From contig JBBQWG010000042.1 of the NCBI GenBank assembly GCA_038210825.1, forward strand, positions 145 through 64,144: 64,000 nucleotides of DNA, written 5' to 3'. The notes below the pieces were generated by a model. It searched no databases. It was not told where the DNA came from and was given only the letters and a program-made list of their open reading frames with translations. The position numbers were made by a program, and so were the translations under genes. Positions 1 to 64,000 of this stretch are shown here, in pieces (the first letter of the stretch is position 1; every line of letters starts with the position of its first letter). This stretch comes from Verrucomicrobiales bacterium (GTDB lineage Bacteria > Verrucomicrobiota > Verrucomicrobiia > Verrucomicrobiales > V1-33).

Positions 1-326
1 AGACGGATCGCCTCTTCCATCGCCGCAAAAGCCGTGGATTGCCCCAGTTTCAGATTCGCATTCCAGATCTTCGAAGCCGCAAATTTGGACGGCAGTTCCT
101 CAATCACCGCTCCCGGCACACAACCCCCGGCTTTGCTGCCGAAATGTTCATCCAAATGCAGCGCTTTGATCCCGTTGTGGGTGCGGATGCCGTGGGTGCT
201 GGCCATCTCGCAAAAACGCGCCGCATCCGCCGCTTCATCTGCAGTATATCCCCGGTGCAGGTAGGCGGCGGCGATGAGATCGCGGTGCAAGGCGTGCGGG
301 ACAACGTAAAATCCGGTGGCAGACAT
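1..326 (-). CDS. Ldh2-family (malate/L-lactate/sulfolactate-type) oxidoreductase, N-terminal part; 3' end runs off the window
   Basis: Absent from the ORF track because there is no stop in the window. Reverse-strand ATG at 326-324 opens a frame that stays open to position 1: MSATGFYVVPHALHRDLIAAAYLHRGYTADEAADAARFCEMASTHGIRTHNGIKALHLDEHFG... The S-x-HG-I-R-x-H block resembles the Ldh_2 family N-terminus as I remember it. Confidence 0.5.
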   Translation of the reverse strand, partial: MSATGFYVVPHALHRDLIAAAYLHRGYTADEAADAARFCEMASTHGIRTHNGIKALHLDEHFGSKAGGCVPGAVIEELPSKFAASKIWNANLKLGQSTAFAAMEEAIR

Positions 327-536
327 AAGGCCCTCTGCCGTAGGCGGATTTGCCTCCGGTGCAAGCCGGTTCCCGCAGGCGTTCCCTACCCACCATGTCG
401 TTAAACGCGTCTCTCAGGCTTGGGCGGGCGTTTTGGAAATTTGAAAGGACGGGTCTTCCCTGCCCGTCTTTTCACACGGTTTCCGGCACAGCATCCGCTT
501 CATTTTCGATTCCACCCCTTCCCCCTCCCTACCGCC

Positions 537-1889
537 ATGTCCCACGATTTTTCCCGCCGCCGTTTTCTCCGGGGTTTCGGAACCCTGATGGCGCTGCCTG
601 CCTTGGAGGCCACCGCTCCCTTTGCGGCCCGTGCCGCCACCGCCGCCAAAACCGGTGCCAATACCAGCCTGCCCCTGCGCATGGCATTCGTGTATTCGCC
701 CAATGGCAAGAACATGGAGCACTGGAAGCCGAAAAAGGACGGCTCTTCCTACGAACTGAGCCGCGCCCTTGCCCCGCTCAAGGACTATCAGTCCGATTTC
801 CAGGTCATTTCCGGCCTCAAACATGAAAAAGCCCGGGCCAATGGCGATGGCGGCGGGGACCATGCCCGGGCTAATGCCAGCTTCCTCACCGGGGTGCAGG
901 CCCGCAAGACCTCCGGGGCCGACATCCGCAATGGGATCTCCATCGACCAGGTGGCCGCCAATGACATCGGCCAGCTCACCCGCCTGCCTTCTTTGGAATT
1001 GAGCTGTGACGAAGCCCGCCGCGCCGGCAACTGCGACAGTGGCTATTCCTGTTCCTATCAATTCAATCTGGCATGGAAGAGCGAGACCACCCCCCTCGCC
1101 CCGGAACGCGATCCCAAACTCGCCTTCGAACGGCTATTCGGCGGTGGTCAGGGCACGGAAGAAGACGCCGCCCGCGCCAAACGCGAATTCTTCAACAAGA
1201 GCGTGCTCGACTTTGTCATGGACGACGCCAAGTCCCTCCAGCGCCACCTTGGTTATACGGACAAACAAAAGCTCGACGAATACCTGTCGTCGGTCCGCGA
1301 CATCGAACGCCGCCTGACCAATGCGGACAAGTTCTCCAAGAGCATGCCGGACTACAAAAAGCCCACCGGCATCCCCACGAGCTACGAAGAGCACATCCGC
1401 CTCATGTTTGATCTCCAGGTGCTCGCCTTCCAGACGGACACCACCCGGATCTCCACTTTCCTCCTGGCCCACGACGGCTCGAACCGCAGCTTCCCGGAAA
1501 TCGGGGTGCCGGATGCCCACCACGGCATTTCCCACCACCAGCACAATGCGGAAAAGCTTGAGAAGATCGCCAAGATCGACGAATTCTACAGCGGGCAGTT
1601 TGCTTATTTTCTGGGCAAGCTCAAAGGCATCAAGGAAGGCAACGGCACCTTGCTAGACAATTGCATGATCGTCTTCGGCAGCGGCATCAGCGATCCCGAC
1701 CGCCACAGCCACGATGATCTGCCCGTAATCCTCGCCGGCGGCGGTGGCGGCACCCTCAAAAAAGGACGCCACCTGCGCCTCCGCGAGGACACCCCAATGT
1801 GCAATCTATACCTTTCCATGATGGACCGCATGGGGGTCAAAACCGCGCGCTTTGGCGACAGCACGGGCAAGCTGGAAGCCATCGGCTAG
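537..1889 (+). CDS. DUF1552 domain-containing protein with twin-arginine signal peptide
   Basis: Lies in ORF 420-1889. The internal ATG at 537 gives MSHDFSRRRFLRGFGTLMALPALEA (Tat motif SRRRFL). The body (..HDGSNRSFPEIGVPDAHHGISHHQH..) matches the PVC-typical DUF1552 family. The usual large DUF1592-type partner is not upstream; a divergent Ldh2 gene is there instead. Confidence 0.85.
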   Translation: MSHDFSRRRFLRGFGTLMALPALEATAPFAARAATAAKTGANTSLPLRMAFVYSPNGKNMEHWKPKKDGSSYELSRALAPLKDYQSDFQVISGLKHEKARANGDGGGDHARANASFLTGVQARKTSGADIRNGISIDQVAANDIGQLTRLPSLELSCDEARRAGNCDSGYSCSYQFNLAWKSETTPLAPERDPKLAFERLFGGGQGTEEDAARAKREFFNKSVLDFVMDDAKSLQRHLGYTDKQKLDEYLSSVRDIERRLTNADKFSKSMPDYKKPTGIPTSYEEHIRLMFDLQVLAFQTDTTRISTFLLAHDGSNRSFPEIGVPDAHHGISHHQHNAEKLEKIAKIDEFYSGQFAYFLGKLKGIKEGNGTLLDNCMIVFGSGISDPDRHSHDDLPVILAGGGGGTLKKGRHLRLREDTPMCNLYLSMMDRMGVKTARFGDSTGKLEAIG

Positions 1890-1893
1890 GTTA

Positions 1894-2658
1894 ATGGAAA
1901 AGCCCCCCATCATCCGGCTGGAGCAGTTGGAAAAAACCTACACCAGCGGGGAGTCGAAGGTTCACGCGGTGCGTCAGCTCACCCGGGAAATCCATGCCGG
2001 GGAGTTTGTCGCCATCATGGGATCCAGCGGCTCCGGGAAGTCCACCCTTATGAATATCATCGGCTGCCTGGACCGCCCCACCGCCGGAAAATACTATCTG
2101 GACGGCCTCGACGTGTCCAAGCTGAACCGGAACCAGTTGGCAGATGTCAGAAACCAGAAGATCGGTTTTGTTTTTCAGGGGTTCAACCTGCTGAGCCGGA
2201 CCACGGCCCTTGAGAACGTGGAACTTCCCATGCTCTACCATCACGGTGGCCTGACCCCGCGCCAGCAGCATGACAAGGCCCGCCATGTCCTTGATCTGGT
2301 AGGACTGGCAGAGCGCTGGGATCATCTTCCCAACCAGCTTTCCGGCGGCCAGCAACAGCGGGTCGCCATCGCCCGGGCCCTCATCAATGATCCGGTGCTG
2401 CTGCTCGCCGACGAACCCACCGGCAACCTCGACAGCCGCACCAGCATTGAGATCATGGGCCTTTTCCAGAAGCTCAATGACCAGGGCATTACCATCGTGA
2501 TGGTCACCCACGAGCCTGACATCGCGGCCTTCACCCGCCGCAACATCCTCATGCGCGACGGCCAGATCCGCGAGGACTTCCCGGTCATGGTCCGCAGCAA
2601 TGCAGCACTCGAAATTGAACGCCTCAATGGGGCGGACTACGCCCTCGCCGCAGTCTGA
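1894..2658 (+). CDS. ABC transporter ATP-binding protein (MacB/LolD-like)
   Basis: Walker [10 protein letters not shown], signature [15 protein letters not shown], Walker [13 protein letters not shown] and H-loop VTHE. ATG 1894 ([12 protein letters not shown]) lies 4 nt after the upstream stop. No FtsX-type permease gene follows. Confidence 0.9.
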
Positions 2659-3045
2659 CCCGGAATAGGTGCAGAGATGGCATGCGCCGCACTAACACCT
2701 CCGAAGCCCGCACTGCCCCCCACAGAGCGCGGCCTTGCAGGCCGCCCCGGCAGCCCTGGATTGGACCGGTTCGAAGCTGCTGTCATCCTTCGGGCCACGA
2801 TGGCACAGCACACCCAAGGGCAAATCCGCCGCCCTTGGATCCACTGGGGTTTGCGACACCGACCCCGCCCTCGACGCCATGGGCAATGCCATGGTTCTGC
2901 CGGTGCTCCGGGGCGGACTGCAAGTCCGCGCTCCCGCAGAGTGGCCCCTTGCTGTGAGGCGGTTTTCCCGCTCTTGTTGCCGTTGGGCTTGTGCCGTTGC
3001 CTTTAGCCTTTTTCATTTTACCACGAGTCACTTCAAGCTCTCCCC

Positions 3046-4449
3046 ATGCCTCTGACCCTTTTTGACACCATGTCCCGCGCCGCGCGCGGGCTGACGCCTC
3101 TGGATGGCGCGACCTACCGGTTTTACGCCTGCGGGCCGACGGTTTACGGGCCGGCGCATATAGGGAATTTCCGCACCTTTGTGCTGCAGGATCTCTTCCG
3201 GCGGGTGCTGGAACTGGGAGGCACGCCGACCAAACATGTGCGCAACCTGACGGATGTGGACGACAAGACGATCCGGGCCTCGCAGGAACAGGGTCAAAGC
3301 CTGACAGATTTCACGGAGCACTGGACGAAGCTTTTCCATGCGGACTGCACCGCGCTGCACTGCCTGCCGCCTCATGTGGAACCCAGCGCGGTGGCACACA
3401 TCCCGCATCAGGTCATGATGATCCAGGATCTGATGGCCCGCGGGCATGCCTATGCGGCGGCGGATGGGTCGGTGTATTTCAAAATCGCCTCCTACCCGGA
3501 GTATGGCCGGCTTTCCCGGGTCAAGGAACGGGAACTGAAACAAGGGGTCTCGGTGGCGGAGGACGAATATGAAAAGGACACCATGGGCGACTTCGCGCTG
3601 TGGAAGGCGCGCAAACCGGAGGATGGACCTAACTTTTGGCCTTCGCCGTGGGGGGAGGGACGCCCGGGCTGGCATCTGGAGTGCTCGGCCATGATCCGCG
3701 AATATCTGGGAGATACGTTTGATCTGCACTCCGGCGGGGTGGATCTGGTCTTCCCTCATCACGAAAATGAGATCGCCCAGAGCGAATGCTGCGGCGGCAG
3801 GCCCGGATTTGCGGCGCACTGGTTTCACATCACCCATCTGCTGGTGGACGGCAAAAAAATGAGCAAGAGTTTGGGCAATCTCCACACCCTGGCCGATCTC
3901 ATGGCCAAAGGTTACAGCCCGGAGGAAGTGCGCTATGTCCTGACCGCTGCCCATTACCGCGCCCAGTTGAATTTTACCTTTGATTCGCTCGATGGAGCGC
4001 GTCAGGCCATGACCAAACTGTCCCGGGCCGAACAGGCTCTTGCCGCCCGTGCTGGTCAGGAGAAGGCTCCCGTTTATGAAGCCCTGACGGGTCAGGATCC
4101 CGGTCCTTTTGCGCTGGCGTGGACGGCGTTGCATCAGGACCTGAACACGGCTGAAGCCCTCGGTCACGTGTTCACGACCTTGAAGTCCCTGAAAGCTGAA
4201 GCCATGGCACCTGACACTGCCATGGCTGCGTGGCGCGGTCTTCATCTGATTCTTGCCGCGTTTGGCATGGTGCTGCCTCAGGAAATGGCAAGCGAGGTGC
4301 CGGATGAGGTCCGGGCAATCGCCGAATCCCGCTGGGCCGCCCGCACGTCGAAGAATTGGGCGGAATCCGACCGCTTGCGTGGTGAGTTGGATGCCATGGG
4401 CTGGGCCATGAAGGATGGCCGGGAGGATTACACGCTGAGCCGGAAATGA
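3046..4449 (+). CDS. cysS: cysteine--tRNA ligase
   Basis: Class I aaRS motifs HIGN (GPAHIGNFRT) and KMSKS (KKMSKSLGN), plus GWHLECS. Length is 467 aa. Confidence 0.97.
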   Translation: MPLTLFDTMSRAARGLTPLDGATYRFYACGPTVYGPAHIGNFRTFVLQDLFRRVLELGGTPTKHVRNLTDVDDKTIRASQEQGQSLTDFTEHWTKLFHADCTALHCLPPHVEPSAVAHIPHQVMMIQDLMARGHAYAAADGSVYFKIASYPEYGRLSRVKERELKQGVSVAEDEYEKDTMGDFALWKARKPEDGPNFWPSPWGEGRPGWHLECSAMIREYLGDTFDLHSGGVDLVFPHHENEIAQSECCGGRPGFAAHWFHITHLLVDGKKMSKSLGNLHTLADLMAKGYSPEEVRYVLTAAHYRAQLNFTFDSLDGARQAMTKLSRAEQALAARAGQEKAPVYEALTGQDPGPFALAWTALHQDLNTAEALGHVFTTLKSLKAEAMAPDTAMAAWRGLHLILAAFGMVLPQEMASEVPDEVRAIAESRWAARTSKNWAESDRLRGELDAMGWAMKDGREDYTLSRK

Positions 4450-4527
4450 GGCGGATCCCGGATTCCCGCTGCGGAGCAGCAGGAAGTCATGACCCGTCCC
4501 CGCAGCATAAACACCGGCTCTGCCGGT

Positions 4528-4586
4528 TGAGGAGGGTCAACATTCTGTTGACCCGGAACATGCGGACAGAATGTCCGCCCTCCTCA
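4528..4586. repeat. REP/MITE-like structured palindromic element, copy 1
   Basis: TGAGGAGG-GTCAACATTCTGTTGAC-CCGGAACAT-GCGGACAGAATGTCCGC-CCTCCTCA. It has 9-bp terminal inverted repeats around two hairpins. It is the reverse complement of the element at 13156-13210. Confidence 0.8.
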
Positions 4587-4675
4587 TGCGGAAGATCCCA
4601 TTTTTTCCGGCAAGTTTACCTGGCCATATTTTGTTAAATGCGGTTTCCCATGCGCTGGCGATGAGGGTTCAGCGC

Positions 4676-4725
4676 AAACAAAAAAGAGGGCGGAACCATG
4701 GGTCCGCCCTCTTTTAAAGTTTTTA
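4676..4725. terminator. bidirectional rho-independent terminator between convergent cysS and the lipoprotein gene
   Basis: The 10-bp stem AGAGGGCGGA (4685-4694) pairs with TCCGCCCTCT (4703-4712). It is preceded by an A-run (caaacaaaaaa) and followed by TTTT..TTTTT. Confidence 0.75.
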
Positions 4726-4750
4726 CAGGTGCTGTCGCGCAGCTTGATGC

Positions 4751-4957
4751 CTAGCGGGAAGTTGGCAATCCAAAGGGAGAGGAGATCTCGCTGGCTTTGG
4801 TAGGCCGGCTCCATGAGAGGTCGCTGGCCTCCTCGCCTGGCAACGGGGGGCGGGTTTTCTTTTTCTTGCGGCCGCCGTCGGTCGATTCGCAGGCACCCAG
4901 CAGCATTACGGCGCAGGAGGCCAGGAGAAAAAAACGGAACGGTTTCACGCCAATCAC
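4751..4957 (-). CDS. small lipoprotein (68 aa)
   Basis: MIGVKPFRFFLLASCAVMLLGAC|ESTDGG has a signal peptide with lipobox LLGAC. It starts 21 nt downstream of the 4979-5764 gene on the same strand. A longer overlapping ORF (4584-4961) has no such features. Confidence 0.45.
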   Translation of the reverse strand: MIGVKPFRFFLLASCAVMLLGACESTDGGRKKKKTRPPLPGEEASDLSWSRPTKASEISSPFGLPTSR

Positions 4958-4978
4958 GCACAGGGTTGGAAAGGTGCC

Positions 4979-5764
4979 TTAAGTCGGGCTGTTTTCGAAG
5001 ATGACTTGATCTCCAGGCTGGATGGCAAATCCGGGAGTGATGCTCTTGGTGATAATATCAGCGACGGTAGTGTTGCCGCCGATCTGGACAATATTGAGCT
5101 TGCCGATGAGTTGGGATCCGCGTTTCACGAGGAGCCGGGACTCGCTGGTGACGCCTTGATTCTGGCCGAGATTGACGATGACAAAACCGAAGTCAGGATT
5201 GACGGCCGAAATGGTGCCGGTGCGGCTGGCGAGGTTGATAGCCTTGGCCCGGGTTGCCTGCTGCTGCTTCAGGCGCGTGACGAGAGATTGGCTGTCAGCG
5301 GCGGCTTTCTTGGCAATTTCAGCTTCCTTCGAGACCTGATCCGTCTCTTCAACCTTGGCATCGTTTTCCTTTTTCAGGGCTTCGGTCTTGGCCGCGAGTT
5401 CTTCCGGGGTGCCGGAGGTTCCCAAAATGCGGGTGATTTCCTCCTGCATGGCCTGCTTTTTCGCCCCGATTTCTTCGGTCTCTTTCTTGGTGGCCTCAAG
5501 TTCTTCTTCCTTGCCTTTGGTTTCGCTGGCAAGAGACTTGGTTTGCAGATCTTCGTTTTTAGCGTTCTTGCTGGTCGAAACGAAGGTTTCGTCGATGGCC
5601 GAAGTTTCCGCATTTCGGGCGGTAACCTGCTCGTGCAGCGTGAGGGTCTCGCGGTTCAAACCGTCCTTTTGCAGGCGCAGGTCCTTGAGACTGGCGCGCG
5701 TCATGACGGAGAGAACCGCTCCGCCGATGGCACCAAGCATTCCGAGGATAATAAGAGGCTTCAT
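4979..5764 (-). CDS. membrane-anchored coiled-coil protein with conserved C-terminal beta-rich domain (paralog A)
   Basis: N-terminal TM helix MKPLIILGMLGAIGGAVLSVM, then a K/E/T-rich coiled-coil segment. The C-terminal module is ISAVNPDFGFVIVNLGQNQGV...LLVKRGSQLIGKLNIVQIGGNTTVADI...QPGDQV. It is a paralog of the 5803-6795 product. Confidence 0.75.
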   Translation of the reverse strand: MKPLIILGMLGAIGGAVLSVMTRASLKDLRLQKDGLNRETLTLHEQVTARNAETSAIDETFVSTSKNAKNEDLQTKSLASETKGKEEELEATKKETEEIGAKKQAMQEEITRILGTSGTPEELAAKTEALKKENDAKVEETDQVSKEAEIAKKAAADSQSLVTRLKQQQATRAKAINLASRTGTISAVNPDFGFVIVNLGQNQGVTSESRLLVKRGSQLIGKLNIVQIGGNTTVADIITKSITPGFAIQPGDQVIFENSPT

Positions 5765-5802
5765 AGAAAAATGGGAAAAAGGAAAAGAAGAATGGTGGCG
5801 GA

Positions 5803-6795
5803 TTACTGGGCCATCGGAGTCTCAGCCGGCTCGACTGGGGTGTCGGCAGCCGGAGCCTCCGGTGCGCCAGCGGGAGCCTCAGGAGCGGCAGGAGCCCCGT
5901 CGGTGGGAGGGGCAAAAGGATCGGCGGGGGCGGCTTCAGGGGCCGGGGCCGCACCTGGGGCAGCGGGCGTAGCGGGCCGGGGAGCGGCTGGAGCGGCTGG
6001 AACCCGGATATTCGAAGGCAAGGAGGCGGTCCCGGTCTTCACCTGGTCGCCTGGCAGGATGGAATCCCCGGGAGCGACCGAACCGGGAACGATCTCTGCC
6101 GAGGAGGAGCTGGGCGAAACGTGGGTCACGACCAATTTGCCAACCACAGAATTGCCACGGACGACATCCAGCTTGGCTTGGCGGGTGACAGAAGCCGAGT
6201 TCCCGGCACCGATCGTGACAAAACCCCAATCCGGATTGACGGCTGTGACCCGGCTGCGGAAAGTGGGAGCCATCGTTCCCGTCTGCTGCCAGAGGTCAAT
6301 GCGTTTGATCTCGGCAATTTGTTTGTCGAGGGTGGCCTTGGAGGCCAAACTATTCTCGATGGCCGCTTTGGCGGTGGCAATTTGTTTGTCGTATTCGATG
6401 CGTTTGGCTTCCTGGGCCTTGAGTTCCGCGACCATGGCTTCAATCCCGCCCAGATCCTTCATTTTGGCTTCCTGGTCTGCAAGATCCTTCGCGGCGGCTT
6501 CCTTGGCCACGGTCGCCTCTTCCACCATTTTGGCAATTTCTTCCTTCTTGGCGGCTGCTTCAGCCTTGGCCCGCTCGGCTTTGGACAATCCGTCCTTGGC
6601 TTTTTCGAGTTCTGTTTCCGCCGTTTTGAAAGCGGCTTCCGCATCCAGCTTCAGTTTTTCGGACTTCGCTTTATTTTCCTCGGCATTGGCCACCTGTGTC
6701 CGCTCGGCAATCAGAACGGGGCGCACTTGAGTGTAAGTGATGCCACCGGCGGCGAGGAGAGACACGCCTGAAACTATCGATAAGGGCTTCCACAT
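5803..6795 (-). CDS. membrane-anchored coiled-coil protein with conserved C-terminal beta-rich domain and Ala/Pro-rich tail (paralog B)
   Basis: TM helix MWKPLSIVSGVSLLAAGGITY, a long A/K/E coiled coil, then VTAVNPDWGFVTIGAGNSASV...LDVVRGNSVVGKLVVTHVSPSSSSAEI...LPGDQV, followed by a PAAPAAP-type tail. Confidence 0.75.
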   Translation of the reverse strand: MWKPLSIVSGVSLLAAGGITYTQVRPVLIAERTQVANAEENKAKSEKLKLDAEAAFKTAETELEKAKDGLSKAERAKAEAAAKKEEIAKMVEEATVAKEAAAKDLADQEAKMKDLGGIEAMVAELKAQEAKRIEYDKQIATAKAAIENSLASKATLDKQIAEIKRIDLWQQTGTMAPTFRSRVTAVNPDWGFVTIGAGNSASVTRQAKLDVVRGNSVVGKLVVTHVSPSSSSAEIVPGSVAPGDSILPGDQVKTGTASLPSNIRVPAAPAAPRPATPAAPGAAPAPEAAPADPFAPPTDGAPAAPEAPAGAPEAPAADTPVEPAETPMAQ

Positions 6796-7176
6796 AATCT
6801 TTTTGGGTCCGGGTCTGTTTTAAAAAAAATCGGTCTCTTCCGTTTAAAGAGGATCGGAATCGAACACAACACGAATTTCCGGGCCCGTGGCAAGATTTTT
6901 CATGCACCCCCATCGAAATCGTCCCGTTTCTGAAAGCACCATGAAAAAAGGGAGCTGCCGCATTTCCGGCTTGCTCCTGCCGTGTGCAGTGTCACGCTGG
7001 CACTGCTGTCAGGGGCTATGGAGTGCCGGCGGGCAAACCCCGCCAGGTCCTGACGGAAGCAACGGTAGTTCGTCCGGTTCTGCCGTAGTTCTCTGGCAGC
7101 ACCTCTTTTTCCATGGAGTTCTCCTTCGGGGAGTCCCGGCAGTTGACGCCCCCGTCCCACGCTTTACTTTCGGCCC

Positions 7177-7650
7177 ATGACCTCGTCCCTCAGCCCGGCT
7201 ATCCTTTCCAGGGTCGAAGAATTCATCGCCACCAAAGGACTGCGCCGCACCCGGCAGCGCGATGTGATCATTGAAGCCGCCTTCAATACCACAGACCACT
7301 TCACCGCCGATGAACTTTGGGAACGCGCCCGGAAGATTGATCCTACCGCATCCCGCGCCACCCTCTACCGCACCCTGAGCCTGCTGGTGGAAAGCGGGCT
7401 GCTCAAGGAAATTGACCTCGGCCGCGACCAGACTTATTATGACCCCAATTTTGTGGATCATCCTCACCACAACCACCTGATTTGCCTTGATTGCCAAAAA
7501 GTGGTGGAATTTGAGGACATGCACATGAGTCTGCTGGAAGACTGCATCACCCGCCGGCTGGGCTTCAGGCCGGAAACCAGTTCGGTGCGGATTGAGGCCA
7601 GTTGCGATGAATTGCGCGCCAAAGGAGTCTGCGAACGGCGTCGGGCTTGA
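7177..7650 (+). CDS. Fur family transcriptional regulator
   Basis: RRTRQRDVIIEAAF...HFTADELWERARKIDPTASRATLYRTLSLLVESGLL (winged helix) and the HPHHNHLICLDCQKVVEF metal site. Subfamily (Fur/Zur/PerR) is not resolvable by eye. Confidence 0.9.
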   Translation: MTSSLSPAILSRVEEFIATKGLRRTRQRDVIIEAAFNTTDHFTADELWERARKIDPTASRATLYRTLSLLVESGLLKEIDLGRDQTYYDPNFVDHPHHNHLICLDCQKVVEFEDMHMSLLEDCITRRLGFRPETSSVRIEASCDELRAKGVCERRRA

Positions 7651-7823
7651 ACAGCGGGTATCGCACCTGTGGGACGTTGGCCTGATTAAATTGACAGGCC
7701 CGGGCGGCCCAAAGCGTCTTCTGCCAAGGTCTTGCCGTCATTCCAGGAAAGCAGCTTGGCATTTTCGCCGCTGACCCTTAACGTCGTCCAGCGATCCTCC
7801 CCCAATACCGCCCCCTTTTCCCC

Positions 7824-9575
7824 ATGTCCGTCGCCGCCCCTGCCTCCGCTCTTTCCGCCGTGACTCTCCCGCCGGCGCTTCCTCCGACGACACGTCGTTT
7901 CCGCCAGCCGAAGAAAAACATCCCCCAGACCAAACCCGAACGCGACGCCCTGCTCCGCTACATCCGCGAGTTTGTGGAACGCGAAAAACCGGTTCCGCCG
8001 ATCCCCGGGGATGAACTCCGGGTCCTTGCTGAGCGGATTGTCAAGGAAACCGGCATCGACCCGATCCACCTCGATTACACCGGGGTCCTCCTCTCCAATG
8101 AAATCTGGCGCGAATCCCTCGCTACCATTCCCTACGAACGCCGGCTTCTGCTGATGCCCAAGTGCCTGCGGGTGGAGAGCAAATGCCCCGCACCCTTCGA
8201 TGAATTCGGCCTGCTTTGCAAACAGTGTGGACTCTGCACCATCCAGGACTTCCAGAACGAGGCCGAACGGCTGGGTTATGCCGTGCTGGTGGCGGAAGGC
8301 TCGGCCATTGTGATGTCCCTCATTCAGACTGGCAAAATTGAGGCCATCGTCGGAATTTCCTGCCTCCCCGTGCTGGAACGCACCTTCCCTTACGTCGAAG
8401 CCGCTGCGATCCCGGCCATCGCGGTGCCCCTGCTCCAGGACGACTGCATCGACACCACGGTGGATATCGACTGGGTGTGGGATTACCTCCATCTCACCAG
8501 CGAAGACAAAACCCGCCGTCTCAACCTCAATGCCCTGCACGAGGAAGTCCGCACATGGTTTACCCCGGAATCCCTGACTCACCTCGCCGGAGCCCCGGAA
8601 GGCGAAGCCGAAACCATGGCGCGCCAGTCCCTTACCGGCCCCGGCAACCGCTGGCGGCCCTATCTGACCACTGCGGTCAGTCAGGCGCTCCGCTCCGACC
8701 CCGCCGCCCCCTTTACTCCTTCCATCCAAAAACTCGCCGTCGCGGTCGAATGCTTTCACAAAGCTTCCCTTGTCCATGATGACATTGAGGACGGAGATGC
8801 CACCCGCTATGGCGAGCCTACCCTGCACGCCACCCACGGCCTGCCTGCCGCCCTCAATGCAGGCGACCTCCTGATAGGCGAAGGCTACCGCCTCATCGCC
8901 GACTGCGGCCTCCCCGCCCACCAAATCGCCCCGCTCATCCGCATCGCCGCCAATGGCCAGCGCGACCTCTGCCGCGGCCAAGGGGCGGAACTCGCCTGGC
9001 AACAAAACCCCAGCCCGCTCACCAGTGGCCAGATCCTCGAAATCTTCCGCCTCAAAACCGCCCCCGCCTTCTCCGTGGCCCTCCTCCTCGGAGCCGCCCA
9101 CGCCGGTGCCCTCGACGAAAACGAAGCCGCCCTCGTGGCCTTCAGTGAAGCCCTGGGCATTGCCTATCAAATCAAAGACGATCTCGAGGATCATCTCGGT
9201 GACGCTCCTGCCGGGCAGTCGGACTCGTCGGACTCGTCGGACACGTCGGACCAGTCGGACACGTCGGACCAGTCGGACCTGTCAGCCCAGTCCGACAAAT
9301 CCTCCGCTCCCCACCGCCCTGCCGTCAATCTCATCGCCTGCTTGACCCAGGAACGTTTCGCCGGCGACCGGGACAAAGCCCTCAACCACGCCCAGGACCT
9401 CCTCGACCGCTATAAGGAGCAGGCCATCCGCTCCCTCCAGGATCTGGATAACCCGAATTTGAAAGGCCTCCTGCGCCGCATCATCGGGAAAATCTTCTCC
9501 CCCCTGGAAGTCGGCTCGTGGTGCTCTGAAGCGACGCAGCGTGTAAAAGTTTCACCAGCCGCTCCCTTGGTATAA
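7824..9575 (+). CDS. DUF116 domain / polyprenyl (isoprenyl) diphosphate synthase fusion protein
   Basis: The N-terminal ~250 aa carry the Cys cluster LLLMPKCLRVESKCPAPFDEFGLLCKQCGLCTI and GYAVLVAEGSAIV (DUF116-like). The C-terminal half has the first Asp-rich motif LVHDDIEDGD and the second IKDDLED of trans-prenyltransferases. Confidence 0.85.
   Translation: MSVAAPASALSAVTLPPALPPTTRRFRQPKKNIPQTKPERDALLRYIREFVEREKPVPPIPGDELRVLAERIVKETGIDPIHLDYTGVLLSNEIWRESLATIPYERRLLLMPKCLRVESKCPAPFDEFGLLCKQCGLCTIQDFQNEAERLGYAVLVAEGSAIVMSLIQTGKIEAIVGISCLPVLERTFPYVEAAAIPAIAVPLLQDDCIDTTVDIDWVWDYLHLTSEDKTRRLNLNALHEEVRTWFTPESLTHLAGAPEGEAETMARQSLTGPGNRWRPYLTTAVSQALRSDPAAPFTPSIQKLAVAVECFHKASLVHDDIEDGDATRYGEPTLHATHGLPAALNAGDLLIGEGYRLIADCGLPAHQIAPLIRIAANGQRDLCRGQGAELAWQQNPSPLTSGQILEIFRLKTAPAFSVALLLGAAHAGALDENEAALVAFSEALGIAYQIKDDLEDHLGDAPAGQSDSSDSSDTSDQSDTSDQSDLSAQSDKSSAPHRPAVNLIACLTQERFAGDRDKALNHAQDLLDRYKEQAIRSLQDLDNPNLKGLLRRIIGKIFSPLEVGSWCSEATQRVKVSPAAPLV
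9219..9296 (+). repeat. in-frame 9-bp tandem repeat (TCGGACNNG, ~8.7 units) encoding an SD-rich insert
   Basis: tcggactcg tcggactcg tcggacacg tcggaccag tcggacacg tcggaccag tcggacctg tcagcccag tccgac. It is codon-aligned with the 7824 frame and gives SDSSDSSDTSDQSDTSDQSDLSAQSD directly after the second DDxxD motif. Confidence 0.9.
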
Positions 9576-9597
9576 CGATAGCAAGCAGGAATCGTGT

Positions 9598-10044
9598 TCA
9601 CTTCCCCCGGCTTCTTCCGCGAATCCAACACACCAGGAGAATGGATACAAACACCAGGACCACCGCGTGCAATTGCCATGGGTTGGAATACCGGAATAAT
9701 CTTTGATGGAACCCCGCATTCAGGGCAACCAGCAAGCCCAGGAACAAGAAGCTTTTCACCCCTCCCTCTTCAAGATGGATGAAGCGGAACCAAACGTATG
9801 GGGCCACCAATAGCGTTAAGTAACTCAATCGGCCGAGGATTACATAAGTGACTCCTCCGAACCTCAGAATCTCCTCCATATCAATTCGATACCCAACAGC
9901 CCACTGCCCGGCTACCGACGTAGCCACGAGGAATCCCCAGAAAAAAAGCACCCGCTTCCAAACTGCGGAGATTGAACCCAGCCAGGCATCCGCGATTTCC
10001 AAACCGAATTTCATGGCTCTTCTGTCACTTCCTTGACCGTCCAC
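9598..10044 (-). CDS. hypothetical integral membrane protein
   Basis: 148-aa ORF with about 4 hydrophobic helices (FFWGFLVATSVAGQWAV, TYVILGRLSYLTLLVAPYVWF, FLFLGLLVALNAGF, LHAVVLVFVSILLVCWI) in a locally AT-richer stretch. An alternative start is at 10014 (MKFGLEIADAW). Confidence 0.5.
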   Translation of the reverse strand: MDGQGSDRRAMKFGLEIADAWLGSISAVWKRVLFFWGFLVATSVAGQWAVGYRIDMEEILRFGGVTYVILGRLSYLTLLVAPYVWFRFIHLEEGGVKSFLFLGLLVALNAGFHQRLFRYSNPWQLHAVVLVFVSILLVCWIRGRSRGK

Positions 10045-10089
10045 TTCAACTCGATTGTCTTTATGGCCAAGCCGCCAGAGGAATCTCAG

Positions 10090-10548
10090 ATGTCAATGGT
10101 GGCTAGGCTCAATTTCCGCTAAATCCGCTCCGGTGAACTTCCGCAGCTCCTCACCCTATACCGTCACCTCCATCCTGAAGATCCCCAGCTTTCGCTCACT
10201 CCGGATCTGGATACCCTCTGGCAGCAGATTGCCGGCAACCCGCACCTGTTCTACTTTGTTGCGGACATCGCAGGCCAACTGGTCTCCACCTGCACTCTGA
10301 CTGTCATCCCGAATCTCACCCGCGCCGCCCGGCCCTACGGTTTGATTGAGAATGTGGTCACCCGCCCTGATTTCCGCCAGCACGGCCACGCCACAGCCCT
10401 CCTCCGCCTCGCGCTGCAGACGGCATGGGAACAAAATTGCTATAAAGTCATGCTTCTCACCAGCCGTAAGGACGAAGCCACCCTGCGGTTCTACCAAAAA
10501 GCCGGGTGCGAAACCGGGAGCAAAACCGCCTTCACCGCCAAACCCTGA
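10090..10548 (+). pseudogene. GNAT family N-acetyltransferase interrupted by an in-frame TAA at codon 11
   Basis: One frame reads MSMVARLNFR*IRSGELPQLLTLYRHLHPEDP...FYFVADIAGQLVSTCTLTVIPNLTRAARPYGLIENVVTRPDFRQHGHATALL...CYKVMLLTSRKDEATLRFYQKAG. The stop is at 10120-10122. No ATG/GTG/TTG occurs in frame between it and 10342, so about 73 conserved codons lack a start. Confidence 0.6.
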
Positions 10549-10660
10549 CGTTGATGTGGTATCTTCATTACCGTCACCGATACCGAACCTGCGTTGCATC
10601 TCCGGTAAACTTATCGCATCCTTCCGGGTGTATGGAATTGTTGGAATAGACCTCGTGAAT

Positions 10661-11473
10661 ATGCCTGCTCCCCTTCCAATCCGGTTTCTACTGCTCTTCA
10701 TGGTTCATGCCGGGACTTCCAACACTCCGGCCCAATCGCCAGCTCCGCCAACCAAAGTCATCCACGCCTTCGTCGCGCTGTGCGACAATGCCTCGCAGGG
10801 CATCGCGCCGGTGCCGGCGAAGATCGGGAATGGGGACGATCCCGGCCACAACCTGTATTGGGGCTGCAACGATGGCCTGCCCTCCGTGTTCACCCGGAGC
10901 AAAGCCTGGCAGAAGCTTCCGGTGGCTTCGCTGGATCCGGATGGAGAAGGCCCTATCCTTGAGCGCCTTGTTTTCCGCCACCGGAGCACCGGGGCGCTGC
11001 TGGTGGGCGATGCCTATCGGGGACGCGAGATCAAAACCTGCATGACCCATTATTTTGCGGCCCTTGCCGGCCATCATCCGGTGACTGTGAAGGCAGGCGA
11101 TCTTGAATTCGAGGCGGGCGGGGCTGCTGGATTGGTTGCTTACCTTGGGCACAATGGCCTGATGGAATTCAAAGTGGAGGTCCCCGTGCCCACGCCGGCG
11201 GTGAAAGCGGAGCCGCGTGCCACCATCGCCCTGTGCTGCATCAGCCAAAGTTACTTCCGGCCGTATTTGGAGACCGCTGGAGCCAAGCCTCTGATCCTGA
11301 CAAGGCAACTGATGTATCCGGCGGCCCAACTGCTGCATGAAGGCACCGCCGGCTGGCTGGCCGGGGCCGATGCCGCGGCCTGCACCGCCAAGGCCGCCTC
11401 AGCCTACGCCACCAACCAGAAAATCAGCCGCAAAGCCGCCGCCGGAGTGCTGGCCTCCGGATTCGCTGAATGA
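10661..11473 (+). CDS. secreted hypothetical protein (270 aa)
   Basis: ATG 10661 within ORF 10346-11473 gives MPAPLPIRFLLLFMVHAGTSNTPAQS (signal-like). See the finding on a possible His/Cys dyad (LVAYLGHNG ... IALCCISQS). Confidence 0.65.
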   Translation: MPAPLPIRFLLLFMVHAGTSNTPAQSPAPPTKVIHAFVALCDNASQGIAPVPAKIGNGDDPGHNLYWGCNDGLPSVFTRSKAWQKLPVASLDPDGEGPILERLVFRHRSTGALLVGDAYRGREIKTCMTHYFAALAGHHPVTVKAGDLEFEAGGAAGLVAYLGHNGLMEFKVEVPVPTPAVKAEPRATIALCCISQSYFRPYLETAGAKPLILTRQLMYPAAQLLHEGTAGWLAGADAAACTAKAASAYATNQKISRKAAAGVLASGFAE

Positions 11474-11506
11474 TTCGCCAGCGGAATTTCGGGAATGCTG
11501 GGGATG

Positions 11507-11629
<123 letters not shown>

Positions 11630-11750
11630 TTCCCTCCCTCCCGAAAACCGTTTGCCCCGCCCGCTGGCCTGTGGGAGAAAACCGGTTCCACCCGGCGATT
11701 GGGTCCGATCCGGCCCTGCTGCCCCTCACGCCTCCTCACGCCTCCATTTC

Positions 11751-12734
11751 ATGTCCAAGCATTACCTCGTTACCGGCGGCTGCGGTTTCATCGGCAGCAA
11801 TTACATCCGTCAGCAACTGCGGGCCCAACCGGACCTCCGCATCACCAACTTTGATGCCCTGACTTACGCCGGCAATCCGGAGAATTTGCGCGACGTCGAA
11901 GCCTCTGCGGGCGACCGGTATGCCTTTATCCACGCCGATCTGGCGGATGCCCCCGCCGTCGCTGCAGCCTTTGCGGGCCGAAGCTACGATGCCGTGGTCA
12001 ACTTTGCCGCAGAATCCCATGTGGACCGCAGCATCGAAGGCCCGGAAGTCTTTGTGCGTGCCAACATCACCGGCACCTACAACCTGTTGGAGGCTGCCCG
12101 CAAAAATAACGTCAGGCGCTACCTCCAGGTCTCCACCGATGAGGTCTATGGTTCCCTTGGCGATACGGGTTACTTTACCGAGACTACCCCGCTGGCCCCC
12201 AGCAGTCCTTACTCCGCCAGCAAGGCTGCCGCCGATCTCCTCGTCCTGGCCAATCACCACACCTTTGGTCAGGAAGTTGTGGTCACCCGTTGCTCGAACA
12301 ACTACGGCAAATACCACTATCCGGAAAAACTCATCCCTCTGATGATCATCAAAGCCATGCACAACGAGCCGTTGCCCGTCTACGGCGATGGCCTGAACGT
12401 GCGCGACTGGATCCACGTGGAAGACCATGCGGCTGGCATCCAGCGTGTCCTCGAGCAGGGCCGCTCCGGGGAGGTCTACAACCTCGGAGCCAGCCAGGAG
12501 TGGAAAAATATCGACATCGTGAAGCTCATCCTCCGCGTCCTCGGCAAACCGGAGAGCCTCATTTCTTTTGTCAAGGACCGTCCTGGCCACGACCGCCGTT
12601 ACGCCATCGACTCTGCCAAAACCAAAACCGAACTCGGTTGGACGGCCCAGCGCCAATTTGATGAGGCTATCGCCGAAACCATCCGGTGGTATCAGGAAAA
12701 TGAAGCCTGGTGGCGACCTTTGATGAAGAAGTAG
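11751..12734 (+). CDS. rfbB: dTDP-glucose 4,6-dehydratase
   Basis: MSKHYLVTGGCGFIGSNYI (Rossmann GxxGxxG), YSASKAAADLL (YxxxK), and a typical length of 327 aa from ATG 11751. Confidence 0.95.
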   Translation: MSKHYLVTGGCGFIGSNYIRQQLRAQPDLRITNFDALTYAGNPENLRDVEASAGDRYAFIHADLADAPAVAAAFAGRSYDAVVNFAAESHVDRSIEGPEVFVRANITGTYNLLEAARKNNVRRYLQVSTDEVYGSLGDTGYFTETTPLAPSSPYSASKAAADLLVLANHHTFGQEVVVTRCSNNYGKYHYPEKLIPLMIIKAMHNEPLPVYGDGLNVRDWIHVEDHAAGIQRVLEQGRSGEVYNLGASQEWKNIDIVKLILRVLGKPESLISFVKDRPGHDRRYAIDSAKTKTELGWTAQRQFDEAIAETIRWYQENEAWWRPLMKK

Positions 12735-12762
12735 CCCCGGCGGCTCCGCTTTCCCACCTGCC

Positions 12763-13158
12763 ATGAACCAACCCCAGAACCTGCCGGAATTGCTCCAGGC
12801 CCGGCTTAAGCTGGGCCTCTTCAACTGGGGAAAACGCACCATCACGTGGACATTGGTGCTGGGGCTGCTCACCGCTATGGCCCCCGGCCTGAGGTTCCTT
12901 CTGATCGCATGGCTCCTGTTCTCCGCGCTTTCCCTCGTCGCCCTGCTGGTCGGACTCAAATTGGCCAATAACCTGAAAGTCAACACTTCAGTTTTTCCTC
13001 AGGGCATGAACGAACCCCGCGACGTCGGCGGCACCCGCCCGGAACCCGCTGAAGTCGAAGACAACACTCCGCACCGCCATGCCCACTCCGGGCGGAATGA
13101 GGTGGGCGATGAGATCATCGAAATCGAAGCGGAAGTTTTGCCGCCGGAGCGCCACTGA
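12763..13158 (+). CDS. hypothetical membrane protein (131 aa)
   Basis: Two adjacent hydrophobic helices (ITWTLVLGLLTAMAPGLRFLLIAWLLFSALSLVALLVGL) and an acidic C-terminal tail. Its TGA stop is the first 3 nt of REP-like copy 2. Confidence 0.55.
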   Translation: MNQPQNLPELLQARLKLGLFNWGKRTITWTLVLGLLTAMAPGLRFLLIAWLLFSALSLVALLVGLKLANNLKVNTSVFPQGMNEPRDVGGTRPEPAEVEDNTPHRHAHSGRNEVGDEIIEIEAEVLPPERH

Positions 13159-13210
13159 GGAGGGCGGACATTCTGTCCGCCCGGAATAGGTCAACAGGTG
13201 ACCCTCCTCA
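13156..13210. repeat. REP/MITE-like structured palindromic element, copy 2 (inverted relative to copy 1)
   Basis: TGAGGAGG-GCGGACATTCTGTCCGC-CCGGAATAG-GTCAACAGGTGAC-CCTCCTCA. Confidence 0.8.
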
Positions 13211-13277
13211 CTTCCGGCCCGTTTTCTGCGGTTTCCCCGGCTCCCGAACTCCTCCAGTTTCGTTTCCTCCCTGTTCC

Positions 13278-14666
13278 ATGAACCGCCGTTCCATCACAGG
13301 CTCCAGCCACACTCCGATCCTCGTTTTTTTGGGCATCGTGGGGCTCAGTGTGGTCTTTTTCTTCATATTTACCGGGCGCACTCCGATCACCAAACAAGGC
13401 CCCAGTGCGGCCTCCACAGCAGCAGCACCGGAATCCGGGGTGACGCCAGCCGGCACCGGAATAAAGCCAGCGGCCGCCGCCAAGCCGCCTGTCCCGAAAA
13501 AAGCCCCGCCGGTCCCGGTCGTTTATGCCAGACCTGATTCTCTTTTTTCGGCCATCGCAGCCGAACTGCGGGCGGGTGACCTGGAAAATGCCATGAAGCT
13601 GGGGGGCAAGGAATTTGCCATCCTGCCCGGCACCAACTTTTTAAAACTTCTCCTGACCAAAGCGGGTTACCGGGTTCCAGCGGAAGGCCCGGTGTTCACC
13701 GATGCCGGAGCCATGAGTCAGGTGGCCCGGTATGCCGTGGCGCTGGAACCTGCCGCACCGGGAACCCCGCTGCCGGCCGGGCCGGTCTGGGTCAATGCCG
13801 AACGCAACCGGACCACCGGTTCATGGCAACTCACCAGCGTGACGATTTCCCCCAAATTGCTGGCCCAGGGCATCGAGGAACTGCGCCGCAACGGCGTGAT
13901 TCTCGATCCCAAAAACCTGACTGTTCCAGCTGATCCCCTGATGCAGGCTCATGATTTCCTCGCGGCGGTGCTCAGCCGCGACTTCCGCGCGGCGCGTCTC
14001 CTCACGGACAAACAAAAGGTGGCCCAGGAAAAACTGGCCGGCCTCTGCATTGTGTTTGAGGAAGGGGACTATCAACTCGCCAAAGAACGTCCCATTGTGG
14101 TCACAGCGGCCTCGAAAGAGGCGGCCATCGCTCTGGTCAGGGTGCGCTCGGAAAAATTGCAGGCCGACGCCGAAATCGGAATCACCCTGCAACCCGCAGC
14201 GGACGGCAACTGGAGCATCCAGGCCCTCGACTTCAGCCGCCTGCTCGAATCCTATGTCCAACAGTCCGGCGCAGGAAAAGTCTTTTACAGCCCCATTGTC
14301 AAATCCCCCCAGGGCGGGGAAAGTCTGGTGGTCTATTTTGATTTCAACAGTGCCACTCTGGTGCCCCGCGCGGTTGCCCAGTTGAATATTGTGGCCGGAC
14401 TGCTGGCCACGGACAAAGCGAAGAAGCTCCGGATCTCCGGCCACGCCGATGACCTCGGACCGGACGATTTCAACTTCAAACTCTCTGCCGCCCGCGCCAA
14501 AGCCGTCCGCGGACATCTGCATCAACTCGGGGTCAATCCCGCCCAGATCGAGACTCTCGGCTTCGGAGCTACGGCTCCGCTGGATCCCAATAAACAAAGT
14601 GATGGCAGTGACAACCCCGAGGGCCGCTCCCGCAACCGCCGCACCGAAATCTACCTCGATTTTTAA
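13278..14666 (+). CDS. OmpA/MotB C-terminal domain protein with N-terminal membrane anchor
   Basis: N-terminal TM PILVFLGIVGLSVVFFFIF. The C-terminus reads VYFDFNSATL...ISGHADDLGPDDFNFKLSAARAKAV...GRSRNRRTEIYL (OmpA-like peptidoglycan-binding domain). Confidence 0.85.
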   Translation: MNRRSITGSSHTPILVFLGIVGLSVVFFFIFTGRTPITKQGPSAASTAAAPESGVTPAGTGIKPAAAAKPPVPKKAPPVPVVYARPDSLFSAIAAELRAGDLENAMKLGGKEFAILPGTNFLKLLLTKAGYRVPAEGPVFTDAGAMSQVARYAVALEPAAPGTPLPAGPVWVNAERNRTTGSWQLTSVTISPKLLAQGIEELRRNGVILDPKNLTVPADPLMQAHDFLAAVLSRDFRAARLLTDKQKVAQEKLAGLCIVFEEGDYQLAKERPIVVTAASKEAAIALVRVRSEKLQADAEIGITLQPAADGNWSIQALDFSRLLESYVQQSGAGKVFYSPIVKSPQGGESLVVYFDFNSATLVPRAVAQLNIVAGLLATDKAKKLRISGHADDLGPDDFNFKLSAARAKAVRGHLHQLGVNPAQIETLGFGATAPLDPNKQSDGSDNPEGRSRNRRTEIYLDF

Positions 14667-14670
14667 CGCC

Positions 14671-15207
14671 ATGCTGAACCGACTCCTGATCCTTCTCTCT
14701 GCCGTCTTCCTAACCGCCTGTTCCAGTGGCGACAAGGCCCCGACAACAGACTACCGTGCTCTCGAAACGCCCACGGGCGAAGCGGTGCTCCGGCACCTTC
14801 TGGCAAACTGCCCTCACCGCACCGAAGCCAAACAACTCACCATCGTGCTCGGCCCCCTCCAGGATGAAGCCTCCACGGAGTTTGAAAACAAATTCGCCGA
14901 CACCGGCCTGACCGTCACCCCTTCCCGCCGCCTCGTGGCGGGCGCGGTGAATGGCGAGGTCCGCATTTTCGACGGCACCACCAACCAGGCCCCGATCATC
15001 CTTCAACTCTCCTCCCTGACCCCGGAAGCCTCCAATCCGGCCAACTGGGAAGCCATCGCCGCGTGGGCCTTTAAAGACAAAGCCCAGCGCTTCAAACTCC
15101 GCGTCCTGACCAAACCGGACAGCCCCCCCGAAATCCGCCGGATCGAAGAGATTCCCATCGCTCCGCGCAATCAGGACGGCATGCCTGCACCTCAGGCAGG
15201 GAAATAG
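14671..15207 (+). CDS. lipoprotein, function unknown (178 aa)
   Basis: ATG 14671, 4 nt after the OmpA-like stop, gives MLNRLLILLSAVFLTAC|SSGD (lipobox LTAC). Confidence 0.7.
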   Translation: MLNRLLILLSAVFLTACSSGDKAPTTDYRALETPTGEAVLRHLLANCPHRTEAKQLTIVLGPLQDEASTEFENKFADTGLTVTPSRRLVAGAVNGEVRIFDGTTNQAPIILQLSSLTPEASNPANWEAIAAWAFKDKAQRFKLRVLTKPDSPPEIRRIEEIPIAPRNQDGMPAPQAGK

Positions 15208-15245
15208 TTATTTGTTATGGGCTGTTTGTTATTGGGGTCAGCAGG

Positions 15246-16412
15246 ATGAAAAAAACCAGCCGGGCAAAACCCACCAGGGGGAGCACAGGCGTCCCGCCTG
15301 TCCCGCCGGGTGTCCCACCCGGTGCCGGACCTCCGGCTCCCCAGAGCCCCCTCTTTTCAACGTTCAAGGTTCAAGGTTCAACGTTCGACGTTAACACTTC
15401 AAAAATCCTTCCCCCCGGAATTCCCTGGGCTGCCGCCTTCCGCTCCCAACTCCTTGCCTGGTTCCGCGCCGAAGGCCGCGACTACCCATGGCGGCAGACT
15501 ACGGATCCCTATGCCATCCTCGTTTCGGAAATGATGCTGCAGCAGACCCAGATTGCCACGGTGCTGGGCCGCGGTTACTATCAACGCTGGATGGATACTT
15601 TCCCGGATGTGGCCACCCTTGCCGCAGCGGCGGAGCCTGACATCCTGCGCGTCTGGGAAGGACTGGGATATTACAGCCGGGCCCGGAACCTGCAGAAGGC
15701 CGCCCGGGCCGTGGTGGATGATTATGGCGGTGAGTTTCCCCGCAGTGTGGAAGGGCTGTTATCCCTTCCTGGCATCGGGCGATACACCGCAGGGGCCGTG
15801 GCCTCGTTTGCGTGGAATCTGCCCGCTCCCCTTGTGGATGGAAATGTGGCCCGGGTATTTGCGCGGCTTTTTGCCTGCGATGATCCCATCGACCGTCCCC
15901 CCATGCCGCAGCAGCTCTGGGAGTGGGCCGCAGTCCTGCTTTGTGAGGATGATGCCCGACGCTACAACAGCGCCCTGATGGAGCTGGGCCAGCGGATCTG
16001 CAGTCCCCGGGCACCGGCCTGTCTGATCTGCCCGGTGCGGACCTGCTGCGCCTCCGCCGGTCCTGCGGCCGCCAGCCGGCCCCGGAAGTCCCCGGCCCGG
16101 GCCACCGTGGCCGTAGTGGAACATGCCCTCTTCGCGCGGCGGAATGGAAAGATCCTGCTGCACCAGGAATCCGGAAAACGCCGCCATGGCCTTTGGAAGC
16201 TCCCCGAGCGTCCGGCTGCTGAAACCACCCCGCTCCGGAAAGTCCTGACGAATTCCTACGCGATCACGCACCATCGGGTAACCCTGCATATCCATGATGC
16301 GCCGGACGCAGAGGCCGGTCCCGGAGAAACCTGGCATTCCCTGTCAAAATTGCCGTCCCTGCCCATGCCCGGCCCCTACCGGAAGGCGTTGAATCAGTTG
16401 CTGGGCAGTTGA
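15246..16412 (+). CDS. mutY: A/G-specific adenine glycosylase
   Basis: HhH-GPD region LLSLPGIGRYTAGAVASF, a four-Cys segment CSPRAPACLICPVRTCC in the position of the MutY Fe-S cluster loop, and a NUDIX-like C-terminus. The only in-frame start upstream of the conserved core is ATG 15246, so the N-terminal ~60 aa, including the heptamer array, are provisional. Confidence 0.88.
   Translation: MKKTSRAKPTRGSTGVPPVPPGVPPGAGPPAPQSPLFSTFKVQGSTFDVNTSKILPPGIPWAAAFRSQLLAWFRAEGRDYPWRQTTDPYAILVSEMMLQQTQIATVLGRGYYQRWMDTFPDVATLAAAAEPDILRVWEGLGYYSRARNLQKAARAVVDDYGGEFPRSVEGLLSLPGIGRYTAGAVASFAWNLPAPLVDGNVARVFARLFACDDPIDRPPMPQQLWEWAAVLLCEDDARRYNSALMELGQRICSPRAPACLICPVRTCCASAGPAAASRPRKSPARATVAVVEHALFARRNGKILLHQESGKRRHGLWKLPERPAAETTPLRKVLTNSYAITHHRVTLHIHDAPDAEAGPGETWHSLSKLPSLPMPGPYRKALNQLLGS
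15354..15395 (+). repeat. heptanucleotide array (TTCAACG family, 6 units) inside the mutY 5' region
   Basis: TTTTCAA CGTTCAA GGTTCAA GGTTCAA CGTTCGA CGTTAAC, translated in the mutY frame as FSTFKVQGSTFDVN. Confidence 0.9.
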
Positions 16413-17443
16413 TTCGCCCATGCGGCGACCTGGGGGATGGCCGCATCAGGAAAGCCGGAATGGAGGGAACAGATGTCAGGATCAAGCTGGTCCACAGGCA
16501 TCAGGTGGCCCGCTTTCCAAACCGTCGTCCCGGGGTGCCATGGGCCGACCTTGCGGGGATCCGACCAGGTGTGGAGACTCAGCACGTGAGGTGTCAGGGC
16601 CGCCGCAATGTGCATGGGCCCGCTGTCCACACTGATGACCCCGCAGGCGCGGCGGATCAGCCAGATCAGTTCGGACAGGGTCGTCTGGTTGAGGAGATTG
16701 TGCGTGTTGGAAGGGAGCCCGGGGAGCGGGAGATCACTGCGGCCGACGAGAATCACCGGGAGTGGCGCCAATGCCTGACAAAGCGCGGCGGTTTGTGAGG
16801 TTGTCAGGGATTTTCCGGTGCCGCGGCTGAACGGGTGAAGGAGCAGGGGGGCCGGGTGGGGGGGAAGGGAAGGGTCATCGTTGAACGTTGAACATTGAAC
16901 GTTGAACGTTGAAGGATTCAGAGAGGCGGGGCAGGTGCCCTGCGGAAGAGGGAAGACTGTTGGCCCGTCAGCCCCAAGCGCCCGGGGCAACGCCAGGGAG
17001 CGGTCGATGGCGTGGGCGGCAGGATCGACGGGAATAAGGTGGGTGTGGAAAAAGCGGGCTCCTTCCCGGCTGTCGCTGAAGCCGATCCGGACCGGAGCCC
17101 GGCTGGCGCGGGCAGTCAGACCACTGCGGAGCAGGCCCTGGAAATCGAGAGCGATGTCCGGATGGAGGCTGGCGGGGAGCTGTTTCAGCCAGGCACAAAA
17201 GCGCCAGAGTCCGCCCATGCCCCGGAATTGCTCCCTGGGAAATGCCAGGACTCCCGCAAGATCGGGATTCCCCTCAAGCAGAGGGGCGAAAGCCGGATTG
17301 GCCAGCCATGTGAATTCAAGGTGGGGAAATTTCTGTTTCAACAAATGCACCGCTGGCAGCGTGTGAACGAGGTCGCCCAGCGAACTGGGCTTGATGACCA
17401 GCGCCCGCCGGGAGGAGCTGAAGTCAGGCAAAACGGAGGACAT
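16394..17443 (-). CDS. glycosyltransferase family 9 (LPS heptosyltransferase-like)
   Basis: RRALVIKPSSLGDLVHTLPAVHLLKQKFP...; C-terminal half LLLHPFSRGTGKSL...ISVDSGPMHIAAAL. It overlaps the mutY 3' end convergently by 19 nt. Confidence 0.9.
   Translation of the reverse strand: MSSVLPDFSSSRRALVIKPSSLGDLVHTLPAVHLLKQKFPHLEFTWLANPAFAPLLEGNPDLAGVLAFPREQFRGMGGLWRFCAWLKQLPASLHPDIALDFQGLLRSGLTARASRAPVRIGFSDSREGARFFHTHLIPVDPAAHAIDRSLALPRALGADGPTVFPLPQGTCPASLNPSTFNVQCSTFNDDPSLPPHPAPLLLHPFSRGTGKSLTTSQTAALCQALAPLPVILVGRSDLPLPGLPSNTHNLLNQTTLSELIWLIRRACGVISVDSGPMHIAAALTPHVLSLHTWSDPRKVGPWHPGTTVWKAGHLMPVDQLDPDICSLHSGFPDAAIPQVAAWANQLPSN
16879..16913 (-). repeat. heptanucleotide array (5 units; TTCAACG on the coding strand) inside the GT9 gene
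   Basis: The plus strand reads CGTTGAA CGTTGAA CATTGAA CGTTGAA CGTTGAA. The coding strand translates as PSTFNVQCSTFND, between the two GT-B halves. Confidence 0.9.
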
Positions 17444-17477
17444 GCAGAAAAACCAAATAAGGGGCCGCCAGGATCTA

Positions 17478-17587
17478 AACCGCGAATGGACGCGAAAAAA
17501 CGCGAATCGGTGCAGAGGCCTGCCAGGGACTCACCAGCGTTTTTCTTTAAACCTTGAATTCGCGTTCATTCGCGTTCATTCGCGGTT
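17478..17587. promoter_or_regulatory. 30-bp imperfect inverted repeat built from 10-bp-phased CGCGAA/TTCGCG hexamers
   Basis: Left arm AACCGCGAATGGACGCGAAAAAACGCGAAT (17478-17507). Right arm ATTCGCGTTCATTCGCGTTCATTCGCGGTT (17558-17587). 26 of 30 positions are complementary and the spacer is 50 nt. It lies between the phosphoesterase stop (17596) and the GT9 start (17443). Confidence 0.6.
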
Positions 17588-17595
17588 AAAACGGT

Positions 17596-18318
17596 TTATT
17601 TCCCCAGCGCCAGCCGCTCGGCCAGGGCATCGGGCAGCCCGGCAGCCCGGATTTTGCGCTGGGTGGTCTCGATGTCGTAGGGGAGGCGGCGGATGGAGAT
17701 TTCCTGGTTGTCGTGGTCGTAAATGGCGTAGGCGCAGCGCCAGTCGCCATCGCGGGGCTGGCCAACACTGCCGACGTTGATGAAATACTTCCGTCCGGGT
17801 TCGAGGCGGGTGTATTCGGTGTTCTCCACGGTAACAGTAGTGCCTTTTTTGTAGACCTTGGGGGTGTGGGTGTGGCCGAAAAAGCAAACCTGGGTGAATT
17901 GATAGGAAAAGCTGGCCATGGCGTCGAACTTGTTCATGACGTAAGCCCAGCTGGTAGGAGTATCGAGGGTGCTGTGGACGATGGTGAAGTCGCGCACCTG
18001 ACGCACCATGCGCAGAGAGCGCAGCCATGCCTTGTCTTCCTCGGACAGGGCGCGGCGGGTCCATTCCAGCGCGGCCTGGGCCAAGGGGTTGAGCCCGACG
18101 ATATCAGTGTCGGCAGAAGCCTCCTCGTCGTGATTGCCCTTGACGACGGGACAGCCCATTTCCTGAAGGCGGTGAACACATTCGGCGGGGTTGGCATTGT
18201 AGCCGACTACATCGCCAATACAGACATAATCGGTCGCACCCTGCTCGGAAGCATCAGCCATGACAGCATCAAAGGCTTCAAGGTTGGCGTGGATGTCGCC
18301 GAAGATCGCAAACTTCAT
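17596..18318 (-). CDS. metallophosphoesterase family protein
   Basis: MKFAIFGDIHAN, GDVVGYNANP, VKGNHDEE and FFGHTHTP, the canonical calcineurin-like phosphoesterase motifs. Confidence 0.9.
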   Translation of the reverse strand: MKFAIFGDIHANLEAFDAVMADASEQGATDYVCIGDVVGYNANPAECVHRLQEMGCPVVKGNHDEEASADTDIVGLNPLAQAALEWTRRALSEEDKAWLRSLRMVRQVRDFTIVHSTLDTPTSWAYVMNKFDAMASFSYQFTQVCFFGHTHTPKVYKKGTTVTVENTEYTRLEPGRKYFINVGSVGQPRDGDWRCAYAIYDHDNQEISIRRLPYDIETTQRKIRAAGLPDALAERLALGK

Positions 18319-18424
18319 CGGATGGGGCGCAAAAGGTTGACCGAATCGGCTGGAAACCGGCGGAATGCAAGAGTCGATTCCTTGGTTCTCCCGGCAGGGG
18401 AGACCCGGGCCGGTCAGGCAGTGG

Positions 18425-19030
18425 TCAGGCTTTGCGCTTGGCGGGTTTCGCCCCGGCCTTCACGGCGGTCTTCACCGCAGTCTTGGCAGCCGGTTTTGCC
18501 GGGGCAGGCTTGGCGACGGGTTTGGGCGGGGTTTTGACGGCGGCCACCGCTTTTAGCTCCTCCTTGGGAGCGGCAGCCGGTTTCGGCGCCTCTGTGGCGG
18601 GGTTGGGGACCGGGGCCGCGGGGGGTGCGGCGGCGGGTGCGGCGGCGGGTGCGGCGGCGGGGGCTGGAGCAGGGGCTTCAGCAGGGGCTGCAGCGGCGGC
18701 TTTGGCGGCAGGGCGGGCGGCCGCCTTGACGACGGGAGGTCCGGCGGCAATGCCGCGCTTCATCACCGCAAAAAGGCGCTGCACTTCCAGTTTTTTCTGG
18801 GGAGGAATCTGATTCCAGTGGGTGTCCGTCAGGGCACCTTCAATGGCATAAGCGGCGACGAGGGAAACCGGATGACCGGCCAGCAGCATGCGGCGGCAGA
18901 CTTCGATAGCACCGAGTTTGGCCATTTCGCTGCGGCTGCGGACGCCAGCGTCCACCAGCCACAGGGCGGTCTTTTCTCCAAGGTTCTTCAAGGCGGCGAG
19001 TTCGAGGACAACGGGATCGGTAGCGGACAT
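18425..19030 (-). CDS. TfoX C-terminal-domain protein fused to an Ala/Pro/Lys-rich histone-H1-like tail
   Basis: LKNLGEKTALWLVDAGVRSRSEMAKLGAIEVCRRML resembles the TfoX/Sxy C-terminal domain. Residues ~95-201 are low complexity (AAPAAAPAAAP..., KPVAKPAPAKPAAKTAVKTAVKAGAKPAKRKA). Confidence 0.7.
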   Translation of the reverse strand: MSATDPVVLELAALKNLGEKTALWLVDAGVRSRSEMAKLGAIEVCRRMLLAGHPVSLVAAYAIEGALTDTHWNQIPPQKKLEVQRLFAVMKRGIAAGPPVVKAAARPAAKAAAAAPAEAPAPAPAAAPAAAPAAAPPAAPVPNPATEAPKPAAAPKEELKAVAAVKTPPKPVAKPAPAKPAAKTAVKTAVKAGAKPAKRKA

Positions 19031-19264
19031 AAGGATGGCGGTGGCCGGACGAGGGCCTTTTATCGCCGATAGAAAAGCAGAGTATTCGGAAAATTTCAGC
19101 CACTATTTTGCAGGAATCTACGGAAGTGTTTCCGGCTGCGGCCGCTTTGCCGGCTTCCGGGCAGAATTGTTCCCTAAATTATGGCATGGATAGTGCTTAA
19201 ATTTCATGTGAATTTTGCAGGATTGGCCCCCGGGGCGTCCTGCAGCAGAATCGGGGGTTGCTGC

Positions 19265-19305
19265 AAAAAACTGTGCCCGGGCCGGGGAAACCTGCCCGGG
19301 CACAG
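19265..19305 (-). terminator. strong intrinsic terminator on the minus strand in a divergent intergenic region
   Basis: A perfect 12-bp stem CTGTGCCCGGGC (19271-19282) pairs with GCCCGGGCACAG (19294-19305). On the minus strand it is followed by T6 (plus-strand A-run 19265-19270). Confidence 0.6.
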
Positions 19306-19381
19306 CCTTGTCCATGCGCAGGCAGCGAACCATGGAAAATCGGATGCGCCCAGGGCAGGAAGCGGCACGTTTTCAGGCTTT

Positions 19382-19939
19382 ATGGGACTATCAATCACCA
19401 CCAAACGGGGCGATGCCGGGCAGACGGATCTATTATTCGGGGGCCGCGTGGGAAAAGCCCACCCGCGGCTGCACGCGGTGGGTGAAGTGGATGAACTGAA
19501 TGCCGTGCTGGGCATGGTGCGCGTTTACGTGCAGGAAGGGGAAATCCGGGAAATGGCGCGCCGGGCTCAATCTGACTTGGTGGCGCTGATGGGCATTCTC
19601 TCGGCCGGACCGGAAAATGCTGAACGATACGGAGGACAGGGATTTAAAGGACTTGAGGCGGAGGCCGTCCAGCGCCTGACGGCAGAATCCGCCGGGCTGG
19701 AGGCCCAGTTTCCCGGGGGATTCCATGGCTGGTCCATGCCGGGTGATGCCGGGGGGGCGGGAACGGCGTGGTTGGAAATGGCCCGCTGCATTTGCCGCCG
19801 GGCGGAGCGCGCGGTGGCCGCCCTTGCTGCCGCCGACACCCCGCCAAATCCGCACCTCATCCCGTGGCTGAACCGCTTGAGTGATTTGCTATGGTTGGCC
19901 GCCCGGGTCGAAGAGAAACGCCACACCCCACACGGCTGA
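19382..19939 (+). CDS. cob(I)yrinic acid a,c-diamide adenosyltransferase, PduO type
   Basis: MGLSITTKRGDAGQTDLLFGGRVGKAHPRLHAVGEVDELNAVLG is the characteristic PduO-type N-terminus. It is 185 aa from ATG 19382. Confidence 0.9.
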   Translation: MGLSITTKRGDAGQTDLLFGGRVGKAHPRLHAVGEVDELNAVLGMVRVYVQEGEIREMARRAQSDLVALMGILSAGPENAERYGGQGFKGLEAEAVQRLTAESAGLEAQFPGGFHGWSMPGDAGGAGTAWLEMARCICRRAERAVAALAAADTPPNPHLIPWLNRLSDLLWLAARVEEKRHTPHG

Positions 19940-20086
19940 AGCTTGCGGGGTCCTGCCGATCCAGTGAACTGAAGTCCTTCCCCAGCTCCCCATCACCCGG
20001 ATTCACCCTGGCGGGCAACGATTTCCCGTTTTCAGGCCCGGGCACTGCCTTTACACCGGACAGAATGTGTTCCACCATCCCGGTTC

Positions 20087-22012
20087 ATGGCTTTCCCTGA
20101 CTCTTTTTCTCCACCCGGAGAGGCGACGGCACCCGGATTTGACCGGGTGGCCGGGGACTTCACGGGCATGCCGCAGGACCTTCCCGCCCCCCAGGAACGG
20201 AAGCCGGTCGTTGCCTTTTGGCCTCCCGCTGCGGGCGGACCCGCAAGCCCGCAAGGGGAAGGGGAAGCACCGGAGGCCACCCGGACCAGGACGTCGCCCC
20301 CAGCCGCCGCATATCCGGAATTGCCAGGGGACCATGGGGCTGGCCGGCCTAACGATTGGCAGACCGGTTCCGCCCTGCCGCTCCCTTCCCTCCTGCCCGC
20401 CGAAACCGCCTTGAGTCTGCAGCAATGGTCGGCGGCTTTGGTGGGTGCTGCTGCGGCAGAACACGGACCGGTGCCCCCGGTTCGGCCGCCGGTGGTTCCC
20501 GGCCAAGGGGTATCCTTGGCGGCTCTCGCCGAGCATTTAAGGGCTCGCCTGGTGCATGGCGACCCCAAATCGCCCGGAGCAATAGACTTTTGGCAGCCCG
20601 ACCCCCAGGGTCCTGGTGAGGCAGCCCCTTCCAACAGTCTGCTGGAAGGCATGGATTGGGACACGATCCGCCCCACGAGCGTGGAGCCAGCCGGCGATGA
20701 TACCCCCGGCCAGCCGGCATCATCGGCTGCAACCGATGCGGCCCGGACCAGGCTGGGGGAAGGGGAGGGATCCCCGGTGGCCGCCGTGTCTTCACCTGCC
20801 GGAATCCGGGCCGCGGCAGGACTGCTGGCCCATCCTCCGAAATCCCTGGCCGAGCCGCGCCAGGGGGACGTGTTTTTCCTCGATCATCCCGTGGCGGCCC
20901 AGCCACCGGCGGTGACCTCCGGGCTGGAACCGGAAGATTTTCTTCTCCTCCCCACTGCCGCACAGACTCCGATGCCATCCCCTAACACCCCCCGGGCCAT
21001 GGCTTTGGCCGGACCGGCAGGAAGCGTGGAAAGACTGCCTGACAGGGGGGAATTGCCGGTTCCGGCAGTTGCCGAAGCCCCCGCCTCATCGCAGCCCCCT
21101 CCTTTGCCCGCGCTCAAACCGGTTTTGCCCACGGCCACCGCCGACCCCGGGTCGGGCGGCACCGGTCTGGTGATCGGCGGCACCGGGTTGGTTTTGTTAG
21201 GGATTTATCTCGCTTGCCGCCTGCCGCTGATCTGGCTGGATTACCGGGCGGCGGTGGATTGGCCTCAGCAACTGGCGGCCTCCTCCCTGCTGTTGCATGC
21301 GGGGGGCAGCGGAGTGGCCCTGCTCGCGGGGGTGGGTTCCCTTTATCTGCAGCGCTGGGCTGTGACCCTGGTGCTGGCGGCGGGTTGGCTCAGTGTCTTC
21401 ACTGCGGCTCTGCTGATCGGCATCGCGGCATTTTTGCTGGGATCGGATACTCCGGTCCACTTTCATCCCGCCTCTGCCGTCCTGCTCCTCGGCGGTCTTT
21501 TGGTGCCTCTGGCGTATTTGCTATATTATGAAAAACAATCGCCCGGGCTCAGTCCGGGAACGCCGGTTCCACCCGATGAATGGGGGCGCAGCGTTCCTTT
21601 GCTGATGCTGGTCCTGACCGGCCTTGCGCTGGCCATGGGCGCGGCCGCCATGCTCCAGCATACCCCTGCCCTGCCATGGCCGGACGGCCGGGTCATCACC
21701 GGTCCGCCGGCGGAAGCGGCTTGGACCGCCCTTCTGGTGGCAGGGGGAATCACCGCCTTTTCTGCCTGGCACCGCCGGCCCGTGGCGTGGTGGCTGCTTC
21801 TCCTTGCCACGGGCGGACTCTGCGCCACCCTCAGCGTCTCCAGCCTTTCCGGCACCCCCCCGTGGGAATCCTTCCTCACCGCCATGGGACGCCCGGACGG
21901 TGCCGGCCTGCCTGACCCCTTCTGGCGGGTGTCGGCCGGCCTGGCCCCCCTGATCCCTGCGCTGGTGCTGTTGATGACCCGACGCTCCCTTGCCTCTTCC
22001 CCTCCCCCCTGA
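20087..22012 (+). CDS. hypothetical protein: Pro-rich disordered N-terminal half plus polytopic membrane C-terminal half
   Basis: 641-aa ORF. Residues ~1-370 are P/A/G-rich. Residues ~375-640 contain about 8 hydrophobic helices. The stop TGA (22010-22012) overlaps the psd ATG (22012) by 1 nt. The start is uncertain. Confidence 0.6.
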   Translation: MAFPDSFSPPGEATAPGFDRVAGDFTGMPQDLPAPQERKPVVAFWPPAAGGPASPQGEGEAPEATRTRTSPPAAAYPELPGDHGAGRPNDWQTGSALPLPSLLPAETALSLQQWSAALVGAAAAEHGPVPPVRPPVVPGQGVSLAALAEHLRARLVHGDPKSPGAIDFWQPDPQGPGEAAPSNSLLEGMDWDTIRPTSVEPAGDDTPGQPASSAATDAARTRLGEGEGSPVAAVSSPAGIRAAAGLLAHPPKSLAEPRQGDVFFLDHPVAAQPPAVTSGLEPEDFLLLPTAAQTPMPSPNTPRAMALAGPAGSVERLPDRGELPVPAVAEAPASSQPPPLPALKPVLPTATADPGSGGTGLVIGGTGLVLLGIYLACRLPLIWLDYRAAVDWPQQLAASSLLLHAGGSGVALLAGVGSLYLQRWAVTLVLAAGWLSVFTAALLIGIAAFLLGSDTPVHFHPASAVLLLGGLLVPLAYLLYYEKQSPGLSPGTPVPPDEWGRSVPLLMLVLTGLALAMGAAAMLQHTPALPWPDGRVITGPPAEAAWTALLVAGGITAFSAWHRRPVAWWLLLLATGGLCATLSVSSLSGTPPWESFLTAMGRPDGAGLPDPFWRVSAGLAPLIPALVLLMTRRSLASSPPP

Positions 22013-22911
22013 TGCCCTCCGACCCTATCCAATTTTTCGACCGCTACACCCAATCAATTGGGCAGGAGCAGATCTACGGCGAACGTTTCCTCCGCCTCGC
22101 CTATCAAACCCCGCCCGGCCGCCTCGCCGTCGCCTGGGCCATCAAACGCGCCTGGTTTTCCCGCTGGTATGGGGCCCGCATGGACCGCTGGAAAAGTTCA
22201 GTCCGGGTCCGCCCGTTCATCGAAAAATACGGACTCAACCCGGACGATTTCACCCAACCGCTCGGCAAATACCATACCTTCAACGAATTTTTCTACCGCA
22301 AGCTCAAGCCGGAAGCCCGGCCCATTGATCCGAATCCCAAATCGGTCGTCTTCCCGGCAGACGGTCGGCATCTCGGCTTTGCCAAAGCCTCGGCCATCGA
22401 CTCCGTTTTTGTCAAAGGCCAGCGGTTTGACCTGCCGGCGCTGCTCGGCAACAAGGAACTGGCGGAGCGGTATGCCGATGGCCCGCTCATCCTGAGCCGC
22501 CTCTGTCCGGTGGACTACCACCGCTTCCACTTTGTCACGGCCGGCACACCGGTTTCCCCCAAGCTGATCAATGGCCTGCTCTACTCCGTCAGCCCCATCG
22601 CCCTGCGGCGCAATCTGGGCTACCTCTGGCAAAACAAACGGGTCGTCACCGTAGTCCGCACGGCCCACCTGGGGGAAGTGCTCCAGATCGAGATCGGGGC
22701 CACCAATGTAGGCACCATCGTGCAGACCGCCATTCCCTATCAACCCGCTGCCAAGGGCAGCGAAAAGGGTTATTTCCGTTTTGGCGGCTCCAGCACCATC
22801 ACCCTCTTCGAACCCGGCAAAATCACCCTCGATGACGACCTGCTGCACCACAGCAGCGAACAGCGCGAACTTTATGCCCACGTGGGCGACCACATGGGCA
22901 TCACCGTCTGA
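22012..22911 (+). CDS. psd: phosphatidylserine decarboxylase proenzyme
   Basis: LSRLCPVDYHRFHF, and the self-cleavage region GYFRFGGSSTITLF (G-S-[ST] motif) near the C-terminus. Confidence 0.9.
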   Translation: MPSDPIQFFDRYTQSIGQEQIYGERFLRLAYQTPPGRLAVAWAIKRAWFSRWYGARMDRWKSSVRVRPFIEKYGLNPDDFTQPLGKYHTFNEFFYRKLKPEARPIDPNPKSVVFPADGRHLGFAKASAIDSVFVKGQRFDLPALLGNKELAERYADGPLILSRLCPVDYHRFHFVTAGTPVSPKLINGLLYSVSPIALRRNLGYLWQNKRVVTVVRTAHLGEVLQIEIGATNVGTIVQTAIPYQPAAKGSEKGYFRFGGSSTITLFEPGKITLDDDLLHHSSEQRELYAHVGDHMGITV

Positions 22912-23018
22912 GGCTCCAGGCCATTCCGGACCCTGTTTCCGGCATCCGGATGCTGTTTGTCTGCATCCTGTGACGGGGCATCCGCGTTGCACATGGGGCT
23001 GCCCGTTTTCTCCATTAA

Positions 23019-23633
23019 ATGAATGCCCTCTTTCTCCGACTGATCCCCGTGGCGGCTGCGCTCGCCCTCAGCGCCTGCGCCTCCACTCCCGCTCCCACCA
23101 CCGCTTCCGCCCCGTCCCCTGCCGCCATGGCTTCGCCATCTCCACTCCGCACCGTTCCCAAGGTAGACCTTCCCCGTTTCATGGGCGATTGGCGGGTCAT
23201 CGCCAACATCCCGTATTTTGCGGAGCGGGGCAATGTGGACTCCGTGGAATCCTATCAACTTCGCCCCGATGGCAGGATCGACAACGGCTTCGCCTTCCGG
23301 AAGGAATCCTTCGACGCCCCGCTGAAGAAAATGAACTTCACGGCCGAAGTAAAAAACAAGGAAACCAATGCAGAATGGCGCGTCCGCTTTCTGCCCTTGC
23401 TCAAGGTGGCCTATCTGGTGATCGACCTTGACCCGGACTATCAATGGACTGTCATCGGTCATCCATCGCGAAAATATGGCTGGATCATGGCCCGCGGAAA
23501 AACCCTTCCCGAAGCGACCTGGCAGGGCATTCTGGAGCGCCTGGAACAGCAGGGATATGATCCGGAAAAGTTTGCCAAAGTTCCCCAAACCCGGGAGCAA
23601 CTCGCCAGCGGGGAGGTCAAAATCGCCCGCTGA
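23019..23633 (+). CDS. blc: lipocalin family outer-membrane lipoprotein (Blc-like)
   Basis: Lipobox LALSAC; VDLPRFMGDWRVIANIPYFAERG (lipocalin SCR1 G-x-W); DPDYQWTVIGHPSRKYGWIMAR. Confidence 0.85.
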   Translation: MNALFLRLIPVAAALALSACASTPAPTTASAPSPAAMASPSPLRTVPKVDLPRFMGDWRVIANIPYFAERGNVDSVESYQLRPDGRIDNGFAFRKESFDAPLKKMNFTAEVKNKETNAEWRVRFLPLLKVAYLVIDLDPDYQWTVIGHPSRKYGWIMARGKTLPEATWQGILERLEQQGYDPEKFAKVPQTREQLASGEVKIAR

Positions 23634-23758
23634 CGGCCGGGAGCCCCCCCGCACAAGGCCCTAATTTCGCCGTTTGGCAAATCATAAAACACAGCTTATA
23701 GACCCGCCGCCGAACCTCCAGCCCCTCTGTTTTCCGCGTCTTTCCCTTACCCGTCCCC

Positions 23759-24727
23759 ATGTCCGAGCACCGCACCTACCGCCGCGCCTCCCTGCTGACC
23801 CGCGCGGGAATCACCGTCCGTCAGTGGTTCGATTCCGACCATTTCCCCGGTGGCTCCGAAGCCACCCGCTCCAAACCGGACCGGTTTGAGTGGCGGCGTT
23901 CCCTTCCCTTTGTCTTTCTACACCTCGGCTGCCTTGGCGTCATCTGGACTGGCTGGAGCTGGACCGCGGTTGCGGTGGCGGCCTTTCTTTATGTCTTCCG
24001 CATGTTCGCCATCACCGGATTCTATCACCGGTATTTTTCCCACCGCACTTTCCAGACCTCGCGGTTTATGCAGTTTATTCTGGCCTGCTGGGGGAATCTC
24101 TCCGTTCAGCGTGGGGCCCTTTGGTGGGCCAGCACCCACCGCCATCACCATAAACACAGCGATACGCCCGAAGACCCGCACTCCGCTTTGATCTATGGAT
24201 TTGTCTGGAGCCACATCGGCTGGATGACCAGCAGCAAGAACTTCCCCACCGACTACCGCGCCGTCAAAGACCTCGCCAAATATCCCGAACTGGTTTTCCT
24301 GAACCGCTTCGATCTCATCATCCCTGCCCTCCTGGGCATCACTCTCTACATCACCGGCTGGCTCCTGGAAAAATTTGCGCCTGGCCTCGGGACTAGCGGC
24401 GGACAACTTTTCGTCTGGGGCTTTTTTGTCAGCACGGTCTTCCTGCTTCACGGCACGCTCTTTATCAACAGCCTCGCCCATGTGTGGGGCAAACAGCGCT
24501 TCAAAACCACCGACCAGAGCCGCAACAATTTCTGGCTGGCCCTCATCACCCTGGGCGAAGGCTGGCACAACAACCACCACCGCTACATGGGCAGCACCCG
24601 TCAGGGATTTTACTGGTGGGAAATCGATCTCACCTACTACGGCCTCAAACTCATGGCCAAACTCGGTTTGATCTGGGACTTGAAACCCGTGCCCCGCTCC
24701 GTCTATGGCGAAGCGCACCAGCACTGA
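23759..24727 (+). CDS. acyl-CoA (delta-9-type) fatty acid desaturase
   Basis: Three His boxes are present: HRYFSH, HRHHHKHSD and HNNHHRY. TM helices lie between them. Confidence 0.93.
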   Translation: MSEHRTYRRASLLTRAGITVRQWFDSDHFPGGSEATRSKPDRFEWRRSLPFVFLHLGCLGVIWTGWSWTAVAVAAFLYVFRMFAITGFYHRYFSHRTFQTSRFMQFILACWGNLSVQRGALWWASTHRHHHKHSDTPEDPHSALIYGFVWSHIGWMTSSKNFPTDYRAVKDLAKYPELVFLNRFDLIIPALLGITLYITGWLLEKFAPGLGTSGGQLFVWGFFVSTVFLLHGTLFINSLAHVWGKQRFKTTDQSRNNFWLALITLGEGWHNNHHRYMGSTRQGFYWWEIDLTYYGLKLMAKLGLIWDLKPVPRSVYGEAHQH

Positions 24728-24781
24728 CCGCAGCAAGGCCCCTCCCGGCCCTGCTCAATGCTCCGCGCCCCCTTCCCCACA

Positions 24782-24814
24782 GCCTGCTCCCCGCAAAGGA
24801 GCAGGCCTTTTTTT
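24782..24814 (+). terminator. rho-independent terminator after the desaturase gene
   Basis: GCCTGCTCC (24782-24790), 7-nt loop, GGAGCAGGC (24798-24806), then C and T7 (24808-24814). Confidence 0.8.
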
Positions 24815-24972
24815 GCCCGCGCTCCCCATCCAAACCCTCCCCTCCCCCGTAGCAAAAACACCCCCCCACGTTTTCTTAAAACCTGAGCCGGAGCGCAGCG
24901 GAGACAGACGTGCCAATTCCTTCAACCAATCGAGTCGAATACTGACATCCTGAAAACCTTCCACGCCTTACC

Positions 24973-26235
24973 ATGTCCACCATCGCCATCATCGGCACCG
25001 GCATCGCCGGCCTCGGAGCCGCCCACGTTCTCCACGCCCATCATGAGATCACCCTCTTCGAAAAAAACGACTACACCGGCGGCCACACCAATACCATCAC
25101 CGTCGATGAGAACGGGCGCTCCGTGCCCATCGACACCGGGTTTATGGTCTTCAACCACGCCACATATCCAAACCTCGTCCGCCTTTTCAACGAACTCGGC
25201 ATCGCTACCCAGAAAACTGAAATGGCCTTCAGCGTCCAGCACCGGCCCACGGACCTGGAATACAACGGAGGCAGCCTGAACCTCCTCTTTGGTCAGCGGC
25301 GCAATCTCCTGCGCCCGCGCCACTGGAAAATGCTCATGGCCATCAACCGCTTCAACACCGAAGCCATCCCCGCCCTCACCGATCCCAAATGGGCCGACAT
25401 GTCCCTCCGTCAATACATTGATGCCCGCAATTATGGCGAGGACATGTTCCAGCACTACCTCGTGCCCATGAGCAGTGCCGTCTGGAGCGCCCCGCCCGAC
25501 AAGATGGAAGCCTTCCCTGCCCTGACATTGCTCCGCTTCTGGCACAATCACGGCTTCCTCGGCCTCAGCACCCAGCACCAGTGGTGGACCGTCACCGGCG
25601 GCTCCCAAAGCTACGTCAGGAAAATCACCCGCCCCTTTGCAGACCGCATCCACAAAAACCGTCCCGTCACCAAGGTCAGCCGCACCGCCACCCGCGCCAC
25701 CGTCCATTTTGCCGATGGCTCCCCGCAAACCTTCGACAAAGTCCTCCTCGCCTGTCACGGAGACCAGGCTCTCGCCCTTCTCGCAGACCCCACCCCGCAG
25801 GAAACCCGCCTCCTTTCCAAATTCCACTATCAACCCAACACCGCCACCCTCCACACCGATCCCTCCCTCATGCCCCGCACCCCCCGGTGCTGGGCTGCAT
25901 GGAACTACCGGATCGATCACGGCCCCCACGGCGAAATCCTCCCCACCACCCACTACTGGATGAACCGCCTCCAGCGTGTCAGTGACAGGCAAAACTACTT
26001 CGTCTCCCTCAACTGCCTGGACCGCATCGACCCCACAAAAGTCCTCCGTCACCTCCATTACGAACACCCCCTCTTCGACCTCCCCGCCATCCGCGCCCAG
26101 GCCGGCCTCCCCGCCCTCAATAACATCTCCCCCGCCCAGACCACCTACTACGCCGGAGCATGGTTCAAATACGGCTTCCACGAGGACGGCTTCACCAGCG
26201 GCCTCCACGCCGCCCAGGCTATCCTGCACCCGTAG
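24973..26235 (+). CDS. NAD(P)/FAD-dependent oxidoreductase (amine-oxidase-like, COG2907-type)
   Basis: MSTIAIIGTGIAGLGAAHVL (GxGxxG), LFEKNDYTGGHTNT, then DTGFMVFN. Members of this family often accompany cyclopropane-fatty-acid genes, which are not present here. Confidence 0.85.
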   Translation: MSTIAIIGTGIAGLGAAHVLHAHHEITLFEKNDYTGGHTNTITVDENGRSVPIDTGFMVFNHATYPNLVRLFNELGIATQKTEMAFSVQHRPTDLEYNGGSLNLLFGQRRNLLRPRHWKMLMAINRFNTEAIPALTDPKWADMSLRQYIDARNYGEDMFQHYLVPMSSAVWSAPPDKMEAFPALTLLRFWHNHGFLGLSTQHQWWTVTGGSQSYVRKITRPFADRIHKNRPVTKVSRTATRATVHFADGSPQTFDKVLLACHGDQALALLADPTPQETRLLSKFHYQPNTATLHTDPSLMPRTPRCWAAWNYRIDHGPHGEILPTTHYWMNRLQRVSDRQNYFVSLNCLDRIDPTKVLRHLHYEHPLFDLPAIRAQAGLPALNNISPAQTTYYAGAWFKYGFHEDGFTSGLHAAQAILHP

Positions 26236-26393
26236 CAGGGCCGTCCCGGCCTTGATCACACGCCGGACAGGAAATGCCCGGGCCTGCCGGCGAAAGAGCG
26301 GATCTTCATCACGGAACCCTCTTCCAGGGACACGCACAAGCCTGGGGACCGCCTGCTTGCGACCGGCGGCTCCTTCGGCCATAGCTTAAGCGC

Positions 26394-27260
26394 ATGCCTC
26401 CGGTCCCTTCAGAGCCTTCCATCCCCGCCATCGTTCAGGTCCCGGTCCGCCGGGCAAGGCTGGATCCGGCCGATGCCTTTTCCTGGCAGGACACATCCGA
26501 TCAGGTTGCCGCGGAATCCCCCCTGACACTGCGGGTGGAAGGCCGGGCGGTTGCCGTGGTCATGCGCACCCCCGGGCACGACCGCGAACTCGCTGCCGGT
26601 TTTCTGCTCACGGAAGGGGTGATCCGGTCCAGGTCCGATGTTTTTGAAATCTCCGTCTGCCCTTCCGTCAGCGAATGCGGCGACAGCGTGGACGTGCTTC
26701 TGGCCAACCCGGCGGACTTTGATCCTGACCAACTCACCCGCCATGTCTTTACCTCGTCCAGTTGCGGCATCTGCAGCAAGACCAGCCTCACCACCGCCAT
26801 CCCGCCGGACCGGATCCTGACACCTCTGGCGGAGCCCCTGATCACCGGGCCGGAGCTGGCCGGCCTGCCCGATCAATTGCGTCAGGCCCAGCCCGCTTTT
26901 GCCGCGACCGGCGGACTGCATGGCTGCGCGTGGTGGGACGGCACCCGGCATGCCCTCGTCCCCGGTTTGTTATTTGAGGACGTGGGACGTCACAATGCCC
27001 TCGATAAACTGCTGGGCCATGCCCTGCTCACCGGCCAACTCCCCCTGGCCCATGGTGCCCTCATGCTCAGCGGCCGCATCTCCTTCGAACTCGTGCAGAA
27101 GGCCCACGCCGCCCGCATCCCCCTCATCGCCGCCGTCGGAGCCCCCAGCAGCCTCGCCATCGCCTATGCACAAACCGCCGGCATCACCCTCTGCGGATTT
27201 GTCAGGGAAGACCGGTTCAATGTCTATACGCATCCCGGCCGCATCGGGTTGGGCGTTTGA
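26394..27260 (+). CDS. fdhD: formate dehydrogenase accessory sulfurtransferase FdhD
   Basis: FTSSSCGICSKTSL (catalytic Cys loop), GGLHGCAW, EDVGRHNALDKLLG. No formate dehydrogenase subunit gene is in the window. Confidence 0.9.
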   Translation: MPPVPSEPSIPAIVQVPVRRARLDPADAFSWQDTSDQVAAESPLTLRVEGRAVAVVMRTPGHDRELAAGFLLTEGVIRSRSDVFEISVCPSVSECGDSVDVLLANPADFDPDQLTRHVFTSSSCGICSKTSLTTAIPPDRILTPLAEPLITGPELAGLPDQLRQAQPAFAATGGLHGCAWWDGTRHALVPGLLFEDVGRHNALDKLLGHALLTGQLPLAHGALMLSGRISFELVQKAHAARIPLIAAVGAPSSLAIAYAQTAGITLCGFVREDRFNVYTHPGRIGLGV

Positions 27261-27370
27261 GCTGTGCCGACTACCGTGGCGGCGTGAGCATGGAAACGGG
27301 ATGAAGGATCCGAAATACGAGCCCGGAGGTTGACGCCAGCGCATTCGCCGCTTTTTGGTTGTGTTGGAGT

Positions 27371-27808
27371 TTATGCTGGGTCTTCTGGGCTGTGCTCATC
27401 CGGTGACGGACGGATAAAAGTAACCTCTCCACTCGTGGCGTTAAATCTGCCGCACAAGTCACCTCCTATGGCCGATTCTAATTCCACCTGAAACTGACCA
27501 CTATTTTGATAGTGCGAGACCGGAGAAAAGGCCAACTCAAATAGAATGTTGTTTGGAATGGAAATGAAGTCCTCCAAGTCGGCCGAAATGATGCCTGAAA
27601 ATCGAAATCCAATCTCGTGCTTCTTTGTGAGAACGAAAAATCCGCGAGAATCGATCTCAGACGTCATCTCCCATGCCTCAACCTGAAGATCGATGAACTC
27701 TGACGTTCGTGTGAAACTCAAAACGGGGGAATCATGGAAGTCAGGCCAATAACCGTAAGCTCCTACAACGCCCTCAAATCCAATAATATAGCTAGGTGTT
27801 TCATCCAT
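27371..27808 (-). CDS. hypothetical cytoplasmic protein (145 aa), possibly immunity-protein-like
   Basis: Clean ORF in the AT-richer island with no signal peptide or TM helix. The N-terminal motif GYWPDFHDSPVLSF recalls small polymorphic-toxin immunity proteins, but I cannot assign a family with confidence. Confidence 0.55.
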   Translation of the reverse strand: MDETPSYIIGFEGVVGAYGYWPDFHDSPVLSFTRTSEFIDLQVEAWEMTSEIDSRGFFVLTKKHEIGFRFSGIISADLEDFISIPNNILFELAFSPVSHYQNSGQFQVELESAIGGDLCGRFNATSGEVTFIRPSPDEHSPEDPA

Positions 27809-28398
27809 GACGTTGAACTTGTGCGAACTGGATGATCACCGTCAATATCGCTGGTTTCTTATCTCCGCTATCTCCTGCAGAAGGGTCGGAAGAGCACGGC
27901 ATTTTGGGAAAAGCATGGGAATGGCCTGTCAGTTCAGGCGGGTATTTGCACTAAAATGGGCAGGTCTGCAAGATCTCCCTCATCAAGGCGCGAAAAAGCG
28001 TGGTCGGATCGTACCGCGGTGCGTCACGCGGGAACGCGTCACAGTCACGGCTATGTTGCCGCGCCCCTGGACGGCAGTGAAAAGGACGTGGGCTTCGCTG
28101 GGGGCGGCCTGGCAGGGGGCGGGGAAGGCGAAAGTTGAATCCGGAGTGCGGTGGCCGTAACGCAAAGTCACCGGCGTGGTCCACGTTTTTTGGGCGGCCG
28201 TGCCCAAGGAGAGGCGATTTCTGAATCGCCTCACAGCGGCCCGGCACCTTGCCGTTTCTTAAATCCAGTCGTCTCTGACAAACCCCACTCCCTTCCTCGT
28301 CCCAAGGACGGCGCAGGGCGATTCAGGGATCGCCCCTCCTTGTTGCGGATTCGACCGGGCCATCCGGAAATTACCCGGTAATTAGATTGCTGAATGCG

Positions 28399-28696
28399 TT
28401 ATCTTCGATTGAGACCATACGACGGGTGTCTCCGATTATGGCGCAGCACCAGGACACGAATTCCATGAACGTCTCGCGGGAGAGAAAGTGATAAGAAAAT
28501 CCCGGAATATCAGCGCGCCGCAGGACAGAAGAAATGAGATGAAATTTCCCCGGGTTGTGGAGTGCCCTCTCAACAACTTCGAGGAATGCTCTGAAAAAGC
28601 GATCCCCGACCGAAGCTGGACCTCTTCAGTGTGGTAACTCAAAATCCCGCTCATGTCCCGCTGGACGAGTCTGTGAAAGATGACCTTCACTCCCAT
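28399..28696 (-). pseudogene. RelE/ParE-family toxin disrupted by two frameshifts
   Basis: Three successive reading frames give MGVKVIFHRLVQRDMSGILSYHTEE, then GPASVGDRFFRAFLEVVERALHNPGKFHLISSVLRRADIPGFSYHFLSRE, then DVHGIRVLVLRHNRRHPSYGLNRR*. Shifts are near 28622 and 28473. Joined, they make a ~99-aa ParE-like sequence, whereas the annotated 86-aa ORF ends in nonsense. Confidence 0.65.
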
Positions 28697-28908
28697 CAGC
28701 GTCCGAACGATGTTCTGAACTCATCCAGTGACATTCCTGCCGCCGGGTCGCGGTCAAGCTCCGCATCTCTGCGCAAGGCCTCTGCCACGCCACCGTCATC
28801 GTCATGAAGAATGGCGGGTAGCGACTCCAAGAGTTGGGCAGCCAAAAATGCCCGTTGATCTTCAGGTAGCTGCATTGCCTGTTCCTCGAGTTCTGTCAAC
28901 GTGGCCAT
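28696..28908 (-). CDS. addiction-module antitoxin (putative addiction module component family)
   Basis: MATLTELEEQAMQLPEDQRAFLAAQLLESL...RRDAELDRDPAAGMSLDEF. The LP-x3-R-x2-LA-x2-LL-x-SL pattern is typical of antitoxins paired with RelE/ParE. Its stop overlaps the toxin ATG (TGATG). Confidence 0.75.
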   Translation of the reverse strand: MATLTELEEQAMQLPEDQRAFLAAQLLESLPAILHDDDGGVAEALRRDAELDRDPAAGMSLDEFRTSFGR

Positions 28909-28991
28909 GGGCAGACAATACCCCGCACTTGTTGTGCTGCATAGGGGTATTTACTCTTCCACAGGAAGGGGCAGGACTTTTGTGCATTCTC

Positions 28992-29462
28992 TTACCGTGC
29001 CTGCCACTCGCTCCAGTAATCGTCCGAAAGTCTCATCAAATCCTCCAAGGTCCATTCGCGGTGCGACTCATCGAAAACTCTGCATCCTCCGGCCGCCATC
29101 TCAATGATTCCTCCGCAATAGCCCAATTTGGGACGGTTTTGCGTGCAGGCGATCCTTACCATCTGTCCATCCGGCTCTGCGCTCAGCACTCCAAGGCCCA
29201 AGGATGTGATCTCCGTGAAATCTGTGACGTCGGGAATCAAGGGGTGCCCCTCGTCTGTCCAAGGCATAAACCTCACATGAGTGAGACCGTCCATCCGAAT
29301 CGTGAGCTTCCGGTCACCTGGCCTGATCCGCTCCGCCAGATACGCAATCTCAACAACCAACTCAGCGGTGCGCTCTACCTTAGTGCCTCCTGCGATGCAC
29401 CCATCGTGCAAGAAGCCGAAAACCTCTGCGATTTCTTCGGGCCCGGTCATTGTCGGCAACAA
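28992..29462 (-). CDS. hypothetical cytoplasmic protein (156 aa)
   Basis: Clean ORF with no signal or TM helix. The N-terminal FGFLHDGCIAGG loosely parallels the FHDSPV motif of the 27371-27808 product. No family was recognised. Confidence 0.55.
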   Translation of the reverse strand: MLPTMTGPEEIAEVFGFLHDGCIAGGTKVERTAELVVEIAYLAERIRPGDRKLTIRMDGLTHVRFMPWTDEGHPLIPDVTDFTEITSLGLGVLSAEPDGQMVRIACTQNRPKLGYCGGIIEMAAGGCRVFDESHREWTLEDLMRLSDDYWSEWQAR

Positions 29463-29707
29463 ACGCTTCGGACTAGGCGGCGGCGAGCGAAAAGTGCCGA
29501 TGACATGACTTACCCCATAGGAGCCGTTGCCTGCATTCTGTTTTGTTACACCTTTGGAGGTTCACACATCACGTAAGTAGTGCCAAATGCAACTAGAAGA
29601 GGAGCACTACGAACCACCAGAATGCGATGGCAGAGGGGCCAGCATCTCGCGGGGTGCCACCCATGCTGAAGAATCTGTTTTATTCAAACCCGCCTGGATT
29701 TCCCCTC

Positions 29708-29840
29708 CGCTATAGGCCAGCAGCCGGGAGGGCGTCAAGCAGGCGCGTGAAGAAGGCCGTGTCCGGCTTCTGCTCCGGAAACTGGCGGTCACTGGCCGGG
29801 ACGGAAGCCGCCGAGGATTTTGACAAAGTCGAGGTGCTTG
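29708..29840. repeat. direct repeat D: decayed copy of the 3' end plus downstream flank of the 30892-31911 gene
   Basis: ...gtcaagcaggcgcg...ggcttctgctccggaaactggcggtcactggccgggacggaagccgccgaggattttgacaaagtcgaggtgcttg aligns with 30821-30943. It encodes ..LDFVKILGGFRPGQ*, compared with ..LDLRKILGGLRPGQ*. Confidence 0.8.
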
Positions 29841-30022
29841 GGGCCGGGAAGAGTAGATGCCGCTCCTACTGAGCCCAAACCCCATGGCGCGCCCCCCTGC
29901 CATAAAGATCCCGCCACCACGGGGCGGTGCCTTCCGTGCTCTGAAGAACTCAACTCTGGCAACCACGACCGGGCGGCCAGCGGGGAAAGCACAGAGAAGG
30001 TTCGAGCCAAGCTGAGCATGGA

Positions 30023-30307
30023 TCACGGATAGGCAGGGCGGGTGTTGCCAGCAGTATTTGTTGCCCGTGCCCTGCGAATCGTTGCCCGGACGAGAAAGCC
30101 AGCGGCAGCTACCCCGCAGATGGTCCATCCGATCTGGTAGAGCCGATCAGCTACAGCTATCTGCGGCAAAAACGGTTCGACCAATTCAGGCGGATCATCC
30201 CAGCTAATGCCGCCCGCTCGCGATAGGTCGTAGTGGAATGCATATAAGAGCATACCTCCGCCCAACAAGAAGAGGGCTCGAATCCAGTATTTGGAGATCA
30301 TCTGCAT
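30023..30307 (-). CDS. hypothetical small membrane protein (94 aa from ATG 30307)
   Basis: MQMISKYWIRALFLLGGGMLLYAF plus a second helix IGWTICGVAAAGFLV. The ORF track gives a longer 30023-30388 version. Confidence 0.45.
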   Translation of the reverse strand: MQMISKYWIRALFLLGGGMLLYAFHYDLSRAGGISWDDPPELVEPFLPQIAVADRLYQIGWTICGVAAAGFLVRATIRRARATNTAGNTRPAYP

Positions 30308-30406
30308 AACGGAGGACGCTGTAAGTAGGCGGAACGACTCAAGCGCTGGCCCCGCTGGGGCGGCACAGCGCGTCGACGGCGGGGTCAATGTTGAAGTTAG
30401 GGAAAA

Positions 30407-30769
30407 TCATGGAGGCAAAGCAGAACCCCCCAGCGGTTGTCCAGCCGCGCCTTGGTCCTGAGCAGACACCGTGCGCACTTGCTCCACAATAGTCGCGTGC
30501 AGTTCAGAATATAAGGATTGCTCGAAGGTCGCGGGGCTGGTTTCTGGCGAAAGATAATCCTTGTTCACGGCTTCAACAAAAGGAGCAAATACGTGATGGG
30601 ATTTGCTCAAGTGCTCGACTAGGTTCTTGAGTAGCGTCAGCCGTGCCGGACTAACATTCAGACGCTCAGGATCATGACGATAGCGAAATCCCGATTTATC
30701 TGACTGCAGAACCTCCAAATTATCTTTCAAGACGAGCAAGCCCTCAAGATAGTTGTTCCAACGGGACAT
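30407..30769 (-). CDS. hypothetical protein (120 aa)
   Basis: AT-richer ORF MSRWNNYLEGLLVLKDNLEVLQSDKSGFRYRHDPERL... No recognisable motifs. Confidence 0.5.
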   Translation of the reverse strand: MSRWNNYLEGLLVLKDNLEVLQSDKSGFRYRHDPERLNVSPARLTLLKNLVEHLSKSHHVFAPFVEAVNKDYLSPETSPATFEQSLYSELHATIVEQVRTVSAQDQGAAGQPLGGSALPP

Positions 30770-30820
30770 AGATTTAACAGGGGCACGAACGTTCTGATAT
30801 CCAAACTCATTTGGGGATTC

Positions 30821-30943
30821 ACGCTGCGATAGGCTGCCGGGTGGGGGTCAAGCAGGCGCGGGAGGCCGGCTTCCTCACGGGAAACGGGCAGTCACTGGCC
30901 GGGGCGGAGGCCGCCGAGGATTTTGCGGAGGTCGAGGTCCTTG
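30821..30943. repeat. direct repeat C: functional 3' end (last ~16 codons) plus 71-nt downstream flank of the 30892-31911 gene
   Basis: Partner of repeat D (29708-29840). The best-conserved core is gtcactggccgggRcggaRgccgccgaggatttt. Confidence 0.8.
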
Positions 30944-31911
30944 AATTTTTCGCTGAGTTCCGCGGCTTTGGCGGTGATGTCGCCGCTGTATTGGGTGCCC
31001 TTGGATTTGGCGGTTTCGAGGAGTTTGTGGAACTCGGCCTTCAGGGTGGGGATGTCCATCTGGCGGCCGGAGGCGTAGTAGCGGTCCGCCACGGTGCCGA
31101 GGGCATAGGTGGTGGCAAAGGTGAGGGCGGTGCCGGCCACGCCGCCGGTGAGGCCGCCTGCGGTTTCGCCGGATTTGCCGCCGAGGCCGCCCATGACACC
31201 TGACAGGAGTTTGCGCAGCCCGCCTTCCAGGACCTGGCTCACGGCTCCGATGCCGAGGGCGGCCCCGAAGTCCTTCAGGGAATTGCGGTCGAGGGAGATG
31301 CCGTGGCGTTTGCCGATGTCGTAGACCATCTTCATCTGAGTGGGCACGATGGCGAGGGAGCCGGTGGTTTGCGGCAGCAGCTCCAAGGCGGCGGTGAGGA
31401 TGGCGTATTTCAGCAGCACAGGATCGAGGTCCTCCGCCGGGGCGGCGGGGATCTCCGGCATGTCGTCCGGAAAGACGGGGGTCGCGACGGGCACCACCGC
31501 CGCCGGAGGGACCGTGGCGGTGCCCCGGGAGAGCAGCGCTGCGGCCAGACTGGCGAGAAATTGTTGTTCCTCGGGCACGGCGGGGCCGCTGGCCTCGCAG
31601 ACGGACCTCGCCAGTTCATAGGCCAGGCTTTTGGCTTCGGGGGATTCCAGGGCGGCGGCGGCACTGGCCAGGGTGACCTGTTTGGTGAGGACCTTCTGGC
31701 AGGTCGCCCCGAGGTCTACGGCATCCATCTGGAAGCCTTCGGCGACGCGGCGCACGGCGGCATGCTCGGCTTCCTGTTTACTCTGATCCGCAAAGGCCGC
31801 CAGCAGGGCGACGGCGAGGATGGCTTCTTTTTCCTGGGGTGTCATGGCGGCGGGTGGGGTGGGGGCCGAAGGGCCGGTGGAAGAAAACCTGTAAAGGTGT
31901 CCTGCCATCAA
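30892..31911 (-). CDS. TerB-like N-terminal / DUF697-like C-terminal domain protein
   Basis: N-terminus EKEAILAVALLAAFADQSKQEAEHAAVRRV (TerB-like). C-terminus LLKYAILTAALELLPQTTGSLAIVPTQMKMVYDIGKRHGISLDRNSLKDFGAALG (DUF697-like). An alternative start at 31845 (MTPQEKEAIL) is at least as plausible. Confidence 0.65.
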   Translation of the reverse strand: MMAGHLYRFSSTGPSAPTPPAAMTPQEKEAILAVALLAAFADQSKQEAEHAAVRRVAEGFQMDAVDLGATCQKVLTKQVTLASAAAALESPEAKSLAYELARSVCEASGPAVPEEQQFLASLAAALLSRGTATVPPAAVVPVATPVFPDDMPEIPAAPAEDLDPVLLKYAILTAALELLPQTTGSLAIVPTQMKMVYDIGKRHGISLDRNSLKDFGAALGIGAVSQVLEGGLRKLLSGVMGGLGGKSGETAGGLTGGVAGTALTFATTYALGTVADRYYASGRQMDIPTLKAEFHKLLETAKSKGTQYSGDITAKAAELSEKFKDLDLRKILGGLRPGQ

Positions 31912-32124
31912 CCTGCAGAGGCAAATGAAATTTTGAACAGAAGGTCACAAAGCCCCGGAAGTCAGAAACTTACGTTGTTGAAAACTCATCCTCGAACCCG
32001 GCACGGAAGGTGAACCACGAAATCATCGCTACCCCTTCTCATGGTGTCCTTCGTGCCCTTCTGTTCAAATTCATCGCCGTTTTCAGGATGAAATGGCCAA
32101 CGCTGCCAACCCGGCACTTCAGAA

Positions 32125-34281
32125 TCAGTCCGTGCCTCGGAGCAGCGCCAGTTTTTCGCAGGCTTTCAGGTCCAGTTTGCCACTGGCCAGCACGGGGATT
32201 TGTTCGATCCGCACGAGGCGGCGGGGAATCCAGAGAGACGGCACTCCCTGCTCCAGCAGGGTGTATCGGAGCTGGATGATCTCCTGTTTGACGGCTTCGC
32301 TGGCGACGGTGCTGAGGAGGACCAAGGCCTCTCCCTTGTCATCGTCCGGCACCCCCACGACGGCGATGCGGCGTTCGCTTTCCCCTTCCAGATGGAGGGC
32401 GCGGGTGATGTGTTCCTCCACGATTTCATGCGGCACCATTTCGCCTCCGATCTTGGAAAAGCGGCTGAGGCGTCCTTCGATAAAAAGAAATCCATCCTCA
32501 TCGAGCCGTCCGATGTCCCCGGTGCGGAACCAGTCATTCTGGAGGACTTCCTCGGTTTTGCGGGGTTGTTTGAGGTATCCCTTGAAGACGTTAGGGCCCT
32601 TGAACCAGATCATACCGGACTGGTTGACGGATAGTTCGGCATCGGTGGAGGGATCCGTGATCCGGATGGCGAGACCCGGGAGCAACTGACCCACGGAGCC
32701 GACCCGGCGCACCGGCAGCACCGGCCATGGGGAATTGTCAGGTTCGGGCAGATTGAAGTTGGTGGCGGGGGTGGTTTCGGTGAGGCCGTATCCCTCCATG
32801 ACCGGTTTGCCGAATTTCTTGAGAAATTCCTCCTCCAGGTTGAGCGGCAGTTTTTCGGCTCCGGTGACGATGAGTTTGAGACTCGCCAACTGCTCGACCT
32901 TGACCCGTTTCAGATAGCCGCGCAAAAAGGTAGGGGTGCTGAGCATGAGGGCTACCCGGTGCTGGTCCACCAGTTCGGACAGTTTGACCACCTCCAGCGG
33001 GCTGGGATAGGTGACGAGGGGATGCCCCTGCATGATAGGGAACCACAGGGTGACGGTGCCACCCAGGGAATGAAAGAGCGGGAGGGAGCCGAGAATTTTA
33101 TCCTCGGGCGGCAGTCCGAGGCGGAGGGCAAACTGGGTGACGTTGCTGACAATATTCCGGTGGCTGAGGGCCACGCCCTTGGGCTCACCCGAACTGCCGC
33201 TGGTGAAAAGCAGGGCCGCTTCCCGGTCGCCGCCTTCCGCGGAAAGGCCTAGCAATTTCGCAAGGATGGACACCGGCAGCAGTTTGAGGGCAATGAGCCA
33301 CTGGATGATCTTCGGCTTCAACTGCGGCATGATGCGCTCCAGAAACATCAGTTGTTTGGTGGGCGGCCATGGAAAGCTCTGCACTTTCCTGACAAAGGCA
33401 TCGGCGGTGAGGAACCGGTCGATCCCGCTTTGCCGCATGGCGCTTTCGACGGCTTCCTTGCCGGCGGTGAAGTTGAAGTTGACCGGGATTTTTCCGGCGA
33501 GGACGGCAGCCATGTTGGCGACCAGTCCGGCGCGCCCGGGCGGCAGGGCGATCCCAATCCGGGGCTGCTGGGTTTCCTTTTTGATCAACTGGGAAAGCGC
33601 GGCCGCCGCCGCGAAGATTTTGCCATAGGAGGTCACGCTGCCATCCATGCCATCCACGATATGCCCGTGGGTGCCATGTTTTTTGAATCCCGCAAGCAGC
33701 ATGCGGCCCAGGGGAACATTGAGCGCCGGCCGGGTGGCGAAGGCCTCGGCACTCGCAGCAATCAGGGCGGCCTGCACGGCGGCGAACGTGACCCCGGCTG
33801 CGGGAATCACGGGCGCGATAGCATAAACGACCTCCGCGCTGGAGAGACCCGGGTCGATGGATAGCACTTCGCTGCGCGGGTAATCCACGCCGATGGCCTG
33901 AATGGGCATGCCGGACCGGCAGAGATCCTCCAACAGCAGGCGGGGAATAGCGTGATTGGCCACGGGCGGGGCCGTGACCGTGGGTGGCACATAAAGAACC
34001 ACGTTGCCAGCCTGGATGGCCGCATGCAGCGCCTCGTGAGCCCCGGGGGAACCGCGTTCGATCACCGGCAGGTTCAGTGCGGCAATGGCATGGGCCGTAT
34101 CGTTGGCGTAGGCCGCGCCGGGTTCCGTCAGCAAGGTCAGGGCACGTCCGGCCGCCAGTTTGGCCAACCGGGGCAAATCCCCAGGAGCCAGCCGGGCCGG
34201 GAGGAGCAGGACTCCGTCAGAGGATAATAAATCGGTGTGGAGCACCGTAACACCGCGGGAAGTAGTAGTGGCGTGGGCCAT
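32125..34281 (-). CDS. AMP-binding acyl-ACP/acyl-CoA synthetase-like protein (Aas C-terminal-domain homolog) with extra N-terminal domain
   Basis: LLFTSGSSGEPKGVALSHRN (AMP-binding core), MEGYGLTETTP, WFRTGDIG, ASGKLDLK. Start is ATG 34281 (MAHATTTSRGV). The ORF-track N-terminal extension to 34794 runs through intron domains V/VI and is rejected. Confidence 0.85.
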   Translation of the reverse strand: MAHATTTSRGVTVLHTDLLSSDGVLLLPARLAPGDLPRLAKLAAGRALTLLTEPGAAYANDTAHAIAALNLPVIERGSPGAHEALHAAIQAGNVVLYVPPTVTAPPVANHAIPRLLLEDLCRSGMPIQAIGVDYPRSEVLSIDPGLSSAEVVYAIAPVIPAAGVTFAAVQAALIAASAEAFATRPALNVPLGRMLLAGFKKHGTHGHIVDGMDGSVTSYGKIFAAAAALSQLIKKETQQPRIGIALPPGRAGLVANMAAVLAGKIPVNFNFTAGKEAVESAMRQSGIDRFLTADAFVRKVQSFPWPPTKQLMFLERIMPQLKPKIIQWLIALKLLPVSILAKLLGLSAEGGDREAALLFTSGSSGEPKGVALSHRNIVSNVTQFALRLGLPPEDKILGSLPLFHSLGGTVTLWFPIMQGHPLVTYPSPLEVVKLSELVDQHRVALMLSTPTFLRGYLKRVKVEQLASLKLIVTGAEKLPLNLEEEFLKKFGKPVMEGYGLTETTPATNFNLPEPDNSPWPVLPVRRVGSVGQLLPGLAIRITDPSTDAELSVNQSGMIWFKGPNVFKGYLKQPRKTEEVLQNDWFRTGDIGRLDEDGFLFIEGRLSRFSKIGGEMVPHEIVEEHITRALHLEGESERRIAVVGVPDDDKGEALVLLSTVASEAVKQEIIQLRYTLLEQGVPSLWIPRRLVRIEQIPVLASGKLDLKACEKLALLRGTD

Positions 34282-34407
34282 GCCGGATAGAGGGGGGAGG
34301 AAAAAGAAAGGAAAAATCAGCAGAAGCGGGGATCGCAGGGGCTGGAAGACCCGCAGTATCCCCAGTGGCGAAGAAATCTCAATGAAGAACCGCTGAAGGG
34401 AATCTTG

Positions 34408-36470
34408 ATAGGGGGTAGGGATGGCGCATTGGTTTGCGCCACCCCTCCCTCCGAACCGGACGTGCAGATTTCCCGCATCCGGCTCTCCGGTCAACATGTT
34501 GCTCCTTCTTTTCGGAGACTCATCACGAATTCGTCCCGGGCCGAGACCAGACTGTATAACCCGAGTTTCCCGAAGTAGCGGTTGGGCCACCGGAAGTGGT
34601 CTGGGCCGTGGCCCCGACCCTTTCCTTTGTGCCTTTTGCGCAGGATCGACCGCAGGCGCATTCTCACCCACTGGTCCATTTTCACATGTTCTCCCCGCAG
34701 CGCCTGCTGGAAGTAGTTCCCCCAGCCCCGCAGCACCGGATTGATGCCCGCGATGATGGCCGGGAGGCTTTTCCCGCTGGTGCGCCGCGTCCATGGTCTC
34801 AGCGTGCCACGCAGTTTCTGCTGGCTTTTGGGTCTGATGAGCCGCAGCAGCTTGCCTTTCCCGGACCGCTGGAAGCGGTAGCCAAGGAAGTCGAAGTAGC
34901 TGCCGCCCGGGACCATGTCCACGATCCGGGTTTTGTCAGGATGCAGGGTAAGCTGCGCTCCTTCCATCCACCCTTGCACAAGGGCGAGCGCCTGCCGGGC
35001 GGCTTCCCCGCTTTCGGTCAGGATGACAATGTCATCCGCATACCTCACGCTTCGGATGCCGTTGGCAGCGAGGAGGTGGTCGAGGGGATCAAGATAGAGG
35101 TTGGCCAGCAAGGGGCTTATGACACCCCCCTGCGGACTGCCTTTGTCAGGCGTTTCCAGCTCTTTCCCTTCTTCCTGGACGGGCTGTTTGAGGAACCCTT
35201 CGATGAGGTCCAACACTTTGCCGTCCGCGATGCGCTCTTTGACCAGCGCCATCAGCGGAGCGTGCGGGATGTTGTCGAAGTAACCCTTGATGTCCACGTC
35301 CACTACATGTGTCAGGCCGCTGCACAGCAGTCTTTCGACTTCGCGCAGGGCGTCCTTGCAGCCGCGTCCGGGCCGGAACCCATAGCTGCCATCCGCAAAC
35401 TGGCTCTCGAAGATTGGTTCGATCACCATTTTCAGCGCCGCCTGCACCACGCGGTCGGTGACCGTGGGGATGCCCAGCGGACGCCGTTCACGGCTGCCTG
35501 CTTTGGGGATTTGGACCCGTCGGACTGCCTGGGGCCGGTAGCTGTTCTTCGTTAGGCGCTCATTCACGGCGAGCAGCCGGTTTTGGCTGTCTTGGTCGAA
35601 GAACTCCACGCTGATCCGGTCCACGCCGGCAGCCCCGGCATTGGACCGGACGGCTTCCCAGGCCATCCCAAGGGTTTTGACGGCCCTCACTTTGTCGATC
35701 AGGCTGAACCACTTGTTTCCTTCTTTCCCTCTTCCGAGGGCGATGAGCATGGCTTCCGTCCATACCCCGCGTTCGGCCCCGTAGCGTTGCCACAGGTCCT
35801 CTTCAGCTTGCTTATCCCCTGCGGGAACTGACGCTGATGGTTCGTCGCGGTTCATGGCTTTAGTCCATTTGTTTTCCTGCCGCCCTTCGCTCCACCGGCG
35901 TTACCCGGCTTCCGCGCTACTACGGCGGCTCTGACTCCTGACAGGCACCGTCTCCGGTGGTCTTTCCGGTCAGGTCTCCCATCTTCACGCGCACTACCCC
36001 TGCTCAACCTACTGCCACCAACCACCCAAAACGCGCCGCCACTCCCACCATGTTCACGGGGGGACGGTTCCTGCGGATGCGCAGCTTGCCCCAGCCGCAG
36101 GAGGACTTCGCCGTTCACTCGCGGGCTCGTCCACGTTTCCGGCCGAATCGTGTTCACTTGCGTTGCGGTCGATTGAGTTCTCCTCACGATGCTCCCCACC
36201 CCACCTCGCGGTGACGCAGTTTCGTTTGAGTTATTTACGGTTTTAATGGGTTCGTTATGCCGGGTCTCCCACCCGGCGGGGTGGTGCGGCTCGATGGCGC
36301 ACGAGTGCGCGGGGCTTGCCGCCGCATTACAGTTTGGAGTGCGCGCGGCCCTCCGCCGCTTTTCGGGCGAGATAGCTTGCTGATAGTGGGTGAAGGTCCG
36401 CTTCAAGGCCGCCGCGGCTCCGCGCCCTATGCCTCCGGCATCCTCCTAAAGCGGCAGGGGGCTGCCGCAC
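34408..36470 (-). mobile_element. bacterial group II intron (~2.06 kb) with intron-encoded RT/maturase
   Basis: The 5' end is GTGCGGCAG at 36470. Domain V is GAGCCGGATGCGGGAAATCTGCACGTCCGGTTC (34485-34453). Domain VI has a bulged A and ends ...CCCCCTAT at 34408. The RT ORF sits in domain IV. Boundaries are hand-derived. Confidence 0.85.
34491..35855 (-). CDS. group II intron reverse transcriptase/maturase
   Basis: RT motifs RPLGIPTVTDRVVQ, GSPQGGVISPLLANLYL and RYADDIVIL. Maturase X domain INPVLRGWGNYF. No HNH endonuclease domain follows. Confidence 0.95.
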   Translation of the reverse strand: MNRDEPSASVPAGDKQAEEDLWQRYGAERGVWTEAMLIALGRGKEGNKWFSLIDKVRAVKTLGMAWEAVRSNAGAAGVDRISVEFFDQDSQNRLLAVNERLTKNSYRPQAVRRVQIPKAGSRERRPLGIPTVTDRVVQAALKMVIEPIFESQFADGSYGFRPGRGCKDALREVERLLCSGLTHVVDVDIKGYFDNIPHAPLMALVKERIADGKVLDLIEGFLKQPVQEEGKELETPDKGSPQGGVISPLLANLYLDPLDHLLAANGIRSVRYADDIVILTESGEAARQALALVQGWMEGAQLTLHPDKTRIVDMVPGGSYFDFLGYRFQRSGKGKLLRLIRPKSQQKLRGTLRPWTRRTSGKSLPAIIAGINPVLRGWGNYFQQALRGEHVKMDQWVRMRLRSILRKRHKGKGRGHGPDHFRWPNRYFGKLGLYSLVSARDEFVMSLRKEGATC

Positions 36471-36492
36471 TATCTCCAAAACATGACGTGCC

Positions 36493-37086
36493 TCACTCCC
36501 CGCCACCCAGCAGGCCGAGGGAAGCCAGCAGATAATAAAATCCGCCCAGGCTGATCAGCACCGATCCGCCAATGAGGGCGGCCCGGTGGAACTTTTCCCC
36601 CCATTGATCCCGGCCGATTTTAAGCACGCCGGAGAGCGGGGCCACCACACAGAGGTGGCCTACTTCAACGCCCACGCAGAACAGCACCACCGCCCAGCCC
36701 ACCACCGCTCCGGACAAACCGCTCAGGCTTTCCAATAAATACCCGGCCAGTCCCATGCCGTGGATCAGGCCGAAAAGGAATGCCACCGCGAGCCGTCGCA
36801 CACTGGCCGCCGCTCCGGGCAGGAAGATGTTTTCCAAGGCCACAAAAATAATGCTGGCCGCGATACAAGGCTCCACAAACCAGCCGGGCAGCAAGGGCGC
36901 GCCCCGCACCACCGTCAGGGCTGCGGTCAGGGAATGGGCAATGGTAAACACCCCGATCACCTTGAAAACCTCCCAAAATCCGCGCAGCGCCAGCACGAGG
37001 GCGCAGGCAAACAACAAATGATCCCAGCCCGTCAGCACGTGGTTGACGCCGAGATTAAAATAGGTGCCGAGGCTGTTCCAGTCCAT
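36493..37086 (-). CDS. HupE/UreJ family metal (Ni/Co) transport-associated membrane protein
   Basis: GVNHVLTGWDHLLFACALVLAL (H-x3-G-x-DH signature), TIAHSLTAAL, LFGLIHGMGLAG. ATG 37086 is preferred over the 37152 ORF start. Confidence 0.75.
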   Translation of the reverse strand: MDWNSLGTYFNLGVNHVLTGWDHLLFACALVLALRGFWEVFKVIGVFTIAHSLTAALTVVRGAPLLPGWFVEPCIAASIIFVALENIFLPGAAASVRRLAVAFLFGLIHGMGLAGYLLESLSGLSGAVVGWAVVLFCVGVEVGHLCVVAPLSGVLKIGRDQWGEKFHRAALIGGSVLISLGGFYYLLASLGLLGGGE

Positions 37087-37215
37087 AAGAGTTGATACGC
37101 CGGTAACAGCCGGCTGCCAGTGAAACGAGCCCTCAGCACCAATCCCACGCAAAAAATTCAGAAAACCAAATCCCGGCTTGTCCTCCCGCCGCCTCTGCCT
37201 AGGATTGGCCCGTCC

Positions 37216-37305
37216 GGAAGGGTGGCTGAGCTCGGTTTAAGGCACTCGACTCGAAATCGAACGTGGGGCAACTCACCGTGGGTTCGAATCCCACCCCTTC
37301 CGCCA
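37216..37305 (+). tRNA. tRNA-Ser (anticodon CGA)
   Basis: Acceptor stem GGAAGGG/CCCTTCC, D arm GCT-GAGCTCGGTTTAA-GGC, anticodon loop CT-CGA-AA. The long variable arm is GTGGG-GCAA-CTCAC and the T arm is GTGGG-TTCGAAT-CCCAC. Discriminator G and an encoded CCA follow. Confidence 0.9.
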
Positions 37306-37396
37306 TCTTTGATTTTTGATTCTCCGGCGAACCGTTCAGGGCCTGACGCATTCTGAATCGCTGTCAGCCCCCGGTCAAAGCATCGGATGTCAGAAT

Positions 37397-38344
37397 TCAG
37401 GATCCCTCCTCCACCAAGGCCCGCGGGGCCAGCAGAGGGAGGGCGCGGGGGCGGATTTTTACGGTAAAGGGAACGGAAAGTTTGGTGACTTCGCCATCCC
37501 GCATCACCGGGATGCGGCGGCGGCGGCGGGCGCTGATGGTGAGTTCGGTGGCTTGGAGCGCGGTCATTTCCCGGTCCTGACGCCACCAGCCGAACAGCCA
37601 TGACACAAAAGTCAGGAACAGCCCCCATCGGGTGCGGTGACGGGAGAGATACACCGTAAAATAACCGCCATCGAGGGATCGGCGCTTTGGGATAAGCCCA
37701 AACAGGTCCTCAAAATCGTTATTCGCGAGAACCGCCATGCTGGTCTTGATTTGCAGGGATTGTTGGTTGCTCTGGATCTCCAGATGCAGGGGAGGAAAGG
37801 TCGCGGCATTGGTGAAAACCGACCATGCAGTGCGCGCCGCCCGCACCATCCACGGTCCCTCATAGGATCGGCGGCCGAGGGCAAGGGCCGGATAAAATCC
37901 AAGGACCATGACACAACAAAACAGCTTGCCGTCAAAATCCAACAAATCCGAAAGCACCACCGGAGCGGTCAGGAGGGACGGCACGGCGGCTTCCCACTCC
38001 AGGGGTATGCCGGCATCCCGGGCGGCCAGATTGAAGGTGCCGAGGGGCAGAATCCCGAGGGGTTTGTCCTGCCCGGCCATGGCCGTGGCGGCGGCCGCAA
38101 CGGTGCCGTCCCCGCCGCCCACCATGACCACTTCTGCCGGACCGTCACGTGCTGCTTGGAGGGCGGCTTCGACTTCGGCTCCGGACACCAAAGACACCTC
38201 TGCCATGATACCCTCAAGGGAGAACAGCTCCTGCAACCGGGCGGCCACGTGATCGGGCCCAAGGCGGCCGATCGTTCCGGAGTCGCGGTTCAGCACGATA
38301 GCCACGCGGGACCAACGGGGCGGGGAGGAAGTGAGGGGCAGCAC
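37397..38344 (-). CDS. diacylglycerol kinase family lipid kinase (YegS-like)
   Basis: VMVGGGDGTVAAAATAM (GGDGT), LGILPLGTFNLAARDAGIP. Confidence 0.85.
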   Translation of the reverse strand: MLPLTSSPPRWSRVAIVLNRDSGTIGRLGPDHVAARLQELFSLEGIMAEVSLVSGAEVEAALQAARDGPAEVVMVGGGDGTVAAAATAMAGQDKPLGILPLGTFNLAARDAGIPLEWEAAVPSLLTAPVVLSDLLDFDGKLFCCVMVLGFYPALALGRRSYEGPWMVRAARTAWSVFTNAATFPPLHLEIQSNQQSLQIKTSMAVLANNDFEDLFGLIPKRRSLDGGYFTVYLSRHRTRWGLFLTFVSWLFGWWRQDREMTALQATELTISARRRRRIPVMRDGEVTKLSVPFTVKIRPRALPLLAPRALVEEGS

Positions 38345-38501
38345 CCGCAGGCAGCGTGGCCCGGGACGCTTGTTGCCTGACGAGTTTTAAAAGATTGCTC
38401 TCATGCCGGGATCCGCCAACGGTGCGGGAAGCCGTTTCAAGGCCTGCCCGGTGGGCGGCATGGCCCCGGCTGCTGGTCCGTCAGGGTCACCGGCTGTTGG
38501 A

Positions 38502-38921
38502 TCAATATTGCGCAAGAAGATACTTGATGAGATCTGTCGAGGTCACCATGCCGACCAGTTTACGGCCGGACACCACGGGCACACAGTGGAACTGGCCTTC
38601 CGCCAACAGCTCCGCTGCCTGACGGACATAACCATCGTGGGGCAAAGTAACCGGATCCTTCTTCATGGCCTGCTCAAGGGTGATGGAGTGATCCAGCACC
38701 GCATCCACCGCCCGGTGGTCGGTCCCAAAGGCCTCGCCGAAACTCAGATTCAGGATATCGGACCAACTGATGATGCCGGTCAGATCGTCGCCACTAACCA
38801 CCGGGATATGGTGCACTCCGGTGGTGAGCATCAACTGGCGCACTTTCGAAAGGGGAGCCCCATGGTGGACGGTGACCAGTTCCTTGCTCATGATGTGGCT
38901 GAAGGGTTCGTTCTGTTTCAT
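38502..38921 (-). CDS. CBS domain pair protein
   Basis: Two CBS repeats (IMSKELVTVHHGAPL...HHIPVVSGDDLTGIISWSDI and MKKDPVTLPHDGYV...HCVPVVSGRKLVGMVTSTDL). ATG 38921 (MKQNEPF) is preferred over the long ORF start at 39095. Confidence 0.85.
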   Translation of the reverse strand: MKQNEPFSHIMSKELVTVHHGAPLSKVRQLMLTTGVHHIPVVSGDDLTGIISWSDILNLSFGEAFGTDHRAVDAVLDHSITLEQAMKKDPVTLPHDGYVRQAAELLAEGQFHCVPVVSGRKLVGMVTSTDLIKYLLAQY

Positions 38922-39091
38922 AGGGTGGTATGATGACAGAACCCACCGTCCCCGGCTCCGCATTTCAGGCCAAAGCCTGCGCATTCCATGCGGCCACCGC
39001 CGGACAAACCCGCAACCTCCGGCTAACCCCGGGGGGTGCTGCCGGACTGGAAATGCCCGCCGGGCCCCCACGGCAGAGGGCAGGATGAATC

Positions 39092-39760
39092 TCACACCGC
39101 CCGCATGGCCGAGACCGCCGCGGTCATGTCAGGAGCGCCGAACAGGGAACTCCCGGCCACCAGAACGTTCGCCCCGGCCGCCGTGGCCAGTGCAGCAGTT
39201 TCCTGGGTAATGCCGCCGTCCACTTCGATGTGATACTTCAAGCCATGGGCCCCGCGGTAATCCCGCGCCGCCCGCACCGTCTCAAGGGTATGCGGGAGCA
39301 GGGGCTGACCTCCAAAGCCGGGCACGACGGTCATCACCAGCAGCAGATCGATCTGATCCAGATAGGGGATGACCATGGAAAAATCCGTTTCCGGCCGCAG
39401 GGAAAGGCCGGCCTTGCAGCGCGCCTCCCGGATCCGGCGCAGGGTTTCGCCCACCTCATGCCGGGCCTCCACGTGCACCGTGATGCCATCGGCCCCGGCC
39501 TTGATAAACCGTGGCAGATAGTGGTCCGGCCGCTCGATCATGAGATGCACATCCAGATAGATATCGTTCGTCTTCGACAGGCACTCGATGAATTGCGGGC
39601 CGAAAGTGATGTTATCCACAAAGTGCCCGTCCATGACATCACAATGCAGCCAGTCAGCCCCGGCGCGGATGGCGCGGGAACATTCGTCAGGAAGACGGCT
39701 CCAATCCGCCGCGAGCAGCGAAGGAGCGATGATGCGGGACGTGCAGGGATGCTGGATCAT
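39092..39760 (-). CDS. rpe: ribulose-phosphate 3-epimerase
   Basis: IAPSLLAADWSRL, LHCDVMDGHFVDNITFG, MTVVPGFGGQ, EVDGGI. ATG 39760 (MIQHPCTSRII). Confidence 0.93.
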   Translation of the reverse strand: MIQHPCTSRIIAPSLLAADWSRLPDECSRAIRAGADWLHCDVMDGHFVDNITFGPQFIECLSKTNDIYLDVHLMIERPDHYLPRFIKAGADGITVHVEARHEVGETLRRIREARCKAGLSLRPETDFSMVIPYLDQIDLLLVMTVVPGFGGQPLLPHTLETVRAARDYRGAHGLKYHIEVDGGITQETAALATAAGANVLVAGSSLFGAPDMTAAVSAMRAV

Positions 39761-39829
39761 GATAGAAGAGGTTCCGGAAGGAGCCCACTCATGGCATGTC
39801 ATGGCCCGCCGGGCAACGTCAAGTCGGAG

Positions 39830-39934
39830 GCAGCGGGCAGCGGGCAGCGGGCAGCGGTCGGCAGTCGGCAGTCGGCAGTCAGCAGTCAGCAGTCAGCAGT
39901 CAGCAGTCAGCGGTCAGCGGTCAGCAGGCAGCGG
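39830..39934. repeat. blocky heptanucleotide tandem array (15 units; reverse complement of the CCGCTGA family), intergenic
   Basis: 4x GCAGCGG, 3x TCGGCAG, 4x TCAGCAG, 2x TCAGCGG, 1x TCAGCAG, 1x GCAGCGG. It lies 70 nt upstream of the rpe start. Confidence 0.9.
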
Positions 39935-39973
39935 CGGCCAGCGGTTGCCGGGCACCGGCCAGCTGCCAGCGTC

Positions 39974-40346
39974 CAGCGCCAACGGCGCATCCCATGACAG
40001 CCTGGGGTTTCAACCCCAGGAAACCCGGCCCCCCCCGATCCGGAGCGCCATCGGCGCGTTCCATGATGGCGATGTGGATGGCGACGACCAGGCGGGGAAA
40101 TCGGCTTGCTCCGGCCAATCATGAAACGCGCTTTCAGCGCTGGGAAATGGGGAGGGATGATAACCTGGGGTTGAAACCCCAGGCTGTCATGGAATGCGTC
40201 GTTGGCGCTGAAGCGTGTGCATCAAGTGCAACTCGTCTGCCCCCCGAGGCTGTCATGGAATGCGCCGTTGGCGCTGAAGCGTGTGCATCAAGTGCAACTC
40301 GGTCTGCCCCCCGAGGCTGTCATGGAATGCGCCGTTGGCGCTGAAG
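39974..40346. repeat. composite repeat region: 47-bp inverted repeat arms plus 2.5 tandem copies of a 66-67 bp unit
   Basis: Left arm 39974-40020 (cagcgccaacggcgcatcccatgacagCCTGGGGTTTCAACCCCAGG) is the reverse complement of 40164-40210. Tandem units start at 40182, 40248 and 40315 (ggctgtcatggaatgcgYcgttggcgctgaagcgtgtgcatcaagtgcaactcg(g)tctgccccccga). Confidence 0.85.
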
Positions 40347-41099
40347 GGGAACTTGCCGGCGACGCTTCAGCCAGATCCCCAACGGCAGGGCCAGCACCAG
40401 GGCCAGCAGTCCTGCGGTCATCACGGCAAGCCGGCCTCGTCCTCTGATTTCCCGGGAGAGGACCGTACCAGTGGTCAGATCAAAGGTATATAATTCCTGA
40501 TAGCCCAGATCAAGGATCCGATCCCATCCCCGCCACAAGCCCCGCCGTGCCGTGGACAACAGGAGGCGGTCTCCCAACACTTCAAATTCATCATACCATA
40601 CCGAGTGCCAATCAAGACTGGTAAACCTGAAAAAGGGTCCCTGCCGCAGGCCGGTCAACAATTGATGGCGGCTATACTCCCGGATGGGAAGTCCGTCCCG
40701 GTAAAAAGCCAGGGCCCAGGACGCCCGCAAATCAAGAGCCCCGATATTGCGCCGGACGACACTTCTAAAATCGTCCGACCATTTCATATCGTCCTTCTGG
40801 CTGAACCAATCCACCTGCCAGACGGGCTGGAGGGTCACGGCATCATAAACCCCCGATTTCGGGAAAGTCTCATGCAAGGCTATTCTCCTTCCCTCTGGTA
40901 GCGTGAATCTGACCGGCTGCAGGACTTCGCGACTGCTATCCCGGGGCAACATCACCAGAACCTGTCGCCCATCCGCCGTGATCCTCGCATGGGAAACGTC
41001 AACGGAGGTTTTGGCCAGCAAGTTCCCCGTGCCTGCCCACACCAAGAGGAACACCAGACCACACTGGCACCAGTTTGCTGCCGCCAAGGACAGGCTCAT
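40320..41099 (-). CDS. hypothetical exported protein with C-terminal TM anchor (259 aa)
   Basis: N-terminal signal-like WCQCGLVFLLVWAGTGNLLA, C-terminal helix LAVMTAGLLALVLALPLGIWL followed by KRRR. The last 8 codons and the stop (..QRQRRIP*) lie inside the third tandem repeat unit. Confidence 0.6.
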   Translation of the reverse strand: MSLSLAAANWCQCGLVFLLVWAGTGNLLAKTSVDVSHARITADGRQVLVMLPRDSSREVLQPVRFTLPEGRRIALHETFPKSGVYDAVTLQPVWQVDWFSQKDDMKWSDDFRSVVRRNIGALDLRASWALAFYRDGLPIREYSRHQLLTGLRQGPFFRFTSLDWHSVWYDEFEVLGDRLLLSTARRGLWRGWDRILDLGYQELYTFDLTTGTVLSREIRGRGRLAVMTAGLLALVLALPLGIWLKRRRQVPLQRQRRIP

Positions 41100-41224
41100 A
41101 ATTCAAGTTAGGGAATAGCCGGTAATTTCAACCCGGCATCCTTGCCTCGGCAAGGACGGTCGAAGGACGTGCCGGAAGCGTTATAACCGACACTTAGCCA
41201 ACGAGTATAGAAAAGGAAGGTTTT

Positions 41225-42127
41225 TCATGAGGAGAAATCGGGTGGAAAAGCAGCCGCGCGGCACTGCTTCAGATAATCCAGGGCATTCACCTGCCCTTCC
41301 ATTTCGCGGTCCCCGCGGAAGACCGGATCGTGCCCGCCTTCAATATCAATCACGCCCTGATAGCCGGCCGCAGCGAGTTTTTGGAAAATCACCGTCCAGT
41401 CGGAGTCGCCGAGGCCGGGGAAGCGGTGCCGAACCACGTGGTCCGGTCCATGGGTGCCCGAAGCCGCCAGCAGCGTGCGGTTGAGTTGCCCATCTTTGCC
41501 ATGCACGTGCAGGATGCGCCCGGCATAACGATCCAGCACCGGCAGGGGATCCATCAACTGGCACATCAGATGGCAGGGTTCCCATTCCAGACCGAGAGCC
41601 GGCGAGGGCACCGCGTCAAACATCAGCTCCCATGCCGCAGGGTGGAAGCCGATATTGATGTCGCCGCGCTCCCAGTTTCCACCCTGCAGGCAGTTTTCAA
41701 AGGCAAGGCCGACGCCCTCTCCTTCTGCAATCCTGGCAAGTTCGGTGAAGACCTGCTGGAAGCGGGGGATCGAATCCGGCACCGGCGTGCCGGGGATCCG
41801 CCCCGCAAAACAGCCTACCACACTGGTGCCAAAAGCCCGCGCCGCGAGGAGGGCCCGGCGCAGTCCGTCGCGCGCGGCCTCCCCGGCGGCATCCATGCGC
41901 AGCGGGTTGCCATAGACCCCAAGCGCAGAAATGGAGGCCCCGCGCCCCTCCGCGGCTTCCCGGACAGCGGATGCCGGTCCTGACAAATCAGGCACCCCGC
42001 CGCCATGCTTCAATGACCAGATCAATTGGAAACAAGCCATGCCTTCCGGCCATGAGGCGAGGGAGGCGGCCATCTCCGGACCTGGCCGGACCACGGTGCC
42101 GATGGAGAATGGGGACAGCGGTGACAT
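41225..42127 (-). CDS. sugar phosphate isomerase/epimerase family (xylose isomerase-like TIM barrel) protein
   Basis: ATG 42127 (MSPLSPFSIGTVV). Blocks ISALGVYGNPL, LAFENC, LHVHGKDG and IDIEGGHDP resemble the AP-endonuclease-2/xylose-isomerase-like TIM barrel family. Confidence 0.65.
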   Translation of the reverse strand: MSPLSPFSIGTVVRPGPEMAASLASWPEGMACFQLIWSLKHGGGVPDLSGPASAVREAAEGRGASISALGVYGNPLRMDAAGEAARDGLRRALLAARAFGTSVVGCFAGRIPGTPVPDSIPRFQQVFTELARIAEGEGVGLAFENCLQGGNWERGDINIGFHPAAWELMFDAVPSPALGLEWEPCHLMCQLMDPLPVLDRYAGRILHVHGKDGQLNRTLLAASGTHGPDHVVRHRFPGLGDSDWTVIFQKLAAAGYQGVIDIEGGHDPVFRGDREMEGQVNALDYLKQCRAAAFPPDFSS

Positions 42128-42147
42128 GGCGGCCAACCAATCATGCC

Positions 42148-45100
42148 ATGCCCCCTGGCTCCACCCCGAATATCCCGCAGGAATGTCCGGCCGGTGGCAC
42201 CCCGGCGTCAGCTTCCCGACCTTTACTTTTTCCCGGCCCTTTGGCATGTTGTCAGCGGCATTCCTTCCACCCCCCCTCCCCGGTGCTTCCTTCCTGTCCC
42301 TCCCGCCGCCCTGCGCCGAGCCTGCCATGGCGCGGCGTCCGTGGACTGCTTGCCGGAGCGGGCCTGATCCTGACAAGTTTGCTCCCGGTCCCGGCGGCCC
42401 CGCGCCTGACGGAATTTCTCGCGGACAATGCCGAAGTCATCCGGGATGAGGACGGCGACGCTTCCGACTTCATCGAAATTTACAATCCTGACTCCGGGCC
42501 CTGCAACCTCGCCGGCTATACCCTGACCGATGATCCGGCCCTGCCCCGCCGCTGGATTTTCCCGGCCGTGGTGCTGCAGCCGGGCGAATACCGGGTGGTG
42601 TGGGCATCCGGCAAGGACCGCACGGCTCCCAAACGGCCGCTGCACACCAATTTCCGGCTCGCCAAAAGCGGAGGTTACCTCGCCCTGTCCGCGCCGGAGG
42701 GAGGAATTCCCCTAACTGTTTTTGACGGCTACCCTCCCCAGGAGAAGGACCGGAGTTATGGCCGCTATCAGCCGGAAACGGCAAACCCTGTCATCACCCC
42801 GGGAGCGTCCTGCCGCTGGACTGTGCCCACGGGTCCCCTGCCCGGCTGGGAAAGCACCGGGTTTGATGATGCCGCCTGGCAACGCGGAACGAGCGGGATC
42901 GGCTTTGACCGCGATGGCCCGACCGGGCCCTATACTGCCCTGCTGGGACCCGGAGGCGACACCACGGAACTGATGTATACCGTCAACGCCACGGCCTTTG
43001 TGAGGTTCCCCTTCACCCTCGCCCGGCGGAATGCCCTGAGCAGCCTGATCCTGCGCGTCAAATGTGATGACGGATTTGTCGCCTGGATCAACGGGGCGCG
43101 GGTCGCCAGCCGGCTGGCCCCGGACACCCTGACATGGAACTCCTCCGCCACTGGTCTGTATGACGATACCGATGCACTGGCCTGGGAGGAATTTGCTATT
43201 CCCGCCGGGCTCGGCTCGCTGCGCGATGGGGAAAACATCCTGGCAATCCAGTTGCTGAACGGAGATGCCGGCAATGTCGACGTCCTGATGGTGCCGGAAC
43301 TCGAGGTCCGCTCCCTTGATGAGTCAATGCCCCTCCAGACCGGCTACTTCCTCACCGCGACCCCCGGAGCGGCGAATTCCCTGCCGGAGGCGGGTTTTAC
43401 GGAGGACATCCGGTTCAGTCCGGAGCGCGGGATTTATACCGGTCCAGTGTCCCTGACCATTTCCTGCGGCACGCCGGGAGCCACCATTTATTACACCACG
43501 GATGGTTCCACGCCCCGTCCCCGCACCGCACGGATTTACACCGGGCCCATCTCCCTCAGCCGCACCACGGTGGTGCGGGCCATGGCAGACGCGGATGCCC
43601 GTCATCCTACCAACGTGGGGACCCAAAGCTACCTTTTTCCGGCCGACAGCATCCGGCAAACCCGCCCGCCAGACTATCCCTCCACCTGGGGAGTGGAGGA
43701 CAACGGGTTCGGCAGCTTGTTTCCCATTCCTGCGGATTATGCGATGGATCCCGGGGTGGTGTTTGCCCCGCAATACGCCGGCCTTGCAGAAAAAGCCCTG
43801 CGGGAGTCGCTGCCCGTGGTCTCCCTGACCACGGGCAAGGAATGGCTGTTTGATCCGGAGGGACTTTATGCCAACGGCCGGAACGGATCGGAGGAAGCCC
43901 CGGTCTCCGTGGAACTGCTGGGACCAGGCTGGCCGGCGGATCTTCAGATCGACGGTGGAGTGCGCATCCATGGCGGCAATGCGCGGGAACATCCCAAAAA
44001 GCCCTTCCGGCTTTATTTCCGGAATCGTTATGGCACCGACAAACTGCGGTATCCCCTCTTTGCGGAGTCCGCCGTGCAGCGCTTTGACCAGTTGATCCTC
44101 CGGCCGGGCGGGCATGATGGCTGGGCCGTGCCGTTCGGCAATTCCAGCGCTCTGCTCGCCTATCACGGAACTTATGTCAGGGACCAGTTCCTGCGGCTGA
44201 CGGAAACGGACATGGGACGCCTCAGCCCGCGGGGCCGTTATGTCCACCTCTACCTCAACGGTCTTTACTGGGGGATCTACGACCTGCATGAGCGGGCCAA
44301 TGCCGACTTCTATGCTTCCCATCTGGGAGGAGATCCGGGAGACTGGGATGTGGTGCACCATCCCACCTTCGTGGGGGAAAATTATTCCCAGGTGGACGGC
44401 TCCGGGGAGTCATGGGAAGAGGTGCTCGCCCTCGCTGACCGGGGCATCCGCAATGCCGCCGACTACCAGGCGCTCGATGCCCTGGTGAACCTTGAGGATT
44501 ACATCGACTATCTGATCGTAAGGATCTGGTCAGGCGACTATGACTGGTGCGGGCCGATCTATCTCAAGAACGGGACCCAGGAGGCCGAGGCCGGTTATTT
44601 TGACAACAAGAACTGGTATGCCGCCCGCCGCAGCCGTGGCGAGGCCGGACGCTATCTGTTCCATGTCTGGGATGCGGAGATGAGCATGGGCACGCACCTG
44701 ATGCTGAACCGGGGACTGGGCCAGCAGCCCCCATGGCTGAGCTACTACCCGCCGCAGCGCATTGCCGGCTTTGACAGCACCCGCGTGGGCACCCAGGGAA
44801 GTCAGGTGTGGCCATATGCGGCGCTGCGGAGCTATCCACCCTTCCGCCAGAAGTTTGGGGACCGGCTGCAGAAACACTTCTTCCATGATGGGGCCATGAC
44901 CACCGCCGCCAATCAGGCCAGGCTGGATTCCCTGACCTCCCAGTTGGACTTGCCCCTCGTCGCCGAGTCCGCCCGCTGGGGCGATGTGAACCGCTTTGAT
45001 CCCTTCGATCTGGCCTTGAACCCGGATGAGCATTGGAAACCGGAGATTCAGTGGCTGCGGGACACTTTTATCGCCGGCCGCAATGCCCTCGTGCTGCAAC

Positions 45101-46872
45101 AGTTTCAAAGCACCGGTCTCTTCCCGGCGATTCCGGCTCCCGGGGTGTGGCCGGCCGGCGGAACCATTGCACCCGGCACCCGCGTGGAACTCCGTCAGCC
45201 GGGGGGAACCACGGCGGCCCTGTATTATACCCTGGACGGCAGCGACCCCAGCACCTTCTCCCCTATCAACCGCCGCCATCTGGTGGATGCAGGCACCCCC
45301 TGCCGGTGGTGGGTGCCTTCCAACAGCATCGGCACCACGTGGCGCAGCTTCGATGGGCCTTCCAATCCTGCTCTTTGGCAAAACGGAACCAACGGGCTCG
45401 GTTATGACCTCGATCCCGATTTCCGTCCTCATTTCCTGACTGATGTGGGTGCCGCGATGCGAGGCTTGCGGGCTTCGGTCTATTTCCGCATGGAATTCAA
45501 CATGGAGAGCCAGGCGGAAATCGACCAGCTGGGTTCCGTGTCCCTTGAAGCCCAGTATGATGACGGCTTTATCGCTGCCATCAATGGAACCGTAGCCGTG
45601 CGGGCCAGTGCCCCGACCAACGAAACCTTTGCCTCCACGGCCACCAGTGCCCGCAATGACGCCGCCGCCATTGGGTTCACTCCTTTTGCCCTGAATCCGG
45701 CCACCGTGCGTCCCCTGCTCCGGGTAGGACGCAATGTTATTGCCATCCAGGCGCTGAACCAGTCGGCTTCCAGCTCGGATCTCCTGTGCACGGTGCGGCT
45801 GGTAGTCCAGTCGGGAGGGAGTCTCTCCCCGGCTCCCGGCGCTTTGTTATACGATCCCGCGCATCCTCCCTTGCTGACGGGCGATGTCACCCTCAAGGCC
45901 CGTGCCCTAGCCAATGGCGAGTGGTCGGCCCTGACGGAAACCCGCTACTTCAGCACCACTCCGGCCTCTGCCCGGAATCTGGTGCCCAGCCAGATCCACT
46001 ACCACCCCGCTGCGCCGGGTGCGGCGGAAGCCGCCGCCGGCTATGCCGATGAGGGGGCCTTTGAGTTCATTGAATTGCTGAATGTCTCGCGGGCACCGGT
46101 GGATTTGTCAGGATGCTTTTTCACTCATGGGATCCAGTTTGACTTTGCGCAGGCTGCCTTCCAGCAACTTGCCGCCGGAGCCCGGCTGATCCTGGCCCGG
46201 AATCCGGATGCCCTCCGCTTCCGCCATCCGGGGATCACAGGCATTGCCGGAACGTTTGCCGGCGGATCGGCGCTGTCCAACGGTGGTGAACGCCTCCGCC
46301 TCCAGGCCCCTGACGGCAGCGCTATTTTTGATCTCACCTATGGTGACCATCCGCCATGGCCGGCGGCAGCGGATGGCACCGGCCCCAGCCTCATGCTGGT
46401 CAATCCCTCCGGCCTCACCAATCCGGCCAATCCCCTCCACTGGCGGCCCAGCACCGGCATGGCCAATCCCGGACGCCCTGACACAGCGGGTTTTGGGGCA
46501 TGGATGGCCCGGTTCCTCAGCAGCCCATCCTCCACGCCCGTCACCATGGCCGGTCCGCTGGATGATCCCGATGCCGATGGATTTCCCAATCTCCTTGAAT
46601 ATGCATCGGGCACCCATCCCCTCGATTTCAATTCCTTCCCGGTCCTGACCCTGACGGCAATCGACAAAGTCTGGCATCTCAGTTTCCCCCTGAACCCGGC
46701 CGCCTCCGATGCCGCCCTGATTCTGGAGGAAGCCGCCACCCCCGGTGGACCATGGACCACCAGCCGCCAGCTCACGGATATACCCGTCCCCTCCGACCCC
46801 ACCCTGCGTCAGTATGAGACGGGGGGCTCCGGACCCATCCGGTTCTACCGCCTCCGGGCCACCTTGCCCTGA
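42148..46872 (+). CDS. giant secreted CotH kinase-family protein with lamin-tail (LTD) and Fn3-associated domains
   Basis: N-terminal LTD FIEIYNPDSGPCNLAGYTLTDD; GATIYYTTDGSTP (Fn3-associated); CotH core VHLYLNGLYWGIYDLHERANADFY; second LTD FEFIELLNVSRAPVDLSGCFF; DPDADGFPNLLEYASG near the C-terminus. The listed start is the first in-frame ATG that does not overlap the divergent gene. The real start is probably near 42327-42346 (see finding). Confidence 0.8.
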   Translation: MPPGSTPNIPQECPAGGTPASASRPLLFPGPLACCQRHSFHPPSPVLPSCPSRRPAPSLPWRGVRGLLAGAGLILTSLLPVPAAPRLTEFLADNAEVIRDEDGDASDFIEIYNPDSGPCNLAGYTLTDDPALPRRWIFPAVVLQPGEYRVVWASGKDRTAPKRPLHTNFRLAKSGGYLALSAPEGGIPLTVFDGYPPQEKDRSYGRYQPETANPVITPGASCRWTVPTGPLPGWESTGFDDAAWQRGTSGIGFDRDGPTGPYTALLGPGGDTTELMYTVNATAFVRFPFTLARRNALSSLILRVKCDDGFVAWINGARVASRLAPDTLTWNSSATGLYDDTDALAWEEFAIPAGLGSLRDGENILAIQLLNGDAGNVDVLMVPELEVRSLDESMPLQTGYFLTATPGAANSLPEAGFTEDIRFSPERGIYTGPVSLTISCGTPGATIYYTTDGSTPRPRTARIYTGPISLSRTTVVRAMADADARHPTNVGTQSYLFPADSIRQTRPPDYPSTWGVEDNGFGSLFPIPADYAMDPGVVFAPQYAGLAEKALRESLPVVSLTTGKEWLFDPEGLYANGRNGSEEAPVSVELLGPGWPADLQIDGGVRIHGGNAREHPKKPFRLYFRNRYGTDKLRYPLFAESAVQRFDQLILRPGGHDGWAVPFGNSSALLAYHGTYVRDQFLRLTETDMGRLSPRGRYVHLYLNGLYWGIYDLHERANADFYASHLGGDPGDWDVVHHPTFVGENYSQVDGSGESWEEVLALADRGIRNAADYQALDALVNLEDYIDYLIVRIWSGDYDWCGPIYLKNGTQEAEAGYFDNKNWYAARRSRGEAGRYLFHVWDAEMSMGTHLMLNRGLGQQPPWLSYYPPQRIAGFDSTRVGTQGSQVWPYAALRSYPPFRQKFGDRLQKHFFHDGAMTTAANQARLDSLTSQLDLPLVAESARWGDVNRFDPFDLALNPDEHWKPEIQWLRDTFIAGRNALVLQQFQSTGLFPAIPAPGVWPAGGTIAPGTRVELRQPGGTTAALYYTLDGSDPSTFSPINRRHLVDAGTPCRWWVPSNSIGTTWRSFDGPSNPALWQNGTNGLGYDLDPDFRPHFLTDVGAAMRGLRASVYFRMEFNMESQAEIDQLGSVSLEAQYDDGFIAAINGTVAVRASAPTNETFASTATSARNDAAAIGFTPFALNPATVRPLLRVGRNVIAIQALNQSASSSDLLCTVRLVVQSGGSLSPAPGALLYDPAHPPLLTGDVTLKARALANGEWSALTETRYFSTTPASARNLVPSQIHYHPAAPGAAEAAAGYADEGAFEFIELLNVSRAPVDLSGCFFTHGIQFDFAQAAFQQLAAGARLILARNPDALRFRHPGITGIAGTFAGGSALSNGGERLRLQAPDGSAIFDLTYGDHPPWPAAADGTGPSLMLVNPSGLTNPANPLHWRPSTGMANPGRPDTAGFGAWMARFLSSPSSTPVTMAGPLDDPDADGFPNLLEYASGTHPLDFNSFPVLTLTAIDKVWHLSFPLNPAASDAALILEEAATPGGPWTTSRQLTDIPVPSDPTLRQYETGGSGPIRFYRLRATLP

Positions 46873-46931
46873 CAAGGATTCCGCATGGCATCGGCCTTGT
46901 GCCCCGGGGGATTCCGGCTCATCATCGGACC

Positions 46932-47480
46932 ATGTCCACGGCTCCGGTCCGCCCGCTCAATGTCATCCTCATCGGCTTCATGGGGTGCGGGAAAACCACG
47001 GTCGGCCAATTGCTGGCCCGTCAGTTAGGTTTCCGGTTCCTCGATACGGACCAGCTGATCGTCAAAAAGGCCCGGCGCAGCATCCCGGACATCTTCAGTC
47101 AGGAAGGCGAGGCCGGGTTCCGTGCCCTCGAGTCGTCGGTGCTGGAGGATCTGGCAGGCACCCAGCGCAGCGTCATCGCCACCGGCGGCGGCATCATCAC
47201 GGTTCCTGACAATGTCCCGCGGCTGCGCGCCCTTGGTCTCGTGATCTGGCTGAATCCCCCGGAAGAAGTGCTCTTCCAGCGTATCATGCGGAATCATGAC
47301 CGCCCGCTGGTCCGCACTCCCAACCCCCGCCAGACCGTCCGGGAACTCCTTGCCGTCCGCCGTCCGCTCTACACCAGCGCGGCCGATCTCGATGTCGATG
47401 TCTCCGACGTGACCCCCGGCGAAGCCGCCTACGGCCTGGCAGAATCTGTCCGCGTCCACTACTCCCAGCCATTGGTGTGA
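46932..47480 (+). CDS. aroK: shikimate kinase
   Basis: NVILIGFMGCGKTTVGQLLA (Walker A), FLDTD, ATGGG. ATG 46932. Confidence 0.9.
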   Translation: MSTAPVRPLNVILIGFMGCGKTTVGQLLARQLGFRFLDTDQLIVKKARRSIPDIFSQEGEAGFRALESSVLEDLAGTQRSVIATGGGIITVPDNVPRLRALGLVIWLNPPEEVLFQRIMRNHDRPLVRTPNPRQTVRELLAVRRPLYTSAADLDVDVSDVTPGEAAYGLAESVRVHYSQPLV

Positions 47481-48592
47481 CTCCCCCGCCTGACATGATT
47501 GCCGGCGGGCTCCGCGGGATGGCGGCTGCCCTTGGGCTGGCCGATTGCCGCGTGGCCGCCCTCACCGGCCCCGCGCCCCACGCGGAGACCTTCCAAGCAT
47601 GGCTGGATGCCGGTCATCATGGCTCCATGCAGTGGATGGAAAAAAACCCCAAGCGCCGCAAGGATCCCCGGGAAGTTCTGCCCGGTGCCCAATCTGTTGT
47701 CACCGTTGCCCTCAATTATTACCAGGATCCGCCAGAGTGGGTCACGGTGGCCGGTCCGGGCACGGCATCCGGAGCCCCGGACTCGGCCCCGGCCCCGGCC
47801 ACCGGCCAAATCGCCCGTTATGCCTGGGGAGACGACTACCATGCCGTCCTCGAAGAAAAGCTAACTGATCTCTGCCATTACCTCGAAACCTGCGGCGGCA
47901 CCCAGAAGCTCTATGCCGATACCGGACCGGTGCTCGAACGGGACTGGGCCACCGCCGCCGGGCTGGGCTGGAATGGCAAATCCACCGTCCAGATCCATCC
48001 AAAGCTGGGCTGCTATTTTTTTCTGGCCGAAATCCTGACAACTCTTGCCATCACCCCGGACCAGCCCATGGCCGGGCACTGCGGCAAATGCACCCGCTGC
48101 CTTACCGCCTGCCCGACCCAGGCCATCCTTGCTCCGCATCAGTTGGATGCCCGGCGCTGCATCTCCTACCTCACCATTGAGCACAAGGGCCCCATCCCCC
48201 ACGAATTCCGCCGCGCCATCGGCGGACGGATCTACGGCTGCGACGACTGCCTCGCCGCCTGCCCGTGGAACCGCTTCGCCCTGGCTTCCACCGAAGCCGC
48301 CTTTGCCGCCCGCCCGTTCGTCCACCAGTGGCCGCTCCGCGACTTCCTCCGCCTGACTGATGCTACCTTCCTGAACCTTTTCCGCCACAGCCCCATCCGC
48401 CGCATCAAACGCCCCGCCTTCCTCCGCAACGTCTGCATCGCCCTCGGCAACACCGGATCCCCCGAAGACCTCCCCGCCCTCCAAACCGCCGCCCGGGATC
48501 CCGACGCACTGATCTCCGAACACGCTGCCTGGGCGATCAATGAATTGCAGCTCCGCAGCAGCATGGATCCTGGCACTTCCTGCCAAAGCTGA
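47477..48592 (+). CDS. queG: tRNA epoxyqueuosine(34) reductase
   Basis: Two ferredoxin-type clusters, CGKCTRCLTACP and CDDCLAACPWN, and a HEAT-like C-terminus. GTG 47477 overlaps the aroK stop (GTGA). ATG 47495 is an alternative start. Confidence 0.9.
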   Translation: MTPPPDMIAGGLRGMAAALGLADCRVAALTGPAPHAETFQAWLDAGHHGSMQWMEKNPKRRKDPREVLPGAQSVVTVALNYYQDPPEWVTVAGPGTASGAPDSAPAPATGQIARYAWGDDYHAVLEEKLTDLCHYLETCGGTQKLYADTGPVLERDWATAAGLGWNGKSTVQIHPKLGCYFFLAEILTTLAITPDQPMAGHCGKCTRCLTACPTQAILAPHQLDARRCISYLTIEHKGPIPHEFRRAIGGRIYGCDDCLAACPWNRFALASTEAAFAARPFVHQWPLRDFLRLTDATFLNLFRHSPIRRIKRPAFLRNVCIALGNTGSPEDLPALQTAARDPDALISEHAAWAINELQLRSSMDPGTSCQS

Positions 48593-48770
48593 CGGCTGTC
48601 ATGCGTCGCGGCGCCGCCTTTCACCAGCCCCAGGCTCCTCATCCCGGTCAGGAGATGGCCCTGACATCATTCAACCAATCCGCACCCTCCTGCGGTCCAG
48701 TTTTTCGATGGCACGTGTTTTCGCCAACAACGCAAAAGACAGCCGGGAGAGTCCGGCCCAGTTCCATTGC

Positions 48771-49136
48771 TTAAAACCGCCCCGTCCGCAGCAGGACCAG
48801 AGTGCAGGCCTCCTGCCAGGGAATCCCCGCCGCATCCAGCGCCGCCTGCAACTCTGCGGACTCCGTACCCGGATTGAAAATCACCCGCCCCGGTTTCAAC
48901 CCCACAATCTCACCCGCCAGCGCGGTCAGGCGGGCGGCGGCGACGTAAAGGGTCAGGGTGTCCACCTGAGTCAGTTCTGTCAGCGATTTCGCTGCCGGCA
49001 AACCATGGACTTCCTCGAGGGAGGGATTCACCGGAAGGACCCGGTGCCCCTGCTCCGCCAATAAAACCACCGCCTGATGCGAATAACGCTCCCGGTCGGC
49101 GGAAGCTCCCAACACGGCCACAGTTTGGTTCCTCAT
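48771..49136 (-). CDS. CoA-binding domain protein (YccU-like)
   Basis: MRNQTVAVLGASADRERYSHQAVVLLAEQGHRVLPVNP. 121 aa from ATG 49136. Confidence 0.8.
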   Translation of the reverse strand: MRNQTVAVLGASADRERYSHQAVVLLAEQGHRVLPVNPSLEEVHGLPAAKSLTELTQVDTLTLYVAAARLTALAGEIVGLKPGRVIFNPGTESAELQAALDAAGIPWQEACTLVLLRTGRF

Positions 49137-49431
49137 TCTGCCCGATACGGCCACGCCGGCGGCTTTGCACCCGCAGAAAACGCCACTACAAAACTTTGGC
49201 ATGGCATCGCTGTCGTGATCGGGCTTCCAAGGGAACCCATGAGCCTCAACCGCCGTAAATCCAGCGGGGAGTGTCTCCGCACGTCCTGCCGTCACCTGAC
49301 TTTCCCCCAGAAAAACACGTCACTTGACCTATTCTCCTAATTTCCTGTAGGGAATAGGGATTTTTCAGTTGCCCCTTGCTGACTGCGGGCTACCCTGCAT
49401 GGTCCGCTTCCCTTTCCACCCACCGCAAATC

Positions 49432-51228
49432 ATGTCCAAAGCCAGCGTCGAAGAAATCAAGCTTGAGTCCCAGGGCCTCCGTGGCGTCATCGCCGAAAAC
49501 TTCGCTGACCCGGCCCTGACGCATGTGGATGATGCGGAAAATGTGCTTCTGAAGTTCCATGGATCCTACCAACAGGACGACCGCGACCTCCGGCCGATTC
49601 TGACCAAAGAGAAAAAGGAAAAGGCCTGGTCCTTCATGGTGCGTTCCAAAATGCCGGGCGGCCGGATTTCGGCCCGGCAGTGGCTGATCCATCACGAGCT
49701 GTGTGTCCTTTCAGAAGGTTCGCTGCGCCTCACGAACCGCCAGGGAATTCAGTTGCACGGTGTGCTGAAGGGCAACCTGAAGGCAGTCATCGCGGGGATT
49801 TGCCGCAGCGGCCTGACCACGATGGGAGCCTGCGGCGATGTGGTGCGCAATACCATGGCCCCGGCGGCTCCGATCAAGGATGCCGCCCGGCTTGATGCCC
49901 AGCTCCTCTCCGAGGAACTCAGCCAGCGTTTCCTCTGGCGCTCCTCCGCCTATGCCGACATCTGGCTCGACGGGGAAAAGATTGATCTCGACTGGGCGCA
50001 GACCGGCGTGAATCCCGAAGTCCGCGCCCGGACCATCGCCAAGGATGAAAAGGCGGCCGAGGACCCGATCTACGGCAAGCTGTATCTCCCCCGCAAATTC
50101 AAGATCGGCATCGCCATCCAGCCGCAGAATGATGTTGATGTTTTCAGTCAGGATCTTGGCTTTGTGCCACACGTCGAGAACGGGGCCGTCGAAGGTTACA
50201 CCATTACCGTGGGCGGCGGGTTCGGCATGAGCCATGGCCAGCTGAATACACGGCCCTTCCTTGCCCAACCCTTGTTTTATGTTAAGCGCCCCCACGCGGT
50301 GGATGCCGCCGAAGCCATCGTCACCACGCAGCGCGACCACGGCAACCGGACCGAGCGCAAACACGCGCGCATGAAATACACGGTGCAGACCATGGGCATC
50401 GACGGGTTCCGGGCGGAAGTGGTGAGCCGCCTGCCCGGCATCAAAACCTTCCCGGCCAAGCCGATTCCCTTCGACACCGTGGAGGACAACCTCGGCTGGC
50501 ACGAGCAGGGCGACGGCAAACTCTTCTGCGCCGTTTACGTCAGTATGGGCCGCATCACCAACCGTGAGGGAGGCCCGCAGTATCTCGACTGCTTCAATGA
50601 AATCGCAAGGGATCTGGAGCTGCCCTTTATTATTACCCCTAACACCAACGTGATCATTGCTGATGTCGCGCCGGAACAAAAAGGTGCGGTCGAAGCCATC
50701 CTCGCCAAATACCACGTCCCGCACGCCGACGCCATGACCGCCACCCGCCGTGTCGCCCACGCGTGTGTGGCGCTGCCTACCTGCGGCCTCAGCTTGTCTG
50801 AATCCGAACGCGCGCTCCCCGGCGTGCTCGATGAATTTGATGGCATTCTGCGCGAACTCGGACTCGAAAACGACCCCATTCTGGTGCGCATGACAGGCTG
50901 CCCGAACGGCTGCGGCCGCCCCTACAATGCCGACTTTGGTTTTGTGGGGCGTGCTCCCAACAAATACGCCCTCTTCGTTGGCGGCAGCATCGCGGGCGAC
51001 CGCCTGGCCGGTCTCGAAATCAAATCCGTGCTACGCGCCGACATCGCGGCCACCGTCCGCCCCTACTTGGAAGCTTACAAAGCGGAACGACTGGCTGGCG
51101 AGACCTTCAGCGCCTGGTTCGGCCGCACCCGCACCACCGGCGAAGCCCCGACCCCGGAACAGTTCCACATTGAACTCACCGAACGCGCCGCCCGGCTCGC
51201 CGGGGAAAAGGTCACCGCAGCCGGCTGA
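49432..51228 (+). CDS. cysI: assimilatory sulfite reductase hemoprotein (siroheme/4Fe-4S)
   Basis: Collinear with E. coli CysI as I recall it: LRGVIAENF, FHGSYQQDDRDLR, LTNRQGIQLHGV, YLPRKFKIGIA, TTQRDHGNRTERKHARMKYT, CVALPTCGLSLSESER, TGCPNGCGRP. Confidence 0.93.
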   Translation: MSKASVEEIKLESQGLRGVIAENFADPALTHVDDAENVLLKFHGSYQQDDRDLRPILTKEKKEKAWSFMVRSKMPGGRISARQWLIHHELCVLSEGSLRLTNRQGIQLHGVLKGNLKAVIAGICRSGLTTMGACGDVVRNTMAPAAPIKDAARLDAQLLSEELSQRFLWRSSAYADIWLDGEKIDLDWAQTGVNPEVRARTIAKDEKAAEDPIYGKLYLPRKFKIGIAIQPQNDVDVFSQDLGFVPHVENGAVEGYTITVGGGFGMSHGQLNTRPFLAQPLFYVKRPHAVDAAEAIVTTQRDHGNRTERKHARMKYTVQTMGIDGFRAEVVSRLPGIKTFPAKPIPFDTVEDNLGWHEQGDGKLFCAVYVSMGRITNREGGPQYLDCFNEIARDLELPFIITPNTNVIIADVAPEQKGAVEAILAKYHVPHADAMTATRRVAHACVALPTCGLSLSESERALPGVLDEFDGILRELGLENDPILVRMTGCPNGCGRPYNADFGFVGRAPNKYALFVGGSIAGDRLAGLEIKSVLRADIAATVRPYLEAYKAERLAGETFSAWFGRTRTTGEAPTPEQFHIELTERAARLAGEKVTAAG

Positions 51229-51253
51229 ACGAGGGCGGCCTTCCTGCGGGAAG
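51160..51253. repeat. direct repeat A: last 22 codons, stop and 25 nt downstream of cysI
   Basis: cagttccacattgaactcaccgaacgcgccgcccggctcgccggggaaaaggtcaccgcagccggctgaacgagggcggccttcctgcgggaag. Partner at 52158-52254. Confidence 0.85.
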
Positions 51254-52036
51254 TTAATTGAGCCGTTTTACCCGGATGTTGCGGTAGCGCACAAATTGCC
51301 GGGTATGGTCGCCGCCGCCATGGACTTGGAGGGCAATGCGGCCTTTGGCGGGATGCCGGACCTCCTTCTCCTGCCACTCCATGATCTTCACGCCATTGAT
51401 CCATGTCGTGATGTTAGGGGGATTGCCTTCAATGCGGGCACGCAGTTCGTTCCACTGGCCGGCACGCCAGAAATACGGCCAGCTGGCCGGTTTGACCGGC
51501 AATGGAGTGGGCGGCTCTCCGGTCTTTTTATCGGTGATCTCCGTCACTTTGTCCGTGAAGCTGTAATTCCTGACATGGGGTTTGCCGCCCAGACCCTCGC
51601 CATAGATCCCCATCAGATTCCCGCCGCTGTGATAATCAATCATGGCCTGCCAGGCCTTGCCGTCCACGGTGCTGCGCAGGAAAAGCCCGCTGTCCGGACC
51701 GAAGTCGTTGTTCATTTCCATCGCCACCTCAAAGTCCCCGAATTCCTCCTTGGTCATCACCAGACCCCCGTTGCCTGGCACATCCTGACTGCCGGTGATG
51801 GCCCCATTCTCCACGACCCAGCGCCCGCCGCTAGTGTGGTTGCTGGTGCGGGAATGCCCGCTTTTGGCACTGACCTCCCACCCTGCAAGGGACTGGCCGT
51901 CAAACACCCGGACAAAACCTTCTTCCAGCCCCGCCTGCGGTCCTTCCGGCACCGGTTTGGTGTCCTGCTGCGCGATGGCGACCACGGCGGCGAGGAAGGA
52001 AAGAAGCAGAAGAGAAACGGAAACGCGGGTTTTCAT
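51254..52036 (-). CDS. DUF1080 domain-containing (3-keto-disaccharide hydrolase-like) secreted protein
   Basis: Signal peptide MKTRVSVSLLLLSFLAAVVAIA; FVRVFDGQSLAGWE; RWVVENGAITG; GRIALQVHGGG...VRYRNIRVKRL. Confidence 0.9.
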   Translation of the reverse strand: MKTRVSVSLLLLSFLAAVVAIAQQDTKPVPEGPQAGLEEGFVRVFDGQSLAGWEVSAKSGHSRTSNHTSGGRWVVENGAITGSQDVPGNGGLVMTKEEFGDFEVAMEMNNDFGPDSGLFLRSTVDGKAWQAMIDYHSGGNLMGIYGEGLGGKPHVRNYSFTDKVTEITDKKTGEPPTPLPVKPASWPYFWRAGQWNELRARIEGNPPNITTWINGVKIMEWQEKEVRHPAKGRIALQVHGGGDHTRQFVRYRNIRVKRLN

Positions 52037-52157
52037 AAGGTCCCTCTACGCTGGCTGCGGTCCGGTATTTCGAACGGGCCATGACTGAATCCCGGCTCCC
52101 TGCCCTTCCGCCCGGTCCGTAATAGGCTAAATTCCACTCCCTCCTCGGACCGCCTTC

Positions 52158-52254
52158 CAGTTCCCACGTTGAATTCACCGAACGCGCCGCCCGCCTCGCC
52201 GCGGGAAAAGGTCAGCGCAGCCGGCTGAACCATGGCGGCTTTCCTGCTGGAAAG
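52158..52254. repeat. direct repeat B: decayed second copy of the cysI 3' end
   Basis: cagttcccacgttgaattcaccgaacgcgccgcccgcctcgccgcgggaaaaggtcagcgcagccggctgaaccatggcggctttcctgctggaaag. My hand alignment to repeat A gives 8 substitutions and 3 single-base indels, and the indels break the cysI frame. Confidence 0.85.
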
Positions 52255-52280
52255 AAAACCGGCAGCCTCTATCGTCAGAC

Positions 52281-52799
52281 GTGCGATCTTTGACTACTGC
52301 CCGGAAAATTCATGATTTCATGGATTCGCTCGGAAAGGCGGTTCCTGCCCCGGGCCGGATCTATGTCACGGGAGGTGTCTCCGCCGTTTTAATGGGATGG
52401 CGGGAAATGACGGTAGATATTGATATCAAAGCCGACCCCGAACCCGCAGGACTTTTTCAAGCTTTACCGGAACTGAAGGAAAAACTGGACATCAATCTCG
52501 AATTGGCTTGTCCTTCAGACTTCATCCCGCCGCTGCCTGGCTGGGAGAGCCGAAGCCTTTTTGTCCAGCGTTGTGGCAAAATCGATTTTTACCACTACGA
52601 TTTCTACAGTCAGGCCCTGTCCAAATTGGAACGTTTCCACTCCCGCGACCAATTTGATATCGCCCACATGCTGGCGGATGCATTGATTGAAAAACCGCGC
52701 CTGAGTTCACTCTTCACCGCCATTCTGCCTGATTTGATTCGTTTCCCCGCCATTGATATTCCCACCTTCACCCAACGGGTAGCCGACTTCACAGGATGA
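52281..52799 (+). CDS. minimal nucleotidyltransferase-fold protein (DUF6036/MNT-like)
   Basis: IYVTGGVSAVLMGWREMTVDIDIKAD fits the Pol-beta NTase signature hG[GS]-x9-13-DhDh. 172 aa from GTG 52281, with ATG 52320 as an alternative. Locally AT-richer. Confidence 0.6.
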   Translation: MRSLTTARKIHDFMDSLGKAVPAPGRIYVTGGVSAVLMGWREMTVDIDIKADPEPAGLFQALPELKEKLDINLELACPSDFIPPLPGWESRSLFVQRCGKIDFYHYDFYSQALSKLERFHSRDQFDIAHMLADALIEKPRLSSLFTAILPDLIRFPAIDIPTFTQRVADFTG

Positions 52800-53125
52800 A
52801 TATACCCAGCCACGATCTGCTCCACAATCTGCCTGGTGCTGACATCGCCGAAGCTGGGTTGGCCGACCTGGCAGCCCATCGGGAAACCGTGGCTTCCCTG
52901 CTTTTGGAGATCGGATCGCCTCGCCTCACCAAGGCCGGTCTGGCCATTCCCCTTCCCATCAAGTCCGGAACAGGGCCGCCGGATGCCGAACTCCGGCTTT
53001 ATGCTTTGCTGGGCCGGGAGCATGGCTCCGCAGCCTACAGTCAGTATGGGGCGTGGATGCGCCGTCTGGGCAAGCTGTGCCGTAGCTTGGAACAGCGCGC
53101 CCGCCTGCGGCCTGCGCCAAATTGA
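52796..53125 (+). CDS. hypothetical protein (109 aa), start/stop-overlapped with the NTase gene
   Basis: Its ATG overlaps the upstream TGA (ATGA at 52796-52799). Probably helical. No HEPN R-x4-6-H motif or other signature was recognised. Confidence 0.5.
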   Translation: MNIPSHDLLHNLPGADIAEAGLADLAAHRETVASLLLEIGSPRLTKAGLAIPLPIKSGTGPPDAELRLYALLGREHGSAAYSQYGAWMRRLGKLCRSLEQRARLRPAPN

Positions 53126-53166
53126 AGCACCCGGTGCAGCCTTTTTCTGAAGGCTTCCCGTCCTCA

Positions 53167-53952
53167 TCACGGCACTGCCAGCACCAGACGAGGCTCCCGG
53201 GCTGGATCGATCCAGGCGAGGATTGTCCTGACATTTTCACGGGAGAGCGCCGTGCAGCCGGCCGTGCCCTCGCCCGGCCCTTTCCAAAGGTGGAGAAAAA
53301 TGCAGGAGCCGCCTCCGGGGACGCGGGCGGGATTGTGGCCGATCATGATGCCGGTTTCGTAGGCGCCGTCGTCCCGCCTCATGATTTCCGCACTGTCCCA
53401 ATCCTTGTCAGGAACTATGGTTTCATCGACTACGAGGTTATAATAGCGCGACTTCACGTCATCCACCCCGCGCAGGGAGGGGGTGCATTCCCGCCATGGG
53501 AGTTTCACCCCGGGTGGTGCGGAAACCGCTGAACCAAAGGCAAAGGGCAGCCGGAAGATGCCCGCCGGGCTGCGCCCGTCCCCCTCTTTTTTGTCAGGAT
53601 AGCCTCCCGGATTCGGCAGATCCGGATCACCGGTGCCCCAGCCCACTCCATTTCGTCCCACCACCGCTTCCATGGGTCCTGCGGCAATTTTCCACTCAGG
53701 GAGCCCGGGGTGCCGCTCCAAAAGCCACACTTGGGCCGCCGGCCCATCCATCCCTGGCGGGCGCACCACCACCAATTGCCCGCACTCTGCCGGAACCGCG
53801 CCGCGCAGCCCGCCCGGGATCAGGCGCTGCCCTTCTCCCGTCTTCCACCACACGACCAGAAAGATTCCCAGCGCGACTGAAATGCCCAGTAAAATCACTT
53901 TGTGAAATCGTTTCACCGGCCCACACCAAACGGCAACACGGCAGGATTGCAC
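53167..53952 (-). CDS. L,D-transpeptidase (YkuD-like) family protein
   Basis: N-terminal anchor FHKVILLGISVALGIFLVVWW. C-terminal SCIFLHLWKGPGEGTAGCTALSRENV resembles the H...G-C active-site region of YkuD-type enzymes. Confidence 0.6.
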   Translation of the reverse strand: MQSCRVAVWCGPVKRFHKVILLGISVALGIFLVVWWKTGEGQRLIPGGLRGAVPAECGQLVVVRPPGMDGPAAQVWLLERHPGLPEWKIAAGPMEAVVGRNGVGWGTGDPDLPNPGGYPDKKEGDGRSPAGIFRLPFAFGSAVSAPPGVKLPWRECTPSLRGVDDVKSRYYNLVVDETIVPDKDWDSAEIMRRDDGAYETGIMIGHNPARVPGGGSCIFLHLWKGPGEGTAGCTALSRENVRTILAWIDPAREPRLVLAVP

Positions 53953-54035
53953 CTGGAAACCGGCCAGGAATACGACTTGACCAACCAGTCAACAACCTCC
54001 ACCCGTGAACCGATTCTGCTTTTTCCTTCTGCCTC

Positions 54036-54641
54036 ATGGCCCGCCCCAGTCAAGCCAAAGAAAACCTGATCAAGGCCGCCTATGATCTGATCTGGGAGAA
54101 CAGTTATGGCTCGACCAGTGTGGATGACATCTGCGCGCGCGCCGGGGTGCGCAAAGGCAGCTTCTACCACTTTTTCGAATCCAAAGCCCATCTCGCCATC
54201 GCCACGATTGATTCGGCATGGACCAAACGGCTTCCGGTCCTCAATGAAATTTTTTCCCCGGTGGTGCCCCCTTTGGAACGCTTTGGACGTTATGCCTTGC
54301 TAATGCTGGAATATCAGGAGGAACGCTGCGCCTTGACCGGTCATGTCTGCGGCTGTCCCCTGTCCTCTCTGGGCAGCGAAGTGGGGACCCAGGACGAATT
54401 GATCCGGGCCAAGGTAGCGGAGATCTTTGCCCACCACCTGCGCTTCTATGAATCCGCCATCCGGGATGCCGCAAGCGAAGGCTTGATTGATGGCACAGAT
54501 TCCGCCTTCAAGGCCCGCACCCTGCAAACCTACATCCAAGGAGCCTTTACGCAGGCCAGGGTGCTCAATGATCTGGGACCTATCCGGCAGTTGGACCGGG
54601 CCATTCTGGCGATCCTCGGCGCGGTTCCGGAAGCTGCTTGA
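54036..54641 (+). CDS. TetR/AcrR family transcriptional regulator
   Basis: LIKAAYDLIWENSYGSTSVDDICARAGVRKGSFYHFFESK (TetR HTH). It is followed on the same strand (71-nt gap) by the efflux genes. Confidence 0.9.
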   Translation: MARPSQAKENLIKAAYDLIWENSYGSTSVDDICARAGVRKGSFYHFFESKAHLAIATIDSAWTKRLPVLNEIFSPVVPPLERFGRYALLMLEYQEERCALTGHVCGCPLSSLGSEVGTQDELIRAKVAEIFAHHLRFYESAIRDAASEGLIDGTDSAFKARTLQTYIQGAFTQARVLNDLGPIRQLDRAILAILGAVPEAA

Positions 54642-54712
54642 GTGCCGTGGCGGGACATTCAGTCAACATACCCAGCTAACCCATCCCTCTTTTCCTCCTC
54701 CTTTCCCTCCCC

Positions 54713-55876
54713 ATGAAGCACTTCCTGCCTCTCCTCGCTGGCGCCACCCTCCTGCTGCCCGCCTGCGAAAAAGCCGTTCCGCCTCCCGCGATGGGCGGGT
54801 TGCCCAATCCCATGCCAGTCATGACCCTGGTGCCGGAAAGCCGGAAAATCAATGATTGGGACGAATTTTCCGCCCGCATTGAAGCCACGGATTCCGTCGA
54901 AATCCGGCCGCGCGTCACCGGGTATATCGAACGGGTCGTTTTTGAAGCGGGCCAGTTGGTGCGGGAAGGCGATGTCTTGTTTGAGATTGATCCCCGGTTC
55001 GAACAAGCCGCGCTGGATGTCGCCGATGCCGCGGTGGCCCAGGCCAAGGCCCGCCTCCTGAGCGCCCAAAGTGAGGCTGACCGTGTGGAATCCCTGCTCA
55101 AGGCCCGGGCCATTTCCCACGAAGAAGCTGACACGAGGCGCAACGCCCTCGCGGTGGCCAAAGCCGCAGTCCAGTCCGCTGAGGCCAGCCGCAACGGGGC
55201 CATCCTGAACATGGAATTCACCAAAGTCAGGTCCCCCATCAATGGCCGCGTCAGCCGCGCCCTCCAAACCAAAGGCAATTACATCAGCGGGGTGGCTGGT
55301 TTCACCACCCTGCTCACCTCCGTCGTCAGTGTGGACCCCATGCATGTCTATGCCTCGATTGATGACGCCACCTACCTCCGCTACTCTAAGTTGATCCGGG
55401 AGAAAAAGCTCGCTGATTCCAATTCCGTGAGGGTGACGGTGGATCTCAAGATCGAAGGTGATACCGGCTGGTCACACAAGGGCTGGATAGAATCCTTTGA
55501 CAACCGCATCGACCCAACCACCGGCAGCATTACGGTGAGGGCCGTTTTCCCCAACGAAGAAGGCATTCTCACTGCCGGATCCTTCGCCCGCATCCGCCTG
55601 CCCGGAAGCGGGGAATATGAAGCCATTCTGATCGATGAAAAATATGTCAGCACCAATCAGGACGTGAAGTTTGTCATGGTCGTCGGCAGCGATGGTGCTT
55701 CCGAAGTCCGGCCTATCCAGCTCGGCCGCAGCCATGACGGCCAGCGCGTGGTCCTCAGTGGCCTCTCCTCTTCCGACAAAGTCATCATCAGCGGTCTGCA
55801 GATGCTCCCTCCCGGCTGGCCCGTGCAGGCTATTGCCCCGCTGCCTGAGGCCCCCAAGCCCATCGCCCGGAACTAA
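54713..55876 (+). CDS. efflux RND transporter periplasmic adaptor subunit (pair 1)
   Basis: Lipobox LLLPAC. Biotinyl-lipoyl/HlyD-like blocks RPRVTGYIERVVFEAGQLVREGDVLFEID and FTKVRSPINGRVS. Confidence 0.9.
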   Translation: MKHFLPLLAGATLLLPACEKAVPPPAMGGLPNPMPVMTLVPESRKINDWDEFSARIEATDSVEIRPRVTGYIERVVFEAGQLVREGDVLFEIDPRFEQAALDVADAAVAQAKARLLSAQSEADRVESLLKARAISHEEADTRRNALAVAKAAVQSAEASRNGAILNMEFTKVRSPINGRVSRALQTKGNYISGVAGFTTLLTSVVSVDPMHVYASIDDATYLRYSKLIREKKLADSNSVRVTVDLKIEGDTGWSHKGWIESFDNRIDPTTGSITVRAVFPNEEGILTAGSFARIRLPGSGEYEAILIDEKYVSTNQDVKFVMVVGSDGASEVRPIQLGRSHDGQRVVLSGLSSSDKVIISGLQMLPPGWPVQAIAPLPEAPKPIARN

Positions 55877-55888
55877 CAGGAGTCCGCC

Positions 55889-58800
55889 GTGAATATCAGT
55901 AATTTCTTTATCACGCGCCCGATTTTCGCAGGGGTGCTGTCCGTGCTGATCACCGTCGTGGGTTTCATTTCCCTGCGGTCTCTGCCCATCAGTGAGTATC
56001 CGGAAATCGTGCCGCCCACCGTGGTGGTCATCGCCGCCTACCCCGGGGCCAGTCCCGACGTCATCGCCACCACCGTCTCCTCGCCGCTGGAGGAAGCCAT
56101 CAATGGCGTGGAAAACAGCCTCTACATGTCCTCCCAGGGCACGGCGGATGGGACCATGACCCTCACCGTCACTTTCAAGCTGGGCACCGACCTCGACAAA
56201 GCCCAGGTGCAGGTGCAAAACCGGGTCAACCAGGCTCTGCCCCGCCTGCCGGAGGAGGTCCGCCGCATCGGCGTCACTGTGAACAAGCAGTCACCGGACC
56301 TGACCATGGTGGTGCATCTCATTTCCACTGGCAACAAATACGACGAAATTTTTGTCAGGAATTATGCCAGCCTTCAAGTCAAGGATGTGCTTGCCCGCAT
56401 TCCTGGCGTCGGCCAGGTCGCCCTTTTCGGCTCGGGCGACTACTCCATGCGCATTTGGCTGGATCCGGAAAAAGCCGCCTCCCGCAACATCACCGCCACC
56501 GATGTGGTGGCGGCCCTGCAGGAACAGAATGCCCAGGTTGCCGCAGGGTCGGTCGGAGCCCCGCCCCTCTCCAATCCCGCCAACCTGACCCTCACCATCA
56601 ACGCCAAAGGAAGACTGGTTTCCGAAGAGGAATTCCAGCGCGTGGTCATCAAGATCGGGGAACAGGGCAATCCGGTTTACCTCCGCGACATTGCCCGCAT
56701 CCAGCTCGGGGCCAGTGACTACGCCCTGCGTTCCCTGCTCAATAACGAGCCCGCCGTCGCCATCCCCATCTTCCAGCTCCCCGGGTCCAACGCCCTCGCC
56801 CTTTCCGCCGCCGTCCGCGCCGCCATGGAGGATCTCTCGCAGGCCTTCCCCGACGGCATCGAATACCGCATTGCCTACGACCCCACGGTCTTCGTCAACA
56901 AGTCCATCGACGCCGTCATTTTCACTTTGCTCGAGGCCGTGATCCTGGTGGTGCTGGTCGTCATCATCTTCTTGCAGACTTGGCGCGCTTCCATCATCCC
57001 GCTGGTGGCGGTGCCCGTCTCCCTGATCGGCACCTTTGCGGTGATGCACGCGCTGGGTTTTTCCATCAATAACCTGTCGCTTTTCGGCCTCGTGCTGGCC
57101 ATCGGAATTGTGGTCGATGACGCCATTGTGGTAGTGGAAAACGTGGAACGGAACATCGGGCTGGGAATGGCACCCCACGCGGCCACGGTGCAGGCCATGA
57201 AGGAGGTCACCGGGCCGATCATCGCCACGGCCCTCGTGCTCTGCGCGGTGTTCGTCCCTACGGCCTTCATCAGCGGCCTGACCGGTCAATTCTACAAGCA
57301 ATTTGCCATCACCATCGCCATCTCCACGGTGATCTCCGCCTTCAATTCCCTGACTTTGTCCCCCGCCCTGAGCGCCATGCTGCTCCAGCCGCACGGCGCG
57401 AAAAAGGATCTGGTCTCGCGTTTTCTAGATGCCATGCTTGGGTGGTTCTTCCGGGCCTTCAACAAATTTTTTGAAGCCTGCGCCCGCCTTTACACTTGGA
57501 TCGTGGGACACCTGCTCCGCTTCAGCGCGGCGGTGATCCTCGTCTATTTCGGGCTGGTCTGGCTCACTGCGTTTATCTTCACCAAAGTCCCGGTGGGATT
57601 CATTCCCGCCCAGGACAAACAATACCTTGTCGCCTTCTGCCAACTGCCGGTCGGCTCCTCCCTCGACCGCACCGAAAAAGTCGTCAACATCATGGGCGAC
57701 CTCGCCCGCCAAACCCCGGGCGTCACCGGCTCCATCGCCTTCCCCGGGCTTTCCATCAACGGTTTCACCACCAGCGCCAACTCCGGGATCGCCTTCATCA
57801 GTCTCGATGAATTTGAAAACCGCAGGACGCCTGAAACCAGCGGACCGGCCATCACCGCCGCACTTCAGGCGAAGCTAAGCATGGCGATCCCCGACGCCAT
57901 CGTTTTTGTCAGTGGACCGCCCGCCGTGCAGGGCCTGGGCTCGCTCGGAGGTTTCCGTCTGCAGATTCAGGACCGGGGCAACCTTGGTTATACCGAACTC
58001 CACCGGGTCACCCAGGAAGTGCTGAATAAAATCCGGATGCAAAGCCAGACCTTCAGTCCGCTCGCCTTTACCAGCTTCGAAGTGAATGTCCCGCAATTGT
58101 TTGCCGACGTCGACAAGGTCAAAGCCAAAGCCCAGGGCGTCAATCTCAAGGAACTGTATGCGACCCTGCAAATCTATCTGGGTTCGCTGTATGTGAACGA
58201 CTTCAACCGCTTTGGCCGCACCTATAAAGTGGTCCTGCAGGCGGACGAACCCTTCCGCCGCACCAAGGACGACATCAGCAAACTCAAAGTCCGCAACGCC
58301 GACGGGGTCATGATTCCCCTTTCTTCCCTCGTGGAGGTCCGGGACTCCTATGGTCCGGACCGCGTAATGCACTACAACGCCTTCCCCACCGCCGAAGTCT
58401 CCGGAGGACCCGCGCCTGGCGTCAGCTCCGGCCAGGCAGAGGAAGCGGTCACCCGGATTCTCAGGGAAACCCTGCCCCGGGGGATGTCCTATGAGTGGAC
58501 TGAACTGAAATATCAGCAGATTCTTGCCGGCAATACCGCCGTTTACATCTATCCGTTATGCCTGCTGCTCGTTTTCCTCGTGCTGGCCGCGCAATACGAA
58601 AGCCTGCGCCTGCCGCTGGCGATCATCCTCATCGTCCCAACCTGTCTGCTCAGCGCCATGCTGGGTGTGTTGCTTGATGGCGGCGATAACAACATTTTCA
58701 CCCAGATCGGCCTGATCGTGCTGGTCGGGCTGGCATGCAAGAACGCCATTTTGATTGTCGAGTTTGCCAGGGAAAAACAGGATCATGGCATGAGCGCCGC

Positions 58801-59074
58801 CGAGGCCGCGCTGGAAGCCTGCCGCTTGCGCCTGCGCCCGATTCTGATGACTTCCATCGCCTTCATCGCCGGCGTTTTTCCGCTGGTCGTCAGCACCGGA
58901 GCCGGCAGCGAAATGCGTCAGGCGATGGGTGTAGCCGTTTTCAGCGGCATGATCGGTGTGACCATCTTCGGCCTCTTCCTGACACCCGTATTTTACTTCC
59001 TCCTCATGAAGTGGGGCGAGGACCGCAAGAAGACCCGGCCGCCCACCGTTCCCTCGCCCGTTCCGGGGCATTGA
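55889..59074 (+). CDS. efflux RND transporter permease (AcrB/MexB-like, pair 1)
   Basis: MNISNFFITRPIFAGVLSVLI. 1061 aa with 12-TM HAE1 architecture and conserved VVDDAIVVVENVER and AKNAILIVEFA blocks. Starts at GTG 55889. Confidence 0.95.
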   Translation: MNISNFFITRPIFAGVLSVLITVVGFISLRSLPISEYPEIVPPTVVVIAAYPGASPDVIATTVSSPLEEAINGVENSLYMSSQGTADGTMTLTVTFKLGTDLDKAQVQVQNRVNQALPRLPEEVRRIGVTVNKQSPDLTMVVHLISTGNKYDEIFVRNYASLQVKDVLARIPGVGQVALFGSGDYSMRIWLDPEKAASRNITATDVVAALQEQNAQVAAGSVGAPPLSNPANLTLTINAKGRLVSEEEFQRVVIKIGEQGNPVYLRDIARIQLGASDYALRSLLNNEPAVAIPIFQLPGSNALALSAAVRAAMEDLSQAFPDGIEYRIAYDPTVFVNKSIDAVIFTLLEAVILVVLVVIIFLQTWRASIIPLVAVPVSLIGTFAVMHALGFSINNLSLFGLVLAIGIVVDDAIVVVENVERNIGLGMAPHAATVQAMKEVTGPIIATALVLCAVFVPTAFISGLTGQFYKQFAITIAISTVISAFNSLTLSPALSAMLLQPHGAKKDLVSRFLDAMLGWFFRAFNKFFEACARLYTWIVGHLLRFSAAVILVYFGLVWLTAFIFTKVPVGFIPAQDKQYLVAFCQLPVGSSLDRTEKVVNIMGDLARQTPGVTGSIAFPGLSINGFTTSANSGIAFISLDEFENRRTPETSGPAITAALQAKLSMAIPDAIVFVSGPPAVQGLGSLGGFRLQIQDRGNLGYTELHRVTQEVLNKIRMQSQTFSPLAFTSFEVNVPQLFADVDKVKAKAQGVNLKELYATLQIYLGSLYVNDFNRFGRTYKVVLQADEPFRRTKDDISKLKVRNADGVMIPLSSLVEVRDSYGPDRVMHYNAFPTAEVSGGPAPGVSSGQAEEAVTRILRETLPRGMSYEWTELKYQQILAGNTAVYIYPLCLLLVFLVLAAQYESLRLPLAIILIVPTCLLSAMLGVLLDGGDNNIFTQIGLIVLVGLACKNAILIVEFAREKQDHGMSAAEAALEACRLRLRPILMTSIAFIAGVFPLVVSTGAGSEMRQAMGVAVFSGMIGVTIFGLFLTPVFYFLLMKWGEDRKKTRPPTVPSPVPGH

Positions 59075-59105
59075 CCCGCTTCCCCCCCCCACAAACAGCA
59101 ATCCC

Positions 59106-60275
59106 ATGTCCGGACGATTTCCCCTGCTTGCCGCGATGATGGCGATGTTCCCCGCCTGCTCTAAAAGCACCAGCGGACCGCCTGCCGCGCCTCCCCCTGC
59201 CAAGGTCACGGTGGCCACTCCTCTGGTGAAAAAGGTGATCGAGTGGGACGAATTCACCGGCCGGTTGGAATCCCCCCAGATGGTCAGCCTGCGGGCCAGG
59301 GTGGGCGGCTATCTGGAAAAGATCCACTTCAAGGAAGGCACCGAAATCAAGGCCGGTGACCTGCTGGTGACCATCGACCCCCGACCCTATCAAGCTGCTG
59401 TGGAGGGTGCCAAAGCGGAACTGGACCGCAGCCGGGCCCATGCCGCCCTCGCCAAAAACGAGGCTGTCCGCGCGGAAACCCTCATCAAGTCCCGCGCCAT
59501 CGCCACGGAGGAATACGATTCCCGCCTGAATGCCGCCGCAGAGGCCGATGCCGCCGTCCGGGTCGCCGAAGCCACCCTGAAAAAGGCCGAACTCAACTTC
59601 GAATTTACCAGCGTGCGCGCACCCATCGGCGGTCGCATCAGCTATGCCCAGGTGACTGAAGGCAATCTCGTCACCGGCGGCGAAAAGGACTCCACCCTGC
59701 TCACCACCATCGTTGCCCTCGATCCATTATACTGCTACTTTGAGGTCAATGAGCAGTCCGCCCTGAAATACCGGGAAATGCACAAGCAGGGTCAACGGGT
59801 CAGTCCCTTGTTCCAGGCTGTGCCCGCCGAAATCGGACTCGCCAACCAGCAGGGTTTTCCCCGCAAGGGAATGGTGGATTTTGTGGACAACGTGCTGCGC
59901 CCCGATACCGGCACCATCCGGGCCCGCGGCACCTTTGCCAATCCTGACAAACTGATGGCACCAGGATTTTTTGCCAGGATCCGCATCCCCGGCTCGGGGG
60001 AATATGAAGCCCTCCTGATCCGCGACGAAGCCATCGGCAGCGACCAGGGCCGGTCCTATGTTTATGTGGTGGGAGATGACCGCAAGGCCGTCTACCGGCC
60101 CATTGAAACCGGCCCTATCGAGGATGGCCTGCGCATTGTGCGCTCCGGATTGAAAGCCGGCGAAAAAATCGTCATCAATGGAGTCATCAACCTGCGGGAC
60201 GGCACTCCCGTCGAGCCCGGGGACGGCCCCATGGCCCTGCCCGCTCCTCCCCAAACGGCCCGGACTGACCGTTAG
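59106..60275 (+). CDS. efflux RND transporter periplasmic adaptor subunit (pair 2)
   Basis: Lipobox MFPAC; LRARVGGYLEKIHFKEGTEIKAGDLLVTID; FTSVRAPIGGRIS. Paralog of 54713-55876. Confidence 0.9.
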   Translation: MSGRFPLLAAMMAMFPACSKSTSGPPAAPPPAKVTVATPLVKKVIEWDEFTGRLESPQMVSLRARVGGYLEKIHFKEGTEIKAGDLLVTIDPRPYQAAVEGAKAELDRSRAHAALAKNEAVRAETLIKSRAIATEEYDSRLNAAAEADAAVRVAEATLKKAELNFEFTSVRAPIGGRISYAQVTEGNLVTGGEKDSTLLTTIVALDPLYCYFEVNEQSALKYREMHKQGQRVSPLFQAVPAEIGLANQQGFPRKGMVDFVDNVLRPDTGTIRARGTFANPDKLMAPGFFARIRIPGSGEYEALLIRDEAIGSDQGRSYVYVVGDDRKAVYRPIETGPIEDGLRIVRSGLKAGEKIVINGVINLRDGTPVEPGDGPMALPAPPQTARTDR

Positions 60276-60356
60276 GACCACCGTACTCCCCGGGCTCTCC
60301 AGTGAGCCGGGCGGCCCGCTGCTCCCGGCCACGGCCTGCCCCCATTCCCCTCCTCC

Positions 60357-63300
60357 ATGAATCTTCCCCGCTTCTTTGTGGACCGCCCGGTATTCGCGGC
60401 GGTGCTGAGCATTGTGATTACCCTGCTGGGTGGTCTGGCCTATTTCACCCTGCCGGTTTCACAGTATCCGGAAGTGATTCCACCTACCGTCGTCGTCAGC
60501 GCCACTTATCCAGGAGCCAATGCCTCCGTGCTGGCAGATACCGTGGCCACCCCATTGGAACAGGAAATCAACGGCGTGGAGGACATGTTGTATCTGTCAT
60601 CCTCCTCAACTTCCGACGGACGCCTGCAGATCACCGTTACCTTTAAACATGGTATTGATCTCGATAAAGCTCAGGTGCTGGTGCAGAACCGCGTCAATGC
60701 TGCCCTGCCCCGTCTGCCGGAGGAAGTGCGACGCATGGGGGTCAGTGCCCTGAAGCGCTCGCCTGACCTCACCATGGCGATTCAATTCTATTCGCCTGAC
60801 GGTTCCCGCGATGTGCTTTACCTTGCCAATTACGTCAACATCCAGGTCCAGAACCGCATCGCGCGGGTCCCCGGCGTGGCCGAAGCCTCGTCCCTCGGCG
60901 GCTTGGATTTCACCATGCGCGTCTGGCTGGATCCGGAAAAGCTGGCGGTGCGTGGCCTGACTGCCACCGATGTGGTGGGAGCCATCCGCGAGCAGAATAT
61001 CCAGGTGGCAGCCGGCCAGTTGGGCCAGCCGCCGGCGCCTTCGGGCCAGCAATTCCAATACACGCTGACCACCCAGGGACGCTTGAAAACTGCAGAGGAG
61101 TTTGACCGCATCGTGCTGCGTACCGGAGCCAGCGGCGATGTGATCCGGCTAAAGGACGTAGCCCGGGTGGAACTGGGCGGCAAGGACTACGCCCAGAAAA
61201 GTTACCGGGATGGAGCCAATGCCATTTCCCTGCGCGTCTTTCAGCTCCCTGGCTCGAATGCCCTTGAGACCGCAGATGCCGTGCGCGCCGAGATGAAACG
61301 CATCGAAGCCCGATTCCCACCCGGGGTGGACTACAGCATCAACTACGATCCTACCCAATTCATCCGTGATTCCATGAAAGCGGTCATGCTTACTCTCGTG
61401 GAAGCCGTCCTGCTGGTGGTGCTGGTGGTGGTAGTCTTTCTGCAGAGCTGGCGCGCCTCCATCATTCCGCTGATCGCAGTGCCGGTTTCCCTCATCGGGA
61501 CCCTCGCGGTGCTGGCCGTCTTCGGCTTCTCACTGAATAACCTTTCCCTCTTTGGCATCGTTTTGGCCATCGGGATTGTGGTGGATGATGCCATCGTGGT
61601 GGTGGAAAATGTGGAACGTTATCTGGAGAAGGGATTTCCCCCCCGGGAAGCCACGATCCGGGCCATGAAGGAAGTGAGTGGCCCTATCATTGCCATCGCG
61701 CTCGTCTTGTGCGCCGTCTTTATTCCCACCGCCTTCCTCAGCGGCATCACCGGCCAGTTTTACAAGCAGTTTGCCATCACCATCGCCGCCTCCACCGTCA
61801 TCTCGGCCATCAATTCCCTGACGCTGTCCCCGGCCCTGGCCGCCCTGCTGCTGAGGCCCCACGGTGCCAAACCAGACTGGTTTTCCCGGATCATCAATGC
61901 CGTGCTGGGATGGTTCTTCCGGCTCTTCAACAAATCCTTCGACGCCCTGTCCCGCGTTTATGCCAAGAGCATTGCCAAAATCATCCGTCATGCCGTGATG
62001 GCGCTCGTGCTCTACGGCGGCCTGATCGGACTGGCCTTTTATGCCTTCAAAAAAGTTCCCACCGGCTTCATTCCCCAACAGGACATGGGTTATTTCATGA
62101 CCGTGATCCAGCTTCCGGACGGAGCCAGTTTTGAACGCACGGATGCCATTGTGAGGCAGGTGGATGCCATGGCCCGGGACACGCCCGGCATCGCCCACAC
62201 CTTCGCGATTTCCGGTTATTCCAACGTCCTCCAGGCCAATCAGAGCAACCTCGGGGCCTGCTTCATGATTCCCGCCCCATTCGATCAGCGCAAGGATCCT
62301 TCCCTGCACGCCAATGCGCTGATGGCGACGCTGCGGAACAAGTTCGCCGGCATCAAGGAAGCCCGCGTCCTGGTGCTGCCCCCGCCGCCGCTGCGCGGCC
62401 TCGGCAATGCCGGGGGATTCAAACTTCAGGTGGAGGACCTCAACAATGCCGGTCTGCCCGCCCTCGAAGCGGCCACCCGCCGTTTCGTGGATGCCATCGC
62501 TGCCGAGCCAGGCTTCAACTCCATCATCACCGGCTTCCGCGCCAACAATCCGCAATACAATCTGGTGATCGACCGCGAGAGGGCCAAGACCATGGGGGTT
62601 CCCATTACTTCGATCAACGAAACCTTGTCCACCTTTCTGGGGTCCACCTACGTGAATGACTTCAATCTCTTCGGCCGCACCTGGCAGGTCATGGCCATGG
62701 CTGAACCGGACTACCGCATGAAACCGGAAGATGTCGGCCGCCTCCATACCCGCAACAACAAAGGCGATATGGTGCCTCTGGGCGCGCTCGTGAAAACGGA
62801 AAAGATCGGCGGCGCGGACCGGGTGCAGCGGTATAACATGTTCGTCTCCGCCGACATCAGCGGCAATACCGACGCCGCCATCAGCTCCGGGGACATGATC
62901 CGGCGCGTCTCCGAAATTGCCAAAACCGCCCTGCCCGGCGGCTTTGACTACGAGTGGACCGATTTGACCTACCAGCAAATTCTCGCCGGCAATTCCATCG
63001 CCTACATCTTCCCGCTGTGTATTCTATTCGTCTTTCTTGTGCTGGCCGCCCAGTATGAAAGCTGGTCCCTGCCCCTCGCCGTCATTCTCATCGTGCCCAT
63101 GTGCCTGCTCAGCGCCATCGGCGGGGTCTGGCTCAGCGGCCAGGACAATAACATTTTCACCCAGATCGGGCTGGTGGTGCTGATCGGCCTCGCTGCCAAG
63201 AACGCCATTCTCATCGTCGAGTTCGCCCGCCAGCAGCAGGACGAGGGCATGGACCGCTTCTCCGCTGCCGTGGAGGCCTGCCGCCTCCGCCTGCGCCCCA

Positions 63301-63527
63301 TCCTCATGACCAGCTTCGCCTTCATCCTCGGCGTGCTCCCCCTCGTCCTCGCCGACGGAGCCGGCGCAGAAATGCGCAACGCCCTCGGCACCGCCGTCTT
63401 CTACGGCATGATCGGCGTCACCTTCTTCGGACTCATCTTCACCCCGGTATTCTACATCGTCCTGCGGAGGGACCGGCCCAAAAACTCTTCCACCGCTCCG
63501 CCCCCGCAGGCCGAGCCCCTCACTTGA
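60357..63527 (+). CDS. efflux RND transporter permease (AcrB/MexB-like, pair 2)
   Basis: MNLPRFFVDRPVFAAVLSIVI. 1056 aa, collinear paralog of 55889-59074. Confidence 0.95.
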   Translation: MNLPRFFVDRPVFAAVLSIVITLLGGLAYFTLPVSQYPEVIPPTVVVSATYPGANASVLADTVATPLEQEINGVEDMLYLSSSSTSDGRLQITVTFKHGIDLDKAQVLVQNRVNAALPRLPEEVRRMGVSALKRSPDLTMAIQFYSPDGSRDVLYLANYVNIQVQNRIARVPGVAEASSLGGLDFTMRVWLDPEKLAVRGLTATDVVGAIREQNIQVAAGQLGQPPAPSGQQFQYTLTTQGRLKTAEEFDRIVLRTGASGDVIRLKDVARVELGGKDYAQKSYRDGANAISLRVFQLPGSNALETADAVRAEMKRIEARFPPGVDYSINYDPTQFIRDSMKAVMLTLVEAVLLVVLVVVVFLQSWRASIIPLIAVPVSLIGTLAVLAVFGFSLNNLSLFGIVLAIGIVVDDAIVVVENVERYLEKGFPPREATIRAMKEVSGPIIAIALVLCAVFIPTAFLSGITGQFYKQFAITIAASTVISAINSLTLSPALAALLLRPHGAKPDWFSRIINAVLGWFFRLFNKSFDALSRVYAKSIAKIIRHAVMALVLYGGLIGLAFYAFKKVPTGFIPQQDMGYFMTVIQLPDGASFERTDAIVRQVDAMARDTPGIAHTFAISGYSNVLQANQSNLGACFMIPAPFDQRKDPSLHANALMATLRNKFAGIKEARVLVLPPPPLRGLGNAGGFKLQVEDLNNAGLPALEAATRRFVDAIAAEPGFNSIITGFRANNPQYNLVIDRERAKTMGVPITSINETLSTFLGSTYVNDFNLFGRTWQVMAMAEPDYRMKPEDVGRLHTRNNKGDMVPLGALVKTEKIGGADRVQRYNMFVSADISGNTDAAISSGDMIRRVSEIAKTALPGGFDYEWTDLTYQQILAGNSIAYIFPLCILFVFLVLAAQYESWSLPLAVILIVPMCLLSAIGGVWLSGQDNNIFTQIGLVVLIGLAAKNAILIVEFARQQQDEGMDRFSAAVEACRLRLRPILMTSFAFILGVLPLVLADGAGAEMRNALGTAVFYGMIGVTFFGLIFTPVFYIVLRRDRPKNSSTAPPPQAEPLT

Positions 63528-63596
63528 GTTGCATGCGCTGCGGCGTCAGGTCCGCCGCCAGCCACAGGACCGAACACCGGCTCAAGACCCCTTGCA

Positions 63597-64000
63597 CTAT
63601 GTGCAGCCTGCTGCCGCTTTCGGCCATGGGCGGCCTGCTGCCGGCGGGAGAGATGCAGCAATGGTCTCGCCCGTGCCGGCTGATCCAAAGACGCGGGCGG
63701 GGCCGGCGTAGTCGCGTTCCACCCATTGCTGCTGCTCCCGGTGCAGGAAGACGGTCCACTTGTCCCAAGGAAACTCCAAGGCCCGTTCCAGTTCCTCCCC
63801 ATTCGTCATGACGCGGAACCGGCGTTGCGCATCCGGGTGATCGAAAGGATCCGCAGTCGCAGTCGCCGGTTTCGGCATCCGGGGTTTGCCGCCCGTAGCC
63901 AGTTCCAGCAGCGCCTCCGCGCTTCCGCTGGCAGGTGATCCGCCAGAATCAGCAGCGTGTCTTCCGTATCCGTCAAGCGTAGCCCCATTGGAAACGCCGT
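63597..64000 (-). pseudogene. N-terminal fragment of a UvrD-like (superfamily 1) helicase, probably degraded; 5' end outside the window
   Basis: The frame is open from the window edge: ..SAEALLELATGGKPRMPKPATATADPFDHPDAQRRFRVMTNGEELERALEFPWDKWTVFLHREQQQWVERDYAGPARVFGSAGTGETIAASL..*. The Walker A motif carries E in place of the invariant K (GSAGTGET). The ORF stops 23 codons later, 70 nt from the RND gene end. Confidence 0.4.

Follow-up and report, generated by a model that had tools for sequence, protein, structure and literature searches.

In the 64-kb stretch of verrucomicrobial DNA analysed here (the window), the functional 3' end of a cysI gene (repeat A) is followed downstream by a second, damaged copy of itself (repeat B). 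On balance, repeat B appears to be an orphan cysI 3' end, left as a scar when recombination added DNA at a variable slot that cysI and ykuD flank. The cysI-type sulfite/nitrite reductase haemoprotein gene is intact (49432–51228, plus strand; Pfam NIR_SIR, 7e-42, and NIR_SIR_ferr, 8e-19), and its product shares 73–93 % amino acid identity with those of 80 verrucomicrobial loci. Repeat A (51160–51252, plus strand) comprises the last 22 codons of this gene, the TGA at 51226–51228 and 24–25 nt of 3' flank. Repeat B (52158–52260, plus strand) is a frameshifted copy of that end together with 3' flank. When A (51160–51252, 93 nt) is aligned with B (52158–52252, 95 nt), the two are same-strand copies with 89.5 % identity, differing by eight mismatches and two single-base indels (E=5e-30, blastn against the whole window). 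A one-base extension of the alignment (51253/52254) brings in a third indel, and the formal result thus agrees with a preliminary description of this DNA, which had counted eight substitutions and three indels between same-orientation copies and had held that the indels destroy the cysI frame; two insertions in B do break it.

The differences between A and B are evenly spread; their longest stretch of perfect identity, 19 nt, falls midway through the coding part, and the A/B alignment contains no identical crossover core with less similar arms. The homology of B to cysI starts 69 nt before the stop codon, with none further upstream. At the other end, B bases 52253–52260 (AGAAAACC) are the ancestral post-stop sequence, as in two related species (L002 and L004), and are missing from A, whose 3' flank is, by alignment, 23 nt shorter than that of B and those of L002/L004. 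Since B runs into ancestral cysI flank, its source was evidently a true cysI end, flank included, and not an element-borne motif. The nearest relative of B is the window's own A (87–89 % identity, against 60–75 % for the orthologues), which dates the event to after the divergence from L001–L005 and places it in this lineage or among close relatives. A itself shares 67–81 % identity with its orthologues, and the far closer match between A and B implies that the duplication took place long after cysI and its neighbour, a DUF1080 gene, had become adjacent. Four substitutions fall in the coding part of the A/B alignment, one synonymous and three non-synonymous, a pattern that a duplication within the genome and subsequent neutral decay would fit equally well.

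Between A and B lie only the gene for a DUF1080 (3-keto-disaccharide hydrolase) protein (51254–52036, minus strand; Pfam PF06439, 5e-29) and the 121 nt upstream of it, and the complement of the DUF1080 stop codon (TTA, 51254–51256) abuts repeat A, just as first described. The accompanying view of DUF1080 as a foreign single-gene cassette did not survive comparison with other genomes. In three related species (L002, L003 and L004), cysI is followed by a convergent DUF1080 gene in the same orientation (85 % amino acid identity), and the cysI–DUF1080 junction in these three carries no second cysI tail or att-like repeat. The window's DUF1080 gene has a native GC3 of 0.74, and its dS between the window and these species is 1.3–1.5, compared with 0.8–1.2 for cysI, YkuD, TetR and the RND pump. 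Repeat-free synteny, native GC3 and neighbour-like dS together speak against the cassette; on gene order and composition, DUF1080 is a conserved syntenic neighbour of cysI and not foreign cargo. In the related species it is followed by YkuD, TetR and the RND pump, with YkuD missing from L003, and L001 and L005 have other DNA after cysI. The YkuD-type L,D-transpeptidase gene (53167–53952, minus strand; Pfam YkuD) forms the right conserved flank of the variable slot and, in L002/L004, directly follows DUF1080 after a 64-nt spacer. In the window, the region upstream of DUF1080 (52037–52103) is probably the positional homologue of that whole DUF1080–YkuD spacer in L002/L004, being collinear with L004 positions 12642–12692 at the same 9-nt offset from the DUF1080 start in a local alignment of modest support (7 of 300 shuffles scored as high).

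Relative to L002, L003 and L004, the sole excess in the window is the ~1.06 kb (52104–53160) that separates the start of DUF1080 from the stop of YkuD, and it contains 54 unexplained nucleotides, repeat B and a low-GC3 module of two genes. The 54-nt segment (52104–52157), for which no relative was found in cysI, the YkuD 3' end, the rest of the window or 172 loci, is possibly filler at an illegitimate junction. The first gene of the module encodes a DUF6036 protein of nucleotidyltransferase fold (52320–52799, plus strand; Pfam PF19502, 9e-8; GC 0.52, GC3 0.55); the second, a 109-aa partner without family assignment (52796–53125, plus strand), has a start that overlaps it. Homologues of DUF6036 at 60–74 % occur in unrelated gene neighbourhoods, and a homologue on Leptolyngbya (cyanobacterial) megaplasmids shares 52 % amino acid identity. 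In L161–L167, a homologue of the partner (47–55 % amino acid identity) follows DUF6036 between unrelated neighbours, i.e. the two genes form a conserved adjacent pair in varied contexts. By sequence, they constitute a putative toxin–antitoxin-like module that is horizontally mobile, with no match among PADLOC, NCBIfam or PDB sequences. Because homology among instances of the module begins at the DUF6036 start codon, B lies outside the module.

These observations would be accounted for if the slot had two alternative occupants in this lineage or its close relatives. The first would be the ancestral DUF1080 (cysI–DUF1080–ykuD, as in L002/L004), and the second the DUF6036 module with its 109-aa partner, lying directly after cysI in a hypothetical donor. 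A homologous exchange within cysI or ykuD, coupled with an illegitimate join at the opposite end, would have linked the two alleles: the DUF1080 allele's end would now run into the module allele 69 nt ahead of the latter's cysI stop codon, leaving both occupants in place with a truncated second cysI tail and its 3' flank in between. The orphan would later have decayed through its two frameshifts, and the functional copy would have lost 23 nt of 3' flank. Selection would have acted against plain replacement, and in favour of stacking, if the module is addictive. Repeats as short and diverged as these would survive because they are poor deletion substrates. Counting against this explanation are the 54 nt at 52104–52157, which fit neither allele. 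The donor allele is hypothetical, since the collections searched contained neither a cysI gene leading straight into the DUF6036 module nor a relative with more than ~84 % nucleotide identity. The two cases in the 64-kb window also amount to a higher density than would be anticipated of a rare illegitimate event, a wider survey of 2.24 Mb having given one or two, although the loci in that survey were mostly related ones and had been chosen around a conserved gene.

A/B is one of only two such repeat pairs in the 64 kb, and no third copy of either pair is present in the window. In both pairs, an intact proximal gene end is accompanied by a 5'-truncated orphan downstream in the same orientation. 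The second locus proved real upon formal comparison. There, the gene is an intact TerB/DUF533-like gene (30892–31911, minus strand; previously called DUF697-like), whose functional 3' end plus 59 nt of flank constitutes repeat D (30833–30943, minus strand), and the orphan is repeat C (29720–29840, minus strand), with frame and stop codon intact. C and D are 76.9 % identical over 121 columns (E=6e-23), a figure that includes a 10-nt gap arising from a deletion in D relative to both C and the relatives. C keeps the ancestral flank GACACGGCCTT, as in L172/L168, and its homology to the TerB-like gene starts 51 nt before the stop, with none further upstream; the seven D/C substitutions are distributed 4/1/2 over the codon positions. 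The segment between C and D (29841–30832, minus strand) holds two small hypothetical ORFs (30407–30769 and 30023–30388) of foreign-like composition (GC 0.56 for the segment; GC3 0.52 for orf120), without matches in Pfam, NCBIfam or PADLOC. Distal to C is a toxin–antitoxin pair (28436–28908, minus strand), made up of an antitoxin (28696–28908; Unstab_antitox PF09720, 7e-6) and a small toxin-like ORF (28436–28696). In L168, an Unstab_antitox toxin–antitoxin pair likewise comes directly after the TerB-like gene, although it is not orthologous to the pair in the window.

The common junction motif that had been proposed for the two loci is no stronger than chance would give. When the two repeat families are aligned locally with each other, the scores fall within those of shuffles (153–841 of 1000 as high), and the best inter-family alignment (22 of 1000 shuffles as high) is in a different register. 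The motif consisting of a GGC-rich run and TTCC-N-GGAA has four matches against 1.6 expected, and the weak post-stop hairpins have no folding advantage over shuffled sequence. This lack of significant similarity between the repeats of the two loci argues against one shared enzyme. As reported earlier, the two loci have no integrase, transposase, tRNA target or terminal inverted repeats, the last being absent from the boundaries of either segment, and the window's called genes include no members of recombinase, transposase or relaxase families and no integron IntI integrase. The broader assertion that the window contains no mobile-element enzyme holds for integrases and transposases but not for a group II intron at ~34406–36303, 3.5 kb from the second locus, which carries an apparently intact reverse-transcriptase/maturase ORF; this is the window's only mobile-element enzyme, and nothing ties the intron to the repeats. 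A TfoX_C-domain gene is the window's only hint of competence. A transposon or insertion sequence was rejected, there being no terminal inverted repeats and the duplications, at 95–121 nt and 77–89 % identity, not being target-site duplications. An integron gene cassette was likewise rejected, given that IntI is absent, the hairpins are no better than shuffles and the repeats are direct copies of gene ends.

The slot between AstE-like and aminotransferase genes in Prosthecobacter provides a full allelic series, which is seen only there and not at the cysI slot. The slot is empty in L042 and L045, holds an insert of ~0.9 kb in L032, L047, L065 and L066, and holds an ABC operon in L054 and L070; in L053 and L075 it is stacked, with the ABC operon, an orphan AstE 3' end and other DNA. 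The series shows that the stacked architecture arises at a polymorphic slot. The L053 orphan, which an HNH gene abuts, has kept its stop codon. Compared with the functional copy, 19 of its 28 differing sites are in third codon positions, and 17 codons differ synonymously versus seven non-synonymously. It is 87.6 % identical to the functional AstE end of L032, as against 82.1 % to the copy in its own genome. The second locus of the window and the AstE slot may represent further products of the same one-sided recombination process.

The rival that fares best, although it is rather unlikely, is a local tandem duplication of a ~1-kb unit made up of the cysI 3' end, its flank, DUF1080 and the spacer, after which the DUF6036 module would have overwritten the second DUF1080 and left B as a remnant. 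A and B are indeed mutually closest; the B coding substitutions, three of four being non-synonymous, look neutral and are joined by two frameshifts; the unit, at 998 nt, is almost as long as the interval separating B from the YkuD stop (~1009 nt); and the flank of B is the ancestral one expected ahead of DUF1080. Yet three events would be required (the unit must be duplicated, the module must arrive, and the second DUF1080 must be lost precisely, together with its spacer), there is no trace of a second DUF1080 or spacer beyond B or after the module, and the 54-nt filler is left unexplained. Moreover, local duplication cannot yield an orphan that, like that of L053, is nearer to the allele of another genome.

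Of lower standing, and improbable, is a site-specific element without its own enzyme, either CIME-like or of some other system, in which A and B would be attL and attR around DUF1080 and the recombinase would be encoded elsewhere. Direct repeats over a gene 3' end, the proximal one intact and the distal one displaced, have the geometry of an integrated element or decayed CIME (PMC5704250), the distal copy has the ancestral flank at both loci, as expected if it were the original gene end, and two cases occur within one 64-kb window. The cargo, however, belongs to the ancestral gene order, is native in composition and diverged long ago; relatives carry it without an att-like repeat, and the homology of its upstream spacer to the relatives' chromosomal spacer makes the supposed element an ordinary piece of chromosome. 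There is also no identical core, no similarity between the repeats of the two loci, no recombinase in the window and no third copy of the kind left by accretion. The cargo-free allele that had been predicted, with cysI leading directly into the sequence after B, is absent from the relatives compared. Among the three options put forward in the preliminary description, homology-driven capture comes close to the explanation preferred here, and the site-specific option is weakened by synteny.

Little confidence can likewise be placed in a process in Verrucomicrobiaceae by which an enzyme acting in trans would add 1–3 kb after the stop or terminator of conserved genes, copying a tail of ~50–130 nt. 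Such a process might be nuclease- or reverse-transcriptase-assisted, considering the HNH gene beside the L053 orphan and the group II intron reverse transcriptase, and at least four products (two in the window, plus L053 and L075) would be counted toward it. If the process were real, orphan tails would mark a targeted mechanism instead of rare illegitimate recombination.

Marginally less credible again is an assembly chimera, in which two co-occurring strains, one with DUF1080 and the other with the DUF6036 module after cysI, were concatenated by the assembler. The window covers almost all of a metagenome-assembled contig of 64,245 bp, and the structure is an exact series concatenation of two alleles. 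But the longest A/B identical run, 19 nt, is too short for graph linking at usual k-mer sizes, the two frameshifts mean that B is not the working allele of another strain, the 54 nt before the junction belong to neither allele, and the same architecture recurs at the second locus and in independent assemblies (L053 and L075). Capture by reverse transcription, with B and C as 5'-truncated cDNAs of cysI and TerB-like mRNA 3' ends made by the group II intron enzyme and used as filler in break repair, is scarcely credible: the window does hold an apparently intact enzyme, and both orphans run from the coding interior to just past a post-stop hairpin, the shape of such a transcript-end copy, but both derive from the adjacent gene in the same orientation, a pattern natural to local DNA recombination but highly improbable if random cDNA were captured, the L053 orphan is closest to the allele of another genome, and we know of no in vivo precedent in bacteria.

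If stacking by one-sided recombination is the right explanation, the window offers a natural case of variable slots beside housekeeping genes that grow by addition instead of replacement, each addition leaving a datable orphan gene tail. One-sided recombination has been measured in the laboratory and rarely documented in wild genomes, and such tails could be mined genome-wide as its markers; they could also be used to test whether addictive toxin–antitoxin-like modules bias recombination towards stacking. For the function of cysI or DUF1080 there is little consequence, beyond removal of the suggestion that DUF1080 is a mobile cassette.

Several known systems resemble parts of this picture. Merodiploidy, or tandem duplication by transformation with self DNA (Johnston et al. 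2013, PMC3784515), similarly relies on out-of-register homologous pairing to produce direct duplications that bracket chromosomal genes, but it takes place between pre-existing long repeats, involves large regions and is unstable, and fixed 95-nt orphans are not described. CIMEs, and integrative elements that accrete in tandem at a target gene's 3' end, both reviewed by Guedon et al. 2017 (PMC5704250), share the outward displacement of older material. CIMEs, however, derive from elements with tyrosine or serine recombinases and have att sites with a common core, whereas the cysI repeat lacks a core, a recombinase and foreign cargo, and in relatives the 'cargo' occurs without repeats. Closer is homology-facilitated illegitimate recombination, known from transformation (de Vries & Wackernagel 2002, Prudhomme et al. 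2002 and Meier & Wackernagel 2003, as cited in PMC5361080) and from conjugation in E. coli (PMC3240628). There too, a one-sided anchor and an illegitimate join add DNA beside a conserved gene without a mobile-element enzyme, and a junction containing unrelated filler, as observed, would be the outcome; the process is known from experiments, usually together with deletion of recipient DNA, and would here have duplicated part of the anchor region.

Closest is the 3'-end (C-terminal) displacement with orphan fragments of Rhs, CDI and T6SS effector–immunity loci (Kirchberger et al. 2017, PMC5361080; for rhs, Jackson et al. 2009, as cited there), which has been attributed to homology-facilitated illegitimate recombination. 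The Rhs, CDI and T6SS tails are variable toxin domains with cognate immunity genes and are kept by immunity selection, whereas the genes here are housekeeping ones (cysI, TerB-like and AstE-like) whose tails are not polymorphic toxins, and the DNA retained is a toxin–antitoxin-like module or small ORFs. Alike are the intact 3' end of a conserved gene, the DNA adjacent to it and a further end lying downstream as a same-orientation orphan, which in the published systems is the previous 3' end, pushed outward together with what followed it. Alike, too, is the absence of an integrase; in the published model, the conserved upstream sequence would serve as homologous anchor and the opposite end would be joined illegitimately (PMC5361080). 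With the architecture being that of a known displacement, and with the Prosthecobacter alleles displaying it at a polymorphic slot, the uncharacterised insertion mechanism suggested at the outset is not needed.

The NIR_SIR-type gene cysI (49432-51228) has its intact end in repeat A (51160-51252), which comprises the last 22 codons, the TGA and 24-25 nt of flank, and is followed on the same strand by repeat B (52158-52252), an orphan copy of this tail. Based on a formal alignment and a blastn search against the whole window (8 mismatches, 2 single-base indels, 89.5% identity, E=5e-30), the duplication announced in the preliminary description is confirmed, as is the loss of the cysI frame in B, which is broken by two one-base insertions. 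A and B are identical over at most 19 consecutive nt, and no promoter-like site was found in B. Beyond the stop codon, B reads ...GGAAAGAAAACC and agrees with the cysI 3' flank of the related loci L002 and L004 (...GGAGCAAAACC), so that B, judging by this flank, was copied from a real cysI terminus together with the ancestral sequence beyond it. Repeat A is short by 23 nt at this flank and runs directly into DUF1080, the complement of whose stop codon abuts it. In the columns of the repeat, identity is 87-89% for A and B vs 67-81% for A and its orthologues; hence the duplication is much younger than the adjacency of cysI and DUF1080.

The window, nearly the entire 64,245-bp MAG contig, comes from an uncultured freshwater bacterium of the family Verrucomicrobiaceae. 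In three related species (L002, L003 and L004; cysI product 90-91% identical in amino acids), a convergent DUF1080 gene (85% aa) directly follows cysI, as in the window, and is itself followed by YkuD (absent from L003), TetR, a membrane-fusion protein and an RND pump, again in the window's order. The GC3 of DUF1080 (0.74) falls within the range of native genes (0.68-0.82), and its dS relative to L002-L004 (1.3-1.5) compares with 0.8-0.9 for cysI, 1.0-1.2 for YkuD and TetR, and 0.86-0.93 for the RND pump. The earlier proposal that DUF1080 is a foreign cassette is thus abandoned, since the gene is syntenic in L002-L004, native in GC3 and at least as diverged in dS as its neighbours. A second cysI tail was present neither in L002-L004 nor in any of 76 testable cysI loci of relatives. 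A sliding-window comparison of cysI with L001-L005 revealed no recombination breakpoint and placed the window's gene about equidistant from L001 and L002-L004; a search of metagenomes with the C-terminal half of cysI returned nothing closer than 76% aa, and three of the window's proteins are each the sole member of their 90% cluster. The flanks of cysI are prone to rearrangement among relatives, L001 and L005 carrying unrelated DNA after the gene, and, among the cysI flanks of L001, L003 and L005, the upstream queG-cysI adjacency is common to the window and L005 only.

Nucleotide homology with L002 and L004 extends from cysI through DUF1080, breaks, and restarts at the YkuD stop codon; the distance from DUF1080 start to YkuD stop is 64 nt in these relatives vs 1,130 nt in the window. 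Since window positions 52037-52103 are collinear, with modest statistical support, with the relatives' 64-nt spacer, the extra DNA spans approximately 52104-53160 and consists of 54 nt, repeat B, 67 nt and two overlapping genes. Similarity searches gave the 54-nt stretch no significant origin in the YkuD 3' end or cysI. The two genes are a DUF6036 gene (52320-52799; GC3 0.55) and a 109-aa ORF (52796-53125), which together form a conserved pair whose neighbours in other bacteria are unrelated: MFS and isocitrate-dehydrogenase-family genes on its two sides in locus L161, a PSD1-DUF1501 pair enclosing it in L162, and a formyltransferase gene preceding it in L163-L167; the pair also occurs on Leptolyngbya megaplasmids. 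By its distribution, this module is evidently mobile. Because homology among its instances starts at the DUF6036 start codon, B lies outside the module as a hitch-hiking flank. No gene-tail copies surround other DUF6036 modules, and the only direct repeats there are a REP-like 36-nt pair in L163. That pair (5985-6020 and 6910-6945; 89% identity) brackets the module, holds the palindrome GCCCGCTTGCGGGC and resembles REP-type intergenic elements. Searches of the window's small ORFs against PADLOC, NCBIfam and the PDB yielded no assignment.

A companion locus claimed alongside the cysI repeats also holds up: repeats C (29720-29840) and D (30833-30943), both on the minus strand, match with E=6e-23, and a TerB/DUF533-like gene encoded there has its functional end in D. 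A window-wide scan found A/B and C/D as the only gene-tail duplications, and no third copy of either repeat, as accretion would leave, was recovered. C, the orphan copy, retains GACACGGCCTT, which also occurs in the orthologous flanks of L172 (89% aa) and L168 (84% aa), and D is missing 10 nt at this flank; at both loci, then, the flank deletion sits in the functional copy, and the ancestral flank survives in the distal one. The locus lies inside a 3.6-kb low-GC stretch (GC 0.54-0.56) with small ORFs and, after the TerB-like gene, a toxin-antitoxin pair (28436-28908, minus strand) of a 70-aa Unstab_antitox protein (Pfam 7e-6) and an 86-aa toxin-like ORF. In L168, a pair of the same type, non-orthologous to the window's, directly follows the same gene.

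Similar repeats were sought in 2.3 Mb of mostly related loci. In a Prosthecobacter MAG locus (L053), an AstE/AspA-like gene has its final 133 nt (1146-1279) repeated 2.8 kb downstream (3922-4057), the order being AstE end, three-gene ABC transporter operon, orphan tail and HNH endonuclease gene; in a second (L075), the tail (approximately 539-674) recurs at about 3353-3436, the ABC operon that precedes the orphan measuring 2.6 kb in both. The L053 orphan retains its stop codon. Its 28 differences from the functional copy include 19 at third codon positions (synonymous in 17 codons, non-synonymous in 7), and it is 87.6% identical to the functional AstE end of L032 vs 82.1% to the copy in its own genome. 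Elsewhere the same slot is empty (L042, L045), holds about 0.9 kb (L032, L047, L065, L066) or holds the ABC operon alone (L054, L070), with operon, orphan tail and other DNA in L053 and L075. Flanking-gene similarity gave this locus no polarity. The series of slot states and the closer match of the L053 orphan to L032 indicate, from sequence comparison, that orphan tails in this family arise at polymorphic slots by the joining of separately evolved alleles.

As tests of a dedicated mechanism, the two repeat families were compared in both orientations and showed no significant similarity, matches to the TTCC-N-GGAA pattern were not in excess, and the repeats' hairpins did not outdo shuffled sequence in folding; a common junction motif, suggested previously, can therefore be set aside. 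No inverted repeats bound the segments, and no recombinase or transposase family occurs among the window's called genes. To that extent the statement that the window lacks a mobile enzyme stands, but it overlooked a group II intron (approximately 34406-36303, minus strand) that seems complete and carries an ORF for an RT/maturase. Its domain V-VI matches Rfam Intron_gpII at 34410-34487 (54.7 bits), with weak D1-D4 matches at 35882-35966 and 36062-36215; its ORF (34491-35855, 454 aa) has RVT_1 (3e-38) and GIIM (7e-17) domains, the endonuclease domain being absent. The intron has GTGCG at about 36303, at a site some 150 nt past a terminator-like hairpin downstream of hupE, and is positionally unrelated to either repeat. 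An 'AMP-binding' ORF (32125-34794, minus, 889 aa) is over-extended into it; translation probably begins at the ATG at 34281, past the intron's 3' end.

Other repeats and gene calls in the window include three tandem copies of a 66-67-nt unit (40177-40368 and 39975-40020; 97% and 69% vs the first) that lie immediately before the 5' end of an ORF (40320-41099, minus) or overlap it; at a distance of some 160 nt, the minus strand matches the Acido-Lenti-1 sRNA with 39.5 bits (gathering score 37). Two tandem paralogous pairs of membrane-fusion protein and AcrB-type RND pump (54713-59074 and 59106-63527) are 72-77% identical in nucleotides over long stretches at a spacing of about 4,468 nt. A 228-aa minus-strand ORF (54659-55345) was rejected as spurious, since in comparison with L002-L004 its 'third' positions are conserved (dN > dS); the real gene, upstream of the RND pump, encodes a HlyD-type membrane-fusion protein (54713-55876, plus).

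The structure at cysI could have arisen if a cysI-DUF1080-ykuD allele broke at the end of its spacer and the broken end joined a cysI-module-ykuD allele at a point 69 nt short of the latter's cysI stop. A single event, made up of an illegitimate join and an ordinary homologous exchange within a shared flank, would yield cysI-A-DUF1080-spacer-(54 nt)-B-module-ykuD, with either the DUF1080 or the module allele as resident. Retention of the ancestral flank by the distal copy at both loci weakly suggests that the proximal copy is the incoming one (2/2 loci, p=0.25). DUF1080 would then have been re-acquired from a close relative by recombination and would still be ordinary chromosomal DNA, not a cassette. 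Persistence of the product might reflect that short diverged repeats are poor deletion substrates and that an addictive module would penalize plain replacement. Within 1-26235, one gene has a TfoX_C domain (2e-14), as in competence regulators, a hint of a possible ability to take up DNA.

Local tandem duplication, with a second DUF1080 then replaced, is the less probable reading: the few A/B substitutions do look neutral, but more events are needed than for allele joining, and the predicted remnants are absent, none of significance having been found around the DUF6036 module. An assembly chimera is unlikely given the frameshifts in B, the limit of 19 nt on identical runs between A and B and the recurrence of the pattern in independent assemblies. 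A CIME-like element (PMC5704250) is contradicted by synteny and composition, core and enzyme both being missing, and cDNA capture by the intron's RT is contradicted by the origin of both orphans in the adjacent gene.

The joining of alleles calls for no uncharacterized mechanism of the kind invoked initially, since the structure fits a known recombination scar. With confidence a little better than even, we take it to be an instance of homology-facilitated illegitimate recombination, modestly interesting as a record, left in nature, of one-sided recombination that adds DNA beside housekeeping genes. This process has been proposed for the orphan arrays of T6SS effector-immunity and Rhs loci, to which the structure in the window is formally identical (PMC5361080).
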